Part shown: positions 1-59,881 of the stretch, in pieces
Layout of the letters: every line of letters starts with the position of its first letter
Position numbering within the stretch: position 1 is the stretch's first letter
Source of the DNA: a virus
Lineage: Duplodnaviria > Caudoviricetes
IMG/VR virus record: IMGVR_UViG_3300021185_001015
Coordinates: 1-59,881 of that record
Reading direction: 5' to 3' (one strand)
DNA: 59,881 nucleotides
Translations under genes and position numbers: made by a program
The notes under the pieces: model-generated
What the model was told of the DNA's origin: nothing
The model's database searches: none
Seen by the model: only the letters and a program-made list of their open reading frames with translations

Positions 1-607
1 TGCCTTCACGCCCCTCCGCTGTGATGATAGATGAGTTAGCGTGATGTACTACTGATTTAGCAGTGCCTCGTGGCTTTACTTGTACTGCTTTGATACAACG
101 ATCTTCTGTGAGACCTGTTGGTACTAAGTGCTTGTGCCAAAGATCATTGCCGTTTGCAGGAATGTCAATAGCTACTGAAGGTATGATTGCATCTGGTAGT
201 CCGAAGTCGCCTTCGAAGTTCCATGCTTCTAAGTCTTTCATGGGAGGTGCTTGAACAATAGTATCTGCATCACCGTAGAGTGATCCACTGTTTACCCATG
301 CAACTACAGCATCGATATCTTCTTGTGCTAGACGCCAATCACCTTGTAAGTCTTGAATGCCGATACCGTGATCGTATGCATAAGGAGGCATTTCTCTTGA
401 TGCTACTTTCAATGCAATCAATGGTGCCCAAGGACGAACTTGTTCGTAAGTCTCAAAACTCATTGGGCCAATACCACCTTCACGATGACATACAACACAA
501 TTGTTGTTGATAATATCTGCTACTTCTGCTGTATAAGTTTGTCCGTTGACTCCACCTGCAACAAATCCTATTGCAAAAAATGTAATCATTGATAATAATT
601 TTTTCAT
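1..607 (-). CDS. Secreted c-type cytochrome with probable copper type II (PHM-like) monooxygenase domain; truncated by window edge
   Basis: Manual translation from ATG 607: MKKLLSMITFFAIGFVAGGVNGQTYTAEVADIINNNCVVCHREGGIGPMSF...REMPPY...KSVVHHANS. Signal peptide, CxxCH at 485-499, MPP (candidate axial Met) and VVHH. Open to base 1; AAGGTG RBS upstream. Not in the ORF track. Confidence 0.8.
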   Translation of the reverse strand, partial: MKKLLSMITFFAIGFVAGGVNGQTYTAEVADIINNNCVVCHREGGIGPMSFETYEQVRPWAPLIALKVASREMPPYAYDHGIGIQDLQGDWRLAQEDIDAVVAWVNSGSLYGDADTIVQAPPMKDLEAWNFEGDFGLPDAIIPSVAIDIPANGNDLWHKHLVPTGLTEDRCIKAVQVKPRGTAKSVVHHANSSIITAEGREG

Positions 608-639
608 AATACACCTTCGTTAGTTTAGTGAATGTATAC

Positions 640-647
640 TATTTATA
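640..647 (-). promoter_or_regulatory. T4-type late promoter TATAAATA upstream of cytochrome/monooxygenase gene
   Basis: Exact consensus in intergenic DNA, about 33 nt before the ATG and downstream of the gp23 terminator. Confidence 0.75.
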
Positions 648-692
648 ATACGAAAAAAATGTATTACTAGATTGTCACATTTTCTTACAGGC

Positions 693-718
693 AAAAAAAA
701 GGACTCCGAAGAGTCCTT
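693..718 (-). terminator. Rho-independent terminator after gp23
   Basis: GGACTC-TTCG-GAGTCC followed by T8; UUCG tetraloop typical of T4-like terminators. Confidence 0.9.
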
Positions 719-759
719 TCAAAAACGATACCTTTAGGTATTCTTTTTATTTTTGATGC

Positions 760-2022
760 TTACATCAAGTTAGATACTTTAACTTTTCTGTAGTACTGGT
801 TACGTGAAGCAGTGAATGTATCACCGTCAGTAGAACCATCAGCCTGTGTTACGTATGGGTTAGCAATCATGCCGTAACGAGTCTTGAAGCCGATCTTAGG
901 CTGGAAGGTGTTAGGGTCAATCGCACGAACCATTTGTAATGGAACGTATGGGCAGTAGAAGAGACCGGCGTCATATGCGCTAGTGCCTTTGTAGCCTGCT
1001 ACGTAGAACTGTGAAGCAGCACCAGTGTTGGCGCTGTATGGATCGATATACACTTTGTAACGACCGTTAAGAACACCAGCGAAAGTATTGCCAGTATCGT
1101 CAACATTGAGGTTAGTAGAAAGTGCAGGAGTGTAATCGAGAACGCCTGCCATTGCGAGGGCACTTGCAACGTCTGATGAACAGATGATGAAGTTACCTTT
1201 GCCTCTACGAGTGTCTTGTGCAATTACGTTAGCGTCACGCTCGATGTTGAACAACAAGCCTTTGAAACGCTCAACTGACCAACGACCGTTTGAGTCAACG
1301 TCAAGATCGAAAGTACCAGGAGTTGCAGTAGATGCTGCACCAGGCTTAGCGACTTTGTAGATTGTACGAATAACTTCACGGTTAATTTCAGCAAGAATTT
1401 CTTGTGAAAGAATGTTAGAAAGCTCTGACTCAGCGTCAAGACCATGAATTGCTTTGAGGTCTTGTGCGAGTTCTACAGTGTACTCAGCTTTCAATGCACG
1501 AGACTTAGCTGTAACAGTAGTCTTCTCGATTGAGAAAGCCATCTCGTTCAAAGTAGTTGTATCGCCGAAACCTTCAGCAGTTGCAGTAGAAACTGGAGTA
1601 CCAGTAGTATAAGAACCGTCAACTGGGTTTGAACCAGCGTGAGCGCCTGCACCAGAGAAATCAGTGTCTGCTTCGTTGAACAATGCTTCTGCACCAGTCT
1701 GGCTAGTGTAGTGTGACTTCATAGCGAAGATCAAACCAGTAGGACCAGTCATTGGCTGTACACCAGCAACGTCATATGCCATCAAGTTAGGCAGCGCACG
1801 ACGGACAAGGCTGATGAGGATTGGGTCGTAGTTATCGACAGAAGCGCCAGTTGCGTTAGCGTGAGTTGCTTCCATGATACCCTTCTCTTCACGAAGGGCT
1901 TTTTCTTGGTTTTCGAGAACTACAGCAGTTACCGCCTTCTTATACGGATCTGCGATTGGCTGCAGGTCAGCATGCTCGAGGACTGGTGCCCACTTGCTCT
2001 CAATTTGCTCTGAAAGATACAT
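760..2022 (-). CDS. gp23: Major capsid protein
   Basis: Motifs GVQPMTGPTGLIFAM, KSRALKAEYTVELAQDLKAIHGLDAE, FQPKIGFKTRYG. Confidence 0.98.
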   Translation of the reverse strand: MYLSEQIESKWAPVLEHADLQPIADPYKKAVTAVVLENQEKALREEKGIMEATHANATGASVDNYDPILISLVRRALPNLMAYDVAGVQPMTGPTGLIFAMKSHYTSQTGAEALFNEADTDFSGAGAHAGSNPVDGSYTTGTPVSTATAEGFGDTTTLNEMAFSIEKTTVTAKSRALKAEYTVELAQDLKAIHGLDAESELSNILSQEILAEINREVIRTIYKVAKPGAASTATPGTFDLDVDSNGRWSVERFKGLLFNIERDANVIAQDTRRGKGNFIICSSDVASALAMAGVLDYTPALSTNLNVDDTGNTFAGVLNGRYKVYIDPYSANTGAASQFYVAGYKGTSAYDAGLFYCPYVPLQMVRAIDPNTFQPKIGFKTRYGMIANPYVTQADGSTDGDTFTASRNQYYRKVKVSNLM

Positions 2023-2067
2023 TTAAGTCTCCTTGTTGTTTCAGTTTTGTTTTTATAATAACAGTAC

Positions 2068-2075
2068 TATTTATA
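2068..2075 (-). promoter_or_regulatory. Late promoter for gp23
   Basis: TATAAATA in gp22-gp23 intergenic region. Confidence 0.85.
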
Positions 2076-2086
2076 AAAAATTAATA

Positions 2087-3262
2087 TTAGAACTTAGTTG
2101 ATTTTGAAATTGCTTGAGCATACTTAGACATAACTCCAGTAGTTACTTCGTCGGCTGCTTCAAATGTGTCCTCAAGTTTAGCTTCAGTAACTACATTCTC
2201 TTTCGGGAAATAGTTTTCTTTAACGACTTGAAGTTTTTGCTCATATGAATCCATACCTGTATAAGTAATGTCTTCGACTAATGTTGCAAATTTTTCTGCT
2301 TCAGTAGACGCTAGGCCTTCTGAGATCTTAGCAAATACTTGTTGCTTCTTCAAACTAACTGACTCTTCTTTGAGAGCCATATTGTTCTCAACTTCTTCGT
2401 CTAGTCTAGAAGCGAGGCTGTCAATTTGAGCTTGCATTTCAGCCATTACATCGTACTTTTCTTCAGGTACTTCAATGTAATGCTCTGAGAATACTTGCTG
2501 TAGTCCTTTGATAAATGACTCAGTTACTTCAGTACGAATGCCGCTTTCAATAGCGATTTGATTTTCTGACATCCAGTTTTCAGTAACGTAGCTGAGGTAC
2601 TTATCAACATTTTCTACCATTTGCTCTAACTGTGATTCAAACTCTACGTTTGCAGCTTCAGTTAGCTCTTCTTCAATCTGTGCAATTTCAGCACTAACTC
2701 GTGAAGTAACAACAGCTTCGAATACTTCGGCTGCTTTTACTTTGAATTCTTCTGTGAGATGATCTTCGTCTGCAAAGAGAGCCTTGAGATCAGCTTCAAA
2801 AAGAGCAGCTTCTTCTACAGAAACTTCATCTTCTTCAGCAATTTCTTCTGCTTCTTCGTCTACCGCTTCTTCTTCAGCAATAACTTCATCAGTTACAACT
2901 TCATCTTCAACAATAACTTCTTCTTCTGCATCAGCTTCAACTTCTTCTTTCGCAACATTTCCAGCAGATGCCTTCTTCATTACGTCAGTTTCGCTTGGCT
3001 TGTCATTAGTGAAGTTAGAAGGAGCCTCTTTAGCACCAGCACCCTTTGGCAAAGTGTTATCTTTGCTTTCTTTTCCTGCTGCTGCCTTGCCCACAGGTGA
3101 AGTCAAGCCGCCTTCTGCATTGCCAGTACCACTAAGGTCTTGCATTTCAGGATTAGCGTTTGAATCTCCTTGAGTAGGATTAGAAGCATCACCTTGTTGC
3201 TTATCTTTAGGACGATTTGCAGCGCCCTCCATAAGCTCTCGGATTTTGGATTCTACACCCAT
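2087..3262 (-). CDS. gp22: Prohead core scaffold protein
   Basis: Acidic protein with LTEEFKVKAAEVFEAVV and VDKYLSYVTENWMSEN; synteny between gp21 and gp23. Confidence 0.93.
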   Translation of the reverse strand: MGVESKIRELMEGAANRPKDKQQGDASNPTQGDSNANPEMQDLSGTGNAEGGLTSPVGKAAAGKESKDNTLPKGAGAKEAPSNFTNDKPSETDVMKKASAGNVAKEEVEADAEEEVIVEDEVVTDEVIAEEEAVDEEAEEIAEEDEVSVEEAALFEADLKALFADEDHLTEEFKVKAAEVFEAVVTSRVSAEIAQIEEELTEAANVEFESQLEQMVENVDKYLSYVTENWMSENQIAIESGIRTEVTESFIKGLQQVFSEHYIEVPEEKYDVMAEMQAQIDSLASRLDEEVENNMALKEESVSLKKQQVFAKISEGLASTEAEKFATLVEDITYTGMDSYEQKLQVVKENYFPKENVVTEAKLEDTFEAADEVTTGVMSKYAQAISKSTKF

Positions 3263-3304
3263 GTTTATTCTCCTATTTCGGTTGTATTACTATGTTCTGA
3301 TATA

Positions 3305-3312
3305 TATTTATA
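3305..3312 (-). promoter_or_regulatory. Late promoter for gp22
   Basis: TATAAATA intergenic. Confidence 0.8.
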
Positions 3313-3316
3313 AAAA

Positions 3317-3976
3317 TTAAATTTTCGATAACTTGGTTAAGAAGCTTTCAAAGACTTCTAGCTTAACAGCTTCAAGTTCTTTAGTGCTTGCAGCTCTAAT
3401 CATAGCCTTTGATTCTTCTAGTTCTTTCTCTTGCCAAATACCGTTCACAAATGTCCACTCTTTATTCTCCATGATACCTTGAACATAAGCATCAGGAGCT
3501 GAAGGATCGGCAACAATGTCAGCAGCAGTAGCTAACATGAAGTCTTCTTGCACTTCATTAATACCATTTCTTTCTTTTAGTGAACCCAATCCACGAGAGC
3601 TAACGCCTAAGCTCGCACCCTCGTCAATAAGTTCTTTAACAATACGACCCATAGGTGTATCAAGAATCTTTGCTCTACCGATGTAGTTATCGCCATCTTC
3701 TTTGAGACCAACAATCATATGAGAAACACGGTCAAGATTAACTGTAGGACCGTCTGGATGTCCTAATTCACCGTATGCTCTCTTCTTATCGATAGATTCT
3801 TTTGTATAACGAGCAACCTCTTTCTGCATCACTTCTTTAGGATACATTCTACCATTACGGTTCTTGAGGTTTGACTGTAAGAAAACACCTTCGATAAAGT
3901 GTGACTTCTTACCAGTCTCTTCGTTAAGTTCAGAGATATATTTAATCTCTTCTGTGACTTCTTTTATTAGTTTCAT
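3317..3976 (-). CDS. gp21: Prohead protease
   Basis: NRNGRMYP, GELGHP, GVSSRGLGSL, DIVADPSAPDA. Confidence 0.97.
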   Translation of the reverse strand: MKLIKEVTEEIKYISELNEETGKKSHFIEGVFLQSNLKNRNGRMYPKEVMQKEVARYTKESIDKKRAYGELGHPDGPTVNLDRVSHMIVGLKEDGDNYIGRAKILDTPMGRIVKELIDEGASLGVSSRGLGSLKERNGINEVQEDFMLATAADIVADPSAPDAYVQGIMENKEWTFVNGIWQEKELEESKAMIRAASTKELEAVKLEVFESFLTKLSKI

Positions 3977-4365
3977 TATCCTAAGTCTCCGTCAGCGCCT
4001 TGATGCTGTTGTGAACCGTAACCGCTAACTTTAGCCACCTCAACAATGATAGTTCCGTGTCCATTATTAAAGTTAATTACGATGTCAGCATCATTTTGTT
4101 CTGTGTCAGAAAATCCATGAAAATCTAATTCTCCACTTCCGAACAAGTCCCATATCACTACACTGTCTCGTGTGATAGTTATGTCTGCGTTCTTGTCTGT
4201 TGACCAAAAAATTCTTTTAATATTTGCTACAGGTGAAGACTGAGTTTCAGAATCTTTCTTTAGCGTTGTAGCCAGGGCAATAGTGGCAGAGTCATTGTTT
4301 TCGCCGTGAACTTTTACGACCCCTTGGACCTGTGTTAATTTTAGAACAGTAGTGACTGCTGCCAT
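3976..4365 (-). CDS. Hypothetical head-region protein
   Basis: 129 aa beta-rich ORF with RBS, coupled to the gp21 start. Confidence 0.75.
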   Translation of the reverse strand: MAAVTTVLKLTQVQGVVKVHGENNDSATIALATTLKKDSETQSSPVANIKRIFWSTDKNADITITRDSVVIWDLFGSGELDFHGFSDTEQNDADIVINFNNGHGTIIVEVAKVSGYGSQQHQGADGDLG

Positions 4366-4378
4366 TTCTTATCTCCGA

Positions 4379-4792
4379 TTAGTTCTTTTTGTTTACTAAC
4401 TTATCTGTGGCTTTCATGATGCCAGCTTTTCTTTTTACAGCACCTTTATCAAATGTGTCTGCCAAGCTAGAGTTTGTCTTTTTATCAGTAGCAGAACGAG
4501 TTTCTTTAGCATCTCTTTCAAACTCTTTGCCCATTCGTACCCGACTACCGTAGCTAGTAGTTGCTTTCTTAATGTAAGAACCTAAAGTCTTCTTAGAAAT
4601 CTCTTCAATCTCTTCGACTTCTTCTTTCATTTTCTTTTTTCCGCACGAGCTTTCTTCGACAGACTTGTGATCACAATCGCAATCTTCTTTAGGGTTCTTA
4701 GGGTCACATCCACACTCGCTACATGTCTCTTCGCTATATGCTTCTTTTTCGTCTGCTTCTACGCCTTCTCTGAAGTTTTTAAACGTCTTCAT
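4379..4792 (-). CDS. Prohead core/internal head protein (gp68 position) with Cys cluster
   Basis: Likely start MKTFKNFRE (resembles the T4 capsid-targeting sequence); CSECGC...CDCDH; EEIEEISKKTLGSYIKKA; synteny. Confidence 0.65.
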   Translation of the reverse strand: MKTFKNFREGVEADEKEAYSEETCSECGCDPKNPKEDCDCDHKSVEESSCGKKKMKEEVEEIEEISKKTLGSYIKKATTSYGSRVRMGKEFERDAKETRSATDKKTNSSLADTFDKGAVKRKAGIMKATDKLVNKKN

Positions 4793-5039
4793 TCTCGTCT
4801 CCAATAGTTTCAGGTTCTGCGGCAGGATCTACTTCTAGTACATGCTCTTCGCCGTCTGCTAAACCCATCGCTTGCATATCTGGATTCTTAAAAACTGACT
4901 GTGCCAATTCTTGTTTGTAGTCATTGACTGCATCGCTTGCACGATTCATCATAAGATCGTTGAACTTAGTCTGAACTTCTGCACTCTTGCCCTGTGCCAT
5001 GCTGTCTAACATATCTCTTATTGCTGCTTGCTGATCCAT
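4779..5039 (-). CDS. gp67: Prohead core protein (gp67-like)
   Basis: Small acidic helical protein directly after the portal gene. Confidence 0.65.
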   Translation of the reverse strand: MDQQAAIRDMLDSMAQGKSAEVQTKFNDLMMNRASDAVNDYKQELAQSVFKNPDMQAMGLADGEEHVLEVDPAAEPETIGDENEDV

Positions 5040-5041
5040 AA

Positions 5042-6598
5042 TTATTCTCCTGTGTCAACTGGAGCCGCATCTTGCGCCTCTTGATCTTGTTGTGCCATAT
5101 TCATTTGATGCTGTTGATCTTGTGTTATAAAAGGTTGCTCTAATGCCAAATCACTTTCTATTTGAGAAATCTCTTCGTCAGTGAGCATTAACACATTGCG
5201 CTGAACATATGATTTACTGAACAGAGTACCAATGTAACTAGCCATACCGTTCAATACTTCAACTCTGCTTCTTAATATTTCTTGATTCTTTGATTCTGTA
5301 TAGTAAGCATCTTGTGCAAACTTATAAAACAAATCATCTTTAATATCATTCCAGTCTTCTTCTGTGATAATATTTTTGAGAAGAAGTTGGGTCTTCAACA
5401 AGTCATCAAACATAACTCCAAACTTTGTTCTAAGTCTAGACACAAACTTTGTGAACTTTAACTCGTCTCTATTGATTTCAGCAGAACGACCAAAGTTTAG
5501 GCCTGCTTGCTGTTCTAATCTAGAAACAGGAACATTTAATGACTGATAGAGTTTCTTTTGAAAGTAAACTACATCTTCAATCTGTCCTAAGTTTTGTCCT
5601 GCAGGCAATGTATCGATTGAAGTACCGCTACTGCCTTCTCTACGTGGTAACCAAAAGTCTTCCAACATAGACATAAACTTCTTATCATCACGGACTTCAC
5701 CTGTACTAGCATCGTATACTAGTTTGTTACGGTAACGATCCATGATATCTTTGAGATACTGTTCTGCTTTATTAGTAGGCAAGTTACCTACGTCAACATA
5801 GAATATTCTTCTTTCAGGAGCTCTCGTAATCCTATAAATGACTACGGCATTCTCCATCATTCTAAGTTGATTGGCAGGACGAATAGCTTTATGTAGATAA
5901 GATAAAGCAATATTCTTATCTTGATCTACTAGCCCAGAGGGTACATATGTGATAGCATCTTTAGTAATCTTTAGAGCATTATCATTCATAGGAGCTTTGT
6001 ATTGTGCTGCTCTTTGTGACATGCCTTTCTCATTGAAAATATAAAACTCTTCAACGCTTTTGACAAACTGTATGCCTTGCTCGTTCTTTTCTTTCTTTAC
6101 TTCTTTGACCTTAGTAATCTTACGTGGGTCAATGTAACGGATATCTCTAATGCCTTTTCTGGGATTAGCAGTATCAATTACTTTATGGAAATACAGACGT
6201 CCGTCAATATACCAACGTCTAAAATAATCGTGAGACCTGTTCTTGAAATCAAGCATCTCAACTATGTTTTCAAACTCATCTTGAATTTGTCGTTTCACCG
6301 CTTCAGAAACTTTCAACTTATCTGTGTCTAATGTCACAGGGTCTTCGTCATCTAAATTAGCAATCGCATCGTCAATGATATCTTGTATTGCAGTATCAAC
6401 ATCAGCCATCAAAGATATATCTCTATATCGCTTGATTAACTCTGCTTCGTTATTTGCAATACCTTCGATATCGAGATACGTGCCGTAATAACCACCAGCA
6501 CGTATACTCTCTACACCGCCCTCATCAGAAGGAGCCACGAAAGACTTTTCGGTCTTAGGCGGCTGCTCCCTTGAGATGTTAAACCCAAATATATTCAT
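5042..6598 (-). CDS. gp20: Portal protein
   Basis: YRITRAPERRIFYVDVGNLP, MLEDFWLPRREG, LYQSLNVPVSRL. Confidence 0.98.
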   Translation of the reverse strand: MNIFGFNISREQPPKTEKSFVAPSDEGGVESIRAGGYYGTYLDIEGIANNEAELIKRYRDISLMADVDTAIQDIIDDAIANLDDEDPVTLDTDKLKVSEAVKRQIQDEFENIVEMLDFKNRSHDYFRRWYIDGRLYFHKVIDTANPRKGIRDIRYIDPRKITKVKEVKKEKNEQGIQFVKSVEEFYIFNEKGMSQRAAQYKAPMNDNALKITKDAITYVPSGLVDQDKNIALSYLHKAIRPANQLRMMENAVVIYRITRAPERRIFYVDVGNLPTNKAEQYLKDIMDRYRNKLVYDASTGEVRDDKKFMSMLEDFWLPRREGSSGTSIDTLPAGQNLGQIEDVVYFQKKLYQSLNVPVSRLEQQAGLNFGRSAEINRDELKFTKFVSRLRTKFGVMFDDLLKTQLLLKNIITEEDWNDIKDDLFYKFAQDAYYTESKNQEILRSRVEVLNGMASYIGTLFSKSYVQRNVLMLTDEEISQIESDLALEQPFITQDQQHQMNMAQQDQEAQDAAPVDTGE

Positions 6599-6627
6599 TC
6601 TAAATCAAATCCTTTTCACGCTACGAC

Positions 6628-7143
6628 TTAAATATTGTCGTAATGTGCGTATTGGAAAGTCACTGTAAATTCTTCAATTATATCGTTTTGTGCGTACTGT
6701 AATGCAATCTCAGACATCTGAATTGGGAATGCGTCTCGAAGCACATAAGTACCTCCACGTAAAACCTCATCGTTTCTGTCTAGGTGTTGTACAGTAATAT
6801 CTGCCTGATAATCAGATGGTTGTATAATACCATCATTACCAGCAGTTCCGTTCATACCTTCCATCCATTGTTCAAAAGGACGACGGAGTGATTGACCAGA
6901 ATCATTGACAATAGTGATTGTCCACGGATCAAAGATTCTCTCGCCTGCTAACTTTACTTCACGACCTCTGTACTGAAGAATCGCTGGGTTAACAGTAGAA
7001 GCAGGAACCGCAGCTCCTGTAACCAAAAGGCTATTTGAAACATCGACACCAGTTACATAACTTGGGAAGCCTAGCAAGACCCTAAATTGATTGGGTCTTG
7101 CACCTCCTGCGCCTAGTCGAGCCTTAAACTCTGAAATATTCAT
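6628..7143 (-). CDS. gp19: Tail tube protein
   Basis: GGARPNQFRV, YRGREVKLAGERIFDPWTITIVND, IEEFTVTFQY. Confidence 0.96.
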   Translation of the reverse strand: MNISEFKARLGAGGARPNQFRVLLGFPSYVTGVDVSNSLLVTGAAVPASTVNPAILQYRGREVKLAGERIFDPWTITIVNDSGQSLRRPFEQWMEGMNGTAGNDGIIQPSDYQADITVQHLDRNDEVLRGGTYVLRDAFPIQMSEIALQYAQNDIIEEFTVTFQYAHYDNI

Positions 7144-7167
7144 TTAAATCTCCTGTTTACTTTTTTT

Positions 7168-7175
7168 TATTTATA
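7168..7175 (-). promoter_or_regulatory. Late promoter for gp19
   Basis: TATAAATA intergenic. Confidence 0.8.
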
Positions 7176-7178
7176 AGC

Positions 7179-8849
7179 CTAAGCGCCAACTTCTTCAAAA
7201 GCAATACCAGTTCTGGTAGCAACGAAGTTGAGTTGAATGAAGTTGATTGACTTCGCTGGCTGAATGAAAATATCAGCTACAAATTGATTCGAATCAACTA
7301 CCTGTGAAGTGTTATTTGTTTCGTCACACACAACACGGAAGTCGTAAATACCTCTGCGACCTTGAACATCACGCAAGAATGGTTCAACCAAGTTCTTGAA
7401 TTGTGCCCTAGTAAACGCATCGTTGAATTCAAACAACTGGAACTTAGCTGCTGTAGCGATTGATTTTTCAAGTGTAATAAACAGTCTACGAACATTGATT
7501 CGATCAAATGCACTTGGCTTTTCAAGCAAAGTTTTGTCGCCGAACAATACAATACCTGAACCAGGGAAGCCAACAACAGGGTTCACGCCTGATTTGTAAA
7601 GCGCATTACGGTCAGTCTTGTTTGGAGAGTAAGCTAGTTTGACTGCATTCTTGATTGCACCACGATTGTATCCTGCAGGTGAGAACCAAGGATCTGCTAT
7701 GTCATCTGTAGAAGCACACAGGCCTGCAATGTCGCCATTACAAGGAACCCATACATACTGATCGTAGTAACGATTGTACATGTACTTCCAACCAGAATCA
7801 AATACTGCAAAAGAACTTCTAGTATAAGAGCCGACTTCAGCAACAATCGCAGTTGCTTCAGAACCTACGTTATCAAGAACAGATGTTGCTGCTGGTGAAA
7901 CAAATACCATACAGTCTTTACGAATTTCTGCAACATTATCGATGACGTAATCACCAACAGTAGCAGAAGCTGCGCCGACAAAGATTAAGTTGACATCTAC
8001 AAGCTCGTCATTTGCAAACAATGCAAAAGCTGTTTGAAGATCAGCGTCATCAGTAGTGCCGTTAGCACCTAGTGTTAATGTAACAGTTGATTCGCCAGCA
8101 GTTGCGTCACTAGTATATGCAACACTGTTAGACAATGTGCCCCAGTTATTTGCTATATCTGCAGGATGACCTGTCCACCAAACATACTGCGATCTTTGAT
8201 TGATTACAGTTTTGTAGTAGTTTGAACGACCAACTGAATCTGTAGCATCAGATGCTTTTGAGACGCCTGCAAATTTCTCAAGAATAGTACCAGCAGTTCC
8301 TGTGAAGTAACCACCCGCATCAATTACGATAATATGCATTTCATCGTTAGAGCCACCGGCAGCAGTTACATATGTTGAAGCGCTTGGAGCGTAATCAAAC
8401 TGATCCTTGTACGCCCAAGTAGCAAAATCCGCAGAATCTGCAAAAGATACTTGTAATGAATTACCAATTGAGCCAGGATATTTTGCTGCCCACATACCGT
8501 TAGCAAAAGATGCTGTGCTATTGTACTTATCTTCGTTTTCGATTAGTACGCCAGCAGTTGATCCTGCATTTAGTGCTGCACTTTTATCAATAGCACGAAC
8601 TATTTTAAGTGTGCTAGTGTAAGCTAGAAATGAAGCAGCAGTAAACCATTCTCTGTAAGTAGTACCAGTGATTGGTGGAAGACCAAATCTAGATACTAAC
8701 TCATTCTCTGAGCTAATAGTCACTACTTCATTTGCTGGACCCCAAATAAAGTCTCCGGCAGTGCCGCCTATTGAGGCACCAACTGCTGGGACTACTGATG
8801 TGAGGTCTCTTTCTGTTACCTGGACTCCAGGTGATAGCTGAAAAGCCAT
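7179..8849 (-). CDS. gp18: Tail sheath protein
   Basis: LSPGVQVTERD, PWFSPAGYNRG, FDRINVRRLF, SINFIQLNFVATRTG. Confidence 0.98.
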   Translation of the reverse strand: MAFQLSPGVQVTERDLTSVVPAVGASIGGTAGDFIWGPANEVVTISSENELVSRFGLPPITGTTYREWFTAASFLAYTSTLKIVRAIDKSAALNAGSTAGVLIENEDKYNSTASFANGMWAAKYPGSIGNSLQVSFADSADFATWAYKDQFDYAPSASTYVTAAGGSNDEMHIIVIDAGGYFTGTAGTILEKFAGVSKASDATDSVGRSNYYKTVINQRSQYVWWTGHPADIANNWGTLSNSVAYTSDATAGESTVTLTLGANGTTDDADLQTAFALFANDELVDVNLIFVGAASATVGDYVIDNVAEIRKDCMVFVSPAATSVLDNVGSEATAIVAEVGSYTRSSFAVFDSGWKYMYNRYYDQYVWVPCNGDIAGLCASTDDIADPWFSPAGYNRGAIKNAVKLAYSPNKTDRNALYKSGVNPVVGFPGSGIVLFGDKTLLEKPSAFDRINVRRLFITLEKSIATAAKFQLFEFNDAFTRAQFKNLVEPFLRDVQGRRGIYDFRVVCDETNNTSQVVDSNQFVADIFIQPAKSINFIQLNFVATRTGIAFEEVGA

Positions 8850-8907
8850 ATTATTTCTCCTCGTTAAAAAAAATCAGACAACATTTTTATTGTTTGTTTC
8901 GTCTGAT

Positions 8908-8915
8908 TATTTATA
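8908..8915 (-). promoter_or_regulatory. Late promoter for gp18
   Basis: TATAAATA intergenic. Confidence 0.8.
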
Positions 8916-8919
8916 ACTT

Positions 8920-10575
8920 TTAATATTTGAACTTAGACTCTTTGAGCCGTTTGTCGTACTCATCGTCTGTTAGCCAGTAATCTCCGCCTGCTACCCATGC
9001 TGCCGGCGCATCATCGCTCTTTCTCATTACAAATGGAGTGAGATTCTGTGTAATACTTTGCATTTCTTGCTTGTACAAACCTTCTCTAGTATTGACATCT
9101 ACTAACTCTTTGAAGAAAGGCATAGTAGATAGCCAGCCAAACAATACCATACACATAACACAGTCATCATTGTAGCCTTCGTCTGCTTGATAAGTATTGC
9201 CTTTCTCAACAAATGTAGATATCTCACTGATAATGTCTGCATCAAATACTAAAAGTTTGTGTTCTTCCATAAGAGACTTGAAGTTGAAACAACCTTGTCT
9301 CTTTACTTGTTTAGATGTATTCACGCCGAGTCTTGTAGACTTACCAAATCCAGGCGATACATACTGTCTTGCTTTTTCTGTCACCGTACTAAAGATATTG
9401 TCGTATTCTATTTCTTCGTGTAATATCTCTACTACTTGCCCGCCAATGTCGTTTGTTTCAACGAGTACAAAGGCTTTATTATAATCTTCACCTACTTTAG
9501 CTATAACATTAGGATATAGCATAGGTGCAATTTTATTGTTTCGATACTTTGCCACAACTCTGTACGGCATTTCTGTAATATCGAAAACAACAAATGCTGA
9601 ATAGTCACCGCCAATACCTCTAGCTGTGTCTACTGTAATACAATAATAATGTTCTTCTTGTGGATCTTCATATATATCAACAGCGTTGCCTTCAGGATTG
9701 TCATAAAGAACATCCTTAGAACTTAGTGTTGCAATAGTTCTAGCATTGATAAGTGTGTTTGATGATCCCAAGAAGTCACACAATACTTCCTGTGTAAACT
9801 TCAGTTCGCCGAGAAGTTTGAGTTGCTGCTCTGCCCATGCTTCATCTCTGCCTGGGATCTCAGTATAAGGAATAAAGTGACTGACGAATCCATTTGTACC
9901 TTTTTCTGCTTCATTCCAGAACTTCCAGAAATGATTGTATCCTAGAGGTGTAGATGTGAGTAGAATCTTTGTAGTTTCACCCGCAGAAATTGTAGGGTAT
10001 ACAGAAGCAAAGAATTCATCAGCAACATTATTTGGAATGATTGCCGCTTCGTCAATGTACAGCCAGTTTACAGACTTACCACGAATACCAGATGTTGTTG
10101 TTGCTGCTGTGAATACTCTACAGTTATTCTCTAACTCAACGTCACCTTTGTTCCAAGTCTTTACTCCTTGCTGCATCCATATAGGAAGATTCTCATACAT
10201 CGTTTGATAACGAGCAAGTACTTCTCTTGCAGATGCAGTTTTGTTCGCCATGATAGCAACTGTTTTGTCTGCGTTGAATATTGTGTAGTGAAGAATACAT
10301 GCTGCGGCAGTAACAGTCTTTCCTTGCTGTCTGCCTTCCATAAGAATAACTTTGCGTTCGTTCACAATGATGTCAACTTTTTTCTTTTGACATTCATATA
10401 ATTTGAATGGCTGAAGTCCTCTGTCTAGTGTAATAATCTTACAAAAGTTTTCGATGAAGTAAATTGGATCATCTTTACATTTAAGATAATCTCTGATTTG
10501 TTCTTCGGTGAAGTCATGTTTATACCCAATCGATTTTAGATTAGGATTCCCATGATAGGAAGTTTCTTCTGACAT
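8920..10575 (-). CDS. gp17: Terminase large subunit
   Basis: Walker A GRQQGKT, Walker B LYIDEAA, STPLG, nuclease VDTARG.GGDYS and NDDCVM. Confidence 0.98.
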   Translation of the reverse strand: MSEETSYHGNPNLKSIGYKHDFTEEQIRDYLKCKDDPIYFIENFCKIITLDRGLQPFKLYECQKKKVDIIVNERKVILMEGRQQGKTVTAAACILHYTIFNADKTVAIMANKTASAREVLARYQTMYENLPIWMQQGVKTWNKGDVELENNCRVFTAATTTSGIRGKSVNWLYIDEAAIIPNNVADEFFASVYPTISAGETTKILLTSTPLGYNHFWKFWNEAEKGTNGFVSHFIPYTEIPGRDEAWAEQQLKLLGELKFTQEVLCDFLGSSNTLINARTIATLSSKDVLYDNPEGNAVDIYEDPQEEHYYCITVDTARGIGGDYSAFVVFDITEMPYRVVAKYRNNKIAPMLYPNVIAKVGEDYNKAFVLVETNDIGGQVVEILHEEIEYDNIFSTVTEKARQYVSPGFGKSTRLGVNTSKQVKRQGCFNFKSLMEEHKLLVFDADIISEISTFVEKGNTYQADEGYNDDCVMCMVLFGWLSTMPFFKELVDVNTREGLYKQEMQSITQNLTPFVMRKSDDAPAAWVAGGDYWLTDDEYDKRLKESKFKY

Positions 10576-10578
10576 GGT

Positions 10579-11037
10579 TTAATCGTGCTCGATAACCTGT
10601 TCAGCATTCAGGGCTCTTAGTAAGTCCTTTGTGCTTCCCACAAACATATTATTGTTAGTAACATTTGCCTGTTTAGGTTTATCATCTTCCCCCTTCACTT
10701 TTTTTGCTTTCTCTTGTACATCAAGCATATCTTTCGCATTATCTTGTAGAGTTTTGATAAGTTGACCTGCAACTTCATATGCTCTAGGTTGGTCACTGTT
10801 TCTAGCTATATGAAGCATGCCTTTGATAGCTTCTTCGCTGTACTCAGCAGTGCGCTTCAAAATATCTCTCGCCTCTTGAAAGTCATCTTCTAAATCTTTT
10901 TCTGCATCGGCAAGTGGCACAGGAAGATTATTCTCTTCTCGTGTTTGTTTTAGATTACTTTCAAGTGCTTTTGTTTTATCTTTTGTGTTAAATGTATTAT
11001 CTAAACTATCAAAAGGATTATTCAATTGTATCACCAA
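10579..11037 (-). CDS. gp16: Terminase small subunit
   Basis: PRAYEVAGQLIK, NNMFVGSTKDL; exact start uncertain. Confidence 0.93.
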   Translation of the reverse strand: MVIQLNNPFDSLDNTFNTKDKTKALESNLKQTREENNLPVPLADAEKDLEDDFQEARDILKRTAEYSEEAIKGMLHIARNSDQPRAYEVAGQLIKTLQDNAKDMLDVQEKAKKVKGEDDKPKQANVTNNNMFVGSTKDLLRALNAEQVIEHD

Positions 11038-11815
11038 AACTTTCTAATATAGTAGTTATATATTCAAATTCATCCGCAGGCGTTAATGTGGTATCAATTA
11101 CCCCATCATTACCAACCGTCGATGTGCTTTTCACTCTTACGTTTAAAAAGTCATCTTTTTCGTAAAGTTTGGCAATAGATTCCTTAATAATTCCTACGTT
11201 ATTTATGTCCCCATAGAAATTTAAGCGCATAGTAAAATTAAGAGTCCATATAATACTTTGTCTCTCGGCAAACTCGCCTTCGTAATCATCATCATAATCT
11301 ATACTGTCAAGGGTAATTTTAATATCACGCTTGATACCCATTGCAGGAAGTTCATTGACTGTGATATTAAAATCTGGATTAAAGTAAGGCAAAATCTGCT
11401 CAACTATTTGTAGTCCGTCTTCTTGATTCTTGGCAAATATATAAAGCGAGAGCGTCATATTATAAGGAGTAGAAACAAATGTACTTCTTACTGTATTGGC
11501 GTCATCGCCTGCGCCAACAGCCTTATTTCTTTGTATTGGTGAAATTTTTCTAGTCGAGTCATATGTCAGTTGTTGTATCTCAAATCCCATACGAGGCAAA
11601 ACAATAGCAACTTCGCCACGAGACTCTGCATCAGGTATCAATGCAATACGAGACAAGAACTTTTGCTTAGTTGAATATGCAAGAGGTACACGCATTACCT
11701 GAGCTATTTCATTTGCAGAGGTTTTTCTTGATACTCGAAGATTGTTGAATATCATACCAAAAGCTACAATAGCTTTTTTGACATGTTCGTGATAAAATTG
11801 AGTATCTTTAAACAT
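11018..11815 (-). CDS. gp15: Tail sheath stabilizer/completion protein
   Basis: VPLAYSTKQKFL, LPRMGFE, QIVEQILPYFNP. Confidence 0.95.
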   Translation of the reverse strand: MFKDTQFYHEHVKKAIVAFGMIFNNLRVSRKTSANEIAQVMRVPLAYSTKQKFLSRIALIPDAESRGEVAIVLPRMGFEIQQLTYDSTRKISPIQRNKAVGAGDDANTVRSTFVSTPYNMTLSLYIFAKNQEDGLQIVEQILPYFNPDFNITVNELPAMGIKRDIKITLDSIDYDDDYEGEFAERQSIIWTLNFTMRLNFYGDINNVGIIKESIAKLYEKDDFLNVRVKSTSTVGNDGVIDTTLTPADEFEYITTILESFGDTIE

Positions 11816-12558
11816 TACAATTCACCAAAAGGATTGACTTCAGAAAAATCTAAAATATCAGACGCTTCATTTTCAAGTATAAAATTTGTATTGTCTGTGG
11901 TTGCTGTTGATTTAGTTAATGCATAGTCTTCAAGAATTACTGAAGACCCATCTTCCTGTAAGAATAAAGTGTTATCTTCCAGTAAGAACTGATATAAAAA
12001 CATATCAATACTTTGTTCGGCGTATATGTTGTCAATTTCTTCAATTCCAGTAATAAATGTTTCCGATGAATATTCGAAAAGTTCACACTGCATTTTAAAT
12101 ACGTTAATCTTACTTAACTGATAAAAAGGATTCTGAAATTCTACTATTTTTATTTCAAACAATGATCCAGTTAAAGGAAAAAATAGTAAATCTCCTTCTG
12201 CAGGCCTTGCATTCAATTGAAAGACTCCGCCGGTGGTAGCTGTCATTTGTTCCCATCTTCTTTTAGACAATACAAATGTTGCTTGGTCTCGAATCTCTAT
12301 GCCAAACTTGGTGAATAACTCTCCTTGTCCTTCAAACCCATCAATATTATCAAAGTACATTTCTAGAGGATATGCTTGAGTAAATTGAGAAAGCGAAGAC
12401 TCGTCAAAGATATCATCTGTATTGACAAGAGTCCTGGGAAGATAATAGATATCGTGGCCGTATATCTTTAAACTTTCAATGACAAGGTCTTCTATGAGAC
12501 GTTGTTCACTGGTTGTTCCCGCTGTCAATCCACTTTGAAAATAAAAGTTTGTAGACAT
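11815..12558 (-). CDS. gp14: Neck protein
   Basis: ESLKIYGHDIYYLPR, RPAEGDLLFFP, PFYQL, DFSEVNPFGE. Confidence 0.95.
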   Translation of the reverse strand: MSTNFYFQSGLTAGTTSEQRLIEDLVIESLKIYGHDIYYLPRTLVNTDDIFDESSLSQFTQAYPLEMYFDNIDGFEGQGELFTKFGIEIRDQATFVLSKRRWEQMTATTGGVFQLNARPAEGDLLFFPLTGSLFEIKIVEFQNPFYQLSKINVFKMQCELFEYSSETFITGIEEIDNIYAEQSIDMFLYQFLLEDNTLFLQEDGSSVILEDYALTKSTATTDNTNFILENEASDILDFSEVNPFGEL

Positions 12559-12562
12559 GAGT

Positions 12563-13528
12563 CTATCCTACATAGAACGAAGGAGGAAGTTCGTAGCGAG
12601 ATTGCATCTCATCTTCTATAGCATTAATCTCAGTGATGGCTTCTTCAAATATCTTATCACCGTTAAGAGTGACGCCACCTGGCATTTGAATTCCACCAAA
12701 CTTCTTCATGTTCTCACCCCATTGCCTTTTGATAAGTGCAGTAGCGTATTTCTTCAACCACATATCGTCATACACTTCTGTGTATTGTTCTGGGTCAAGA
12801 ATTGCGTATGCTTCAGCTATCACATAGTCACCTGGATTGAATGTTTTATCCCAGTCTGTGTCAATGTATAGTCTGTCAGTTTTTCTGTTCCAACGAATTT
12901 GTCTATCGCTGATTAGAAGCTCTTCGAGTGTTTGTAGATGAGACTGCACCATGCTGTAATAAATCATGTCAGCGCCCATCAGATTGTACAGATCGTTTTG
13001 TCTAAACTGATACTGTAAATCGAATAGATTGCCGTCTCTGGTGTTTGAAGTAGCAGCTCCACCAAAGTTAAACAGTCTAACAATACCTGTAATGCCGTTG
13101 CTGATAGGAATATACTTGTTATCCATATCACCTGCAACATAAGGAATTGCATCTAGTATTGCTGTAGTGCCTGATATAGAACCAGTAATGGTTTCTCCTG
13201 CGACAAATACTCCAGCAGTATCTTCAGTGGTTAGAGTTGTACCTGTTCCATACTTTACTACCGAACTGGCACCAGAAGTGGATCCAACAACTCTGTCGTT
13301 ATTTAAAAAGTTGCCGCCAACAGAAGTAGTCAGATTGATAGTAGAACCTGTGATCTTATGTTGAACATAAGTGCGTTCGGTACCATCAAAGTGATACTCT
13401 TGCCAAAGCTGAATAGCATCATCGATACGGTCGTTGACCTGATCTTCATCAACATTTATTTCGATGACAGGAAAGCCAAGCCTACGCAAACAGTAGTCTA
13501 TTAACTCTTGTCTAGTTGATAATGCCAT
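12563..13528 (-). CDS. gp13: Neck protein
   Basis: LRRLGFPVIEINV, WLKKYATALIKRQWGENM, PGGVTLNG. Confidence 0.96.
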   Translation of the reverse strand: MALSTRQELIDYCLRRLGFPVIEINVDEDQVNDRIDDAIQLWQEYHFDGTERTYVQHKITGSTINLTTSVGGNFLNNDRVVGSTSGASSVVKYGTGTTLTTEDTAGVFVAGETITGSISGTTAILDAIPYVAGDMDNKYIPISNGITGIVRLFNFGGAATSNTRDGNLFDLQYQFRQNDLYNLMGADMIYYSMVQSHLQTLEELLISDRQIRWNRKTDRLYIDTDWDKTFNPGDYVIAEAYAILDPEQYTEVYDDMWLKKYATALIKRQWGENMKKFGGIQMPGGVTLNGDKIFEEAITEINAIEDEMQSRYELPPSFYVG

Positions 13529-13553
13529 CGTTGTTATTCCTTCGTGTTTATTT

Positions 13554-13561
13554 TATTTATA
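13554..13561 (-). promoter_or_regulatory. Late promoter for gp13 operon
   Basis: GTTATAAATA intergenic. Confidence 0.8.
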
Positions 13562-13582
13562 ACAAAAAAATACTGTGACTGA

Positions 13583-14911
13583 TTAACCTATCACCACAAC
13601 AGTGGTAATTTTAGCAGTCCACTTAAAAGATTTGCCGGATGAACCGGTGACATAAAATCTTAAAGTGTCACTTATATCATGGATTCTTGCATCTACGGTA
13701 GTATTAGCATCGTCGGCACTCACTAATATTTCATATAAATTGCCGATGTCACTAGTAATGCCACTATAATTGTCTGCTGATCCTTTAAGGTGCCATCCTC
13801 CGCCCTCGCTACCGCCGCCGTCTGTTCTTCTGGCCACAACATCTATGTTATAAAACATCGTAGAGTTTTCTGCTACGGGTATTCTGGAACTGCCTTCTAC
13901 TAGTATTTCTGTTTCAATACCATTCGTTGTCGAACCATATAATATATACTCATTTGAATAATTAGTTGCTCTTCCACTAGTAGGTAAATCTGTTAAATCA
14001 TTATACGAACCGGACAATGCTACAGCAGAAAGACCACCCAAATTATCTGCATCATTTTCAGGTAACCCATTTGCATCGCCACCATCAAGCGTGCCACCAG
14101 TAACTACTACATTTAATCCACTACCTGAACCCAGAAGACTATTCGAATCACTCAACTCGCTCACATCAGATGGAATAGTGGGGGTAGCTACCAAATCTGT
14201 GTATGCGCCTGATAGTGCTACCGGAGACAGTCCACCTAGATTCGCCACTTCATTTTCAGGTAAACCATTTGCATCGCCACCATCAAGCGTGCCACCAGTA
14301 ACTGCATATTTTACGCCAAGAGATCCATTAGCATCAGTCAAATCACTGACATCAGATGGAATAGTAGGGGTAGCTACCAAATCTGTGTATGCACCAGTAA
14401 CTGCGACAGGAGACAATGAAGGAACATCTGTTAAATCCGTATAACTAAGACCAACTCCTCCACCACTTGATGTAAATGTAAACCCGCCTGCTCCATCTGT
14501 AGTTAATACTTGACCATTAGAACCATCTGAAATGCCAAGTTCGGTAATAGTAGACGGTATAGTAGGAGTACCAGTGATATCGGAGTATGCACCAGTAGTT
14601 GCGACTGTAGAGAGAGATGCGCTAGTTTGTTTAGAATTTAACTGCGCTTGGATGTTAGATGTTACGTCTGAAAGATAATTCAACTGTGTAGTTGAAATAA
14701 CTGCTCCATCCATAATGTTGAGTTCAGATGGAGTAGCTTGAATACCAGTATTTGCAAGGTTAGCTAAGGCTAATTCGTGGCCACCAACAGTTACTCCATC
14801 ATGAATTCTTAGAGTATCTTTGGTAATATCTACACTGATTTCACCCAATGCGCCAGTGAACACGCTATGCTGTGACGAGGTGCCCCGGCGAAGTTTGACC
14901 ACTGCCGCCAT
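13583..14911 (-). CDS. Fibre/structural protein with Mtd-like N-terminal domain and internal duplication
   Basis: N-terminus KLRRGT...GEISVD...IHDG; VATTGAYSDL-type fibre repeats; two GGTLDGGDANGLPEN copies. Confidence 0.7.
   Translation of the reverse strand: MAAVVKLRRGTSSQHSVFTGALGEISVDITKDTLRIHDGVTVGGHELALANLANTGIQATPSELNIMDGAVISTTQLNYLSDVTSNIQAQLNSKQTSASLSTVATTGAYSDITGTPTIPSTITELGISDGSNGQVLTTDGAGGFTFTSSGGGVGLSYTDLTDVPSLSPVAVTGAYTDLVATPTIPSDVSDLTDANGSLGVKYAVTGGTLDGGDANGLPENEVANLGGLSPVALSGAYTDLVATPTIPSDVSELSDSNSLLGSGSGLNVVVTGGTLDGGDANGLPENDADNLGGLSAVALSGSYNDLTDLPTSGRATNYSNEYILYGSTTNGIETEILVEGSSRIPVAENSTMFYNIDVVARRTDGGGSEGGGWHLKGSADNYSGITSDIGNLYEILVSADDANTTVDARIHDISDTLRFYVTGSSGKSFKWTAKITTVVVIG
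14050..14400. repeat. Intragenic direct duplication (about 65-aa unit)
   Basis: ccatttgcatcgccaccatcaagcgtgccaccagtaact and acatcagatggaatagt.ggggtagctaccaaatctgtgtatgc each occur twice. Confidence 0.8.
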
Positions 14912-14946
14912 TTCTTTTTCCTTTAGCTAACTTTAATAATATATAT

Positions 14947-14954
14947 TATATATA
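14947..14954 (-). promoter_or_regulatory. Variant late promoter (TATATATA)
   Basis: GTTATATATA has the same GT-T context as other late promoters, with one mismatch; about 36 nt before ATG 14911. Confidence 0.45.
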
Positions 14955-14981
14955 ACAAAATAAACTATGTACACGGACTAA

Positions 14982-15010
14982 GGTACCACCAGCTGTTAGC
15001 TGATGATACC
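14982..15010 (-). other. Intergenic RNA hairpin (13-bp stem)
   Basis: GGUAUCAUCAGCU-AAC-AGCUGGUGGUACC pairs fully only on the minus strand (two G-U pairs); no U-tract. Confidence 0.55.
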
Positions 15011-15033
15011 AGTTATGTCTCGTGTCTTATTCA

Positions 15034-15531
15034 TTATACTGCCGCAGGCCAATCAGAGTCTTGTAAGTAGGGAAAGTTTGCGTGAGTAGTTATGTCACGC
15101 AACGCCTGTCTGTAAGTAGCCATCTCCATAGTCATAGTAACGTCATACATTCCTGTCCAATCAGTTACAGCAAGTTTAGCATCTCTATCAGCTCTGACAG
15201 ACTCCGCAGCCTTAGCATCCATATCAGCCTGATAAGCCGCCTCATGCTCAGCCTTGGTTGTGGTTACGCCGTCATCGTCTGTAGTATCTTGAAACATATC
15301 CACTACTGACCACGCAGTGACCCAGTTGCCGTTAGCGTCCTGTGTAGCACCGTTACGGATGGCCTGTGTGTAGCCTGTCACTTCTGGCTTAGGAGCTTCC
15401 AGTACAGGGTCTATGCCAAGAGCGGAACAGACGTTAGCGTCCCACACTCGTGGCAGTGATGTGTTGCTGTGCATTTTTCTGACTTCGCCTTGATTTTTGA
15501 CTTCGCCAGTTGATTTAATACGATATTCCAT
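15034..15531 (-). CDS. Tail fibre assembly chaperone-like protein
   Basis: C-terminal VRADRDAKLAVTDW...ATYRQALRDIT...FP...WP signature. Confidence 0.8.
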   Translation of the reverse strand: MEYRIKSTGEVKNQGEVRKMHSNTSLPRVWDANVCSALGIDPVLEAPKPEVTGYTQAIRNGATQDANGNWVTAWSVVDMFQDTTDDDGVTTTKAEHEAAYQADMDAKAAESVRADRDAKLAVTDWTGMYDVTMTMEMATYRQALRDITTHANFPYLQDSDWPAAV

Positions 15532-15541
15532 TGTCTTGTCC

Positions 15542-17530
15542 TTATGCTATTGCTAAAAATATGTAAGTGCCGCCACTGGCGTTAAGCGCAGCAGGAGCAG
15601 ATGATGTTACTGTAAAGCCACTTGATAAAGGGTCTATATAGTCTGTATTAGTTACCGAGCCGCCTTCAAATATAACGTATGGATCATTACCTGCTACAAT
15701 CCCTCTTGCGCTATCCCAGACGTACCAATCGCCATCGCCGTCAGACCTTTTTATAAGCACAAATCTGGCTCCTGCACTAAAACCACAGTCTACATCTACA
15801 TTAGACCCTGTGCCGCTATAGGAGCCTACTTTTGTAACACCATCTAGTGTTGCCCATAACCATGCGACATACTTATATGAGGATGAATTAACGGCTGCAG
15901 AGGAACTCAAAGTAAATGTTGTGTCGTTTGGGGTGGTGTTATTCCATAAACCGCCGTAGCCGCTACCATCCCCGCTAACTAAAAGACTTGCAGCGTTGCC
16001 AGTAGTTTTATGATAAACCCAGTGAGCCTCATTAGATGTGTTGTAAGCTTTTACAAACATCATTTCTGGTATAGCTTGGAGATTGTGAGTAACTGCGTGT
16101 CCCGCAGTCGCATTACCTGTATAAGTTACTATATCAAATACTTTAGACGCTCTTTTAAAAGCATAGCTGATGTGGCTTCTATTTCCTGCATTTGAGTTAT
16201 AGTAATACATCGCTCCGTTGTACTCAACATCCACGCCCTCTTGAAAATCAAATCCACCGTTGGAAGCGCTGTCTCCGGCGGGAGACGCAGAATAACTCGG
16301 GGTAATTAAAGCCTGCCCTTTCCCTCTTATTCTATCAAATATATGAAATCCATAAGAGCTATTAGAAGATGTTTTTTGATGCCAGAACTGGTCTACTGGA
16401 AACCCAGAACCACCATTAGACCCTCCATTAATAATAGTCCTGTTTGAAGCCGTACCTGAACCACTTGTTAAGGTTGCATCCTGATAAGCATACGGACTAA
16501 AAACCTCAGTCCCAGACTCAGGAGTCTTCATGGGTCTGCGGATGGCTACGTAGATGTATTTTGAACCGCTCTCATTCACAATGCCATATCCAGTCTTCAC
16601 CGTGAAACCATTTGCGTTAAAATCTATGTAGTCAGCACCTGAATCTTCACTTTCATTTTTGTTAGGCTTTATAAACGCATCATTTCCACCAGTAACGACG
16701 CCACGCATATTGTCAGCTATCCACCAATCGTCTGTATTATCAGCATTCTTTACCAACACCCACTGTGGTTCAAAACCAAGACTAACAGACCTCTCTGAGG
16801 CGTTACCTGTATAACTCCCACACTTAATAATATTCTCGCTGCCATCGTCTCCAAAGCCTCCTGCGTTGTGAGCGAATAGGTAGGCGACGTATGACCGAGC
16901 GGAGCTGTTTGTCAAACTACTACTACTAACAGTAAATGTGTTGTCGGTTGCTGCTTGTATTCTGCTTCCGTTGTCTTGTGCGCTATTACTGTTTAGATAT
17001 AATACTTTACTAAATCCCAAAGAAGTATGATGACAAGTCCAATTCGAAGAACCGTCGGTGGCTTTAATAATAATAAACTTTGGAGTAGAATTAAGAGAGT
17101 GGTTTAAGACCCTACCCTCTACACTATTCCCATCATAAGCCACAACATCAAAGAACTTCTCAGCCTTGCGGAATGTCCATGAGGCCCAAGAAGTTCCTGT
17201 GCCGTTTAAGATTGCCCCTGCGAGATTCCAACCTGTAGTGCCTGCTGACGGAAAAGAAAGATACGAAGAATAATCTGCACCTGCGGCAGTATCGTTACTA
17301 GTTAGTGATTTTTGTGGCCCATTTACAGTATCAAAAAGAACATGAGAATCTGTTGCTCCTCGTTGTTTCAGCCAAACTAAACCATCCTCATCCGAGAGTG
17401 CAATGCCGTTAGCTATTGTTCTAGCCGCATTGTTGCCTTCATACACATAAGTCGAGAAGACATCCTCAACGTACAGAGACTCACCACCTGCATTGCCTGC
17501 CGCTGCTGTTAGAGCTTTAGACAAACTCAT
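15542..17530 (-). CDS. Putative receptor-binding/distal fibre protein with repeated beta-rich domains
   Basis: Repeats of WLKQR..HVLFD, FFDVVAYDGN, CGSYTGN, FVLIKRSD.GDWYVWDSARG typical of marine phage fibre proteins; lies between fibre and chaperone genes. Confidence 0.7.
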   Translation of the reverse strand: MSLSKALTAAAGNAGGESLYVEDVFSTYVYEGNNAARTIANGIALSDEDGLVWLKQRGATDSHVLFDTVNGPQKSLTSNDTAAGADYSSYLSFPSAGTTGWNLAGAILNGTGTSWASWTFRKAEKFFDVVAYDGNSVEGRVLNHSLNSTPKFIIIKATDGSSNWTCHHTSLGFSKVLYLNSNSAQDNGSRIQAATDNTFTVSSSSLTNSSARSYVAYLFAHNAGGFGDDGSENIIKCGSYTGNASERSVSLGFEPQWVLVKNADNTDDWWIADNMRGVVTGGNDAFIKPNKNESEDSGADYIDFNANGFTVKTGYGIVNESGSKYIYVAIRRPMKTPESGTEVFSPYAYQDATLTSGSGTASNRTIINGGSNGGSGFPVDQFWHQKTSSNSSYGFHIFDRIRGKGQALITPSYSASPAGDSASNGGFDFQEGVDVEYNGAMYYYNSNAGNRSHISYAFKRASKVFDIVTYTGNATAGHAVTHNLQAIPEMMFVKAYNTSNEAHWVYHKTTGNAASLLVSGDGSGYGGLWNNTTPNDTTFTLSSSAAVNSSSYKYVAWLWATLDGVTKVGSYSGTGSNVDVDCGFSAGARFVLIKRSDGDGDWYVWDSARGIVAGNDPYVIFEGGSVTNTDYIDPLSSGFTVTSSAPAALNASGGTYIFLAIA

Positions 17531-20500
17531 TATACATAACTCCCTGTGTAAGCACCGTAGAGCGTAGACGAGACTTTCCAGAACACCAGTGTGTCCTTAG
17601 CAGTCAGCGTAGGAGCGACATTGCCGCCAGAGGTTACCCATTGCATCGTAGGCCAAGTGACTGTGTAACTAGCACCTGCTTCGAGCTGTAGTACTAAAGA
17701 ATCTCCAGAGACTAGTGAGTCTGTAAAGGTCGTGTTAGCCGCTAGAGTCTTGGTCTGTATTCCACCGTTAGCACGGTCTAGTGCTGTGCCTGTTAAGGCG
17801 TAGACCGTATCTCGAATAACTGCGGCAGAAGACATATCTCTACCAATCATTAACTCAGTAGCACTTAATGCAACACCTGCAAATACTCTAGGAGTATCTG
17901 CTGTAGTAGCAATTGTACCGTTTCCTTGAACAAAGTACGCTTGTCCTGCTGTTAGTCCAGACTGTGCATCATCTACTGAGCCAGCTGTTTGGATAGTAGC
18001 AGTTGCACCAGAAGCATATGATCCGTCAGACACACCTACAAAGTTTTCACTAGTTAGGTTAGGTCCTCGGATGTCTTGGTCTTCAGCTTGATAAACAACC
18101 GACTCATGGTTGTTGTTGCTAGTGCCGAAAACAAGCACAGATTTGTTTGAAGCTGAGTCAAATGTCATTGTAGTCGTGTTTAACCTGCCACCTGGACTGT
18201 CAAATACGACTGGTGAAGCAAAACTAATGCTGGTTCCAGAGACTGTTCCTGCAATTATTTTGCCTACGGGCGTACTGGTGTAATCGGTATAGGCAATAAG
18301 GAATTTATTTGCACTTGAATCAAAAATTGCCTCAGTTTTGTATGGTGCATTAACAGACTCAAATACGACTGCTGAACCAAAACTAATACTTGTACCCGAA
18401 ATAGTTCCTACTTTCGCTGTTCCGTAGCTTGAGTTGGCAGGGTCTCGATAAGTAACGACCATCTTGGAATTTGAATCAATAGCAACACCAGGATAGTACT
18501 GTAACGTGTTTACGAAAGAAGTTGATGACCCAAAACTAATGCTATCTCCTGATACGGTTCCTACAACTGCTGCGCCATTAGCTGACGAATTTTCTTTATA
18601 AACAAGTACGACTTTATTTGAATTTGAATCGAAAGTTGCCCGTGTGAGTGATGGGCCTGGTTCAGATAACGCAACTGAAGAGCCAAAACTAATTGAATTC
18701 CCTGAAACGGTACCAACAATTGCTCGCCCGCCGAGGCCTTGGTTGGCCGCATTATAAGCAACAACTACTTTGTTTGTATTAGAGTCAAAAGTTGCAGCTT
18801 GCCACGATGTGTTGATGGCGTTCTCAAATACGACTGCTGAACCAAAACTAATGCTTGTTCCAGAGACTGTGCCTACATACGCCTCTCCTCTTAATGAGTT
18901 GCTGAAGTTAGCCATAACAACAACGACTTTGTTTGCATTTGAATCAAAAGTGATGTCACCATACGACATTATCGCCCCAACAATCGCAACAGGTGATCCA
19001 AAACTAATTGATTTGCCTGAAACGGCACCTACAATTACTCGGGCACCATTAACGCCGCCGACGCTTGCGTTGTAAAGAACAACGACTTTGTTTGTGTTTG
19101 AATCAAAAACTGCATAAGACTTGTCTTGGTTATTGTCTTCAGATACCGCAACGACTTGAGTACCGAATCCTGCTGGATCAGTACCTATAACCGGACCTCC
19201 TGTTGGACTCACAACACTTACCGTGCCATCAGCATTTACAACAACCTTGTCACCATTTGCTAGTGTACCAGATGCAACTGCGTCAAACGAACCACCTGGA
19301 ACAACCGCTGCCGGTGTACCAGTAAGATCAGAGTAAGCGCCTGTAGTAGCAACCGTTGACAAAGATGAAGTATCAGCTTTGAGTGCAAGTGAACTATTTA
19401 CGGTAGTTGTATCAGCTTTGAGTGCAAGTGAGCTAGTTACAGTACTAGCAAAGTTCGCATCATCACCTAATGCAGCAGCAAGCTCGTTCAATGTATCTAA
19501 CGTAGCAGGAGCACTATCAGTGATTGTTGAAATGATGTTAGTCGCAGTATCATATCCGTTACCAGATAAGTATGTAGCTACATCGCTGTCAGTATATGCT
19601 GCAACTGCGGCAGAAGACATGTCTTTGCCAATCATCAACTCGGTAGCACTTAGAGCGACACCAGCAAATACTCTAGTAGTATCTGCTGTAGTGCCTAGTG
19701 TACCATCTTCTTGTAAGAAGTAGGCTTGTCCTGCTGTTAGTCCTGATTGAGCGTCATCTACTGCACCTGCTGTTTGAATAGTAGCAGTTGCACCGTCAGA
19801 GTAAGCAGCATCAGACACACCTACAAAGTTTTCACTGGTTAGGTTTGTGGCTCCAACGCTGACTGTATCTTCAGTTTTGAAAACTATCGCTTTGCCGCCC
19901 TTCCAAGAGATCACAGACCTGTTTAAATTTGAGTCAAATGCAAGCGACATGGCTCTGGATTGCTGACTGGAAAACTGAACTGGCGTATTAAAACTAATGC
20001 TGGTTCCAGAGACTGTTCCTACAATCACTCTACCGGTTTCAGGAGAACTGTAGTATTGGTAAGATATCACTACTTTATTTTCACTTGGATCAAAAATCGC
20101 TGCATAATACCCTGACGCACCGCCTGATTCAAAAATAACTGGCGCACCAAAATTAATGCTAGTTCCAGAGACTGTTCCTACTATTGCTCTACCGGAGCCA
20201 TAGTCATTCCTATAAATAAAAACAACTTTATTAGAATGTGTGTCATACACCACACTGGGATACTCGCCTGCACCGCCAGTGACAAACTGAACTTCCGAAC
20301 CAAAACTTATGCCTGTACCAGAAACTGTTCCTACAATTGAATTGAAAGTGTTACCTTGCCTGTATATTACCACTACCTTGTTATTATCCGGATCATATAC
20401 AGATGTAATATCGTTATAAGAGGCGACAGCTGAAGAATTAGTAACTGAACCAAAACTTATGCTTGTACCAGAAACTGTTCCTACTCTTGATCGAACCTGT

Positions 20501-23475
20501 TTTGACGAGATAGATATGTAAGAAAATATTACCTTATTAGAACTTGAGTCGAAAGCTAGTGCAAGGGCCCTGGTGTCAAAGGACTCATTGTCCTCGACAT
20601 AGGCTTGTGAACCAAAACTAATGCTAGTTCCAGAAATTGTTCCTACCATTGATCTGACTAGTCTATCTCCATATATGTATTCAACGTAAGCAACAACGAC
20701 TTTGTTTGAATTCGGATCAAATACAGCCTGTAAAGATTTATCCGTTACGGGGCCGTTAGTGTTTTTGGTGGAAACATTACCAAAAGTAATGTTTTTCCCA
20801 GAAACTGTTCCTACATAGGCACGTATTGTGTTTTCCGTTTGCGATCCATATATAACAACAACTTTATTTGAATTTGAATCATAAACTGTTGCTGTATACG
20901 TAGCGCTAGAACCAGCCACAGAGATTTCAGTGCCTAATCCTCCTGCTTCGATAACGGTAGTCTCTGCTCCTGCTACAGATACAGTACCTGTAGCATTTAT
21001 AACTACCATGTCACCATTTGCTAGTGTACCAGAAGCTACTGCTTCGAATGAACCACCTGCCGTATCAGCAAAAGTAAACCCGCCAGATCCGTCAGTAGTA
21101 AGAACTTGTCCTACAGTACCATCAGTGATACTTAGGTCAGTAAGTGCAGATGGAATAGAAGGTGTACCAGTAACGTCAGCATAAGCACCTGTAGTCGCTA
21201 CAGTCGCTAGATCAGCAGTATTCGCTTTCGCTGCTAATGAAGTCGTAACTGTTCCTGCAAAGTTTGCATCGTCGCCCAGTGCTGCTGCCAATTCGTTTAG
21301 TGTATCTAACGTAGCAGGAGCACTATCAGTGATTGTTGAAATAATATTACTTGCACTATCATAGCCATTTCCAGCCAAGTATGTAGCTACATCACTATCA
21401 GTATAAGGTACGACTGCGGTAGAAGACATGTCTTTGCCAATCATCAACTCGGTAGCACTTAAAGCAACACCTGCAAATACTCTAGGAGTATCAGGAGTAG
21501 TAATTATTGTGCCGTCGCCTTTCAAGAAGTACGCTTGTCCTGCTGTTAGTCCAGACTGTGCATCATCCACTGCACCAGAAGTTTGGATAGTAGCAGTTGC
21601 ACCAGAAGCATATGATCCGTCAGAAATACCTACAAAGTTTTCACTGGTTAGGTTGGATACAGTCGTAGATGACAAGCTTACTACTGACACTTGTTCGTGA
21701 TTAGATGAATCTTTACGAATAAGAATAATTTGGTTTGTGCTTGTATCTACTGTTGTCGCAATCGAATAATTAAACTCATTTACAATTATCGTAGGAGAAG
21801 TAAGATTAATTGAAGTACCAGAAACTGTTCCTGTCACAAAAGATATACGACCAGTGCCATCATCATAAGAAACATCATACGCAGAGTAAGTAATAATGAC
21901 CTTATTTGTATTTGGATTAAATATAGCAGAGGAAATCTTACCTACTTTTTTACCGACTTCAAGCTGTTGGGCAGTGCCAAAAGAAATACTATTACCAGAA
22001 ACAGTACCTACACGAACCCATCCAGTATACACGACATGTGCGTTATTATAAGTCATTACGATTTTATTTGCGTTTGAATCAAATGCAAGCTTAATATTTT
22101 CAGTAGACACATCATTAAATTGAAGTTCACTGCCAAGAGTAATTGAATTGCCAGAAACTGTTCCTACTCTTACTCTACCATAGTAAGGCGTGTAGTTATT
22201 TCTTATATGATAAGCAAACACCATTTTGCCTGAGTTAGAATCAAATGCTACTGCCAGATGACCAAAACTGCCAGTGGGAGCTGCTATCTCTACACTAGAA
22301 CCAAAACTAATTGAATTACCAGAAATTGTTCCTACAAACGCATGGACCCCGTCTCTCGTATGAGCAAGAACAACTTTGTTTGAGGTTGTGTCAATTGCAA
22401 GGACATGGTCAGAAATCATGCCATTATAAAATTCTACAACAGAGCCAAAACTAATTGAATTACCAGAAACTGTTCCGACCGCATATGCGGTCCAGCTGTT
22501 GTTTGGGTTGAAGAAAGCTACAACAACTTTGTTTGAGGTTGGATCATATGCTAGTGATGGTTCCCATGTAGAAGTAGACAAAGCGACGGGAGTACCAAAA
22601 GTAATTGTTTTAGTACCAACAGTTCCTACAACAAATGTTATGTAATTACTGTTATCCGTATCGCCATACGTAATAATAACTTTGTTTGAGGTTGGATCAT
22701 ATAATGCAACATTATTGTAGTCTGATACATCGCCAGTTGAGAGACGAGTTTCAGCACCTGGTCCAGGCCCTGTCGTTACAACGGCTACAACACTCACAGT
22801 ACCATCAGCATTTACAACGACCTTGTCACCATTTGCTAGTGTACCAGATGCAACTGCTTCGAATGAACCACCACCTGATGTGTCATCAAAAGTAAATCCG
22901 CCAGATCCGTCAGTAGTAAGAACTTGTCCTACAGTACCATCAGTGATACTTAGGTCAGTAAGTGCAGATGGAATAGAAGGTGTACCAGTAACGTCAGCAT
23001 AAGCACCTGATGTTGCTACAGTTGCTAGTGATGATGTATCAGCTTTAAGTGCAAGTGAGCTATTTACGGTAGTTGTATCAGCTTTAAGTGCAAGTGAGCT
23101 ATTTACGGTAGTTGTATCAGCTTTAAGTGCAAGTGAGCTATTTACGGTAGTTGTATCAGCTTTAAGTGCAAGTGAACTAGTTACGGTAGACGCAAAGTTT
23201 GCATCATCGCCCAATGCTGCTGCTAGTTCGTTTAATGTATCTAAAGTTCCTGGCGCAGCATCTACAAGATTATTTACTGCTGATGTGACATCAGCGGAAG
23301 TTGCAAGTGATGAAACATCGATCACATATGCTAAACTATTCCAAGCAGATACGCCGTTACCTATTTTTAGTTTTAGTGTGTCAGTTTCAAAACCTTGCTC
23401 ACCAGAGGCAAGAACAGGATTCGCTGCTGACCAGTTAGTGGAAGTATCTCTTCTTAATTGTATGCGATCAGCCAT
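17530..23475 (-). CDS. Giant tail fibre/adhesin: Mtd-like N-terminus, three 7-bladed beta-propeller modules, C-terminal adaptor domain
   Basis: Likely start MADRIQLRRD; APxTLDTLNELAAALGDDANFA occurs 3 times; 3x7 blades (F/Y)DxxxNKV...VGTVSGxSISFG. Confidence 0.8.
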   Translation of the reverse strand: MADRIQLRRDTSTNWSAANPVLASGEQGFETDTLKLKIGNGVSAWNSLAYVIDVSSLATSADVTSAVNNLVDAAPGTLDTLNELAAALGDDANFASTVTSSLALKADTTTVNSSLALKADTTTVNSSLALKADTTTVNSSLALKADTSSLATVATSGAYADVTGTPSIPSALTDLSITDGTVGQVLTTDGSGGFTFDDTSGGGSFEAVASGTLANGDKVVVNADGTVSVVAVVTTGPGPGAETRLSTGDVSDYNNVALYDPTSNKVIITYGDTDNSNYITFVVGTVGTKTITFGTPVALSTSTWEPSLAYDPTSNKVVVAFFNPNNSWTAYAVGTVSGNSISFGSVVEFYNGMISDHVLAIDTTSNKVVLAHTRDGVHAFVGTISGNSISFGSSVEIAAPTGSFGHLAVAFDSNSGKMVFAYHIRNNYTPYYGRVRVGTVSGNSITLGSELQFNDVSTENIKLAFDSNANKIVMTYNNAHVVYTGWVRVGTVSGNSISFGTAQQLEVGKKVGKISSAIFNPNTNKVIITYSAYDVSYDDGTGRISFVTGTVSGTSINLTSPTIIVNEFNYSIATTVDTSTNQIILIRKDSSNHEQVSVVSLSSTTVSNLTSENFVGISDGSYASGATATIQTSGAVDDAQSGLTAGQAYFLKGDGTIITTPDTPRVFAGVALSATELMIGKDMSSTAVVPYTDSDVATYLAGNGYDSASNIISTITDSAPATLDTLNELAAALGDDANFAGTVTTSLAAKANTADLATVATTGAYADVTGTPSIPSALTDLSITDGTVGQVLTTDGSGGFTFADTAGGSFEAVASGTLANGDMVVINATGTVSVAGAETTVIEAGGLGTEISVAGSSATYTATVYDSNSNKVVVIYGSQTENTIRAYVGTVSGKNITFGNVSTKNTNGPVTDKSLQAVFDPNSNKVVVAYVEYIYGDRLVRSMVGTISGTSISFGSQAYVEDNESFDTRALALAFDSSSNKVIFSYISISSKQVRSRVGTVSGTSISFGSVTNSSAVASYNDITSVYDPDNNKVVVIYRQGNTFNSIVGTVSGTGISFGSEVQFVTGGAGEYPSVVYDTHSNKVVFIYRNDYGSGRAIVGTVSGTSINFGAPVIFESGGASGYYAAIFDPSENKVVISYQYYSSPETGRVIVGTVSGTSISFNTPVQFSSQQSRAMSLAFDSNLNRSVISWKGGKAIVFKTEDTVSVGATNLTSENFVGVSDAAYSDGATATIQTAGAVDDAQSGLTAGQAYFLQEDGTLGTTADTTRVFAGVALSATELMIGKDMSSAAVAAYTDSDVATYLSGNGYDTATNIISTITDSAPATLDTLNELAAALGDDANFASTVTSSLALKADTTTVNSSLALKADTSSLSTVATTGAYSDLTGTPAAVVPGGSFDAVASGTLANGDKVVVNADGTVSVVSPTGGPVIGTDPAGFGTQVVAVSEDNNQDKSYAVFDSNTNKVVVLYNASVGGVNGARVIVGAVSGKSISFGSPVAIVGAIMSYGDITFDSNANKVVVVMANFSNSLRGEAYVGTVSGTSISFGSAVVFENAINTSWQAATFDSNTNKVVVAYNAANQGLGGRAIVGTVSGNSISFGSSVALSEPGPSLTRATFDSNSNKVVLVYKENSSANGAAVVGTVSGDSISFGSSTSFVNTLQYYPGVAIDSNSKMVVTYRDPANSSYGTAKVGTISGTSISFGSAVVFESVNAPYKTEAIFDSSANKFLIAYTDYTSTPVGKIIAGTVSGTSISFASPVVFDSPGGRLNTTTMTFDSASNKSVLVFGTSNNNHESVVYQAEDQDIRGPNLTSENFVGVSDGSYASGATATIQTAGSVDDAQSGLTAGQAYFVQGNGTIATTADTPRVFAGVALSATELMIGRDMSSAAVIRDTVYALTGTALDRANGGIQTKTLAANTTFTDSLVSGDSLVLQLEAGASYTVTWPTMQWVTSGGNVAPTLTAKDTLVFWKVSSTLYGAYTGSYV
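23036..23175. repeat. 39-bp in-frame tandem repeat (SSLALKADTTTVN), 3 full copies plus a partial
   Basis: gtatcagctttaagtgcaagtgagctatttacggtagtt repeated; related copies at about 19370-19435. Confidence 0.9.
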
Positions 23476-23713
23476 TGGCCGTTCCTCCGTCATATTCTGC
23501 GTTAAACAATGTGGTTGTTGCGGTTCCGCTTCCTACAGAACCGATAAATGAGGTCGTAGTAGAAAGCCCTCCATCTACTGTTCTGTCAAGCTGTTGAATT
23601 AGTTTTGTTACAAGTATCGCAGATGAAGCTGTAATTTCAGCGGTAACATCCGCTTCTTTTGCAAAGCCTGCATTTGATACTGTAGTATATTTTAGCGTAC
23701 TATAATTAGCCAT
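23468..23713 (-). CDS. Small fibre adaptor-like protein ending in YDGGTANG
   Basis: Likely start MANYSTLK immediately after the upstream stop; overlaps the start of the giant fibre gene. Confidence 0.6.
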   Translation of the reverse strand: MANYSTLKYTTVSNAGFAKEADVTAEITASSAILVTKLIQQLDRTVDGGLSTTTSFIGSVGSGTATTTLFNAEYDGGTANG

Positions 23714-23714
23714 G

Positions 23715-24404
23715 TTATCTCTCTGTGAATAGCCAGCCGTAAGTTGAGTTATAATATACGATGTTACATGCTGCGCCACTGACATCAATCGTTAGGTCTT
23801 CGTTAGTGAAATCAATGGATCTTCCGTTTCTAGCAATAGTAATATTATTGACCCCCGCATTACTTGTACCATCAATGATACTTATCTGATCTCCAAAAGA
23901 AGGATTTGGTGGTAATGTTATTGTAACAGGATTGCTCGATACGTTTACAATTATTTTTTCACCACTAGTAGCAAAATGATTTGAAGACCTTTCAATCCAT
24001 GGGACAGCACCATCACCTTCACTCCAATATGTTGTTCCTTCACCATTTGTAGTGAGTACCTGCCCGACAGCACCGTCAAATTCTGGTAATCTATAGTCAC
24101 CTACTTCAAGTGTGACGGCAGTTAAATCATTGAATCCAGCGTCTGCTGCTGCAGGCACATTTTCAGTAATTTCTCCTAAATCCCAAGTATTACCTGCAGG
24201 ACTCAAGTCTCCCAAGTCATTTGGAAGGTAGAAGGAAGTATATTCGTTAGTGGTTTGTGCTAGTGTTACTATTGATCCATCTTCTTTCTTGGAAAATAGT
24301 TTAGCATCTTCTAAGTTAATAGCAAGTTCGCCGACTGCCAATTCTGCCGTCGATGGTGTTCTATTAGGTACTTCGGATCGTTTTATTTGTACAATTGCAG
24401 ACAT
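23715..24404 (-). CDS. Tail fibre-related protein (QIKRS..GELAIN N-terminus; gp34-like ITLPxxPxxGD domain)
   Basis: VQIKRSEVPNRTPSTAELAVGELAIN; PVTITLPPNPSFGDQISIID...NNITIARNG. Confidence 0.7.
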   Translation of the reverse strand: MSAIVQIKRSEVPNRTPSTAELAVGELAINLEDAKLFSKKEDGSIVTLAQTTNEYTSFYLPNDLGDLSPAGNTWDLGEITENVPAAADAGFNDLTAVTLEVGDYRLPEFDGAVGQVLTTNGEGTTYWSEGDGAVPWIERSSNHFATSGEKIIVNVSSNPVTITLPPNPSFGDQISIIDGTSNAGVNNITIARNGRSIDFTNEDLTIDVSGAACNIVYYNSTYGWLFTER

Positions 24405-24416
24405 GTAAACTCTCCG

Positions 24417-24671
24417 TTATAGCGCCGCTATAGCTATTTTAAAATCGTTGAAGTCACTACATGCAGCAACCAGAATCTTCAAATCGGAGATGCTAATATG
24501 ACCTATAAGGTTAGTGCCGTCTGCGAGAGCAAGTTCTACTCCTCCAGGTGTTACTCCGTCATGAACAACAAGAGTATCTTTAGTGGTATTTATTGTCACC
24601 TCACCTTCCAAACCTGTAAAGGCCGAGTGTTCACCAGTGGTGCCTCGTCTTACTTGTAATATTGTTGGCAT
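24417..24671 (-). CDS. Stand-alone Mtd-N-like small structural protein
   Basis: LQVRRGTTGEHSAFTGLEGEVTINTTKDTLVVHDG; paralog of the 14911 N-terminus. Confidence 0.75.
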   Translation of the reverse strand: MPTILQVRRGTTGEHSAFTGLEGEVTINTTKDTLVVHDGVTPGGVELALADGTNLIGHISISDLKILVAACSDFNDFKIAIAAL

Positions 24672-24686
24672 ATATTTATCTCCTAT

Positions 24687-24914
24687 CTACGGGTAGGTGC
24701 CACAGTCGATGTCAGTAATATTAACCGCAGGTATAGAAGTAGATGCATCTAAATTGTTCAAATCTGCTCGCAACATCTCGTAACCGCCGACCTGAATACC
24801 ATCGTGTACTACAAGTGAATCGGTGGTGGTATTTACAGTAATTTCGCCTTCTGCGCCTGTAAAGGACGCATGTTGTATTGCGGTGCCTCTTCTAAACTTA
24901 ACTCTACTCGCCAT
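24687..24914 (-). CDS. Stand-alone Mtd-N-like small structural protein
   Basis: VKFRRGTAIQHASFTGAEGEITVNT...VHDG; ends IDCGTYP. Confidence 0.75.
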   Translation of the reverse strand: MASRVKFRRGTAIQHASFTGAEGEITVNTTTDSLVVHDGIQVGGYEMLRADLNNLDASTSIPAVNITDIDCGTYP

Positions 24915-24954
24915 GCGAGTACCCTCCTTATTTATTAGGCACTTACCTTGATAC

Positions 24955-24962
24955 TATTTATA
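24955..24962 (-). promoter_or_regulatory. Late promoter
   Basis: TATAAATA intergenic, before ATG 24914. Confidence 0.75.
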
Positions 24963-24977
24963 ATTATCCGTAAGAGT

Positions 24978-25742
24978 CTAATTGTTTAAACTGTGATTTA
25001 CTACTGCTGCTTCTTTTAAATAAACTTGCAGTTTGCTTTTCAAGTCTGCAATCTTTCTTTCATTAAAATCTACTGTTTTTAAAAGTTGAACATTTTGCTT
25101 ATACAGTGCTTGGTATTCCTTGCTTTCTGTAGTTTTAACATTCTGACCAGCTTTGCTGACAGTATCTTCAAGTCGTTTCACGGTAGATTCAAAACCTTTT
25201 ACTTGAAATTTTAACTTAGTATTTTCTGTAAACAATGCTTTATATTCTTCACTTTCCTTGGTAATCTCTTTTACATGTGTAACTTCGTTCACATTGGCTT
25301 TACCATTATTTTCTTTTAATTGTGATCTGAGTGTCTTACACTTTGCACTTAAATCATCTCTTTCCTGTTCTGTAGAAGCAATTATTGCATTTGCTTGTTC
25401 TAATCCTTCTTCCAATCTTTTAATATAATCTTCAGCTTCATCATTCTGTCTTTTTAATTCTAAATACTCTGGAGTATCTGTAGAATTAACTGCTGCCGTC
25501 TCATCGGCTAACTGATCAGTATTTGGAACAGAAAAACCTTCAACCGTCTCCGATGAATTAGTTGTCGCCTCTCTAAGACCCTGTATTTCTTGTGCTTGAG
25601 TCTGAACTTGTTCTGATAATCTATTAATATTTTTACCAGAAAGCGATTGTTTTGATTTTAGGAGAATATTCTCCATAGTCAAATCACTTACACTCTTACC
25701 AAGATGAGCAACATACTCATTAACTAATTCTTCATTTTCCAT
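24978..25742 (-). CDS. Coiled-coil protein
   Basis: Heptad-rich; three EYxxLxxxN segments. Confidence 0.7.
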   Translation of the reverse strand: MENEELVNEYVAHLGKSVSDLTMENILLKSKQSLSGKNINRLSEQVQTQAQEIQGLREATTNSSETVEGFSVPNTDQLADETAAVNSTDTPEYLELKRQNDEAEDYIKRLEEGLEQANAIIASTEQERDDLSAKCKTLRSQLKENNGKANVNEVTHVKEITKESEEYKALFTENTKLKFQVKGFESTVKRLEDTVSKAGQNVKTTESKEYQALYKQNVQLLKTVDFNERKIADLKSKLQVYLKEAAVVNHSLNN

Positions 25743-25773
25743 TTCGTCATCACCTTTAACTTATGATTTGAAA

Positions 25774-25793
25774 GTAGGGGGTTTCCCCCCTAC
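25774..25793 (-). terminator. GC-rich hairpin with GAAA loop (weak terminator or 5' stabiliser)
   Basis: GTAGGGGG-GAAA-CCCCCTAC followed by only TTT. Confidence 0.55.
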
Positions 25794-25803
25794 CCGTTTC
25801 TTC

Positions 25804-25811
25804 TATTTATA
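25804..25811 (-). promoter_or_regulatory. Late promoter
   Basis: TATAAATA intergenic. Confidence 0.7.
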
Positions 25812-25819
25812 CTTACTAT

Positions 25820-27496
25820 CTAGAATGTGCCACCGTCGATGCCACCAAATGTAGGCAATCCACCAACACCAGCAACTAGAACTTGGCCTTGTTGCCCGAT
25901 TGCTGTTGCTTGAAGTGCGCCAGTTCCGTTGCCAAACAAGATACCTTTTGTAGTAAATGTTTGGGCGCCAGTACCACCATCTGCAACGTCAATTGCTTGT
26001 GATAGATTGTGAACACGACCAAGTGTTAAGTCGCCTTCTACGTTACCAGCTACATTACCAACTACGTTACCGGTATGAGTACCAGCAGTGTTACCAGTGA
26101 CATCACCAGTTACGTTACCAGTAAGGTTAGCAACTAATGTAGCAATCTGATAGTCTGCATTAGTTTTATCAACTACATTGCCTGTGATTTCTTCACTAGA
26201 ATTTGTAAACAAATGATATTTACCGTCATTTGCATCACGGAAGAAACCAGTTGTTCTGTCATCGGCGCCGTCGTTATACCTGGCTGTGAAACCAATATCA
26301 ATTGCATCACCGGCAACACCAATGTTATTGGTAGCGTAAGCAACAAGTGAATCTTCAACAGCCATGTTAGTAGTATTAACTTGTGTGGTTGTACCAGAAA
26401 CAGTCAAGTCTCCAGAAACTGTTAAGTTACCACCAATAGTTGGGTTAGCTACGAGTCCAACTTGAATACCATTGTCAGTAACAGTAGTTTCAACTTGTAA
26501 AGCAGTACCAGAAATAGTAAGCTTTTCGCCGCCAGCTACAGTATCGTCATCACCAATGTCTGCTCCGATTTGCAAAGCAGTTGCAATAGTTGCAGTACTG
26601 GCAGAAGTAATACGACCTTTGGCATCAATGCTTAGAATAGGAACTTCAGTAGTTGAACCAACGTTACCAGCAGTTACGCCAGAATCAGCAAGTGTAAGAG
26701 CGATGTCTGCATCAGCAGAACCGTCAAAACTTACAGTACCAGTTGCGTCACCTGAAGTGCTGATGTTGCGGCTAGTTTGTAGAGCAGTTGCAGTAGAAGC
26801 ATTACCGACTACAGCACCAGTATGAGTACCAGCAGAGTTACCAGTAAGATCACCAGTTACGTTACCAGTAAGATCACCAGTTACGTTACCAGTTACCGCA
26901 CCAGTGTGAGCACCTGTAGTGCTACCTATGAACGCAGCGTCAGATCCGTCAGTGCCGTTGTCTAGAATCGTTACTAGACCGTCATTAGAAAGGACATCAC
27001 CTTTGAATGTCGCATCAGATCCGTCAGTGCCGTTGTCTAGAACCGTTACTAGACCGTCATGAGAAAGGACATCACCAGTCAATGAAGTAGCGTCTGCGCC
27101 TGATACAGTAACAGCGATATCTACGTTACCAGAACCGTCGATGCTTGCAGAACCAGCAGCATCACCTGATAAAGTAAGTGTGCGAGCAGTTGCCCATGCA
27201 GATGCAGTATCAGCGTTACCAGTTACGTCAGCATTAATTGCGCCGAGTGCATCTCTCTTTGCGAGAGTGTTGGCTGTTTTGAGATTAGTTGCAGCGTCTA
27301 CGATGTCGGTATAATACTTACCACCAACTTTGTGTATCGCAGGGGTATCGTCATTATTTTTCGACTCAATATATAATATTGCGCCAGCACCGTCAAGTGC
27401 TTTATCTTGTGCATAAGCCATTTCCGCTTCTGCTAAGTTGGTCGCATCCGGAGCTGCACTTCCGGTAGATCGTTTAATTTGAATTACAGTTGCCAT
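25820..27496 (-). CDS. Tail fibre protein with GNVTG repeats
   Basis: IQIKRSTG N-terminus; GNADTASAWATARTL and GNVTGDLT repeats; ends IDGGTF. Confidence 0.75.
   Translation of the reverse strand: MATVIQIKRSTGSAAPDATNLAEAEMAYAQDKALDGAGAILYIESKNNDDTPAIHKVGGKYYTDIVDAATNLKTANTLAKRDALGAINADVTGNADTASAWATARTLTLSGDAAGSASIDGSGNVDIAVTVSGADATSLTGDVLSHDGLVTVLDNGTDGSDATFKGDVLSNDGLVTILDNGTDGSDAAFIGSTTGAHTGAVTGNVTGDLTGNVTGDLTGNSAGTHTGAVVGNASTATALQTSRNISTSGDATGTVSFDGSADADIALTLADSGVTAGNVGSTTEVPILSIDAKGRITSASTATIATALQIGADIGDDDTVAGGEKLTISGTALQVETTVTDNGIQVGLVANPTIGGNLTVSGDLTVSGTTTQVNTTNMAVEDSLVAYATNNIGVAGDAIDIGFTARYNDGADDRTTGFFRDANDGKYHLFTNSSEEITGNVVDKTNADYQIATLVANLTGNVTGDVTGNTAGTHTGNVVGNVAGNVEGDLTLGRVHNLSQAIDVADGGTGAQTFTTKGILFGNGTGALQATAIGQQGQVLVAGVGGLPTFGGIDGGTF
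26938..27078. repeat. 75-bp in-frame duplication (GDVLSxDGLVTxLDNGTDGSDA)
   Basis: tcagatccgtcagtgccgttgtctagaa.cgttactagaccgtcat occurs twice, 75 bp apart. Confidence 0.85.
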
Positions 27497-27579
27497 GTGG
27501 CTTTACCTCTTTTCCAGTTAATAATACTTTTTTTTTTGTTATAATATAAAACTTTTGGGATCACACAAACACACAATAA

Positions 27580-27912
27580 TTAATAAGTGCCGCCATCCAA
27601 CTGCATAACACTTGTAGCCAATTCTTGTGCAATCCATTGGCCCGTATCATCATCATAAACGATGGTATACCCATCTGCTAGCCCACCTGATATGTCTACA
27701 TTAGCTAAAGTTTCAACTCTACTGGCTGTCGTAACTCTAGAATCATTTTTAATTGCCGTGCCGATTCTGGGATTTCCGGGAGATAACTTAACTTTTTGAA
27801 CCGTATTGGTACTCGACGGCGCTGCTACTATTGTCCCACCAGAGGAATTTGAACTAATTTCTACATCAATGACCTGAACAGCGTCGGAAGGTACAGCAAC
27901 ATTAATAGCCAT
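27580..27912 (-). CDS. Small structural protein ending LDGGTY
   Basis: LANVDISGGLADGYTIVYDDDTGQW fibre-type repeat. Confidence 0.7.
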   Translation of the reverse strand: MAINVAVPSDAVQVIDVEISSNSSGGTIVAAPSSTNTVQKVKLSPGNPRIGTAIKNDSRVTTASRVETLANVDISGGLADGYTIVYDDDTGQWIAQELATSVMQLDGGTY

Positions 27913-28238
27913 TATCGTGTGACTCCTGGTGTTACAGTTATAATGCCTTCTATTACTCTAAGAGTTTCTGCACTAGAAGTAATTTCTAAATCATAAACAT
28001 ATCTACCTGATTTCAATGCGTTCGTTTCGACTGGAGTAAGAGAAAATGTAATATCTCCTATCAAATCATTTTTAACACAAGTAAATGCTGTATAAGTATT
28101 AGTGTTATAGCTTCTTCTGATATGTGCGGTCACAGTGTAGTTGGTGAGATCTTTTAGGGTGCCATCGTCATTATTCAGAGTAATCGTATTGGTATACGAT
28201 GCCCCTTGATCTATAACTATGTTTACTGGCGTTGCCAT
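27912..28238 (-). CDS. Conserved virion Ig-like/BppU-like protein
   Basis: NIVIDQGASY, DLTNYT, GRYVYDLEI, RVIEGIITVTPGVT. Confidence 0.75.
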   Translation of the reverse strand: MATPVNIVIDQGASYTNTITLNNDDGTLKDLTNYTVTAHIRRSYNTNTYTAFTCVKNDLIGDITFSLTPVETNALKSGRYVYDLEITSSAETLRVIEGIITVTPGVTR

Positions 28239-28262
28239 TAAGTTTCTCCTTATTAACTGTTT

Positions 28263-28270
28263 TATTTATA
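28263..28270 (-). promoter_or_regulatory. Late promoter at divergent junction
   Basis: TATAAATA 25 nt before ATG 28238. Confidence 0.75.
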
Positions 28271-28287
28271 AGAATAAGAAAATTCAT

Positions 28288-28938
28288 ATGAAGACAATTT
28301 TAACATTAAAATACGGAAATAAGTACAGTTCCGATGATGTGAATCGTATATACGATGCCACTTTTGGCAAATATAATTATGTGTGCGTTACTGACGATGC
28401 GAATGGCATATATGATACTATTTATACAATACCCATAAAAAAAGAACAAGAAGGTCACTGGGAAAAGGTAAAATTATTCAAATTAAATACCTTTGGTAAG
28501 ATCCTTTACTTAGACTTAGATATAAGAATACAAAATGATATAGATCATTTGTTTGATTTGCTTGACACCACGCCTATCATTTGTTATACTTATTGGAAGG
28601 ATAAAAACTTTCCTTATCATAAAGACGCTAGATGGTCTTTCAATTATCTGAGCAACTTCAACTCTAGTGTAATGTTGTGGGAAGATGCTAGGCATATATA
28701 TGATTACTGGGAAGAAAATAAAGACTATTACATGGTCAAATACGCAGGTGACGATAGATTCTTGTACCATGAAAACTTTACTTTCGAACACTTTCCAGAG
28801 AACGAGATATACTCTTTCAAGTTCTCCGGTAATAGATACAAACCTGAATATACAATAGCACTATTAAACGGGCAAGCTGACTTCCCGAACATTGAGAAAG
28901 AATATGATGAACTTTGTATGCATCAAGTGGGGCAATAA
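28288..28938 (+). CDS. GT-A-type glycosyltransferase, paralog 1
   Basis: Likely start MKTILTLKYGNKY; YLDLD (DxD), NSSVMLW, GDD. Confidence 0.8.
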   Translation: MKTILTLKYGNKYSSDDVNRIYDATFGKYNYVCVTDDANGIYDTIYTIPIKKEQEGHWEKVKLFKLNTFGKILYLDLDIRIQNDIDHLFDLLDTTPIICYTYWKDKNFPYHKDARWSFNYLSNFNSSVMLWEDARHIYDYWEENKDYYMVKYAGDDRFLYHENFTFEHFPENEIYSFKFSGNRYKPEYTIALLNGQADFPNIEKEYDELCMHQVGQ

Positions 28939-29662
28939 GTACTCACCTGATTATGTAAATAATCTTTATAACATGGTCAAAAAAAACTATACCAAAGATT
29001 TTACATTCACATGCTATACAGATGACACAGAAGGTCTAGAGTGTGATACTCATCCTATTCCTGATGACGGTGTTCTGCATCCAGATCATTGGTTTGGCAA
29101 AGAAGGCTATTGTTGGGATCGTGCCAAGTTTCTTGTATTCAACTCACAGGAATGGTTAGGATATGAGGGCAAATGGTGCTACTTTGATTTAGATGTTATC
29201 ATTCAGAACAATATAGATGACATAGATAAACTAGCAGAAAAGCCTCGTATAGCACATTCTAAGTGGCAAAATCCTTCTCAGATACACGAAAGACTTTTTA
29301 TTGAAATGAGAGGCACTTTCTACAACTCTAGTATGATGCTTTGGAATGGCGGACAGTGCAAACACATTTACCATGATGTTCTCATTAATGATGAGATGGT
29401 GTTCAAAACATTCTACAAAGGCAGTGATAACTATCACTACTGGAGACAGAGAGACTTTTGGGCTAACATTCCTTATGAATGGGTGTATTCATACAATAGA
29501 GGTATGACTTATCCTGACGATATAGAACCAAAAACATATAGACCCGATGCTAAGATTTGTGTTTTCAATACAGACCTAACACCGGATCCTAAAGCAAAGT
29601 CACAAATAAAACTTGAAGAACTAGAAGATCCAATTATGTTGACTTTGTGGGAGGGAGAATGA
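28904..29662 (+). CDS. GT-A-type glycosyltransferase, paralog 2
   Basis: CIKWGNKYSPDYVNNL, YFDLD, NSSMMLW, GSDNY. Confidence 0.82.
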   Translation: MMNFVCIKWGNKYSPDYVNNLYNMVKKNYTKDFTFTCYTDDTEGLECDTHPIPDDGVLHPDHWFGKEGYCWDRAKFLVFNSQEWLGYEGKWCYFDLDVIIQNNIDDIDKLAEKPRIAHSKWQNPSQIHERLFIEMRGTFYNSSMMLWNGGQCKHIYHDVLINDEMVFKTFYKGSDNYHYWRQRDFWANIPYEWVYSYNRGMTYPDDIEPKTYRPDAKICVFNTDLTPDPKAKSQIKLEELEDPIMLTLWEGE

Positions 29663-30477
29663 GAGTAAACTATGTCTGCTGCAAATGGGGAACTAAGTAT
29701 GGGCCTCACTTTGTAAACAAACTAAAGAATATGGCAAAGCGTCATACTGATCCTGAGAAGTTTGACTTTCACTTCTATTGCTACACCGAGTATCCTGAGG
29801 GTCTTGATGAGGAGATTAAAGTAATTGACTTCCCTGACATTGACAGCATTCATCCTAAGTATTGGTTTGGTAACGATAATTTTAAATATGGCATGGCTCG
29901 TTGTTGGGACCGTCCTAAGACTTTTGTCTTCAACACTCATAATTTTGCTGAAGATAAACCTACTGGTCGTTTCGTCTTTCTTGATCTGGATGTTATTATC
30001 CAGAATGATATGGAACCTATCATTATATACGATTTAGATCGCCCTACTAAACTGAGAAGTTGGTGGCAAGATCCTCGTCCTATGACTACACGACAATTCA
30101 AACTTGCACACGGGGCTTACACTAACGGTAGTTGTCAAGTGTGGAGTGACGATCAGTGTGAAATCATCTGGAAAGATGTACTAGAACATCAAGAAAGAAT
30201 ATGGTTTACATTCACTGACGGCACCGATAACTATCACAGTTGGCGGTGGGGTGATTTCAGTGAAGCAAAATTATGGGGACACTTTCCGAGTTCGATGGCA
30301 TATTCATACAACAGAGGTAGAGACTGGGACGCAGACGATCTAGCAGTAGATACATACAGAGAAGATCCTATATTGTGCGTATTCAATATTGACTTGTTGC
30401 CGTTTGAAGATAAAAGCAGAGGCAGCACAAAACAAGATGACTTGGCAGACCCTAATTTATTGGAGCATTGGAGATGA
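29659..30477 (+). CDS. GT-A-type glycosyltransferase, paralog 3
   Basis: CCKWGTKYGPHFVNKL, FLDLD, GTDNY; ATGA-coupled. Confidence 0.82.
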   Translation: MRVNYVCCKWGTKYGPHFVNKLKNMAKRHTDPEKFDFHFYCYTEYPEGLDEEIKVIDFPDIDSIHPKYWFGNDNFKYGMARCWDRPKTFVFNTHNFAEDKPTGRFVFLDLDVIIQNDMEPIIIYDLDRPTKLRSWWQDPRPMTTRQFKLAHGAYTNGSCQVWSDDQCEIIWKDVLEHQERIWFTFTDGTDNYHSWRWGDFSEAKLWGHFPSSMAYSYNRGRDWDADDLAVDTYREDPILCVFNIDLLPFEDKSRGSTKQDDLADPNLLEHWR

Positions 30478-31157
30478 TTAATATCTACACAGTGAAGTGG
30501 GGACAGAAGTATGGTCCTGAGCATGTGAATAAGATACACGATCAATGCAAAGAGTTTATCAAAGAAGACTTTGATTTCTATTGCTTGACTGAACTACCAC
30601 ATGATTTGAATCCAGACATACTTGTGATACCTTTTCCAGAAGATAACTACTACGAGAAATGGTGGAACAAGCTACATCTTTTTGATCGTAACATAGTAGA
30701 GCAGAAAGGTGAGAAGATATTTTTTGATTTAGATGTAATCATACAGAAAGATATAGATTGCATTGTAGATCATCCATGTGATGACAATCTTGTTTTTATT
30801 AGAACGAGTTGGCACAATATGCGAAAAATGAAAACAGATGTTGTTGATGCTCAGTGGAAATACACTGATTTAAACTCTAGCGTACTACGCTGGAATGACA
30901 GACTAAATATTGACAAGATTACAAAATTTGTGAAAGACTATCCTTCTCAGATGTTTTTCTATTACAGAGGACTAGATAATCTTTTTGCACATCAAGGAGA
31001 ACGTCTACTGAATATAGACTATTTTCCAGACGGTTGGGTGTATAGTTACAACAACGGTTACGTGTGGCCTACTGATGTGAGAAAGCAGACGTTTAGAGAA
31101 GACCCTCTTATTTGTTTATATGATTCTATGGAGAGACCTGAAGATGTTAAGCTATAA
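30474..31157 (+). CDS. GT-A-type glycosyltransferase, paralog 4
   Basis: TVKWGQKYGPEHVNKI, WWNKL, FFDLD, NSSVLRW; ATGA-coupled. Confidence 0.82.
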   Translation: MINIYTVKWGQKYGPEHVNKIHDQCKEFIKEDFDFYCLTELPHDLNPDILVIPFPEDNYYEKWWNKLHLFDRNIVEQKGEKIFFDLDVIIQKDIDCIVDHPCDDNLVFIRTSWHNMRKMKTDVVDAQWKYTDLNSSVLRWNDRLNIDKITKFVKDYPSQMFFYYRGLDNLFAHQGERLLNIDYFPDGWVYSYNNGYVWPTDVRKQTFREDPLICLYDSMERPEDVKL

Positions 31158-31800
31158 CTTTTTGAACAACTACAAAAACTGGGGCGATGGATTAGACAAA
31201 ATCAATCACGAAATGCCTTGGAAGAACGAAGACTTCAGAAAGTCTCTCAATCCAAACTCTATGGAAGCTGCTATCTGGCTTGTAGAAGAATTATTAAAAC
31301 ACATAGATAATGAGAAGAAATTGAACATTACGGTGTTAAATTCTTGGTTAGGGTTTCCTCTCGTTCCATTGCTGTGCGAGAACTTGAATGTTGAGAAAAT
31401 AAATCTGATTGATGTGGACAATGACGCACTAGAATTGTCTAAAGTATTTAATCGTCATTATCGAAAAGAAGGTGTAGATTTGAATCATATCAACTGGGAC
31501 GTTCCGTTTGCGTTTCACGACATTAATGCAATGGAATCTGATGTAGTAATCTCAATGTGTGCTGAGACAATGTATCCTTTGAAAGAATTGACTACTGCAA
31601 ATCCTGATTGTATCTTTGCAATACAGAACTCAAATCTAATTAAAGAGATGTACGGCATCAATTGTATGAATAGTATTGAAGAGCATATAGAAAATACAGG
31701 CATAAAAAATGTCCAGTATCAAGGCTCTATTGAGCAGAAGTACTGGACATTTGATGGCCTAAACGAGTTTGACCGCTTTATGGCTATTGGAACGAAGTAG
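31144..31800 (+). CDS. Class I SAM-dependent methyltransferase-like protein
   Basis: ITVLNSWLG (degenerate motif I), LIDVD, DVVISMCAE, RFMAIG. Confidence 0.6.
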   Translation: MLSYNFLNNYKNWGDGLDKINHEMPWKNEDFRKSLNPNSMEAAIWLVEELLKHIDNEKKLNITVLNSWLGFPLVPLLCENLNVEKINLIDVDNDALELSKVFNRHYRKEGVDLNHINWDVPFAFHDINAMESDVVISMCAETMYPLKELTTANPDCIFAIQNSNLIKEMYGINCMNSIEEHIENTGIKNVQYQGSIEQKYWTFDGLNEFDRFMAIGTK

Positions 31801-32440
31801 CGTCTTCACCTGATATATCTTCAATCATGTCTTGCCACATTTCTAAGTGTGGTATGACGAAGCCCAAAGTAAGACGAGCTTCATGAGACCCGGCACAGTG
31901 ATAAACTACTTTGTCGGGTTCTCTGCCTTTACCAAAGTATCCTACCTTACACGTCCAGCCTGGGCTGTCTTTCATATTGACTACTTCTTTCGTAATAGGA
32001 TCTCTGTAGCGAAAGAAGCCATTCCCTTCTTTTGAATATGACAATAGAATATTATAGCCAGAAGCATTCCAATTATTATGCCAGCCCATGAAACCGCCAG
32101 GCGGATAATACACGTTGACTGCTTGGTTACGAGCGCCCAAGTATGAACACAATGTAGTGGCCATGTCTCTACATTTTTTCTTATGTTCAGAAGATACTCG
32201 TTCCTCAGATGCAATATCAACTGATATAGTTTTCTCAGGATAACCAATATGTTCTGCGTCCTTAGAAACTACTTCTTCTAAGTGTTCAAGACTACAGCCT
32301 TTAGGTAGTGTGTATCCCTGATGTCTGCCTTCATGTTTAGATATTTTATCTAGCTCAGATAAGTCTTGCTCAAAAAACCAATCGCTGTATTCAGTAATGA
32401 TTTTTAAAACATCTTCGTTTTTTATGTCAACTAGTTTCAT
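31784..32440 (-). CDS. 2OG-Fe(II) oxygenase-like/double-stranded beta-helix protein
   Basis: YYPPGGFMGWHNN ... VYHCA ... RLTLGF. Confidence 0.6.
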   Translation of the reverse strand: MKLVDIKNEDVLKIITEYSDWFFEQDLSELDKISKHEGRHQGYTLPKGCSLEHLEEVVSKDAEHIGYPEKTISVDIASEERVSSEHKKKCRDMATTLCSYLGARNQAVNVYYPPGGFMGWHNNWNASGYNILLSYSKEGNGFFRYRDPITKEVVNMKDSPGWTCKVGYFGKGREPDKVVYHCAGSHEARLTLGFVIPHLEMWQDMIEDISGEDATSFQ

Positions 32441-33142
32441 TTAGTCTAACTTATCCTGAGGTATAGTATGATGATACAAAACAACGTCAGTGCCTTGTAG
32501 TTCTTCATAATGATAACCATTTACAAAGTTCCAACGAGCATCTGGCTCTTTAATGTATCCCCACTTGACAGCTTTCTCGCCGTAAGTCAATAGACGCCAC
32601 ATAGTAAATGTGTCCCACTTTCTAGCATCTTCGGGGTAGTGTAACATGTCATAGTCAGGTTCCCGTTGTGCAAGATACTCAGTGTACCAAGCTCCCATGA
32701 GATCCATTGTTGCTTCGTTTTTTCTATATATGAAGAAGCCACAATGGCAAGTCATCTCTTCACCTTCTGCTAACTTAGTCAGTTTAGCGTTGTATGGACG
32801 ATTCTTAGTGAATACGATATCCATATCATCAGGCAACTCGTCCCAGACATTCTGAATATCTTCATGTTGGCACATCATATCAGCATCAAGATAGCAAGTA
32901 ATATCGTATGGAGTTTTGTTGAGTGCCCAAAGTTTAGCACGAATGTGTCGTGGAATACCTTCTGTGACTATGCTATCAAATAGATCATAGTCTTCAGGTT
33001 CGACCCATTCTTCGTGTGTAAAGAATGTTATGTTAGCTTCTGGATAGAAATCTCTTACTGATTCTGCTAGTACTTTAGCATAACGATAGAATCCTTTCTT
33101 AACAGAAGCAACAATAACAAACCCTTTAGTCTGTTTCTTCGG
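32441..33142 (-). CDS. Nucleotide-diphospho-sugar (GT-A, GT8-like) transferase
   Basis: RAKLWAL..TPYDITCYLDAD, RWNF, LYHHT; likely start MPKKQ. Confidence 0.72.
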   Translation of the reverse strand, partial: PKKQTKGFVIVASVKKGFYRYAKVLAESVRDFYPEANITFFTHEEWVEPEDYDLFDSIVTEGIPRHIRAKLWALNKTPYDITCYLDADMMCQHEDIQNVWDELPDDMDIVFTKNRPYNAKLTKLAEGEEMTCHCGFFIYRKNEATMDLMGAWYTEYLAQREPDYDMLHYPEDARKWDTFTMWRLLTYGEKAVKWGYIKEPDARWNFVNGYHYEELQGTDVVLYHHTIPQDKLD

Positions 33143-33614
33143 CATTCTCAAGTTCCTTCATCAGCAAAATAGTAGCATAAGCCTGTACTTCCATAACAGA
33201 TTTAGACTTACGAATCATTCGCTTCAGTTCAGTATTTTTAGAGTTTTTGATTGCGGCGATTTCAAACGCTTCAAGTTTACAGTTGAACAGCATTTCTTGT
33301 CTGCCACGGACTGCTTGTGATTCTCGTCTTTCCATTTGACGCTTGATGTTTTCGTTGCGTCTGTCTAGGCCTTCTTGTGTGTTAGCATCAATTTCGTCTT
33401 CAGTATACTGTTCTAACACAGCTTTCATGTCAGGATTTGTGCCATCAGAATCCTGAATAGAAGCCATGCTAGTCTGTCCATTCGTTTGTTCGATAGTTAC
33501 AATGAGGTGACGATTTTCCTTATTTGACCAATAAGGATTGAGATATTTCTTTTTAGGGGTTTCCGTAAACATTATCTCAACTGGACTGTCTACAGAAACT
33601 GCTAATTCTGTCAT
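33126..33614 (-). CDS. Hypothetical protein
   Basis: 162 aa ORF with GGAG RBS, overlapping the downstream GT gene. Confidence 0.7.
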   Translation of the reverse strand: MTELAVSVDSPVEIMFTETPKKKYLNPYWSNKENRHLIVTIEQTNGQTSMASIQDSDGTNPDMKAVLEQYTEDEIDANTQEGLDRRNENIKRQMERRESQAVRGRQEMLFNCKLEAFEIAAIKNSKNTELKRMIRKSKSVMEVQAYATILLMKELENAEETD

Positions 33615-33652
33615 AATATAACTCCAAATAATAAATCTTCAATACTATATAG

Positions 33653-34975
33653 TCATTTTGTTTTATCGATTATAAGTTGAAATTTTCTAGTTTTTTTATT
33701 TACAGGAATTTCTTTTACTACGAATACATCAAAAGAAACATTATCTAAATTTTTCTTATGTAAAAGCTCAACTAAATTATTTTCAACCTTTTTTATAGCC
33801 TCTGACTTTTCTTCTTTTGTTAGATGTGATTCTAAACAAATGGGAAAACGAAAAGAAGTATCGCTAGTAACTTGCATTTGAAATTTACTTACTCCCTTGA
33901 CATAAAATCTACGAGTAATAAAAGACGTAAAACTTTCAGTATCGCCAACAGAATTTTTAAAGTAAACTTTAGTTTCTGTTCTGCTAATAAGATTTTTTGC
34001 TATAGTAGGGTATGTATTTTTTTCACTAATAGGAACAAGAACATCTGACATTTTATATCTAATTAGGGGCATAGTGTAATTACATAAATTAGTGACTAAA
34101 GTGTGATCTTCAAAAAATTCAAAAATAAGTTTATCATCAAAAAGAGACATAGTTTCTTTATCACGATTTGATCTTCCCATGTTACCATGTTCACTACTGG
34201 CATATAAGCTCATTACATGAGAGGTGGGAAATACTTTATTCAAAAATATAAGATCGTCTTTAGTTACAGTTTCTGCTGTTGCTATTATAACTTGTGGTGA
34301 TATGGATAAGTTATTATTGATTTTTTCTTCTGCTAAAATTTTCAGCATCGTAGTGTAGCCGCAAAGAATGTTTGGCTGAAATTGATTTATATCTTCAACA
34401 GTTTTAGAAACAGCTTGATTAATTTCAAACCCTTTTGCATTGAATAGTAATTTAGGCCACTTTATCGCTGAATCATATCCTGCATAATGACCGCTTACAT
34501 TACCGTAAAATGCAATCGCTGGCTTTTTTCTTTTTGTAAAAACCCAACGTACATAGTTAATTAACAGGGAAATTTTTGTTGATAATTTTGCAGGAGATAT
34601 AGAGGATAACCCTCTAATAGTATCTTTGAAGTGCGATACAAAATAGCCTTCTTCGCCTGAAGACCCAGAAGTAACGAGTGCGGTATATTTATTAAGAAAC
34701 AAATCTCTAGGATCTGAAGAGGTGGTTACAAATTCTTCAATTCCTTTTTTGGTTATTTTTCTGTCTGTAACAATATCATCAAAGTTTTCCATTGCTATAG
34801 ATTTAGTCAGGACAGGAAAATCTTCTGGCACCGAAGAGTCAATACTAATGCAATTCTCTCTTATTATTTTAGCATAATAAGGAGAATTGGCATTAGCATA
34901 TTTGACTAATTTTCTAAATTTTTTAAGCCGCTCACTCTCAAAATCAGACATGTCCGATTCATTTTTTATCTTCAT
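33653..34975 (-). CDS. Phenylacetate-CoA ligase/CapK-like adenylate-forming enzyme
   Basis: SPYY, FPVLTK, TSGSSG, YASSE, VTNL.NYTMPLIRY, K(F)QLI; visibly AT-richer than neighbours. Confidence 0.8.
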   Translation of the reverse strand: MKIKNESDMSDFESERLKKFRKLVKYANANSPYYAKIIRENCISIDSSVPEDFPVLTKSIAMENFDDIVTDRKITKKGIEEFVTTSSDPRDLFLNKYTALVTSGSSGEEGYFVSHFKDTIRGLSSISPAKLSTKISLLINYVRWVFTKRKKPAIAFYGNVSGHYAGYDSAIKWPKLLFNAKGFEINQAVSKTVEDINQFQPNILCGYTTMLKILAEEKINNNLSISPQVIIATAETVTKDDLIFLNKVFPTSHVMSLYASSEHGNMGRSNRDKETMSLFDDKLIFEFFEDHTLVTNLCNYTMPLIRYKMSDVLVPISEKNTYPTIAKNLISRTETKVYFKNSVGDTESFTSFITRRFYVKGVSKFQMQVTSDTSFRFPICLESHLTKEEKSEAIKKVENNLVELLHKKNLDNVSFDVFVVKEIPVNKKTRKFQLIIDKTK

Positions 34976-34990
34976 AATATAGATGAATCT

Positions 34991-36319
34991 TTAGGCAGTT
35001 TTTAGCCAAAGGTTTACGGTTGATACATTTTCAGTGCTTGCCTGAATTGTATCTCCTGCATAATTTCCAGTAAAGTTATTAGCATAACTACCTGAATACG
35101 TTCCTGCAAAAGTATTTGAATAATAACCAGTATACGTTCCTGAGTAAGTACCAGCGTACGCTGAAGTGCCTACATAGTAACCAGTAAAGTTTTGATTGTA
35201 TGCTCCAGTGTAGTATCCAGTGTATGTCTTAGCACCAGTATAGAAACCTGTATAGAATCCAGTGTAGTAACCGGTGTAGTAGTTAGTACCACCTGCGAAT
35301 CCAGAGTAGAAAAGAGTATATGCTTCAGTTCTAGCGTAAGCCCCTGCATAAGCGCCTGCGTATGCTGAAGTTCCTACATAGTTTCCTGCATATGCTCCAG
35401 AGAATGAACCAGTGTAAGATCCAGAATATGTCTTAGCACCTACATACGATCCTACATAATTTCCAGAATAGTTACCTGCAAAAGTATTTGAATAATAACC
35501 AGTATAGTTGCCAGTAAAATTGCCAGTGTACGTGCCTGCGTAATTTTCTGAAGCTACTTGTTGGCGAGTATCAACGAGACTATCACCCATTTGAACCCAA
35601 GTGCCGCCTGCAGGAGCAGACGCTTGTAACTTATATGTACCTACACCAGAGTCAATTATACGATTTCTAAAATTAGGAACCATCTGTTCGATTTCAGCAA
35701 CAGTCATCATCTTAACATTAGTGCCTTCTAGTTTTAGAGAAGATAAGTCAGAATTTGCTGATGTAGTAGGAGCAGTCTTTTGCCACAAGTAAAGGTTAGT
35801 GCTTCCGCCTTGATTGCTATCTGTGATAGTGGCACGAGAAGTCCAAGTACCGCCTGCAGGAGCAGATGCTGCTAATGAATATTGACCAACAGTGTAGCCT
35901 GTACTAGTTACCATGTCTTCAATAACTTTATCTAGTACATCTGTATCTATTGCTGAATCGTTGAATTCTTTAATAGAGGAGTCCCAGCCAACTGGACGAT
36001 TTGTGATGCTTTCAGATGCTGCCGCTGTTACTTGCTTGAAGTAGTACGTAGTATCTGTAGTTGCACCAGCAGTTGGATGAGTACCGATTGCATCATTACG
36101 AATAGTGTTAGTCCAAGTACCAATACTAGTACCTGTCAAAGCATTCGAGGTATCAACATTAAGTTCTGCTGTACCTGTGCCATCTGTATCAGTTGCAAAC
36201 TTATTTGTGATTACATAAGAGAGATATTGATTTATCTCGCCGGCCGTCATTTCCTGCAAGCCCTGAAAGTTTGCAGAAGTGATTGGAGTACCTGATGCCT
36301 TTATTCTTAATGGTTGCAT
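34991..36319 (-). CDS. Virion protein with long (Y/F)-x-G-x repeat region (predicted beta-hairpin)
   Basis: N-terminal duplicated domain (SAPAGGTW twice) plus about 165 aa of Y/F-x-G-x repeats. Confidence 0.75.
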   Translation of the reverse strand: MQPLRIKASGTPITSANFQGLQEMTAGEINQYLSYVITNKFATDTDGTGTAELNVDTSNALTGTSIGTWTNTIRNDAIGTHPTAGATTDTTYYFKQVTAAASESITNRPVGWDSSIKEFNDSAIDTDVLDKVIEDMVTSTGYTVGQYSLAASAPAGGTWTSRATITDSNQGGSTNLYLWQKTAPTTSANSDLSSLKLEGTNVKMMTVAEIEQMVPNFRNRIIDSGVGTYKLQASAPAGGTWVQMGDSLVDTRQQVASENYAGTYTGNFTGNYTGYYSNTFAGNYSGNYVGSYVGAKTYSGSYTGSFSGAYAGNYVGTSAYAGAYAGAYARTEAYTLFYSGFAGGTNYYTGYYTGFYTGFYTGAKTYTGYYTGAYNQNFTGYYVGTSAYAGTYSGTYTGYYSNTFAGTYSGSYANNFTGNYAGDTIQASTENVSTVNLWLKTA

Positions 36320-36328
36320 GGTTTAATC

Positions 36329-36811
36329 TTAATTTAGCTGTGATCCCGTAGAATCATAAACAATAACCGACTGAAGGCCATTCCATAATGTTCCAGAAGA
36401 ACACACTAGAGTTAGACTTGCACCAGGAGCCAAGTTTTTTGCAGTATTTGTTCCCAAAGCATCTATTTGTTCACCAGATGCTGGATACACTTTAATATTC
36501 ACTGCTGTGTTGTTGAGAATAGTAGCAACTTTACCTATAGTTGCGTCAGGAAGTACTACACCCTGATCAGCAGTGGCCGTTGTTACTATATTATAGGTCT
36601 TTGTCAGTGCTGTAGCGTCACCTTGTATCGTTCCAGCTGCGGAAACAGTACCTGAGATTGCGAAATTAGTTTCTCCTGCAACGGCAAGCGTACCAACACT
36701 AACATCATCACCAGATTGATACTTGTCAGTATTTAGGTTGGTGAAGTTAGTATCAACCTCATTATTGGTTAAAGGACTGCCTTTAATAGACCTTAGAGTG
36801 ATTGTTGCCAT
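36329..36811 (-). CDS. Small fibre/structural protein
   Basis: ITLRSIKGSPLTNNEVDTNFTNLN N-terminal anchor-type motif; GVVLP...IKVYP. Confidence 0.7.
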   Translation of the reverse strand: MATITLRSIKGSPLTNNEVDTNFTNLNTDKYQSGDDVSVGTLAVAGETNFAISGTVSAAGTIQGDATALTKTYNIVTTATADQGVVLPDATIGKVATILNNTAVNIKVYPASGEQIDALGTNTAKNLAPGASLTLVCSSGTLWNGLQSVIVYDSTGSQLN

Positions 36812-36815
36812 TTAC

Positions 36816-37061
36816 TTATCCCTTGGAATTTAGTTTATCAAGAATTAACTTCAGTGAATCCTTGATATCCGCTACTTCATCTTTTAATGTATTTATATCA
36901 TTCTCATATTGCAGAACCGCAGCTTTATTTTCTTGTCTTTTCTTTCTAGCTTCTTTATATTCTGCAAGTGCCCGGTCATCGGTATTCACCAAACCTTTAG
37001 AATGTATATCTCTATACAGAGTTGGTGATTCTTTTATTTGTACAAATTTATTTATACTCAT
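36816..37061 (-). CDS. Conserved small coiled-coil protein
   Basis: LYRDIHSKGLVNTD...INTLKDEVADIKDSL; follows the DUF4815-like gene as in marine T4-likes. Confidence 0.7.
   Translation of the reverse strand: MSINKFVQIKESPTLYRDIHSKGLVNTDDRALAEYKEARKKRQENKAAVLQYENDINTLKDEVADIKDSLKLILDKLNSKG
37049..37056 (-). promoter_or_regulatory. Possible internal late promoter
   Basis: TATAAATA within the 5' end of the small ORF; could drive 36811 onward. Confidence 0.4.
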
Positions 37062-37062
37062 A

Positions 37063-40000
37063 TTAGACCTGCAATGCGTAAGCTCTGAGTCCAGAGGACT
37101 TAGGTATCTTAGCTGTGTTGCCGCTCAAATGTACAATCTTAATAGAAAAGTCTTTGAATGATTTGAATGTAACCGGTGTAACCGTAACTGCACCAGCAGT
37201 TGCTCCTGCTCCGTCGCCGTCGGGATTAATAGTAGCAGTAACAGTTCCGCCTTCATAGTCTCGACCTGGATTTGTTATCTTTATACCTGTGACTGCTCCG
37301 CCAGAAATGATTGCTTCTGCTGTTGCGCCATAACCAGTACCTTCTGAGTGAACTAAAGACACTGTAGGCGCAGTAGCAGAATATCCAGAACCACCTGCAC
37401 TAACAGCAATTGCAGATACTCTAGACACTGAGTACTCATACACACCTGTACCTGCATCTACGCCTGAGTTGGTTGATCCCTTAGCAGGTATCTTGTATAC
37501 ATACTGTGCAAAGTTTTCAGTTGCAACTTTAGGAGAAGTTTCTACTTCTAACTTCTTCCAGTAGATGTCATTGTTAAACTCAGCATCATCTTCAGCATTT
37601 CTAAATTTACCATAAACTTCTACTGCTGCGTTATTTGGTATCTTGTTGTCCAAGAACACTCTCATATCTTCAGCATCTTGTTTATCTGCTAATACAACTT
37701 GTCGTGAAATATATTTAGCAGATGCATTGCCACCGAATCTAACTTCTTCTGTTACTGTAGAATTTCCACTAATATCTTTCGGATAGTTTATCTTGTTCTT
37801 GTATACACCCATATCCATACTAGCAATATCAATAATAGGCGACAAGTTATTTAGAGGCGTTCTTACTGTAAACCTAACACGAGCAGTCTTGTTTGTAGCA
37901 TACAATGTTTGTTCGTTAGAGTAACTGTATATAGTTTTCTCTGTTTCTAACTCTGTAGTTGAATTGATATCTACTACCGAATACGTTGTATTTGCAGAAG
38001 CTGCTCCAGTGTTAGTTAGAGCAATTTCTTTCTTGATTGTTCCAAGTTCGCCTGCATTCGCAGTTGATAGCTTCAGTACATGTGCATCAACTATACGATT
38101 GCCTATACTGCCAATATTTACAGTAGTAGCTGCATTGCCTACTAGATCAGCAGCAGTGAAATAACCATCTGTGACTTCTAGCTCATATGTTTTATATGCA
38201 GAGTCAAAGTATTTAACTTTTGCACGATTCAATCTCACAGTAACAGTTGCCGCTGTTGTAGGATCGCCCAAACTCAACGCTACAGTTGGATTTGATGTGT
38301 AACCGGCACCAGGATTAGTGAGAGTTATAGTTGTAACTACACCGCCACTCACAACATAAGAGAATTCTCCTCCAGTACCGCCGCCGCCAGTAATAGCAAC
38401 CCCAGTATATGTTCCATCTGTATACCCTACACCTGCACTTGATGTGGTAAAAGTAAAGCCATGAACAAAACTCAATAAATCGAATTTAGGCTGAACAGAT
38501 TGCTTCCATGTATTATTGTCAAATAGTATCCAGTCAGTATTTTTGTTAGTTGTATTTAAAACAAAATCAGTATTGGATGTAAACTTACATCGATTGACAA
38601 TAAACATCAAATCTTCTGATTGATGTGGAGTCCAGCTTCTGTTGTTTGCTGAAGTGAATAAGACACCGCCATGCGCTTGCTTTGTTATTCTGTTTGCTGT
38701 ATTCTTTTCAATTTCTCCAAGCTCACCAACCCACGCTTCATAGTTAGGATCATTTGCTTCAGGCATTAGAACGATACAGTATTCAGTATCGTTTTCTAAA
38801 TGAACTAAATGCTGGAATCTAAACTTAGTTGAAATGAAGTCTACTGCACCAGATACTGCATTAATAGATGCTTTAACATCACTTCTTCTCAAGAATACTT
38901 CACCATTTGGTATTACTTGTTTACCAGGAACGCCGTTTACAACTTCTCTGATTTGTAAAGTGATGCCGTTGTTATTTTCTTCTGGGGGGATTCTCTTGAA
39001 GAATATATCTACAGAAGGTACAAACATACCGCCTGGCATTCCAGTAACAAAGAATGTTTGTGCAAGAGGATCCATGCCAGACATGCAAAGATTTATCTCT
39101 CCAATTCCTGGGAACTTCCAGTTTGAAAAGTCGAACACTGAAGTTGCTTCAGCAACTTTTATTGAAAGTAGTGGATCTGGAGTTTCAGCAGAGACAGTAT
39201 TAGTCTCAATTGCAAATGGGCCCATGATCTGTATGCCAGCAGCTTCATCAGCAGCCGCAAATCTGCCTTCAGTAGTAGTTACCCCCGGAACATAGTCAGC
39301 ATCATCTAATCCAGCAGCGACTAAATTCACACCATTCGCTAAATCAACAGTGATTACTCCGGAAGCACTTCCCCCAGTATTTGTGTTGCCGCCCACATCA
39401 AAGATAGTAACATCAGTTATAGGAGTATCATCTACCACTATAGTGTTTGTTACTGTGTTAAAAGTTTCTGCTTCTGGTACGGTAGCTATAGTAACAACTT
39501 CTGGTACTAATGTTATAGTACCTGCAGAGGATATTGTTGTAGTAGAAGTTGCACATGAAGAGTCAACAGTAGTTACGCCGTATGTTGTTCCATCAAATCT
39601 TCTATATGTATCTTCTCGGCTGCCTGGTGTGCCAATTGAACATCCGCCAGATACAAATACATCTTCTACAGGAATCCATATTGGATCACCTGAATTCTGT
39701 CTATGGGTATCGATTATAACGTCACCCTTCTTCGTCATTGTTCTACCGTCTTCGCCGATAGGAATGATTTCTTTCTTAGTATCAAAAAGAGACTCAGGTA
39801 CCATTGGTGGCGCAGGCCACTTTGTTGTCACATAAGTAGTTTGGAAAGTTCTCTTTGTTCCATTCGCCGTGAATGAAGCTGCGGCATATGACTCAATGTC
39901 ATCAAGTTTGTTTGCGTCAGATATTTCAATTAGGATATTACCACACCTAAATTCACCTTTATTGACACTGATAGAGAAATCTGCTCTACCGTTTGCGTTA

Positions 40001-43000
40001 GTGGTCAATGATCCTTTATTTACTCCGCCCATCACAATATTATGAGTTGCGTTAGGCATCAGTGCCTGTACTGAACCAGAGATAGCAATAGGACGAACAA
40101 AGGCTGCCACTTCAGTATTGATTATAGAGTCGCCGATATTCTCTGTAACTTCGTCAGGAATGTTTCCGTAGAAGATACGAGAACCTGTTCTTTCCCAGGT
40201 CTGAGTATTCTGACCAGCAACAGTAGTTGTAATATCGTATTTTTGTCTGCGACCAGTATATGTGTGAACTTCTTGTTGCCAGTAACCAGAGGCTTCTTCT
40301 TTAGTTTCGAAATCAATAGAAGTAGGTCCGACGCTGCCGCCGTAACCTTTAGGAGGAATTCCTATTTCACCTTCGGTTATTATAGTTTCAGCATTTATTA
40401 TGTCTTCAGATACAAGTTCCCAAGAACCCCAAGTATCTTTCCAATCACCAGTTATCTCTAGGTTGTCCCAAGATCCTTGTTCGTTCTTATATGCAGCTTC
40501 AGCATACGAATCATCGAACCAAGAATCTTCAGAAGGAACTAAATTCAAGCTGCCTCTATATGGCCCAAGAGCAGGCGCAGGCGGAACAGGAGTCACTGAA
40601 GTATCATTAATTGTGACTGAAGTGGTTACCGCATTTCCACCCATTGTTATGCTGTCAAGGGTAAGAGTGAGAGTTTCTGTGCCTTCAGTCAAAGCATCTG
40701 CTGTGATGTTAAATGTTACTGAAGCATCTCCTACTGCATCTAATGTGAATGATCCAGTTAAGCTGGCGCCTCCTATATCAGCAGAAGAAATGCCAGTAAT
40801 TGTATAAGGAATAGTCTGACCATTAGAATTCTCAAGATTTCTAACTTCGAGACTTATTGTGCAAGAATTTCCTTCATTAACTGTTGCGCCCGTAGTTCTA
40901 ATCAGTTGATAGTCAACTTCGAGGGGTCTAGGCTCAGGTCGAGGATCAGCTACTACTACAGGAGGAGGCGCAGGTATAACTGGAGCTGGCACTGGATCGG
41001 GAGTTAATGGATTCACAGTTTCTGGATTGGCGTATAATAATTCACCAACAACATTTCTAAACTTGCTTGCTTGTAGTTGCTTTGTGAATGTAGTTTCTAC
41101 ATAAGGTATATGGAACAAGTCTCCGCTCTGACTCATAGTAGTATCAGTCACGACAGGCTTAAATCCAACAATACTAGAATCAAAAGACGCTCTCATCTGT
41201 TGACGTTTTAAATCCAATGAACATGCGTTATCGTCATGCCCTACTGCGATTGTGCCATAACCCTTGAATGCGTCTATCATCAAACCATTTTTGAATCTAT
41301 CTATGCCATTAGTATCCAAAATCTGAACAGACTTCGCTTCTTTTTCAAGTAAACTCAATGCAGTATAGTATTCGAGATTTGCGATTCTCTCTTCTAATCC
41401 ACCGATATCTCGCATGGTATATCTTTTAGTTCTGACTTGTTCTATATAAATTTTCAAGTCAGACCGCTTATAATAATTCGCAGCTTTTACAGATAAAGCT
41501 GGATACGGCGGCAAGATTCCTTTTGCGATTGTGAGAGAGTTTGCAGGAGCCTCTGGGAACTTAGGATAATCAGCAGACTGCGACTTGAGTACTTTTATTG
41601 TACCAGAGTCAGTAATTACTACTTTGAATGCTTGTGCAAGATAGTAACTTAGATCTGTCGTGAATGTTGCAATAGGGACAGGATTACTCAGTCCTTGAGC
41701 AGGTCTTACAATAGTTTCAGTGATATCAGGATTTAAAGTTGCAGATGCTAATGTAGCAGCCTCAACAGCAGTGTTATTTACATAAGGCCTAAAATCTATG
41801 CAGTTTCTCAAATCAATAATATTGCCTGCTGCAGGAGAATACAAAGGAATCTCCTGAAGGCCAAGACCTGTGCCAGTATAAGAGTCAACACATGCAAAAG
41901 AAGGACCGTTCACAGTTCTTGTTAAATAATCAAATTTTACAGATATATATTTGTAAGTAGATAAATCAACAGAGCTACTTGCTTTTTGCTTTATCTTTGC
42001 CAAACCGTAATAGTTATCTCTTTGACCGTTATCTATAATAAAATCATCAGTAATATTGATTGCGCCAGTTTCATAATCAGCATTAGTAGTAGCAGTGATC
42101 AATTTAATTTTTATAAGATCAGTTACGCCAAGTGAGTACCAGCCACTAGCAGCATTGTAACCAGCTGCATCTGTTTGTATCTTTACATAGTTGTCTTGAA
42201 TTCTTGTCTTTGTAATAGGACCAACGCCATCTGAGTATTGCATGTTCACATATACTCTAACATTGGCATTAGAGGCAGGAGCGCTGCTAAATGTAATAAT
42301 TAGTTGACTTTCAGTTGGTTGAGTTACCGTAATGCTTGCATGAGTCAAGTCTATGTATTCGCCAGCGGCATATGAAACTCCGCCAGCAGTAAATGCATCT
42401 ACAGCTACTGCTTGGATGTTGGCAAGTATTTCAGTAGGAGTTGGGCTTGCAGATAAAAAGAAAGTTTGTTGTGAAGAAGGTCCGGCTAGTGTTATTTGGC
42501 CAGTTCCGGAATCTACAGATGCATCAAATTCGTTGATATATTTAAAATCAAAATCATATGCACCGGCATCTGCTTTCATTGTTTCTAGATTTGCATAAGG
42601 CAATTCCCACACTAATCTGTTGTAGTTGCCTTCTTGAATGACGGCCTCAGAACCTGAGTTCAATACAGTATCGGCAAATGCGTTCGATGTGCTGTTTGCA
42701 TAATGTATCGTTTCAACATCTTTGAATGTTCCTGCCGACATTTTTATATCATAGAGATACAATCGATATTGTGCAGCAGCAGATCCAGCTGTACCAGAAT
42801 TTAATGTCAAGTATCTAACTTTAGCTGTGCCTATTTTATTACCAGCAACTGAAGTCGATGCGAATGAAGCAGCAGTTACCGCAGTTACAGCAGTGTCATA
42901 AAGATCAATAGAAGCGCCGCCGTCTACATCCCACATGCCGCAAACTTCTTTGACTAATGTATAATTTCCGTATGCTGTAGTTTGAGAAACTGAGTTTTCT

Positions 43001-44151
43001 ATTTTAGTATCTTTAGGCTTGTCTACAATTAATGGCAAGTCTTTCTTTGTTTCTATAGGATAACCAGCAACATTTGCAGTACCAGGAGTGATTGAGAAAA
43101 CAAACTTATCAGCATCTCCTCCAGCACTAACACTGAAATAACCAGAGTTTACACCGTTATTTAGATGCTCATGAACTACGGTTTGCAGTCCTTTAATATT
43201 ATAGCTACCATTTGCATCATACGCTCTTTTCGCTAGAATATCACCTAGACCTTTTAATGGGTCTGTTTTGATATTACTTGTTACGATATTTCCATTTCTA
43301 TATGCAGCGTACTGATAGAAGTTTTCTGGTATGTTTCTAGTACCATCAGACTCTCTATAGTTATATGAACGCAATGAAGCTGTGAGTTTTAGTCTGTCTG
43401 CGCCTGGTGCATAGTAGTTGAATGATCCTTGAGCAACGTCTAATAGGGTCTCATCGGTAGACGAGGTAACAATTGACTCCAATACATAAAAACCAATATT
43501 CTTATCAGCTTTAACAACAAATGGATCAATATAAGCAGCAAGATCTGTGGTTCTAATAAATGTACCACGAGCGTATATGATACCAGCACTTAGTTGAATT
43601 CTAGGGGCAGTTCCTTCGTATCGAGTGTTAGATCCTACCGAAGCAGATCCAGAATCTATTGACACAAACTTTTTGCCGTTTAATAGAACATTGTCTGAAG
43701 ATACTGTTAAAGTTTCATTCATAGAAAAAACTTTAGTTATAGAATCTCCTCTTCCTGTGTATGCAATATAAAGAGTTTTAGTATTTGGATTTCCGGCTTC
43801 GGTTCCTTTTCTCACATCAATAATTTGTGCAGTCAGACCTGTTATACTGCCTACAATTTTACTTCCAATATAGCTTGCCAAAGCACTGTTTGCAATAGCA
43901 GCACCGTCAAAATCAGAATCCTTAATCTTTATATATTTTACTACAGTAATTTTTTCTTCACAGCCACTAATAATGGCACCGTCTTTAAGCGTGAAGCTAG
44001 ACAATTGCGATAGTTGATCCGACAGTACGGTTTGAAGCTGCGTTAATTCTCTTGCTTGAACAGCAACGCCAGGCTTGAACAATATTCTATTGTAATTTTT
44101 GGTACTATCAAAATTATCATAATAGGGAGAAGAATTTAGATTAAGAGCCAT
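37063..44151 (-). CDS. Large virion structural protein, DUF4815/VrlC-like
   Basis: PYYDNFD..KNYNRILFKPG.AVQARELTQLQ, APGADRLK, YTMRDIG.LE.RI.NLEYYT.LSLLE, DRFKNG, DPLAQTF. Confidence 0.9.
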   Translation of the reverse strand: MALNLNSSPYYDNFDSTKNYNRILFKPGVAVQARELTQLQTVLSDQLSQLSSFTLKDGAIISGCEEKITVVKYIKIKDSDFDGAAIANSALASYIGSKIVGSITGLTAQIIDVRKGTEAGNPNTKTLYIAYTGRGDSITKVFSMNETLTVSSDNVLLNGKKFVSIDSGSASVGSNTRYEGTAPRIQLSAGIIYARGTFIRTTDLAAYIDPFVVKADKNIGFYVLESIVTSSTDETLLDVAQGSFNYYAPGADRLKLTASLRSYNYRESDGTRNIPENFYQYAAYRNGNIVTSNIKTDPLKGLGDILAKRAYDANGSYNIKGLQTVVHEHLNNGVNSGYFSVSAGGDADKFVFSITPGTANVAGYPIETKKDLPLIVDKPKDTKIENSVSQTTAYGNYTLVKEVCGMWDVDGGASIDLYDTAVTAVTAASFASTSVAGNKIGTAKVRYLTLNSGTAGSAAAQYRLYLYDIKMSAGTFKDVETIHYANSTSNAFADTVLNSGSEAVIQEGNYNRLVWELPYANLETMKADAGAYDFDFKYINEFDASVDSGTGQITLAGPSSQQTFFLSASPTPTEILANIQAVAVDAFTAGGVSYAAGEYIDLTHASITVTQPTESQLIITFSSAPASNANVRVYVNMQYSDGVGPITKTRIQDNYVKIQTDAAGYNAASGWYSLGVTDLIKIKLITATTNADYETGAINITDDFIIDNGQRDNYYGLAKIKQKASSSVDLSTYKYISVKFDYLTRTVNGPSFACVDSYTGTGLGLQEIPLYSPAAGNIIDLRNCIDFRPYVNNTAVEAATLASATLNPDITETIVRPAQGLSNPVPIATFTTDLSYYLAQAFKVVITDSGTIKVLKSQSADYPKFPEAPANSLTIAKGILPPYPALSVKAANYYKRSDLKIYIEQVRTKRYTMRDIGGLEERIANLEYYTALSLLEKEAKSVQILDTNGIDRFKNGLMIDAFKGYGTIAVGHDDNACSLDLKRQQMRASFDSSIVGFKPVVTDTTMSQSGDLFHIPYVETTFTKQLQASKFRNVVGELLYANPETVNPLTPDPVPAPVIPAPPPVVVADPRPEPRPLEVDYQLIRTTGATVNEGNSCTISLEVRNLENSNGQTIPYTITGISSADIGGASLTGSFTLDAVGDASVTFNITADALTEGTETLTLTLDSITMGGNAVTTSVTINDTSVTPVPPAPALGPYRGSLNLVPSEDSWFDDSYAEAAYKNEQGSWDNLEITGDWKDTWGSWELVSEDIINAETIITEGEIGIPPKGYGGSVGPTSIDFETKEEASGYWQQEVHTYTGRRQKYDITTTVAGQNTQTWERTGSRIFYGNIPDEVTENIGDSIINTEVAAFVRPIAISGSVQALMPNATHNIVMGGVNKGSLTTNANGRADFSISVNKGEFRCGNILIEISDANKLDDIESYAAASFTANGTKRTFQTTYVTTKWPAPPMVPESLFDTKKEIIPIGEDGRTMTKKGDVIIDTHRQNSGDPIWIPVEDVFVSGGCSIGTPGSREDTYRRFDGTTYGVTTVDSSCATSTTTISSAGTITLVPEVVTIATVPEAETFNTVTNTIVVDDTPITDVTIFDVGGNTNTGGSASGVITVDLANGVNLVAAGLDDADYVPGVTTTEGRFAAADEAAGIQIMGPFAIETNTVSAETPDPLLSIKVAEATSVFDFSNWKFPGIGEINLCMSGMDPLAQTFFVTGMPGGMFVPSVDIFFKRIPPEENNNGITLQIREVVNGVPGKQVIPNGEVFLRRSDVKASINAVSGAVDFISTKFRFQHLVHLENDTEYCIVLMPEANDPNYEAWVGELGEIEKNTANRITKQAHGGVLFTSANNRSWTPHQSEDLMFIVNRCKFTSNTDFVLNTTNKNTDWILFDNNTWKQSVQPKFDLLSFVHGFTFTTSSAGVGYTDGTYTGVAITGGGGTGGEFSYVVSGGVVTTITLTNPGAGYTSNPTVALSLGDPTTAATVTVRLNRAKVKYFDSAYKTYELEVTDGYFTAADLVGNAATTVNIGSIGNRIVDAHVLKLSTANAGELGTIKKEIALTNTGAASANTTYSVVDINSTTELETEKTIYSYSNEQTLYATNKTARVRFTVRTPLNNLSPIIDIASMDMGVYKNKINYPKDISGNSTVTEEVRFGGNASAKYISRQVVLADKQDAEDMRVFLDNKIPNNAAVEVYGKFRNAEDDAEFNNDIYWKKLEVETSPKVATENFAQYVYKIPAKGSTNSGVDAGTGVYEYSVSRVSAIAVSAGGSGYSATAPTVSLVHSEGTGYGATAEAIISGGAVTGIKITNPGRDYEGGTVTATINPDGDGAGATAGAVTVTPVTFKSFKDFSIKIVHLSGNTAKIPKSSGLRAYALQV

Positions 44152-44162
44152 TTACTTTTTTC

Positions 44163-45779
44163 CTAAAAATTTACCAATGCTTTTATTGTTTCGACCTGAT
44201 CGACGGATCTGGTAATTGTAGGTCTGTTTTCTATATAGACAACATCACCCGTTGAAATTTTTACTTCTGGAACAGCAACACTATTTATACTCAATCCAGT
44301 TATGTTTTTAGTATCATTTATCAATGTACTATTGTTGGTTATGTAAGGAAGAATCGGCTGTAGATGTACTTTATATTTAGAAGTAGTATCGTCATATCTT
44401 ATTTGTATGACACGAAATTTTCCTGAGTCATCTGTAAGAATAATGTCATCAACTGCATAACTTGCCGCACTATCAACGTCTAAAACAAAAAGAGCTGATC
44501 CTGTTTTTAGAGTGTATGGCGAAGAAGGGATTTCGTATTGTCCAATATTCTTTATTAGTCCTATTTGTCTAAAATCATTGTTTAAAAATAAATCTTCATT
44601 TGTGTTATCGTCAAACGACATAGTAATTCCTACAGTCGTGCTAAATAATTCTTTTACAGGATTTGATCCGTGACCATCTATGGGAGAAATTATCGAACGA
44701 GCTGATGCTCCTGTTCCTATAACAACATTCTGAGTAAACGTAATATCTGCAAAAGTATAACCAGTACCACCAGAAGTTATATTGACGCCAGTTATTGTAC
44801 CTGAGCCAGCTGCTATGATTGCATTTGCTTCTGCTCCCATTCCGTCACCAGTAATAGTGACAGTAACATCTCCGGGAGTATAATCTTGACCACCTGAAAG
44901 AATTTCAATACGATCCAATGAGCCGGCAATCGCAGAATTTTCTACCGCTGATTGAAGCCCAGGATTTGGATCGGTGTCTCCCAATAGCACATTTGCTTTA
45001 GCACCTGTGCCTCCGCCTTCGCCTGAGAAACTAACATTTGCAAATGAGTATCCACTACCAGGATTTACAACATTGATTGCAGTTACCACTCCTCCAACCA
45101 CTGTTGCCGTCGCTGTCGCTAATCCATCACCGTCACCTAATATGTTTACTGTGGGCGGATCAAGTGAGTCATAACCAGCGCCGCCAGCAGTAACAGTAAT
45201 AGAATCAATCTCACCGTTGACATCGCCGTATCCACCACCAGTAGTAAGTTTTCTTACTGGAATATGTGAAGAGTCTAAAAATTTAGTCTGATCAGATGCA
45301 GAAACTTGAAACATGAACTTCCACGAATACCCGTCAGAAAGTATCACTGTATTAGTACTGGTGCTTGTTGGCTTCACCGTACTAGGAGCATCGGCGTTGT
45401 TATCAATGCACTTGTAAACTTTGAATTCGTCTGTAATAACATAAAATCGTGCTTCTGCCAAACTACTTGCACCAGACGCTGAAGTATTTGTAGGAGTGTA
45501 ATTGTCATTATACGAATCATATATTGAACCTGATACCCAATCTATTCTTGGAATCAAATGGCAAATTTCAGCAGAAGATATTGTTTGAGTTAGCATTATA
45601 TTATTTCTGAAATTATTAACATAACGTATAGAATCCAATGGATTCTCAGGCGCTTCCTCGTCTGGCCAGGCAGTAGTTTTACCCAACGTAAAACTAAAAT
45701 AGCTATGAGAATTCGTTATGTCTGCAAAGAATGCCCTAGCTAATGCTACTCTTCCTGCTTTTGTTAGTAAGATTGCCAC
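44163..45779 (-). CDS. gp8: Baseplate wedge protein
   Basis: IPRIDW.SG, FYVITDEFKVYKCIDN, DGYSWKFMF, GHGSNP, FRQIGLIKN, GDVVYIENR. Confidence 0.92.
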   Translation of the reverse strand: MAILLTKAGRVALARAFFADITNSHSYFSFTLGKTTAWPDEEAPENPLDSIRYVNNFRNNIMLTQTISSAEICHLIPRIDWVSGSIYDSYNDNYTPTNTSASGASSLAEARFYVITDEFKVYKCIDNNADAPSTVKPTSTSTNTVILSDGYSWKFMFQVSASDQTKFLDSSHIPVRKLTTGGGYGDVNGEIDSITVTAGGAGYDSLDPPTVNILGDGDGLATATATVVGGVVTAINVVNPGSGYSFANVSFSGEGGGTGAKANVLLGDTDPNPGLQSAVENSAIAGSLDRIEILSGGQDYTPGDVTVTITGDGMGAEANAIIAAGSGTITGVNITSGGTGYTFADITFTQNVVIGTGASARSIISPIDGHGSNPVKELFSTTVGITMSFDDNTNEDLFLNNDFRQIGLIKNIGQYEIPSSPYTLKTGSALFVLDVDSAASYAVDDIILTDDSGKFRVIQIRYDDTTSKYKVHLQPILPYITNNSTLINDTKNITGLSINSVAVPEVKISTGDVVYIENRPTITRSVDQVETIKALVNF

Positions 45780-45791
45780 TAGATTTGCCTA

Positions 45792-46238
45792 TTAAGAAAT
45801 TGTAACGGTCCAAGTGACAGTCATTGAATCCGCTGCACCTTTGTTGATTACAGCAAACACTGTACGACATAGCATTGTTCCTGATGAAGCAGCATTAAAA
45901 ATACCCGCTTCTGTCAATGCGCCAGTACCTGTGCCTGCCGCATAAGTAGCAACATATGCAACACTGTTTGTAGTGACTGTAGTTGATGTGAGAGCCTGTA
46001 TAGCAAGTTCTGATCCAAGTGCAGTATTGCCGGCAGCGGCTGCAGTGTTATCTGTACCAACAGCCATGTGTGTCATGGCAGCATCGCTGGTGTCTTTCAT
46101 GCGCCCAGCAATGTATGCAAGACCAGTATCTACTACTAAGTTGGGAACAGTAAATTCTTGCTTAATAGCACCAGTGATTTCGTCACGAACAACGACATTG
46201 ACCATGCCAGTAACTTTTGATGAATCTTTTTTAATCAT
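45792..46238 (-). CDS. Tail collar/baseplate-type structural protein
   Basis: NLVVDTG, HMAVGT, LTEAGIFN, GTMLCRTVF. Confidence 0.65.
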   Translation of the reverse strand: MIKKDSSKVTGMVNVVVRDEITGAIKQEFTVPNLVVDTGLAYIAGRMKDTSDAAMTHMAVGTDNTAAAAGNTALGSELAIQALTSTTVTTNSVAYVATYAAGTGTGALTEAGIFNAASSGTMLCRTVFAVINKGAADSMTVTWTVTIS

Positions 46239-46261
46239 GTGGAATTCTCCATTAGTGTTGT

Positions 46262-49018
46262 TTAAAAGTTTACACCGACGCCTACATAGTCTTCACTGAA
46301 GTAGCCTGGTGAATAATTTTGTATAGTAATTATGCCGGAATCTGCCACGCCAAGTGTTTCAGAAACAGGTTTATCTATAGTTATCAGTGGCAAGTCAGTA
46401 GCTGTCTGTGCCTCAGAAATATCTCTATTGATATTTATAACAGGTATTCCACTTATGTGTGTGACATTATCTACTAAAGATTCGTGTTGTAGATCTACTT
46501 GAAATAGGGTTGATCCGTCAACTTGCACTGTATCAGTAACGTCTAATGGAATATATATCAGAGCGTCAAAATTCTCTGATGTTGTAACATTATCAGAAAA
46601 GAATGAAGGAGGTTTCACATTGCTTGCTACAAACGTTTCCGTAATTGTTGCAGTATCTGTGAAGAATCTGTTAAGGGTTAACAGGGGAACAAGAATCTCA
46701 GACGTAACCAGTGTTTCTGATATAACCTTTTCTAAATATTTACTTATACCTGCGCCAGTGTAGTTTACAGGCAAGTATCCGCTATCAACGTAATCTTGAG
46801 AATAATCATCACTAGAAGCAATTGTGTCCGTGAAATTAGGCTCAACTGACAAAGATAGTGCATCTGTACTTGTTGCTGTATTGTCCTCATTGCCGTCATC
46901 GGTTTCATCGGCGAATACTCTCACCCATTGAACTACAATGCTAATAGTATCGTCATTTGATATTACAATATCTTCTGTCTTGAATTCATGCAAATGCAGC
47001 CCATCTGATACTATATTAATAAATGGTGCAAAGTTTATATTATGGGAAATAATCAAGTCGCCAAAAACTTCCATACCGGCTGGATGCATGAGGTCTTTAA
47101 ATCGCTTGACCCATTTCTCTTGTGAAACAGCAGACTTGATAATGTAAGAATAACTCTGAAATTTATAATTGTCTTGAATTCTATTTACATCTGATAACTT
47201 TCCTCTGTCATCTTTGTACTTTCCATCATACAAGTATAAATACTTTGTAACTAAATCTATGTTTAAGCTTTCGCCTGTTTTCGATTCTATTGAAATTGTA
47301 GTCCGTGAATTTATAAATCCTTCGCCAGAATTGATTATTGTCCATGCAGTAGGAACATTATATTCATTTACGGCAGCAACTCTAATTACAGATTTGTTGG
47401 CACCTCCCACGTAGGTGTAATCTTCTAAAAAATAACCAGATACAGCATATGACCCAGAATCATCGCCTGATTCATTGATAAAAAATACATCACCTACTGA
47501 GAATCCAGCATTAGAACCAACGTATGCCCCTGAAGTAACAGAAAACAGAGTTCTGTCTATATAGGCTCTGATATTAACATTTTCTGCTGTAGCATCTCTT
47601 TCTACAATTACAGTTCTGTAGTCACTAGAATCGAAAGACAGTGATATTGATTCTGAAGAAGTATAACCAGTTCCTCCTTCACGAGAAGCAGTTGCAGTTG
47701 CAACCGCAGATCCAAAATCTCCTATACCACCCTCGAAGGTAATATTTGGTGTGCTAGTATATCCAGATCCAGGATTTGTTATTGTTATTCCTGTAACTGC
47801 CCCCAATGAAATAGTTGCAGTAGCGGTAGCAGTGACACCATTTCCTGGAGGAGAATCAAAAACTACAGTAGGTGCAGAAATGTAACCCATTCCCCCTGAT
47901 GTCAATGTCACTTTATTTACATAATCTCCAGGAACAAGAACAATATTAGTTATTTCTCCGTCAGAAACAACTGCTCGTGCTACTGCTCCATAACCACCAT
48001 TTGAATCATATATTTGCACGTCTGGTGCAACAGTATAATCATACCCGCCATTTACAACAGTAAATCCAGTGATAAATCCTCCAGAAACTGTTGCTGTTGC
48101 AGTAGCTTGAGTACCTGGTCCTGGTATATCTGTTATGCCAAGTGGCAAATCAATAATTATTTCATATGATTGAGGAAAAGTTGCAGCAATCTTCTCTACT
48201 CTAGGAATAGTTATAGGTATTGTCTTTGTAAGAGTAACAGATCCAGTAGTTTCGTAATATTTTATATCAGCAACACGACCATTTAAATTCAATACTTCAT
48301 AATTATCATATCCAACAAGAGCACGAACTGATGTTTCTTGTATCCAAATTCCATCGGATGCTCTAAGAATATTTTTGCTAGGATAATAAACTTCAACCTC
48401 TTCGTTATAAAGAAGTTTGAAATATGCCTTTATAGATCGCTCAGACCCCTTTGATTCATATATGTTTTTTATTCTTTTGAGAAGAAGTTTTCTATCAGTT
48501 TGAATTAGTTGCGGAAACGCAGCAGCGAGTTCATTCGCTCTTTGGTTGAGTTCTGCATCGTTAAGATCATCGATGTCAGAGTACTGCTTGTTTAGTAATA
48601 AATTTATAGGATTATTGTTTTCATCCATATACTCAAAGTATTTTTCTATGAATGATACAAATTTATTATAATCTGTTTGAATGAATTCAGGTAGAGAAAA
48701 TTTTACATTAAGTGCAGATTTTTCTTCATACTCAGATGCACTAGCAGATGCAAATCCTAAAACTGCGGTCAAGACAGCACCACTACCGCCGCCGTTTGTA
48801 ACAGTTATGGTAGGCACTGAGGTGTAATTTTTACCAATATTAGTAATATTAACAGTTTGAATTGCACCATTAAATACAGAAGCAGTAGCTGTAGCACCTG
48901 ATCCGCCACCACCACTTATAGTAATAGTAGGAGGCACAGCAGAATTATATCCAGAACCACCATCTACAATCGTGATACTAGAAATATAGTTTAAGTATTC
49001 AGGTATTTGATGTGACAT
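46262..49018 (-). CDS. gp7: Baseplate wedge initiator (gp7-like) with GGxGY repeat insertions and C-terminal extension
   Basis: FVSFIEKYFEYM, YESKGSERSIKAYFKLLY, IQDNYKFQSYSY, HPAGMEVFG. Confidence 0.85.
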   Translation of the reverse strand: MSHQIPEYLNYISSITIVDGGSGYNSAVPPTITISGGGGSGATATASVFNGAIQTVNITNIGKNYTSVPTITVTNGGGSGAVLTAVLGFASASASEYEEKSALNVKFSLPEFIQTDYNKFVSFIEKYFEYMDENNNPINLLLNKQYSDIDDLNDAELNQRANELAAAFPQLIQTDRKLLLKRIKNIYESKGSERSIKAYFKLLYNEEVEVYYPSKNILRASDGIWIQETSVRALVGYDNYEVLNLNGRVADIKYYETTGSVTLTKTIPITIPRVEKIAATFPQSYEIIIDLPLGITDIPGPGTQATATATVSGGFITGFTVVNGGYDYTVAPDVQIYDSNGGYGAVARAVVSDGEITNIVLVPGDYVNKVTLTSGGMGYISAPTVVFDSPPGNGVTATATATISLGAVTGITITNPGSGYTSTPNITFEGGIGDFGSAVATATASREGGTGYTSSESISLSFDSSDYRTVIVERDATAENVNIRAYIDRTLFSVTSGAYVGSNAGFSVGDVFFINESGDDSGSYAVSGYFLEDYTYVGGANKSVIRVAAVNEYNVPTAWTIINSGEGFINSRTTISIESKTGESLNIDLVTKYLYLYDGKYKDDRGKLSDVNRIQDNYKFQSYSYIIKSAVSQEKWVKRFKDLMHPAGMEVFGDLIISHNINFAPFINIVSDGLHLHEFKTEDIVISNDDTISIVVQWVRVFADETDDGNEDNTATSTDALSLSVEPNFTDTIASSDDYSQDYVDSGYLPVNYTGAGISKYLEKVISETLVTSEILVPLLTLNRFFTDTATITETFVASNVKPPSFFSDNVTTSENFDALIYIPLDVTDTVQVDGSTLFQVDLQHESLVDNVTHISGIPVININRDISEAQTATDLPLITIDKPVSETLGVADSGIITIQNYSPGYFSEDYVGVGVNF

Positions 49019-50922
49019 TAATAGCCTTCAATCTCAGCAGTAACTGATATGTCTAGTCCTCTACGTGATCCTGTGACGGTATTCAATGCGCTAGTGTCCA
49101 AAGTCAACACTGTGTTTTGAGATGCTTTTGCTACAACTGGTCCAGTAGATGTCTCGGACGTTCTATTCAATACGGACGTGCTTATATCTTTTGAGTCGTC
49201 ATGTGGTCTAGTTCTAAATTTTATTTCAGTGTCCGTTCCGTACAAAGAAGTAACCATAATACTACCAAGTGTCAACTTACCTGTATCATAGTCAATAGTT
49301 CCTACATTTTGTAGTTTTGTTCCTGATGAATCTACTAGATATACAACACCAGAACCATTGTATTCTGGCGCAACTACGTCAGAATTAGGAATATCTTGAA
49401 ACTTTACTTTGTAGTTAATGGTGTTTAGTGTCGCATTAAACCAAGTACTATGCAACTCTCTAGGCTGCACTCTACTATTAAAACTGAATGTATAATTTTT
49501 ATCAACATTGAGATTTGCTTCAATTCTCTTCTGTAGCGTAGGAGTAATGTTTACAGAGATAATTGAAGGCGATACTGCCTTTACTATATTGTGTATCCGT
49601 GAATAATAAAAATTCTTATTCAATTGATTCAAATCTGTATTGAAGTAATTACTAATTGCAGTCGAAACGGCATTGCTGATTTGACCAGAGGTGAGAGATG
49701 TTTTTGATGGATCATACACAACACCCACTTTGAGACCGATGTAAGTATACTCAGGATCTACAAATTCTGGTAATATTGCAACTGGTGCCCGAGGAGAAAC
49801 AAGACTAGTAATAATACTATCTTTAACTTCTTGTGTAATTATTTGTCCTTCCACAGGAGAAAGAGAAATAAACACTTTACCGTAAATTGGAGGATCGTTA
49901 TTTTCTCCGCCCCAGACTGAAGCTGACTGTACGCTAGGATTGTCGGCTAGTATAAGACTTCTATAATCAGTAGCAGTTACCATTCTTTCTTTTGTCTGAT
50001 TGAAGATCGGCGCTGTTTTTCTAATACTGTCAATACTTTCTTTTTCTGCACCCCCAAGAGCTGCTGTCACATTTGAAAATAATTTATCTTCTCCTGAGCC
50101 AGTCAACGTAGTTGCATTTGTAAAACTTTTTGCCCCGTTAGGAAGTGAGCCGTTTGAAACAATATAATCAATAATAACTATATTACCTGCTTCCAATTTT
50201 TTGCCAAAAACATCGTCTCCAAAACGAAGAACATAGTTACCATGAACTTCTTCTTCTAAGAAATATACTTTATCTTTATCCTTTAAATCGAGAAGAGATT
50301 TGGTTTCTAAAAAAGTTTCTACTGTTAAATTGGTTGTAGACTTTTGCACCCTAACACGAATAGATGATGTATCCACATTACTGTTAGGTAAAGTTATTGG
50401 TCCAGATAAAGAATTAGCATCTATCAAAAAACTATTGGATACACGAGTACCTTCTTTTAGTTCTAAATTATCGAAGAAAAATTTATCTACTCCATCAAAT
50501 GTTTGACGAGTCGCAGTAACATCTTTAGATGGGTAAAATTTGTATGAGTTACCATCGATTGTGCTAGTAAAAACTGTATCTCTCGACAAAGTATAGGTTA
50601 TATCAGTATATGAAGATGCGGGAGTAAGATAAAAATCAACGTATCCTGTTGATGATCTTCTTGATCTAGGCGTGTATCCTAATGACTTGGCGATAGAGAC
50701 TACCGAACTTCTCTTAATTGCACTATCAAGAAATGATTCGTTTGCCAACATATGAGCAAGAACTGCATTATAATGCGTATTATACGCTAATGTGTCCAAA
50801 AGAACAGACAGTGCTGAGCCTTCAAAATCGTAGTCGCTAAACTCGTCTTGAGCTTGCATGAAGGTTTTTAATGACTGCTTTATATTAGCAAAGTCTAATT
50901 CTGTTACATTTAATTGTGCCAT
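49018..50922 (-). CDS. gp6: Baseplate wedge subunit
   Basis: ELDFANIK, DYDFEGS.LSVLLD.LAYNTHY, FGDDVFGK, VTATDY, VWGGE..PP.YGKVFI. Confidence 0.96.
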   Translation of the reverse strand: MAQLNVTELDFANIKQSLKTFMQAQDEFSDYDFEGSALSVLLDTLAYNTHYNAVLAHMLANESFLDSAIKRSSVVSIAKSLGYTPRSRRSSTGYVDFYLTPASSYTDITYTLSRDTVFTSTIDGNSYKFYPSKDVTATRQTFDGVDKFFFDNLELKEGTRVSNSFLIDANSLSGPITLPNSNVDTSSIRVRVQKSTTNLTVETFLETKSLLDLKDKDKVYFLEEEVHGNYVLRFGDDVFGKKLEAGNIVIIDYIVSNGSLPNGAKSFTNATTLTGSGEDKLFSNVTAALGGAEKESIDSIRKTAPIFNQTKERMVTATDYRSLILADNPSVQSASVWGGENNDPPIYGKVFISLSPVEGQIITQEVKDSIITSLVSPRAPVAILPEFVDPEYTYIGLKVGVVYDPSKTSLTSGQISNAVSTAISNYFNTDLNQLNKNFYYSRIHNIVKAVSPSIISVNITPTLQKRIEANLNVDKNYTFSFNSRVQPRELHSTWFNATLNTINYKVKFQDIPNSDVVAPEYNGSGVVYLVDSSGTKLQNVGTIDYDTGKLTLGSIMVTSLYGTDTEIKFRTRPHDDSKDISTSVLNRTSETSTGPVVAKASQNTVLTLDTSALNTVTGSRRGLDISVTAEIEGY

Positions 50923-50926
50923 TAGT

Positions 50927-51331
50927 CTACCTTAATCTTTTTAGGCTAGTCGTTAATATTTGAGGTATATCTACGCCAACAACAGTATATCTGAGAGTGA
51001 CCTCGTATTGGTTTCCATCGTAGTCAGGAGTAACAACAACTGAATCTACTCTAGCTCTAGGTTCGTAAGATGATATAACATTTTTTACAGAATTTTGCAG
51101 CAATGCTGCTAATGTACTAGACATCTGTTCGAACAAAAAGCCTCTTAGATTAGCGCCCTTATCAGGTGCAAACGGCCTTTCGTAGAAGTTTGTACTTAGT
51201 AGAATCAATATAGATTGCTTGACTGCATTTACATCTAGCTTCTTAGCAACATCTCCAGTTACAGGATTTGCTGTGAAGTTCAAATCAAGGTCTTTATATA
51301 TTCTTGATACTTTTAAAGTTTCTGTTGTCAT
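50927..51331 (-). CDS. gp25: Baseplate wedge subunit
   Basis: YKDLDLNF..NPVTGD, ERPF.P..G, YEPRA. Confidence 0.95.
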   Translation of the reverse strand: MTTETLKVSRIYKDLDLNFTANPVTGDVAKKLDVNAVKQSILILLSTNFYERPFAPDKGANLRGFLFEQMSSTLAALLQNSVKNVISSYEPRARVDSVVVTPDYDGNQYEVTLRYTVVGVDIPQILTTSLKRLR

Positions 51332-51336
51332 ATGCG

Positions 51337-51344
51337 TATTTATA
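51337..51344 (-). promoter_or_regulatory. Late promoter 5 nt upstream of gp25 start
   Basis: TATAAATA-CGCAT-ATG. Confidence 0.7.
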
Positions 51345-51354
51345 ACAGTTTACG

Positions 51355-51987
51355 TTATATTCCTATGCTATTAGGTATTTCAACATTAATAAAGTTTTCT
51401 GCTTCTTCTTTTTTCTTTTTCACTGCATCAATTCGATATACAAAATCTTTTATTTCTGGTATTTGTATTCCTAACAAATCTGCAATAGGACTTCTTTTCG
51501 GCGTAATTATAGGTGTTCCTTTAAGAACTAAGCCGGCGCCGTCTTCTTCAAAGTTCGGTATCTTCTGACATAGATTATTTAAATCGAGAGCACCATCTTT
51601 AAGTAGTTGTGGAATTTTTTGAATATCAATATCACCTAAATTTAATCCTGAATATTTTGTCGAAAGATTTTTGACTTCATTCGCAATGTCATCTGCTGCA
51701 AGTTTTGCGTTTAAAATATCAGAAGCAAAACTTTGAATATCAGATTGTAGTCCTTTTATTTCTTCTGGTATCTCAATCTCTGGCAAATATTCTTTCAATT
51801 TACTTGTTACCAACTCTTGTATAGCGGCTGCATCAGATGCCATAGCTATAATAGCAGCGGCATCTGCAATTGACTGATTTTGAGCAGGAGTAATTGGTAT
51901 TTTATCAATTAGCTTGTCTATTATATCATTAGTACTGCCGATAGATTGAGTCAGTTCTACTAACTTTTCAGTTGCTCCACAACTCAT
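51355..51987 (-). CDS. Hypothetical helical protein between gp5 and gp25
   Basis: 210 aa ORF with AGGAG RBS. Confidence 0.7.
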   Translation of the reverse strand: MSCGATEKLVELTQSIGSTNDIIDKLIDKIPITPAQNQSIADAAAIIAMASDAAAIQELVTSKLKEYLPEIEIPEEIKGLQSDIQSFASDILNAKLAADDIANEVKNLSTKYSGLNLGDIDIQKIPQLLKDGALDLNNLCQKIPNFEEDGAGLVLKGTPIITPKRSPIADLLGIQIPEIKDFVYRIDAVKKKKEEAENFINVEIPNSIGI

Positions 51988-51997
51988 ATTTTACTCC

Positions 51998-53539
51998 TTA
52001 TGGTGCAGGTGTGCCTGTTAGAGGAGCCGCTGATCCTCCAACAGTATGTTTGTGGGTACCGAGAATAATGCTACCTTGTCTTACTATTGTTCCTGATGCA
52101 GTTCCTACTACAGTTAAGTTACCTGTTATAGTGTATGCTCCAGTGTGTGAAGTAACTCCTGTAATATTTCTAGAAGCTGCAACAATTGTCTGTAGAGGCG
52201 TTGTAATCATCTGTGACGCAACAGCAGATAATGTCTGTACTGTGCTTGCTTCAACTAATTGTACCGCAGCAGTTACTGTTTGATTCAATGCAGCAGACAA
52301 TGACATATTCAAACTCAATGCTTTGAAATCACCAACAGGAGCATTCATACTGACATTGCCAGTAGTACTCATGACCTTATATCCTAAAATTGATGTGTGC
52401 GAAGTTGAACCTACTGATATGCTTGTCACATTTCCTCCTATCGTTGCAAAAGAATTGCCTCCAACGGTAGTAGTACTGTCTTTGATAACAGAATCTGTTT
52501 TACTGCCACCAACTCGGAGTGCTTGATCTCTCTTGATAGAAGAATTTTGTCCAGACAATACTTCAGTTAAATCATTGCCTATAACCTTAGTAACTCTATT
52601 ACCTGCTACTGTAGTGAATAAGTTGCCGCCAATTTCTTGATACATGTCTCCAGTTACGAGCATTCGTGCATCGCCGCCGATAGTGACATCACACGACCCT
52701 TTGATATAAACTTTTTTGTCTTTTAGTGTTATCTCGTATTCATCACCTACGACTTTGGTGATCTTTGAGCCGTCTGCCTGAATTTCATAGAATGTTCCAG
52801 CAGTATGGTATTCGTGTATTCTTTCATTGTTCGGTGTGTCATCTATCTCAAATACGTGACCGCCTTCTGTCTCATTCACTTTGTTGTAAGGATAAACAGA
52901 ACATTTATTATCAAAATTTGGCTGTTGATTTGACGAATTATAGGTATAACTAGCATCACCAAATCTAGGATGTGGCTCTTCCCACACTTCTCTATCGTAT
53001 ACTGCTCCTGGTATGTCAGATGCAACAGATTCAACATGAGGAGCTGCTGCACGTGGAATCGCTTCTTGTCTCGCTGCTCTTTTGTTTGCTAGGCTTACAT
53101 GACCTTCTGCAATCGCATTTCTTGCTAGTCTAGATAAATCAGATTCTTGAAGTCCGTTGAGACCTGTGCCAACTTCACTTCTTGGATACTTGCCAGAAGG
53201 ATCAGAAAAGCCAATGTCTTTGTCTCTTTTATTTCTTGGCTTACCTGGCAAAGTTCCTATAATAATAGGGAGTTGTTCGTCTTCTCCATCACTAAAAAAT
53301 CCAAGAACAGTAGTACCTTGAACAAATGATGGAGTCTCACCTATACCTGATATTCCTGGAGAGGTTGTAGGCGTTACAGGTACTGCCCAAGGCAAGTCTA
53401 CTGTTGGTAGTTCATTTTTATCTTCAGTATGATATCCTATTATTCGTACACGGCATCTGCCGAGCATAGCAGGATCTGCTCGATCTTCAACAATACCTAC
53501 CCACCAATTAAACTTAGGATACATATTATTCTTCTCCAC
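51998..53539 (-). CDS. gp5: Baseplate hub/central spike protein lacking a lysozyme domain
   Basis: OB-fold WWVGIVEDRADP..LGRCRVR, YPYNKV.ETEGGH.FE.DDTP, beta-helix repeats, C-terminal THKH. Confidence 0.92.
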   Translation of the reverse strand: MEKNNMYPKFNWWVGIVEDRADPAMLGRCRVRIIGYHTEDKNELPTVDLPWAVPVTPTTSPGISGIGETPSFVQGTTVLGFFSDGEDEQLPIIIGTLPGKPRNKRDKDIGFSDPSGKYPRSEVGTGLNGLQESDLSRLARNAIAEGHVSLANKRAARQEAIPRAAAPHVESVASDIPGAVYDREVWEEPHPRFGDASYTYNSSNQQPNFDNKCSVYPYNKVNETEGGHVFEIDDTPNNERIHEYHTAGTFYEIQADGSKITKVVGDEYEITLKDKKVYIKGSCDVTIGGDARMLVTGDMYQEIGGNLFTTVAGNRVTKVIGNDLTEVLSGQNSSIKRDQALRVGGSKTDSVIKDSTTTVGGNSFATIGGNVTSISVGSTSHTSILGYKVMSTTGNVSMNAPVGDFKALSLNMSLSAALNQTVTAAVQLVEASTVQTLSAVASQMITTPLQTIVAASRNITGVTSHTGAYTITGNLTVVGTASGTIVRQGSIILGTHKHTVGGSAAPLTGTPAP

Positions 53540-54899
53540 TCATATCAACACTATCCGGTGAATCAGAGAGCCCATTCTTAATCATTTCAACTGTCATAAT
53601 ATGTCTGTCTGCATTGAATTTGTGATGTATAGCTGATATTATGTACAGTCCTGATAGCATAGGATCCAAAACAGTACTAGTAGATCCAGCAGTTGGAGCT
53701 TCAGCAGATGGATACAACAGACTTATTACATGCCCAACATTGATATCAGTTCTGCCAGGTAAAGTCGCTTCAAACTTGTAATTTTCAAAGGAATTCAAAT
53801 AACTTTTTCTATTACTTATTCTATCTACAATAGTCTGAGCTGTTGATCCCGCAGGCAAATCTTCTTCATCTGTTAGTCCAAAATCATTGTATAGACCAGT
53901 ATTCTGTGAATAGTATGTCTTGTTAGATAGAGCATTTCTTTTAAGATTCGGTGGCAATATATTAGTAGGTCCAGTTTTTTGAAATTTATCCATGTTTTCA
54001 ATAAAATCAAAATCACTACGAACAATCTTCTTTGTATAGAAATCATACCCGGCTATCGTTGAAGCAAATGCGCCTCTGTTATTACCATCAAGAGTATCGA
54101 TACTAGTTAGAAGTTTTAAATTCTCAATTGCTGTCATTGAAGAAGGAAACTGATTGCCTACATATGTTAGAGATGGATTGATCCTTCGTGGCATTTTTGC
54201 ACCATTTCTTTCTAATACATACTCATCAAAAATTCCACCTTTTATCTGAGCATCAATCAAAGACTCAATACTTGCAAAATAAAATGATTTATTTGTCTCA
54301 AAGAATAAGTAATCAGAACCGTTGAGAGTGCTGCCTTTTGCTCGCTTGGCGACAAAGTTCATATTCTTAAAAGGAGACCAGTAATTTGAAGTGTATTTTA
54401 TTCTGCTTACGTGTGGAGTATCAAATATTATCAAAGGCCTATCAACTTCGATATATTCCTCATATATTTTTTTGACTACTGCATCAGTAGAATCATTATA
54501 AGATTTGCCCACAACTGTAGTCTGGTTTTCATACCCTTCAGGAGATATGAAAGATATGTTGTAAAACTGAGATCTGTCATCGTTTAGAATTCTATCGTAT
54601 ATTGCATATACTTGAAATGTTTTCTGTATTACGTTTTCAGGTGAATCCTCAAGAGTGGGTGTTCTGAATTTCACTGTAATAAATTCATTGCCAACGATAG
54701 GCAAGTTTGATATCAAGTTTGCAGCATCAGCAAGGATAACATTTCCAGTCATGCAAAAAGAAAATAAATCTTCGTAAAGATTTATTTCCATCATAAAGTC
54801 AGTGATGTCGGCAGTTGCTTCAGTGCTAGGACTAGTGATAAGCAATTGCTCTATTTTATAATCACCTGCATGTATTAGTGATTCAGACGAGGAATCCAT
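53526..54899 (-). CDS. Baseplate hub protein (gp27-like)
   Basis: INLYEDLF, LPIVGNE, YLFFET, LPGRT...G, LSGLYIISAIHH; between gp53 and gp5. Confidence 0.65.
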   Translation of the reverse strand: MDSSSESLIHAGDYKIEQLLITSPSTEATADITDFMMEINLYEDLFSFCMTGNVILADAANLISNLPIVGNEFITVKFRTPTLEDSPENVIQKTFQVYAIYDRILNDDRSQFYNISFISPEGYENQTTVVGKSYNDSTDAVVKKIYEEYIEVDRPLIIFDTPHVSRIKYTSNYWSPFKNMNFVAKRAKGSTLNGSDYLFFETNKSFYFASIESLIDAQIKGGIFDEYVLERNGAKMPRRINPSLTYVGNQFPSSMTAIENLKLLTSIDTLDGNNRGAFASTIAGYDFYTKKIVRSDFDFIENMDKFQKTGPTNILPPNLKRNALSNKTYYSQNTGLYNDFGLTDEEDLPAGSTAQTIVDRISNRKSYLNSFENYKFEATLPGRTDINVGHVISLLYPSAEAPTAGSTSTVLDPMLSGLYIISAIHHKFNADRHIMTVEMIKNGLSDSPDSVDMSGEE

Positions 54900-54900
54900 A

Positions 54901-55407
54901 TTACTGATCCATTAAACTTTTGTATTTGTTTATGAAACCAGCTAAAAAGTCATTTCTTAGTATTAATATCTGTCTCTTTTTTTCGTTCTCATCAACTTCA
55001 TAGTCTATATTTGAAACTGCTTCTATGCTACCGTTAGCAATACCTACCGCATCATAATCAACTATAATTGTTATATCATCTGCTAGGCGATAGTGATGGT
55101 CTTTACCAGAATTGCCAACACCATGTTTAGATTCTGTATATGCAAAAATTTCTTCTTGTCTTTTTGGCCACTCTTCGTGTACGTTGACAATATCGTTTAC
55201 GGTCAAAAGAATCCAATGGTAGTTAGAAGATCCATAAAGATTATTGGCTATTATATCAGGAGTTTCTCCGTTTTTAACATAGTAAGCCTCTAGTGCTGCT
55301 CGACTAGTTAGTTTTCTATCAAGACCTACTCGCTGAAAGATGTCTTTCGTATTAATAGTTTCGCCGTTTGCTTTGTACGAAATTTTTGGCATCGCTTTAA
55401 AAAACAT
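54901..55407 (-). CDS. gp53: Baseplate wedge protein (LysM-like)
   Basis: GETPDIIANNLYG...HWILLTVN, NEKKRQI. Confidence 0.92.
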   Translation of the reverse strand: MFFKAMPKISYKANGETINTKDIFQRVGLDRKLTSRAALEAYYVKNGETPDIIANNLYGSSNYHWILLTVNDIVNVHEEWPKRQEEIFAYTESKHGVGNSGKDHHYRLADDITIIVDYDAVGIANGSIEAVSNIDYEVDENEKKRQILILRNDFLAGFINKYKSLMDQ

Positions 55408-56621
55408 TAGTAACCTTCCGCTATTCTATCATTAGTTAGGGTTTCAAGTTCTGTGAACGCCAACTGCATGTTTATTTCTGCTGGTGCACCTCTCGTGCCT
55501 TTAAATGTAGTAAATGCGTCTTGATTGCCGTATGTTATTTTTATATCTGTTAGCGCACAAGAAGAAATTTTACTTAGATGTGTATTTTCTTCTCCTTTGT
55601 ACATATACTGTATATTAAATTCTGATGGATATTCTAAGAATAGACCGGTAGGATCATTCTCTGGATGCATGTGATATTTAAAAAGTCGGATTATTCTTTG
55701 TACTTCATTGTATTCCGTTTCATTTCTAGGAACAAACTTATAGTTGAATGCGAACTGTCTAAAGCCCATGTTAGAGAATAGTTGCTCTTTATATGGATTA
55801 GCCACTTTACCAGATGCTAAGTCAAGAGATGCTCCTATTTCGCCCGTAATACCCAAACCAGATGGCAATGAAGCCGCAGCTTTTATTGCCCCTCTAGCAA
55901 CAAGGTCACCAACACCGCCAGCAGTACTCAAAAGACCTTCTTTATCGAGCAACTCTCCTGCGCCGGCTAATGCACCGAGTTCTTTGTTTTCCCAGTTTGC
56001 TGAATATTGAGCAACAGGAGGAGCTGCAACGTGAAGTTCTATTACTCCTAGAGTTCTGACTTTGGTGACTGTTTCTATAACAGATTCTGCAAGTGTTACT
56101 CCTGCAAAAGCGACCGTGCCGCCTCCTGCAATAGATGCTAAAGCCTTTCCTAATTTTGATGCGTTGCCTGTAAGACCAGCAATACTGGCACCTGCACCTG
56201 AACCCAAGAGAAATCCAGCAACTCCTCCTGCTCCTTTTGCGAGAGTTTTTGCTTGATCAGCAGTCACTCTATTTTCAGAGGTAGAATCTACTGTCTCCAG
56301 AGATCTTACTGGGCCGGCCCAATCACGCCCATTTGACTGCAAAGAAATGTTGGTTTGCTCGGCTACTCGACTGTTTGACCTTGCGTTGATGAAGAATCGA
56401 ACACTGTGAGGTTGATAATCGTCATCGCCCACTCGCTTAGGATATTCGAGAACAGTTGGACTACTGAATATAAAAGCTGACGCCAGGTCTCGGTCTCTAG
56501 CATCTCGTTCGGCAATTTTTTTCGCTTCTTCCGCAATTGTTTTATTGCGCTCATCTTGATTTACTTTTGCCGAGGAGGATTGATCAAGCACCCTGCCTAC
56601 CCTGTCTGCCATATCACCCAT
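55407..56621 (-). CDS. gp48: Baseplate tail tube cap
   Basis: NPYKEQLF..MGFRQFAFNYKFVPRN..E, YPSEF.I, CALTDI, LAFTELE. Confidence 0.88.
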   Translation of the reverse strand: MGDMADRVGRVLDQSSSAKVNQDERNKTIAEEAKKIAERDARDRDLASAFIFSSPTVLEYPKRVGDDDYQPHSVRFFINARSNSRVAEQTNISLQSNGRDWAGPVRSLETVDSTSENRVTADQAKTLAKGAGGVAGFLLGSGAGASIAGLTGNASKLGKALASIAGGGTVAFAGVTLAESVIETVTKVRTLGVIELHVAAPPVAQYSANWENKELGALAGAGELLDKEGLLSTAGGVGDLVARGAIKAAASLPSGLGITGEIGASLDLASGKVANPYKEQLFSNMGFRQFAFNYKFVPRNETEYNEVQRIIRLFKYHMHPENDPTGLFLEYPSEFNIQYMYKGEENTHLSKISSCALTDIKITYGNQDAFTTFKGTRGAPAEINMQLAFTELETLTNDRIAEGY

Positions 56622-56651
56622 TTCTTTTCCTGCGTAAAGAATTGTTTTCTT

Positions 56652-56659
56652 TATTTATA
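56652..56659 (-). promoter_or_regulatory. Late promoter for baseplate operon
   Basis: GTTATAAATA intergenic. Confidence 0.8.
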
Positions 56660-56676
56660 ACAGGAATACAAGATGT

Positions 56677-56853
56677 CTAAGAAACTTCTTTCGAAGGAAT
56701 TATCTTGCCCCATTTACCAATAGGACATTCTGCCCAATTGAGCCTGGTTTTAGCTGGCATCCAACAGCCGCATTTGCGGCATTGGCTTAACAGTTTATTG
56801 AGATGTTCACACTCATTGCATATTTTTGCTCTTTCTTGATGCTCTGGTTTCAT
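56677..56853 (-). CDS. Small Cys-rich protein (DUF6171-like), 58 aa
   Basis: Manual translation MKPEHQERAKICNECEHLNKLLSQCRKCGCWMPAKTRLNWAECPIGKWGKIIPSKEVS; ATGA-coupled to the upstream gene; below the ORF-track cutoff. Confidence 0.8.
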   Translation of the reverse strand: MKPEHQERAKICNECEHLNKLLSQCRKCGCWMPAKTRLNWAECPIGKWGKIIPSKEVS

Positions 56854-57863
56854 TTTTTCTGTACCTTCTTATCAATGATGCCCCGTCCCATTGATAGTGG
56901 TCGATATAGTTCTCGTAGTTCAAGTGCCTTATCAAAATACAATTTCAGTCTTTCTTCATAATCTGGCATAAACTCAAACACTACGCCTGACCAAGGACAT
57001 GCTAATATGTTAGCGATTGCTTTCTTCGCTGCTTCTTTGCCTTCTCTCTTTTGTATATATGTGATTATACGATGAAAAGGCTGATACACACCAGCTCCTG
57101 ATGAGTTCCACAAGGATATATCATATACAGTTTTGCCCAATGCAGCGCCTGTAATAATCATTTCAGATGCGGTAGTGCTATATACTGTTTCGCATTGTTC
57201 AAGTAACTTAGCACCAGAAACATTTTTAGGCAATACTTTTTGCCAACCACACTTTTGGCTAACCATTTTCAGAGCGTTAGTGTGAGTTAAAGGGTGAGGT
57301 TTTACTACAACATCGTCTTCTTCTAGTAAAAGTTTTTCGAGAGATGCTGTGTCTACTAAATCAAGAAGATTGTGTCCAGGGAGAAATACCGCATGCTTGA
57401 TGTCTTTGTATTTTTCTTCTAGTTCATCGAGTTCGTATTTATCTGAAAACGAGGATACAAATTTTTGAAATAGTTCTTCGCCTTCTTTGCCTGAATCTAT
57501 TTTTGATGCAAAGTCAATTAGACGACAATTTACTTCTCTGGACTGAGTAGTAACCCAGATTCCACCACCGGCAAATTCTGTATATGTAAACTCGCTAAAA
57601 TTATTATCTTGAACTGATCCTACATCGTATGTAATTGGCCACGGAGAAAGAGAAATAATTAATTCTTCATTTTCTACTGCCCATTTATTTCTCATTGATC
57701 TAGAAGCATATGGACCAATTTTTTTTCTTTCATTGAACCTATCTGACATCTTATTTTCTGCCAGTCTAGGTGTTGGTTCTTTTTCTTCTTTTGGCTTTAG
57801 GTCGTTTTCATTCAAGTCAGTAGGGCGAGTACTAACATCATTATACAATTTAAGATCCATCAT
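56850..57863 (-). CDS. GT-B-like protein resembling capsule synthesis KpsS/KpsC family
   Basis: VVVKPHP, LLEQCETVYSTTASEMIITGAALGKTV match the (K/R)xHP and T.xS..G.EA..xGK.V pattern. Confidence 0.55.
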   Translation of the reverse strand: MMDLKLYNDVSTRPTDLNENDLKPKEEKEPTPRLAENKMSDRFNERKKIGPYASRSMRNKWAVENEELIISLSPWPITYDVGSVQDNNFSEFTYTEFAGGGIWVTTQSREVNCRLIDFASKIDSGKEGEELFQKFVSSFSDKYELDELEEKYKDIKHAVFLPGHNLLDLVDTASLEKLLLEEDDVVVKPHPLTHTNALKMVSQKCGWQKVLPKNVSGAKLLEQCETVYSTTASEMIITGAALGKTVYDISLWNSSGAGVYQPFHRIITYIQKREGKEAAKKAIANILACPWSGVVFEFMPDYEERLKLYFDKALELRELYRPLSMGRGIIDKKVQKK

Positions 57864-57885
57864 ACACTCTCATTAATAAAAAAAT

Positions 57886-57893
57886 TATTTATA
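57886..57893 (-). promoter_or_regulatory. Late promoter for the KpsS-like gene
   Basis: TATAAATA overlapping the upstream stop codon. Confidence 0.6.
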
Positions 57894-58398
57894 CTTCAAA
57901 AAATACAGAATCTCTTATGCCCCATATATTTTCAAGTTCAGTCACATTTCTAAAAGATTCCGCTTTAGCATCTAAGTCTGCAATATTATCAGTAGGTGTA
58001 ACACCGAGCCTCACCTGACTTGCATGGCGAGCAAATTTAGCATCTAATTTTACAAATGCTGCGTTTCTTTTTTTTCTTAATTCGTTTAGTCTGAAATTCT
58101 TTCTAACTTCACGCTTTTCTGGTATTACTTCAACTAAACCATATACTCGATCAAATGCGCCTGTGTCCTCATTATATACTGCTGAGATGGCTTCTATTGA
58201 ATGAGTGTACGTAGGCACTAACGCAACATCATCTATAGGCAAAGGCAAAACGCATCTATAGGGAGTGCCTACTAAAGAGAAATCAGTAATAACGTTTGGT
58301 AAAGTAGTACCACTAAGATGTTTTTCTCTTAGGTCATTTTCATAAATAGGAAACTCTATTACTTCATTAGTTTCTAAATTTACTTTAACATATAACAT
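57889..58398 (-). CDS. Tail fibre assembly chaperone-like protein
   Basis: EFPIYENDLR, ELRKKRNAAF...FRNVTE; follows a fibre-like gene. Confidence 0.55.
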   Translation of the reverse strand: MLYVKVNLETNEVIEFPIYENDLREKHLSGTTLPNVITDFSLVGTPYRCVLPLPIDDVALVPTYTHSIEAISAVYNEDTGAFDRVYGLVEVIPEKREVRKNFRLNELRKKRNAAFVKLDAKFARHASQVRLGVTPTDNIADLDAKAESFRNVTELENIWGIRDSVFFEV

Positions 58399-58413
58399 TT
58401 GTATCTCTCCAAT

Positions 58414-59881
58414 TTATTCGGTTATCCAATTTGTGGTTCTACTAGTAGAAATTTCAGTATTTTGAGATTCTAATGTAGTCCAAGAAGTTGTAGCATTAGT
58501 GTTCCATGACGTGCTGGTATTTCTAGAACCAGAATTTGTTGTAGAAGTTACATTTGAGGTATTCCAGTTAGTGACGTTGCTTCCTGTCCACGTTGTACTG
58601 GTTATCCTATTTGTATTGACCTGTGTGTCAGTATTTCTATTTTCGTCCCAGGTAGTGACAATAATACTATTCCAATCAGTAGCAGTATTTCTACTTTCGT
58701 CCCAACTAGTGGTAACATCCCAATCAGTAGCAGTATTTCTATTTTCGTCCCAACTAGTGGTAACATCCCAATTGGTAGCAGTATTTCTACTTTCGCCCCA
58801 AATAGTGTTAACATACCAGTTTGTGTCAGTATTTCTACTTTCGTCCCAACTAGTGGTAACATCCCAATTGGTAGCAGTATTTCTACTTTCGCCCCAAATA
58901 GTGTTAACATCCCAGTTTGTGACAGTAATGTGGTTTGTTGTCCAAATGGTACTATAAGTGTTACCCCATGAAGTACTTGTAAGATGGCTAGTTGACCATG
59001 TAGTAGTACCTTGATATTCAGTCTCAGTAATTCTACTACCAGCCCACGAAGTTACATCATTCCATGCAGTACTAAACGTAGTTGAAGTGTTTCTAGAATA
59101 ATTAGTGTACACTGGCACTGCTGGACCAGTCGCAGTACTTCTGTTAGTATTTCTACTAGTAATTCTGCTGGTATTAACGCTACTAGATGTATTTCCGATC
59201 ACTGTATTCCAGCAAGTTGGATAAGTAGTAGTAGTATTTTGGCTACTTGCAACCGGCCAACAAGTAGAGTATGTACAGTTATATGATGTTGCACATACAG
59301 TATCACAGTTATAGCACTCTTGTTGAATATAGACTGCAGTATATAAAGTACATTCACCTAGTCCTCTATTGTCTTCCTGACATCCCCCACCGTTATTCAT
59401 AGTGTCTATGTATCCCATTACAGGATAGAATCCGGTAGTGTAGAACGGGCCAGTAAACGTAGGACAACTACATCCTGCAGGAAGGGAATCGGCTGTGTTC
59501 AATGTTCCATTTGTATTGTATGTATAACAACCATATGCTGAACCAGTAACCGAAGTATTTACAAATACATCAGTGTTTCTACATATGGTATTGACAACCG
59601 GCTCAGGTGTCGTCCTATCTGTATTGCGACACTCTTGTCCATATATAGGAGATATAACGGTTGCAGTCCAGTTTGTAGTGTAAGATGTAGACCATGAGGT
59701 AGATGCAGTAGGTATAGAATTTCTTACAAATACTTGCCAGGATGTAGTCCAAGAACTGGTAGTATTTCTAGAGTTAGTAGTATTCCTGCTATCAGACCAA
59801 GAAGTTGTAGCACTGCCAGTGTATGTAGTGATTCGGCTAGTATTATAATTAGTAGTAGTATTTCTACTAACATTTGCTGAA
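58414..59881 (-). CDS. Thr/Asn/Ser/Trp-rich repeat fibre-like protein with central Cys-rich segment; 5' truncated
   Basis: The frame stays open from the window end through the TTG called at 59502; SRNT and TSW motifs; about 13 Cys between about 59212 and 59631. Confidence 0.75.
   Translation of the reverse strand, partial: SANVSRNTTTNYNTSRITTYTGSATTSWSDSRNTTNSRNTTSSWTTSWQVFVRNSIPTASTSWSTSYTTNWTATVISPIYGQECRNTDRTTPEPVVNTICRNTDVFVNTSVTGSAYGCYTYNTNGTLNTADSLPAGCSCPTFTGPFYTTGFYPVMGYIDTMNNGGGCQEDNRGLGECTLYTAVYIQQECYNCDTVCATSYNCTYSTCWPVASSQNTTTTYPTCWNTVIGNTSSSVNTSRITSRNTNRSTATGPAVPVYTNYSRNTSTTFSTAWNDVTSWAGSRITETEYQGTTTWSTSHLTSTSWGNTYSTIWTTNHITVTNWDVNTIWGESRNTATNWDVTTSWDESRNTDTNWYVNTIWGESRNTATNWDVTTSWDENRNTATDWDVTTSWDESRNTATDWNSIIVTTWDENRNTDTQVNTNRITSTTWTGSNVTNWNTSNVTSTTNSGSRNTSTSWNTNATTSWTTLESQNTEISTSRTTNWITE
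58625..58915. repeat. 48-bp in-frame tandem repeats (WDE(S/N)RNTATxWDVTTS)
   Basis: gtagcagtatttcta.tttcgtcccaactagtggtaacatcccaat repeated about 6 times with variants. Confidence 0.88.

What the first reader, a model, noticed from the sequence alone, without database searches (positions are those of the whole stretch)
35054..35542. Symmetric about 163-residue Tyr/Phe-Gly beta-hairpin encoded in a virion protein
Seen: with N of the first YYSNTFAG numbered 0, the region is symmetric about F63 (codon 35297-35299, in SGFAGG). Residues i and 126-i pair an aromatic with a Gly almost without exception from -18 to 144 (Y6/G120, G8/Y118, Y20/G106, Y42/G84, G48/Y78, Y-18/G144). The register shifts also match: GAKT at 18 faces GTSA at 108, and GTSA at 40 faces GAKT at 86. 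A 32-nt identical DNA repeat (35103-35134 and 35475-35506) encodes the outer landmark. Established: cross-strand aromatic-over-Gly pairs stabilise antiparallel sheets. Inference: a hairpin of about 80 residues per strand (roughly 25 nm if extended) that may oligomerise into a needle or narrow beta-barrel for receptor probing or envelope penetration. The other face carries T/S/Y/N/A residues that could be modified.
Basis: partly seen in the sequence, partly recalled or inferred. Interest (0 to 1): 0.85.

Follow-up and report, generated by a model that had tools for sequence, protein, structure and literature searches.

The report
Tyrosine-glycine zipped hairpin in phage fibre
A marine T4-like phage gene ends in a long run of four-residue Tyr/Phe-x-Gly-x repeats whose two halves change length together across relatives, which fits a long two-armed beta-hairpin stalk of adjustable length in an undescribed protein family.

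Summary
The region is the C-terminal 163 residues of a 442-aa ORF (34991-36319, minus strand). About F341 (35297-35299), 30 of 42 same-face mirrored rows pair Tyr/Phe with Gly. Shuffling the tetrads and linkers reaches 30 in 2 of 3000 trials. This one sequence could also be a direct duplication, but relatives decide for the mirror reading. In 112 of 118 close homologs the N arm minus the C arm is exactly 9 residues, while arms range from 61/52 to 123/114. On a tree of the N-terminal domain, 35 of 42 length changes are equal on both arms. Extra 22-residue 'AKT' units in the N arm are matched by extra 'TSA' units in the C arm. The repeat sits inside the beta-hairpin of the third of three homologous modules. 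AlphaFold models a short-armed relative confidently (pLDDT 90.9) with long strands at the mirrored positions. In the query itself the arms are not modelled (pLDDT 24-44). No Pfam, PHROG, PDB or cultured-phage relative was found. The gene lies just downstream of the VrlC-like gene of a T4-like marine myovirus. Hairpin topology is well supported. Oligomeric state and function are untested, because the complex tool did not complete.

The parts
34991..36319 (-). Whole ORF, 442 aa plus stop (P0001). It belongs to an undescribed phage protein family.
   Evidence: 884 homologs at E<=0.001 among 8000 scored candidates. 546 representative clusters. No Pfam or PHROG hit.
35555..36319 (-). N-terminal domain, residues 1-255. 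It is built of three homologous modules, each a helix, a short strand (GTYxL) and a beta-hairpin (GGTW ... LWxKTA).
   Evidence: AF2 pLDDT is mostly 80-90. Module 2 against module 3 scores 74, against 23 +/- 4.4 for shuffles, with 0 of 2000 reaching it. The secondary-structure pattern repeats in P0173.
35543..35719 (-). Module 3, N-terminal part (residues 201-259). Its outgoing strand runs straight into the tetrad repeat.
   Evidence: alignment. In P0173 the equivalent strand, 238-258, is continuous.
35300..35542 (-). N arm (outgoing), residues 260-340. It consists of x-[YF]-[TSAV]-G tetrads.
35429..35437 (-). It faces S386.
35363..35371 (-). It faces K364.
35273..35332 (-). Tip region, residues 330-349, with an irregular sequence around the turn ...LFYSGFAGG... 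The mirror centre F341 is codon 35297-35299.
   Evidence: The turn motif is found once in 114 of 116 homologs that had both anchors. Small paired 2-residue indels lie here.
35054..35296 (-). C arm (returning), residues 342-422.
35225..35233 (-).
35159..35167 (-).
34994..35053 (-). C-terminal tail strand, residues 423-442 (ends ...LWLKTA). It is the returning strand of module 3's hairpin.
   Evidence: AF2 strand 426-440 with pLDDT 87-89. It aligns with the second hairpin strand of module 2: score 33 against 21 +/- 4, reached by 20 of 2000 shuffles.
35475..35506 (-). 32-nt exact DNA repeat, N-arm copy (encodes ...YYSNTFAG...).
   Evidence: It lies within a 78-nt pair that is 79% identical (family D1).
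35103..35134 (-). 32-nt exact DNA repeat, C-arm copy.

Best explanation
Residues 260-422 are an out-and-back excursion. The chain leaves the third module of the N-terminal domain as a beta-strand and runs about 80 residues to a turn at ...LFYSGFAGG.... It returns antiparallel and in register for about 80 residues, then re-enters the module as its last strand (...LWLKTA).

The arms are held in register by a four-residue code, x-[Tyr/Phe]-[Thr/Ser/Ala/Val]-Gly. On one face every cross-strand row has one large residue (Tyr, Phe or Lys) lying over one small one (Gly, Asn or Ser). The large residue alternates between the strands. The other face carries small and polar residues.

Because the code is periodic, the stalk can be lengthened or shortened only by matched changes in both arms. 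Nature has done this in steps of 2, 4, 12 and 22 residues per arm.

The protein is most likely a fibre-like or whisker-like structural component encoded in the host-recognition cluster of a T4-like marine myovirus. The hairpin would be its stalk, and in larger relatives a separate domain sits at the tip.

Shown: the mirror pattern, the paired indels, the insertion point inside a module hairpin, and conserved synteny next to structural genes. Inferred: actual strand pairing, rod length (about 25 nm if fully extended), assembly of several hairpins (a trimer is my guess) with the aromatic face buried, presence in the virion, and a role in host recognition.
For: 1. Mirror pattern beyond periodicity. 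There are 30 aromatic/Gly rows, and token shuffles reach this in 2 of 3000 trials.

2. Paired indels. In 118 of 120 close homologs analysed (2 truncated ones dropped), N arm minus C arm is 9 in 112 sequences and in 14 of 20 length classes, from 61/52 to 123/114. Fitch parsimony on a tree of the N-terminal domain gives 42 changes: 35 equal on both arms, 4 on the N arm only, 3 unequal and 0 on the C arm only. An earlier anchor set gave Pearson 0.93 over 114 sequences.

3. Unit types are mirrored, not directly repeated. The counts (K in N arm, S in N arm, K in C arm, S in C arm) are 1,1,1,1 in 92 sequences; 2,1,1,2 in 10; 3,1,1,3 in 2; and 2,2,2,2, 1,2,2,1 and 1,0,0,1 in one each. So 107 of 114 obey K(N)=S(C) and S(N)=K(C).

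4. No DNA-level cause. The ORF has no inverted repeats.

5. Insertion point. The flanks of the repeat align with the two strands of module 2's hairpin.

6. AF2. In the short-armed relative P0173 (mean pLDDT 90.9), strands 238-258 and 286-314 include tetrads. The mirror rule maps 238-258 onto 288-308. In P0001 the tail strand has pLDDT 87-89.

7. Family-wide axis. The best Tyr/Gly mirror axis lies at the same offset (+5) from the module anchors in 110 of 119 close homologs and 31 of 116 distant representatives, for segments of 68 to 843 residues. Large members have a non-repeat middle domain flanked by zipped arms.

8. Register-specific coupling in 21 distant representatives. The aromatic is Phe in 16% of rows opposite Gly, but in 43-63% opposite Asn, Ser, Gln or Arg (odds ratios 3.9-8.9). 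For Phe opposite Asn, the one partner tested this way, the enrichment is lost when the partner is slid by 4 or 8 residues either way.

9. Context. The gene order is VrlC-like (DUF4815, phrog_358), an 81-aa 'virion structural protein' (phrog_473), a 160-aa ORF, this gene. The order is conserved where the flanks are present in 80 IMG/VR loci. Baseplate genes lie nearby. PMC7029224 (passages read) places tail fibres downstream of VrlC in pelagimyophages.

10. Precedents read in passages. T4 gp37 domain D10 is made of residues 811-881 plus 1010-1026, with the needle D11 (882-1009) between them, and G921 packs against F970 of another subunit (PMC6957217). Tyr over a Gly kink is the 'aromatic rescue' or mortise/tenon motif of beta-barrels (bioRxiv 10.1101/2020.10.22.346965).
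Against: AF2 does not model the arms of this protein. pLDDT is 24-44 over residues 256-427. In P0173 the tip (261-283) is below 50. I could not see coordinates or PAE, so strand pairing in the models is inferred from DSSP ranges only.

Six of 118 close homologs break the length rule (123/92, 101/70, 41/70, 60/68, 151/139, 115/108). All are single sequences. I cannot tell whether they are assembly collapses of repeats or real unpaired bulges.

The mirror-axis test is biased towards the centre because overlap is greatest there. It discriminates weakly between offsets 4 apart (30 against 27 in P0001), and 85 of 116 distant representatives do not peak at +5.

The Fisher tests count repeated units within proteins as independent, so their p-values are inflated.

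The tree may be disturbed by recombination, which would inflate the event count, especially the +/-2 flips.

There is no direct evidence that the protein is in virions, that it oligomerises, or that it binds a receptor. No relative exists in cultured phages.
Confidence: 0.65

Rival explanations
1. The topology is the same hairpin, but the job differs. The hairpin would be a 'tentacle' that lies along the shaft of another fibre protein, as the beta-hairpins of tail-fibre chaperones and intramolecular chaperone domains do. The protein would then be an assembly factor, cap or decoration rather than a fibre of its own. Arm length would follow the length of its partner.
For: PMC10579305 (passages read) describes variable-length beta-hairpins of about 16 to 88 Angstrom on fibre chaperones. 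They protrude from a compact body, embrace the fibre, and lengthen together with an insertion in the fibre. P0001 likewise has a compact body plus one hairpin of very variable length. A lone two-stranded ribbon with an all-aromatic face would want a partner surface.
Against: There is no sequence or fold similarity to those chaperones. The body here is a three-module alpha/beta domain, not a helical core. The length of this gene does not follow that of its neighbours: r = -0.08 with the 160-aa ORF and -0.20 with the 162-aa ORF, over 38 distinct length combinations from 71 loci. Relatives with a 300-500-residue domain at the tip look like stalk plus head. Partners elsewhere in the genome were not tested.
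Confidence: 0.15
2. The mirror pattern is a by-product of a period-4 repeat that was duplicated directly (period 68). The region would fold as something other than a hairpin, for instance a beta-solenoid with 22-residue rungs.
For: Identity at direct offset 68 is 40%, as high as at offset 4. Duplicating a unit with two landmarks gives mirror-placed landmarks automatically. 22 residues is a plausible rung length (my own knowledge). AF2 gives no confident hairpin for this protein.
Against: Longer homologs are K K K S | K S S S, not a direct repeat. Arms change by equal amounts in 35 of 42 events, including steps of 2 and 4 residues that a fixed-rung solenoid would not tolerate easily. The two ends of the region are the two strands of one module hairpin, which a 7-rung solenoid would hold about 3.5 nm apart (my estimate).
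Confidence: 0.07
3. The region is an intrinsically disordered, Tyr/Gly-rich low-complexity segment acting as a sticky or gel-forming tether. It would have no fixed pairing of the two halves.
For: The composition is 23% Tyr, 20% Gly and 4 charged residues in 164. AF2 pLDDT is 24-44, and the ESM Atlas model has mean pLDDT 0.46.
Against: Disorder gives no reason for exact co-variation of arm lengths, for matched phase shifts or for register-specific residue coupling. The position between the aromatic and Gly is T, S, A or V in 98% of 3578 tetrads. The base of the arms is modelled as strands at pLDDT above 90 in P0173.
Confidence: 0.06
4. The region is an antiparallel alpha-helical hairpin packed through GxxxG 'glycine zipper' motifs.
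For: Gly recurs every fourth residue. One homolog carries a precomputed PF13441 (Gly-zipper) label and another is named YcfJ by its source. A helical hairpin would also need arms of equal length.
Against: P0001 has no Pfam hit at E<=0.1. The composition (Tyr, Gly, Thr, Ser, Asn, Val) disfavours helices (my knowledge). AF2 assigns strands, not helices, to the region in both models. Phase shifts and paired indels come in steps of 2 residues, which is the beta period.
Confidence: 0.02

Closest known systems
Needle (domains D10/D11) of the bacteriophage T4 long tail fibre protein gp37
   Same: The chain leaves a base domain, forms a long thin beta structure and returns to the same base domain (D10 is residues 811-881 plus 1010-1026; D11 is 882-1009). 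A stem Gly packs against a Phe, and other side chains there would clash. Both are encoded in the fibre region of a T4-like phage (PMC6957217, passages read).
   Different: There is no sequence or profile similarity and no fold match. There are no His-x-His iron sites, and the region has no His at all. The arms here follow a strict 4-residue code and vary from none to about 190 residues. The trimer state was not tested. T4 needs the chaperones gp38 and gp57A, and no counterpart was looked for.
Aromatic rescue of glycine, or the mortise/tenon Tyr-Gly motif of beta-barrels
   Same: A Tyr lies over a cross-strand Gly and helps set the strand register (bioRxiv 10.1101/2020.10.22.346965, passages read).
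   Different: There it is an isolated motif, a few per barrel. Here it is repeated in every row for about 80 rows as the sole zipper of a two-armed structure. No Asp or Glu partner of the extended motif is present (4 charged residues in 164).
Beta-hairpin 'tentacles' of tail-fibre chaperones and intramolecular chaperone domains (phages A5, V22, T5, K1F)
   Same: A single hairpin of variable length protrudes from a compact body (PMC10579305, passages read).
   Different: The body fold differs and there is no homology. Those hairpins are at most about 9 nm long. The arms here would be about 25 nm if extended, and longer in relatives.
Single-layer beta-sheet rods such as the G5-E repeats of SasG/Aap
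   Same: Long, thin, Gly-rich beta structures without a conventional hydrophobic core.
   Different: These are bacterial surface proteins with three-stranded sheets, built from tandem domains rather than one hairpin. No comparison was run.

Membership tests
T4 gp37-type fibre needle | Sequence or profile similarity to the gp37 C-terminal region or to known fibre families | tested here: not met
   No Pfam hit at E<=0.1. No PHROG hit at E<=0.01. A profile of 60 homologs against PDB sequences gave only one chance-level hit at E 0.29. tblastn against 50,697 phage records found nothing, even at E<=1 for the N-domain.
T4 gp37-type fibre needle | Out-and-back topology: the thin domain is an excursion from, and returns to, one base domain | tested here: met
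   The evidence is indirect. The flanks of the repeat align with the two strands of one module hairpin. The tail strand is confident in AF2. Arm lengths co-vary.
T4 gp37-type fibre needle | His-x-His rows that bind iron along the needle axis | tested here: not met
   Residues 259-422 contain no His (composition).
T4 gp37-type fibre needle | Homotrimer with six strands in the needle | not testable with these tools
Aromatic-rescue / mortise-tenon pairing | An aromatic side chain directly cross-strand from Gly in an antiparallel sheet | tested here: inconclusive
   At sequence level 30 of 42 mirrored rows are Tyr/Phe with Gly. The actual geometry needs a structure.
Fibre chaperone / intramolecular chaperone with hairpin tentacle | Homology or fold similarity to the helical chaperone body | tested here: not met
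   [not shown]
Glycine zipper (PF13441) | Pfam match above the gathering score | tested here: not met
   P0001 has no Pfam family at E<=0.1. Only 1 of the 120 listed homologs carries a precomputed PF13441 label.
Beta-solenoid repeat proteins (pentapeptide, hexapeptide, 22-residue rungs) | A fixed rung length, directly repeated, with indels in whole rungs | tested here: not met
   The basic period is 4 residues, or 12 nt. Paired indels occur in steps of 2, 4, 8, 12 and 22 residues per arm. Units are mirrored rather than directly repeated.
Collagen-like / polyglycine-II fibres | Gly at every third residue | tested here: not met
   Gly recurs at every fourth residue.

The most novel reading that the evidence does not exclude
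This is a new class of phage fibre. It would be a beta-needle of programmable length, written in a four-residue code (x-Tyr/Phe-small-Gly) and growing out of one hairpin of a three-module base domain that has no relative in the PDB. The arms range from none to about 190 residues. In some members a receptor-binding head sits at the tip. Length would be tuned in nature by compensating insertions in the two arms, perhaps to span host surface layers of different thickness.
Probability: 0.4. Interest if true: 0.8.

Novelty: new variant of a known kind. Interest (0 to 1): 0.68.

Why it matters
If the reading is right, this is a natural and very simple sequence code for a long, register-locked beta-hairpin. 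It comes with an evolutionary series in which the same stalk has been made in many lengths, which would interest protein designers as well as phage structural biologists. It would also give a first structural handle on a conserved but unannotated gene next to VrlC in the host-recognition cluster of abundant uncultured marine T4-like phages. The tail fibres of those phages have been hard to identify (PMC7029224, passages read). The paired-indel series makes the model directly testable: rod length should rise by about 4 nm for 12 residues per arm and about 7 nm for 22 residues per arm.

Tried and rejected
Family and fold look-ups found nothing.
- Pfam and PHROGs gave no hit for P0001. Pfam gave none for P0173 or P0140.
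- The profile of 60 homologs against PDB sequences gave one chance-level hit.
- Foldseek of the P0001 model against PDB and BFVD had best E-values of 0.33 and 0.16.
- The ESM Atlas returned only unnamed viral clusters.
- blastn and tblastn against cultured phages found no match.

- The AF2 monomer of P0001 did not resolve the arms.
- A trimer prediction of residues 200-442 was sent seven times in the same form, as the tool asked, and never answered. The tool then said it was not available. There is therefore no result on oligomerisation.
- Supplements of papers were not opened.

Literature. Searches for a described Tyr-Gly tetrapeptide fibre found nothing relevant among the listings shown: 'tetrapeptide repeat' + tyrosine + glycine + bacteriophage returned 3 unrelated papers, and 'tyrosine ladder' / beta-hairpin / tail fiber listed 10 of 93 papers. 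That is no proof of absence.

Ideas rejected.
- Direct-duplication artefact, disorder, helical glycine zipper, solenoid and collagen-like readings; see the rival explanations.
- The neighbouring AMP-binding-like ORF as a dedicated modifier of the fibre. It is present in only 1 of 80 related loci.

My first anchor set lost 7 of 121 sequences and put the arm difference at 16. The better anchors lost 2 of 120 and give 9. The two differ only in where the arms are counted from. My first hairpin print-out was one register off the true centre and showed almost no pairs. It was used only for arm lengths.
Full report
WHAT IS THERE. The finding lies in the last third of a 442-aa ORF on the minus strand (34991-36319), kept as P0001. 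Residues 260-422 are almost entirely tetrads of the form x-[Tyr/Phe]-x-Gly. Thirty clean tetrads were found among 41 tokens, and Tandem Repeats Finder sees period-12 arrays. The composition is 23% Tyr, 20% Gly, 16% Thr, 12% Ala, no His, and four charged residues in 164. In 3578 tetrads of close homologs the residue between the aromatic and Gly is T, S, A or V in 98% of cases. The residue before the aromatic is more varied (T, N, A, S, Y, D, F, G). The period is broken by four two-residue phase shifts, AKT at residues 295-297 and 363-365 and TSA at 317-319 and 385-387, and by an irregular centre ...LFYSGFAGG.... No other ORF of the window has such runs.

CHECK OF THE OBSERVATION. About F341, 30 of the 82 mirrored pairs are aromatic/Gly, with no Gly/Gly and two aromatic/aromatic pairs. 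On the face that carries Tyr and Gly, 30 of 42 rows are aromatic/Gly, three are Phe/Asn and two are Lys/Ser. So 35 of 42 rows put a large residue over a small one. The other face pairs small and polar residues (A/T, T/T, A/A and so on).

A period-4 repeat with the aromatic at 0 and Gly at 2 gives such pairs about many axes, so the real question is whether the phase shifts are mirrored. They are. Sum 126 is the best axis (30 pairs, against 27 for sum 122). Shuffling tetrads and linkers as whole tokens gives 21.0 +/- 2.7, with 2 of 3000 shuffles reaching 30. However, the same landmarks also fit a direct duplication of 68 residues (40% identity at that offset). Duplicating a unit with two landmarks places them mirror-symmetrically for free. 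This sequence alone therefore cannot decide.

THE HOMOLOGS DECIDE. The word-indexed search found 884 relatives among 8000 scored candidates and listed 120 of them, 297-560 aa long. I measured arm lengths in 118 of 120 (two truncated ones dropped). Arms ran from the conserved DTRQ-like motif to the central turn and from the turn to the conserved DTIQ-like motif. N arm minus C arm is exactly 9 in 112 sequences and in 14 of 20 length classes, from 61/52 to 123/114. On a FastTree of the N-terminal domain only, Fitch parsimony needs 42 changes of the joint length state. Of these, 35 are equal on both arms (steps of 2, 4, 8, 12, 14, 16, 18, 22 and 24 residues), 4 touch the N arm only, 3 are unequal and none touches the C arm only. 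Recombination may inflate this count. The 14 distinct on-diagonal classes are a floor that does not depend on the tree.

The unit types are mirrored, not directly repeated. Forms of 462-463 aa have two AKT units in the N arm and two TSA units in the C arm. Forms of 506-507 aa have three and three, which reads K K K S | K S S S. The rule K(N)=S(C) and S(N)=K(C) holds in 107 of 114 sequences. The ORF has no inverted DNA repeat, so no single mutational event can change both arms together. The symmetry must be kept by selection on the protein.

In P0001 itself the 12-residue lengthening of the N arm relative to the 418-aa forms carries a 32-nt exact copy of C-arm DNA, within a 78-nt pair that is 79% identical. 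The C arm was lengthened by other sequence.

Six single sequences break the length rule. I cannot tell assembly errors from real bulges.

WHERE THE REPEAT IS INSERTED. The N-terminal 255 residues are three homologous modules, each a helix, a short GTYxL strand and a beta-hairpin that begins GGTW and ends LWxKTA. Module 2 against the first part of module 3 scores 74, against 23 +/- 4.4 for shuffles, with 0 of 2000 reaching it. The last 20 residues of the protein align with the loop and second strand of module 2's hairpin: score 33 against 21 +/- 4, reached by 20 of 2000 shuffles. The tetrad region is therefore an insertion inside the hairpin of module 3, and its two ends must lie side by side.

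AlphaFold2 with 60 homologs models the modules and the tail strand (426-440) at pLDDT 87-89. It gives pLDDT 24-44 for residues 256-427, so the arms of this protein are not modelled.

For a short-armed distant relative (P0173, 316 aa, 55-sequence alignment) the model has mean pLDDT 90.9. It has a 21-residue strand at 238-258 and a 29-residue strand at 286-314 that include tetrads. Only the tip (261-283) is below 50. The mirror rule derived from the anchors maps 238-258 onto 288-308 and gives 11 aromatic/Gly rows. I had no access to coordinates, so pairing is inferred from these ranges.

THE WIDER FAMILY. A full HMMER scan found 546 representative clusters (E<=0.001), with lengths from about 110 to 2500 aa. 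Some have almost no repeat (P0154). Some have arms of about 14-40 residues. P0147 has arms of about 190 residues, with 66 aromatic/Gly rows. Several (P0140, P0124, P0125, P0127, P0174) have a non-repeat middle of up to several hundred residues flanked by arms. In P0140 (1176 aa) the two arms use different 12-residue repeats yet stay in register for about 150 rows.

The best mirror axis, found from Tyr/Gly pairs alone, lies at the same offset (+5) from the module anchors in 110 of 119 close and 31 of 116 distant proteins, for segments of 68-843 residues. This test is biased towards the centre and discriminates weakly between offsets 4 apart, so I use it as support only.

In the 21 distant representatives with that axis, the aromatic is Phe in 16% of rows opposite Gly. 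It is Phe in 43% opposite Asn, 48% opposite Ser, 63% opposite Gln and 44% opposite Arg (odds ratios 3.9-8.9). For Phe opposite Asn, the one partner tested this way, the enrichment vanishes when the partner is slid by 4 or 8 residues. Internal repeats make those p-values too small.

CONTEXT. The window is the baseplate and fibre region of a T4-like myovirus. It has PHROG hits to the baseplate hub and lysozyme, wedge subunits, tube cap and tail fibre proteins. Its gp6-like wedge protein is 40% identical to that of Pelagibacter phage HTVC008M and 35-37% to cyanophage and Methylophilales-phage homologs. GC content is 39%.

Upstream of the gene lie a 2362-aa protein with DUF4815 and phrog_358, which I take to be the VrlC-like protein. 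The name is from PMC7029224 and my recall, not from a call. Then come an 81-aa 'virion structural protein' (phrog_473) and a 160-aa ORF.

In 80 IMG/VR loci the order is VrlC-like / 81 aa / 160 aa / this gene / 162 aa / glycosyltransferase-like 236 aa / 218 aa. The order is kept wherever the flanks are present: 68, 63, 75, 80, 80, 78 and 77 of 80 loci respectively.

PMC7029224 (passages read) defines the host recognition cluster of pelagimyophages as the region between VrlC and gp14. It says that the genes downstream of VrlC are tail fibres in most genomes, that glycosyltransferases abound there, and that fibres were hard to annotate. PMC12379486 (passages read) reports structural variants concentrated in that cluster.

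MECHANISM. I commit to this reading. The two arms pair antiparallel and in register. On one face each row holds one large side chain (Tyr or Phe; Lys at the shifts) lying over a small one (Gly; Asn or Ser) of the other strand, with the large residue alternating between strands, which gives a continuous aromatic stripe. The other face is small and polar. The steps from sequence to geometry are inferred. The principle, an aromatic over a cross-strand Gly that sets register, is established. A Gly-against-Phe contact is essential in the stem of the T4 gp37 needle.

A two-stranded ribbon with an all-aromatic face is unlikely to stand alone. I think several hairpins bundle with that face inward, most simply three as in gp37, with each layer holding three aromatics and three Gly. 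Alternatively the ribbon lies on another fibre, as chaperone tentacles do. I could not test either reading. About 81 rows at about 0.33 nm give about 25-27 nm if fully extended, and twist would shorten this (my estimate).

COMPARISON AND NOVELTY. It works like the gp37 needle (out and back from a base domain, Gly/aromatic packing) but is not a member. It has no homology, no His-x-His iron sites and no fold match. No known family, solved structure or cultured phage carries it, and my two literature searches found no description among the listings shown. I rate it a new variant of a known kind: a fibre-like out-and-back beta stalk, built on a new sequence code and in a new family.

VERDICT. The needle or barrel assembly, the role in host recognition and any modification remain open.

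Noticed in passing
window 33653-34975 (-): This 440-aa ORF has weak AMP-binding matches (PF00501 at E 0.006, below the cut-off). It sits directly downstream of the hairpin gene. It is present in only 1 of 80 related loci (L008, 72% identity), so it is a recent insertion into an otherwise fixed gene order.
   Followed up: partly
window 32441-33151 (-): The 236-aa glycosyltransferase-like ORF has weak GT2 and GT8 matches. In the closest loci it is better conserved (91-96% identity) than the hairpin gene (72-85%), and it is present in 78 of 80 loci. Whether it acts on the host surface or on the fibre was not tested.
   Followed up: partly
window 36329-36811 (-): The 160-aa ORF just upstream is present in 75 of 80 loci. 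Its residues 49-149 are 52% identical to a hypothetical protein of the jumbo Ralstonia phage RsoM2USA. There is also a weaker match in Xanthomonas phage LucasX.
   Followed up: no
window 37063-44151 (-): This 2362-aa protein carries DUF4815 (E 9e-44) and phrog_358 (E 1e-272). Its residues 1900-2007 carry repeats also found in baseplate wedge PHROGs. It is probably the VrlC-like marker of the host recognition cluster.
   Followed up: partly
L053-L057, L064, L065, L068, L069, L077-L079 (between the 160-aa ORF and the hairpin gene): In 12 of 80 related loci, 2-3.3 kb of extra sequence lies between the 160-aa ORF and the hairpin gene homolog. I did not look at what it encodes.
   Followed up: no
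[not shown]
   Followed up: partly
P0140, P0124, P0125, P0127, P0174 (distant relatives): Large family members carry a non-repeat middle of up to several hundred residues between the zipped arms. P0127 has NPAGPSYS-type repeats at matching places in both arms. These would be candidate tip or head domains.
   Followed up: partly
window 17530-23493 (-) and 25820-27496 (-): Further fibre-like genes lie in the window: a 1987-aa protein and a 558-aa protein, both with several tail-fibre PHROG matches. They are possible partners of the hairpin protein. This was not tested.
   Followed up: no
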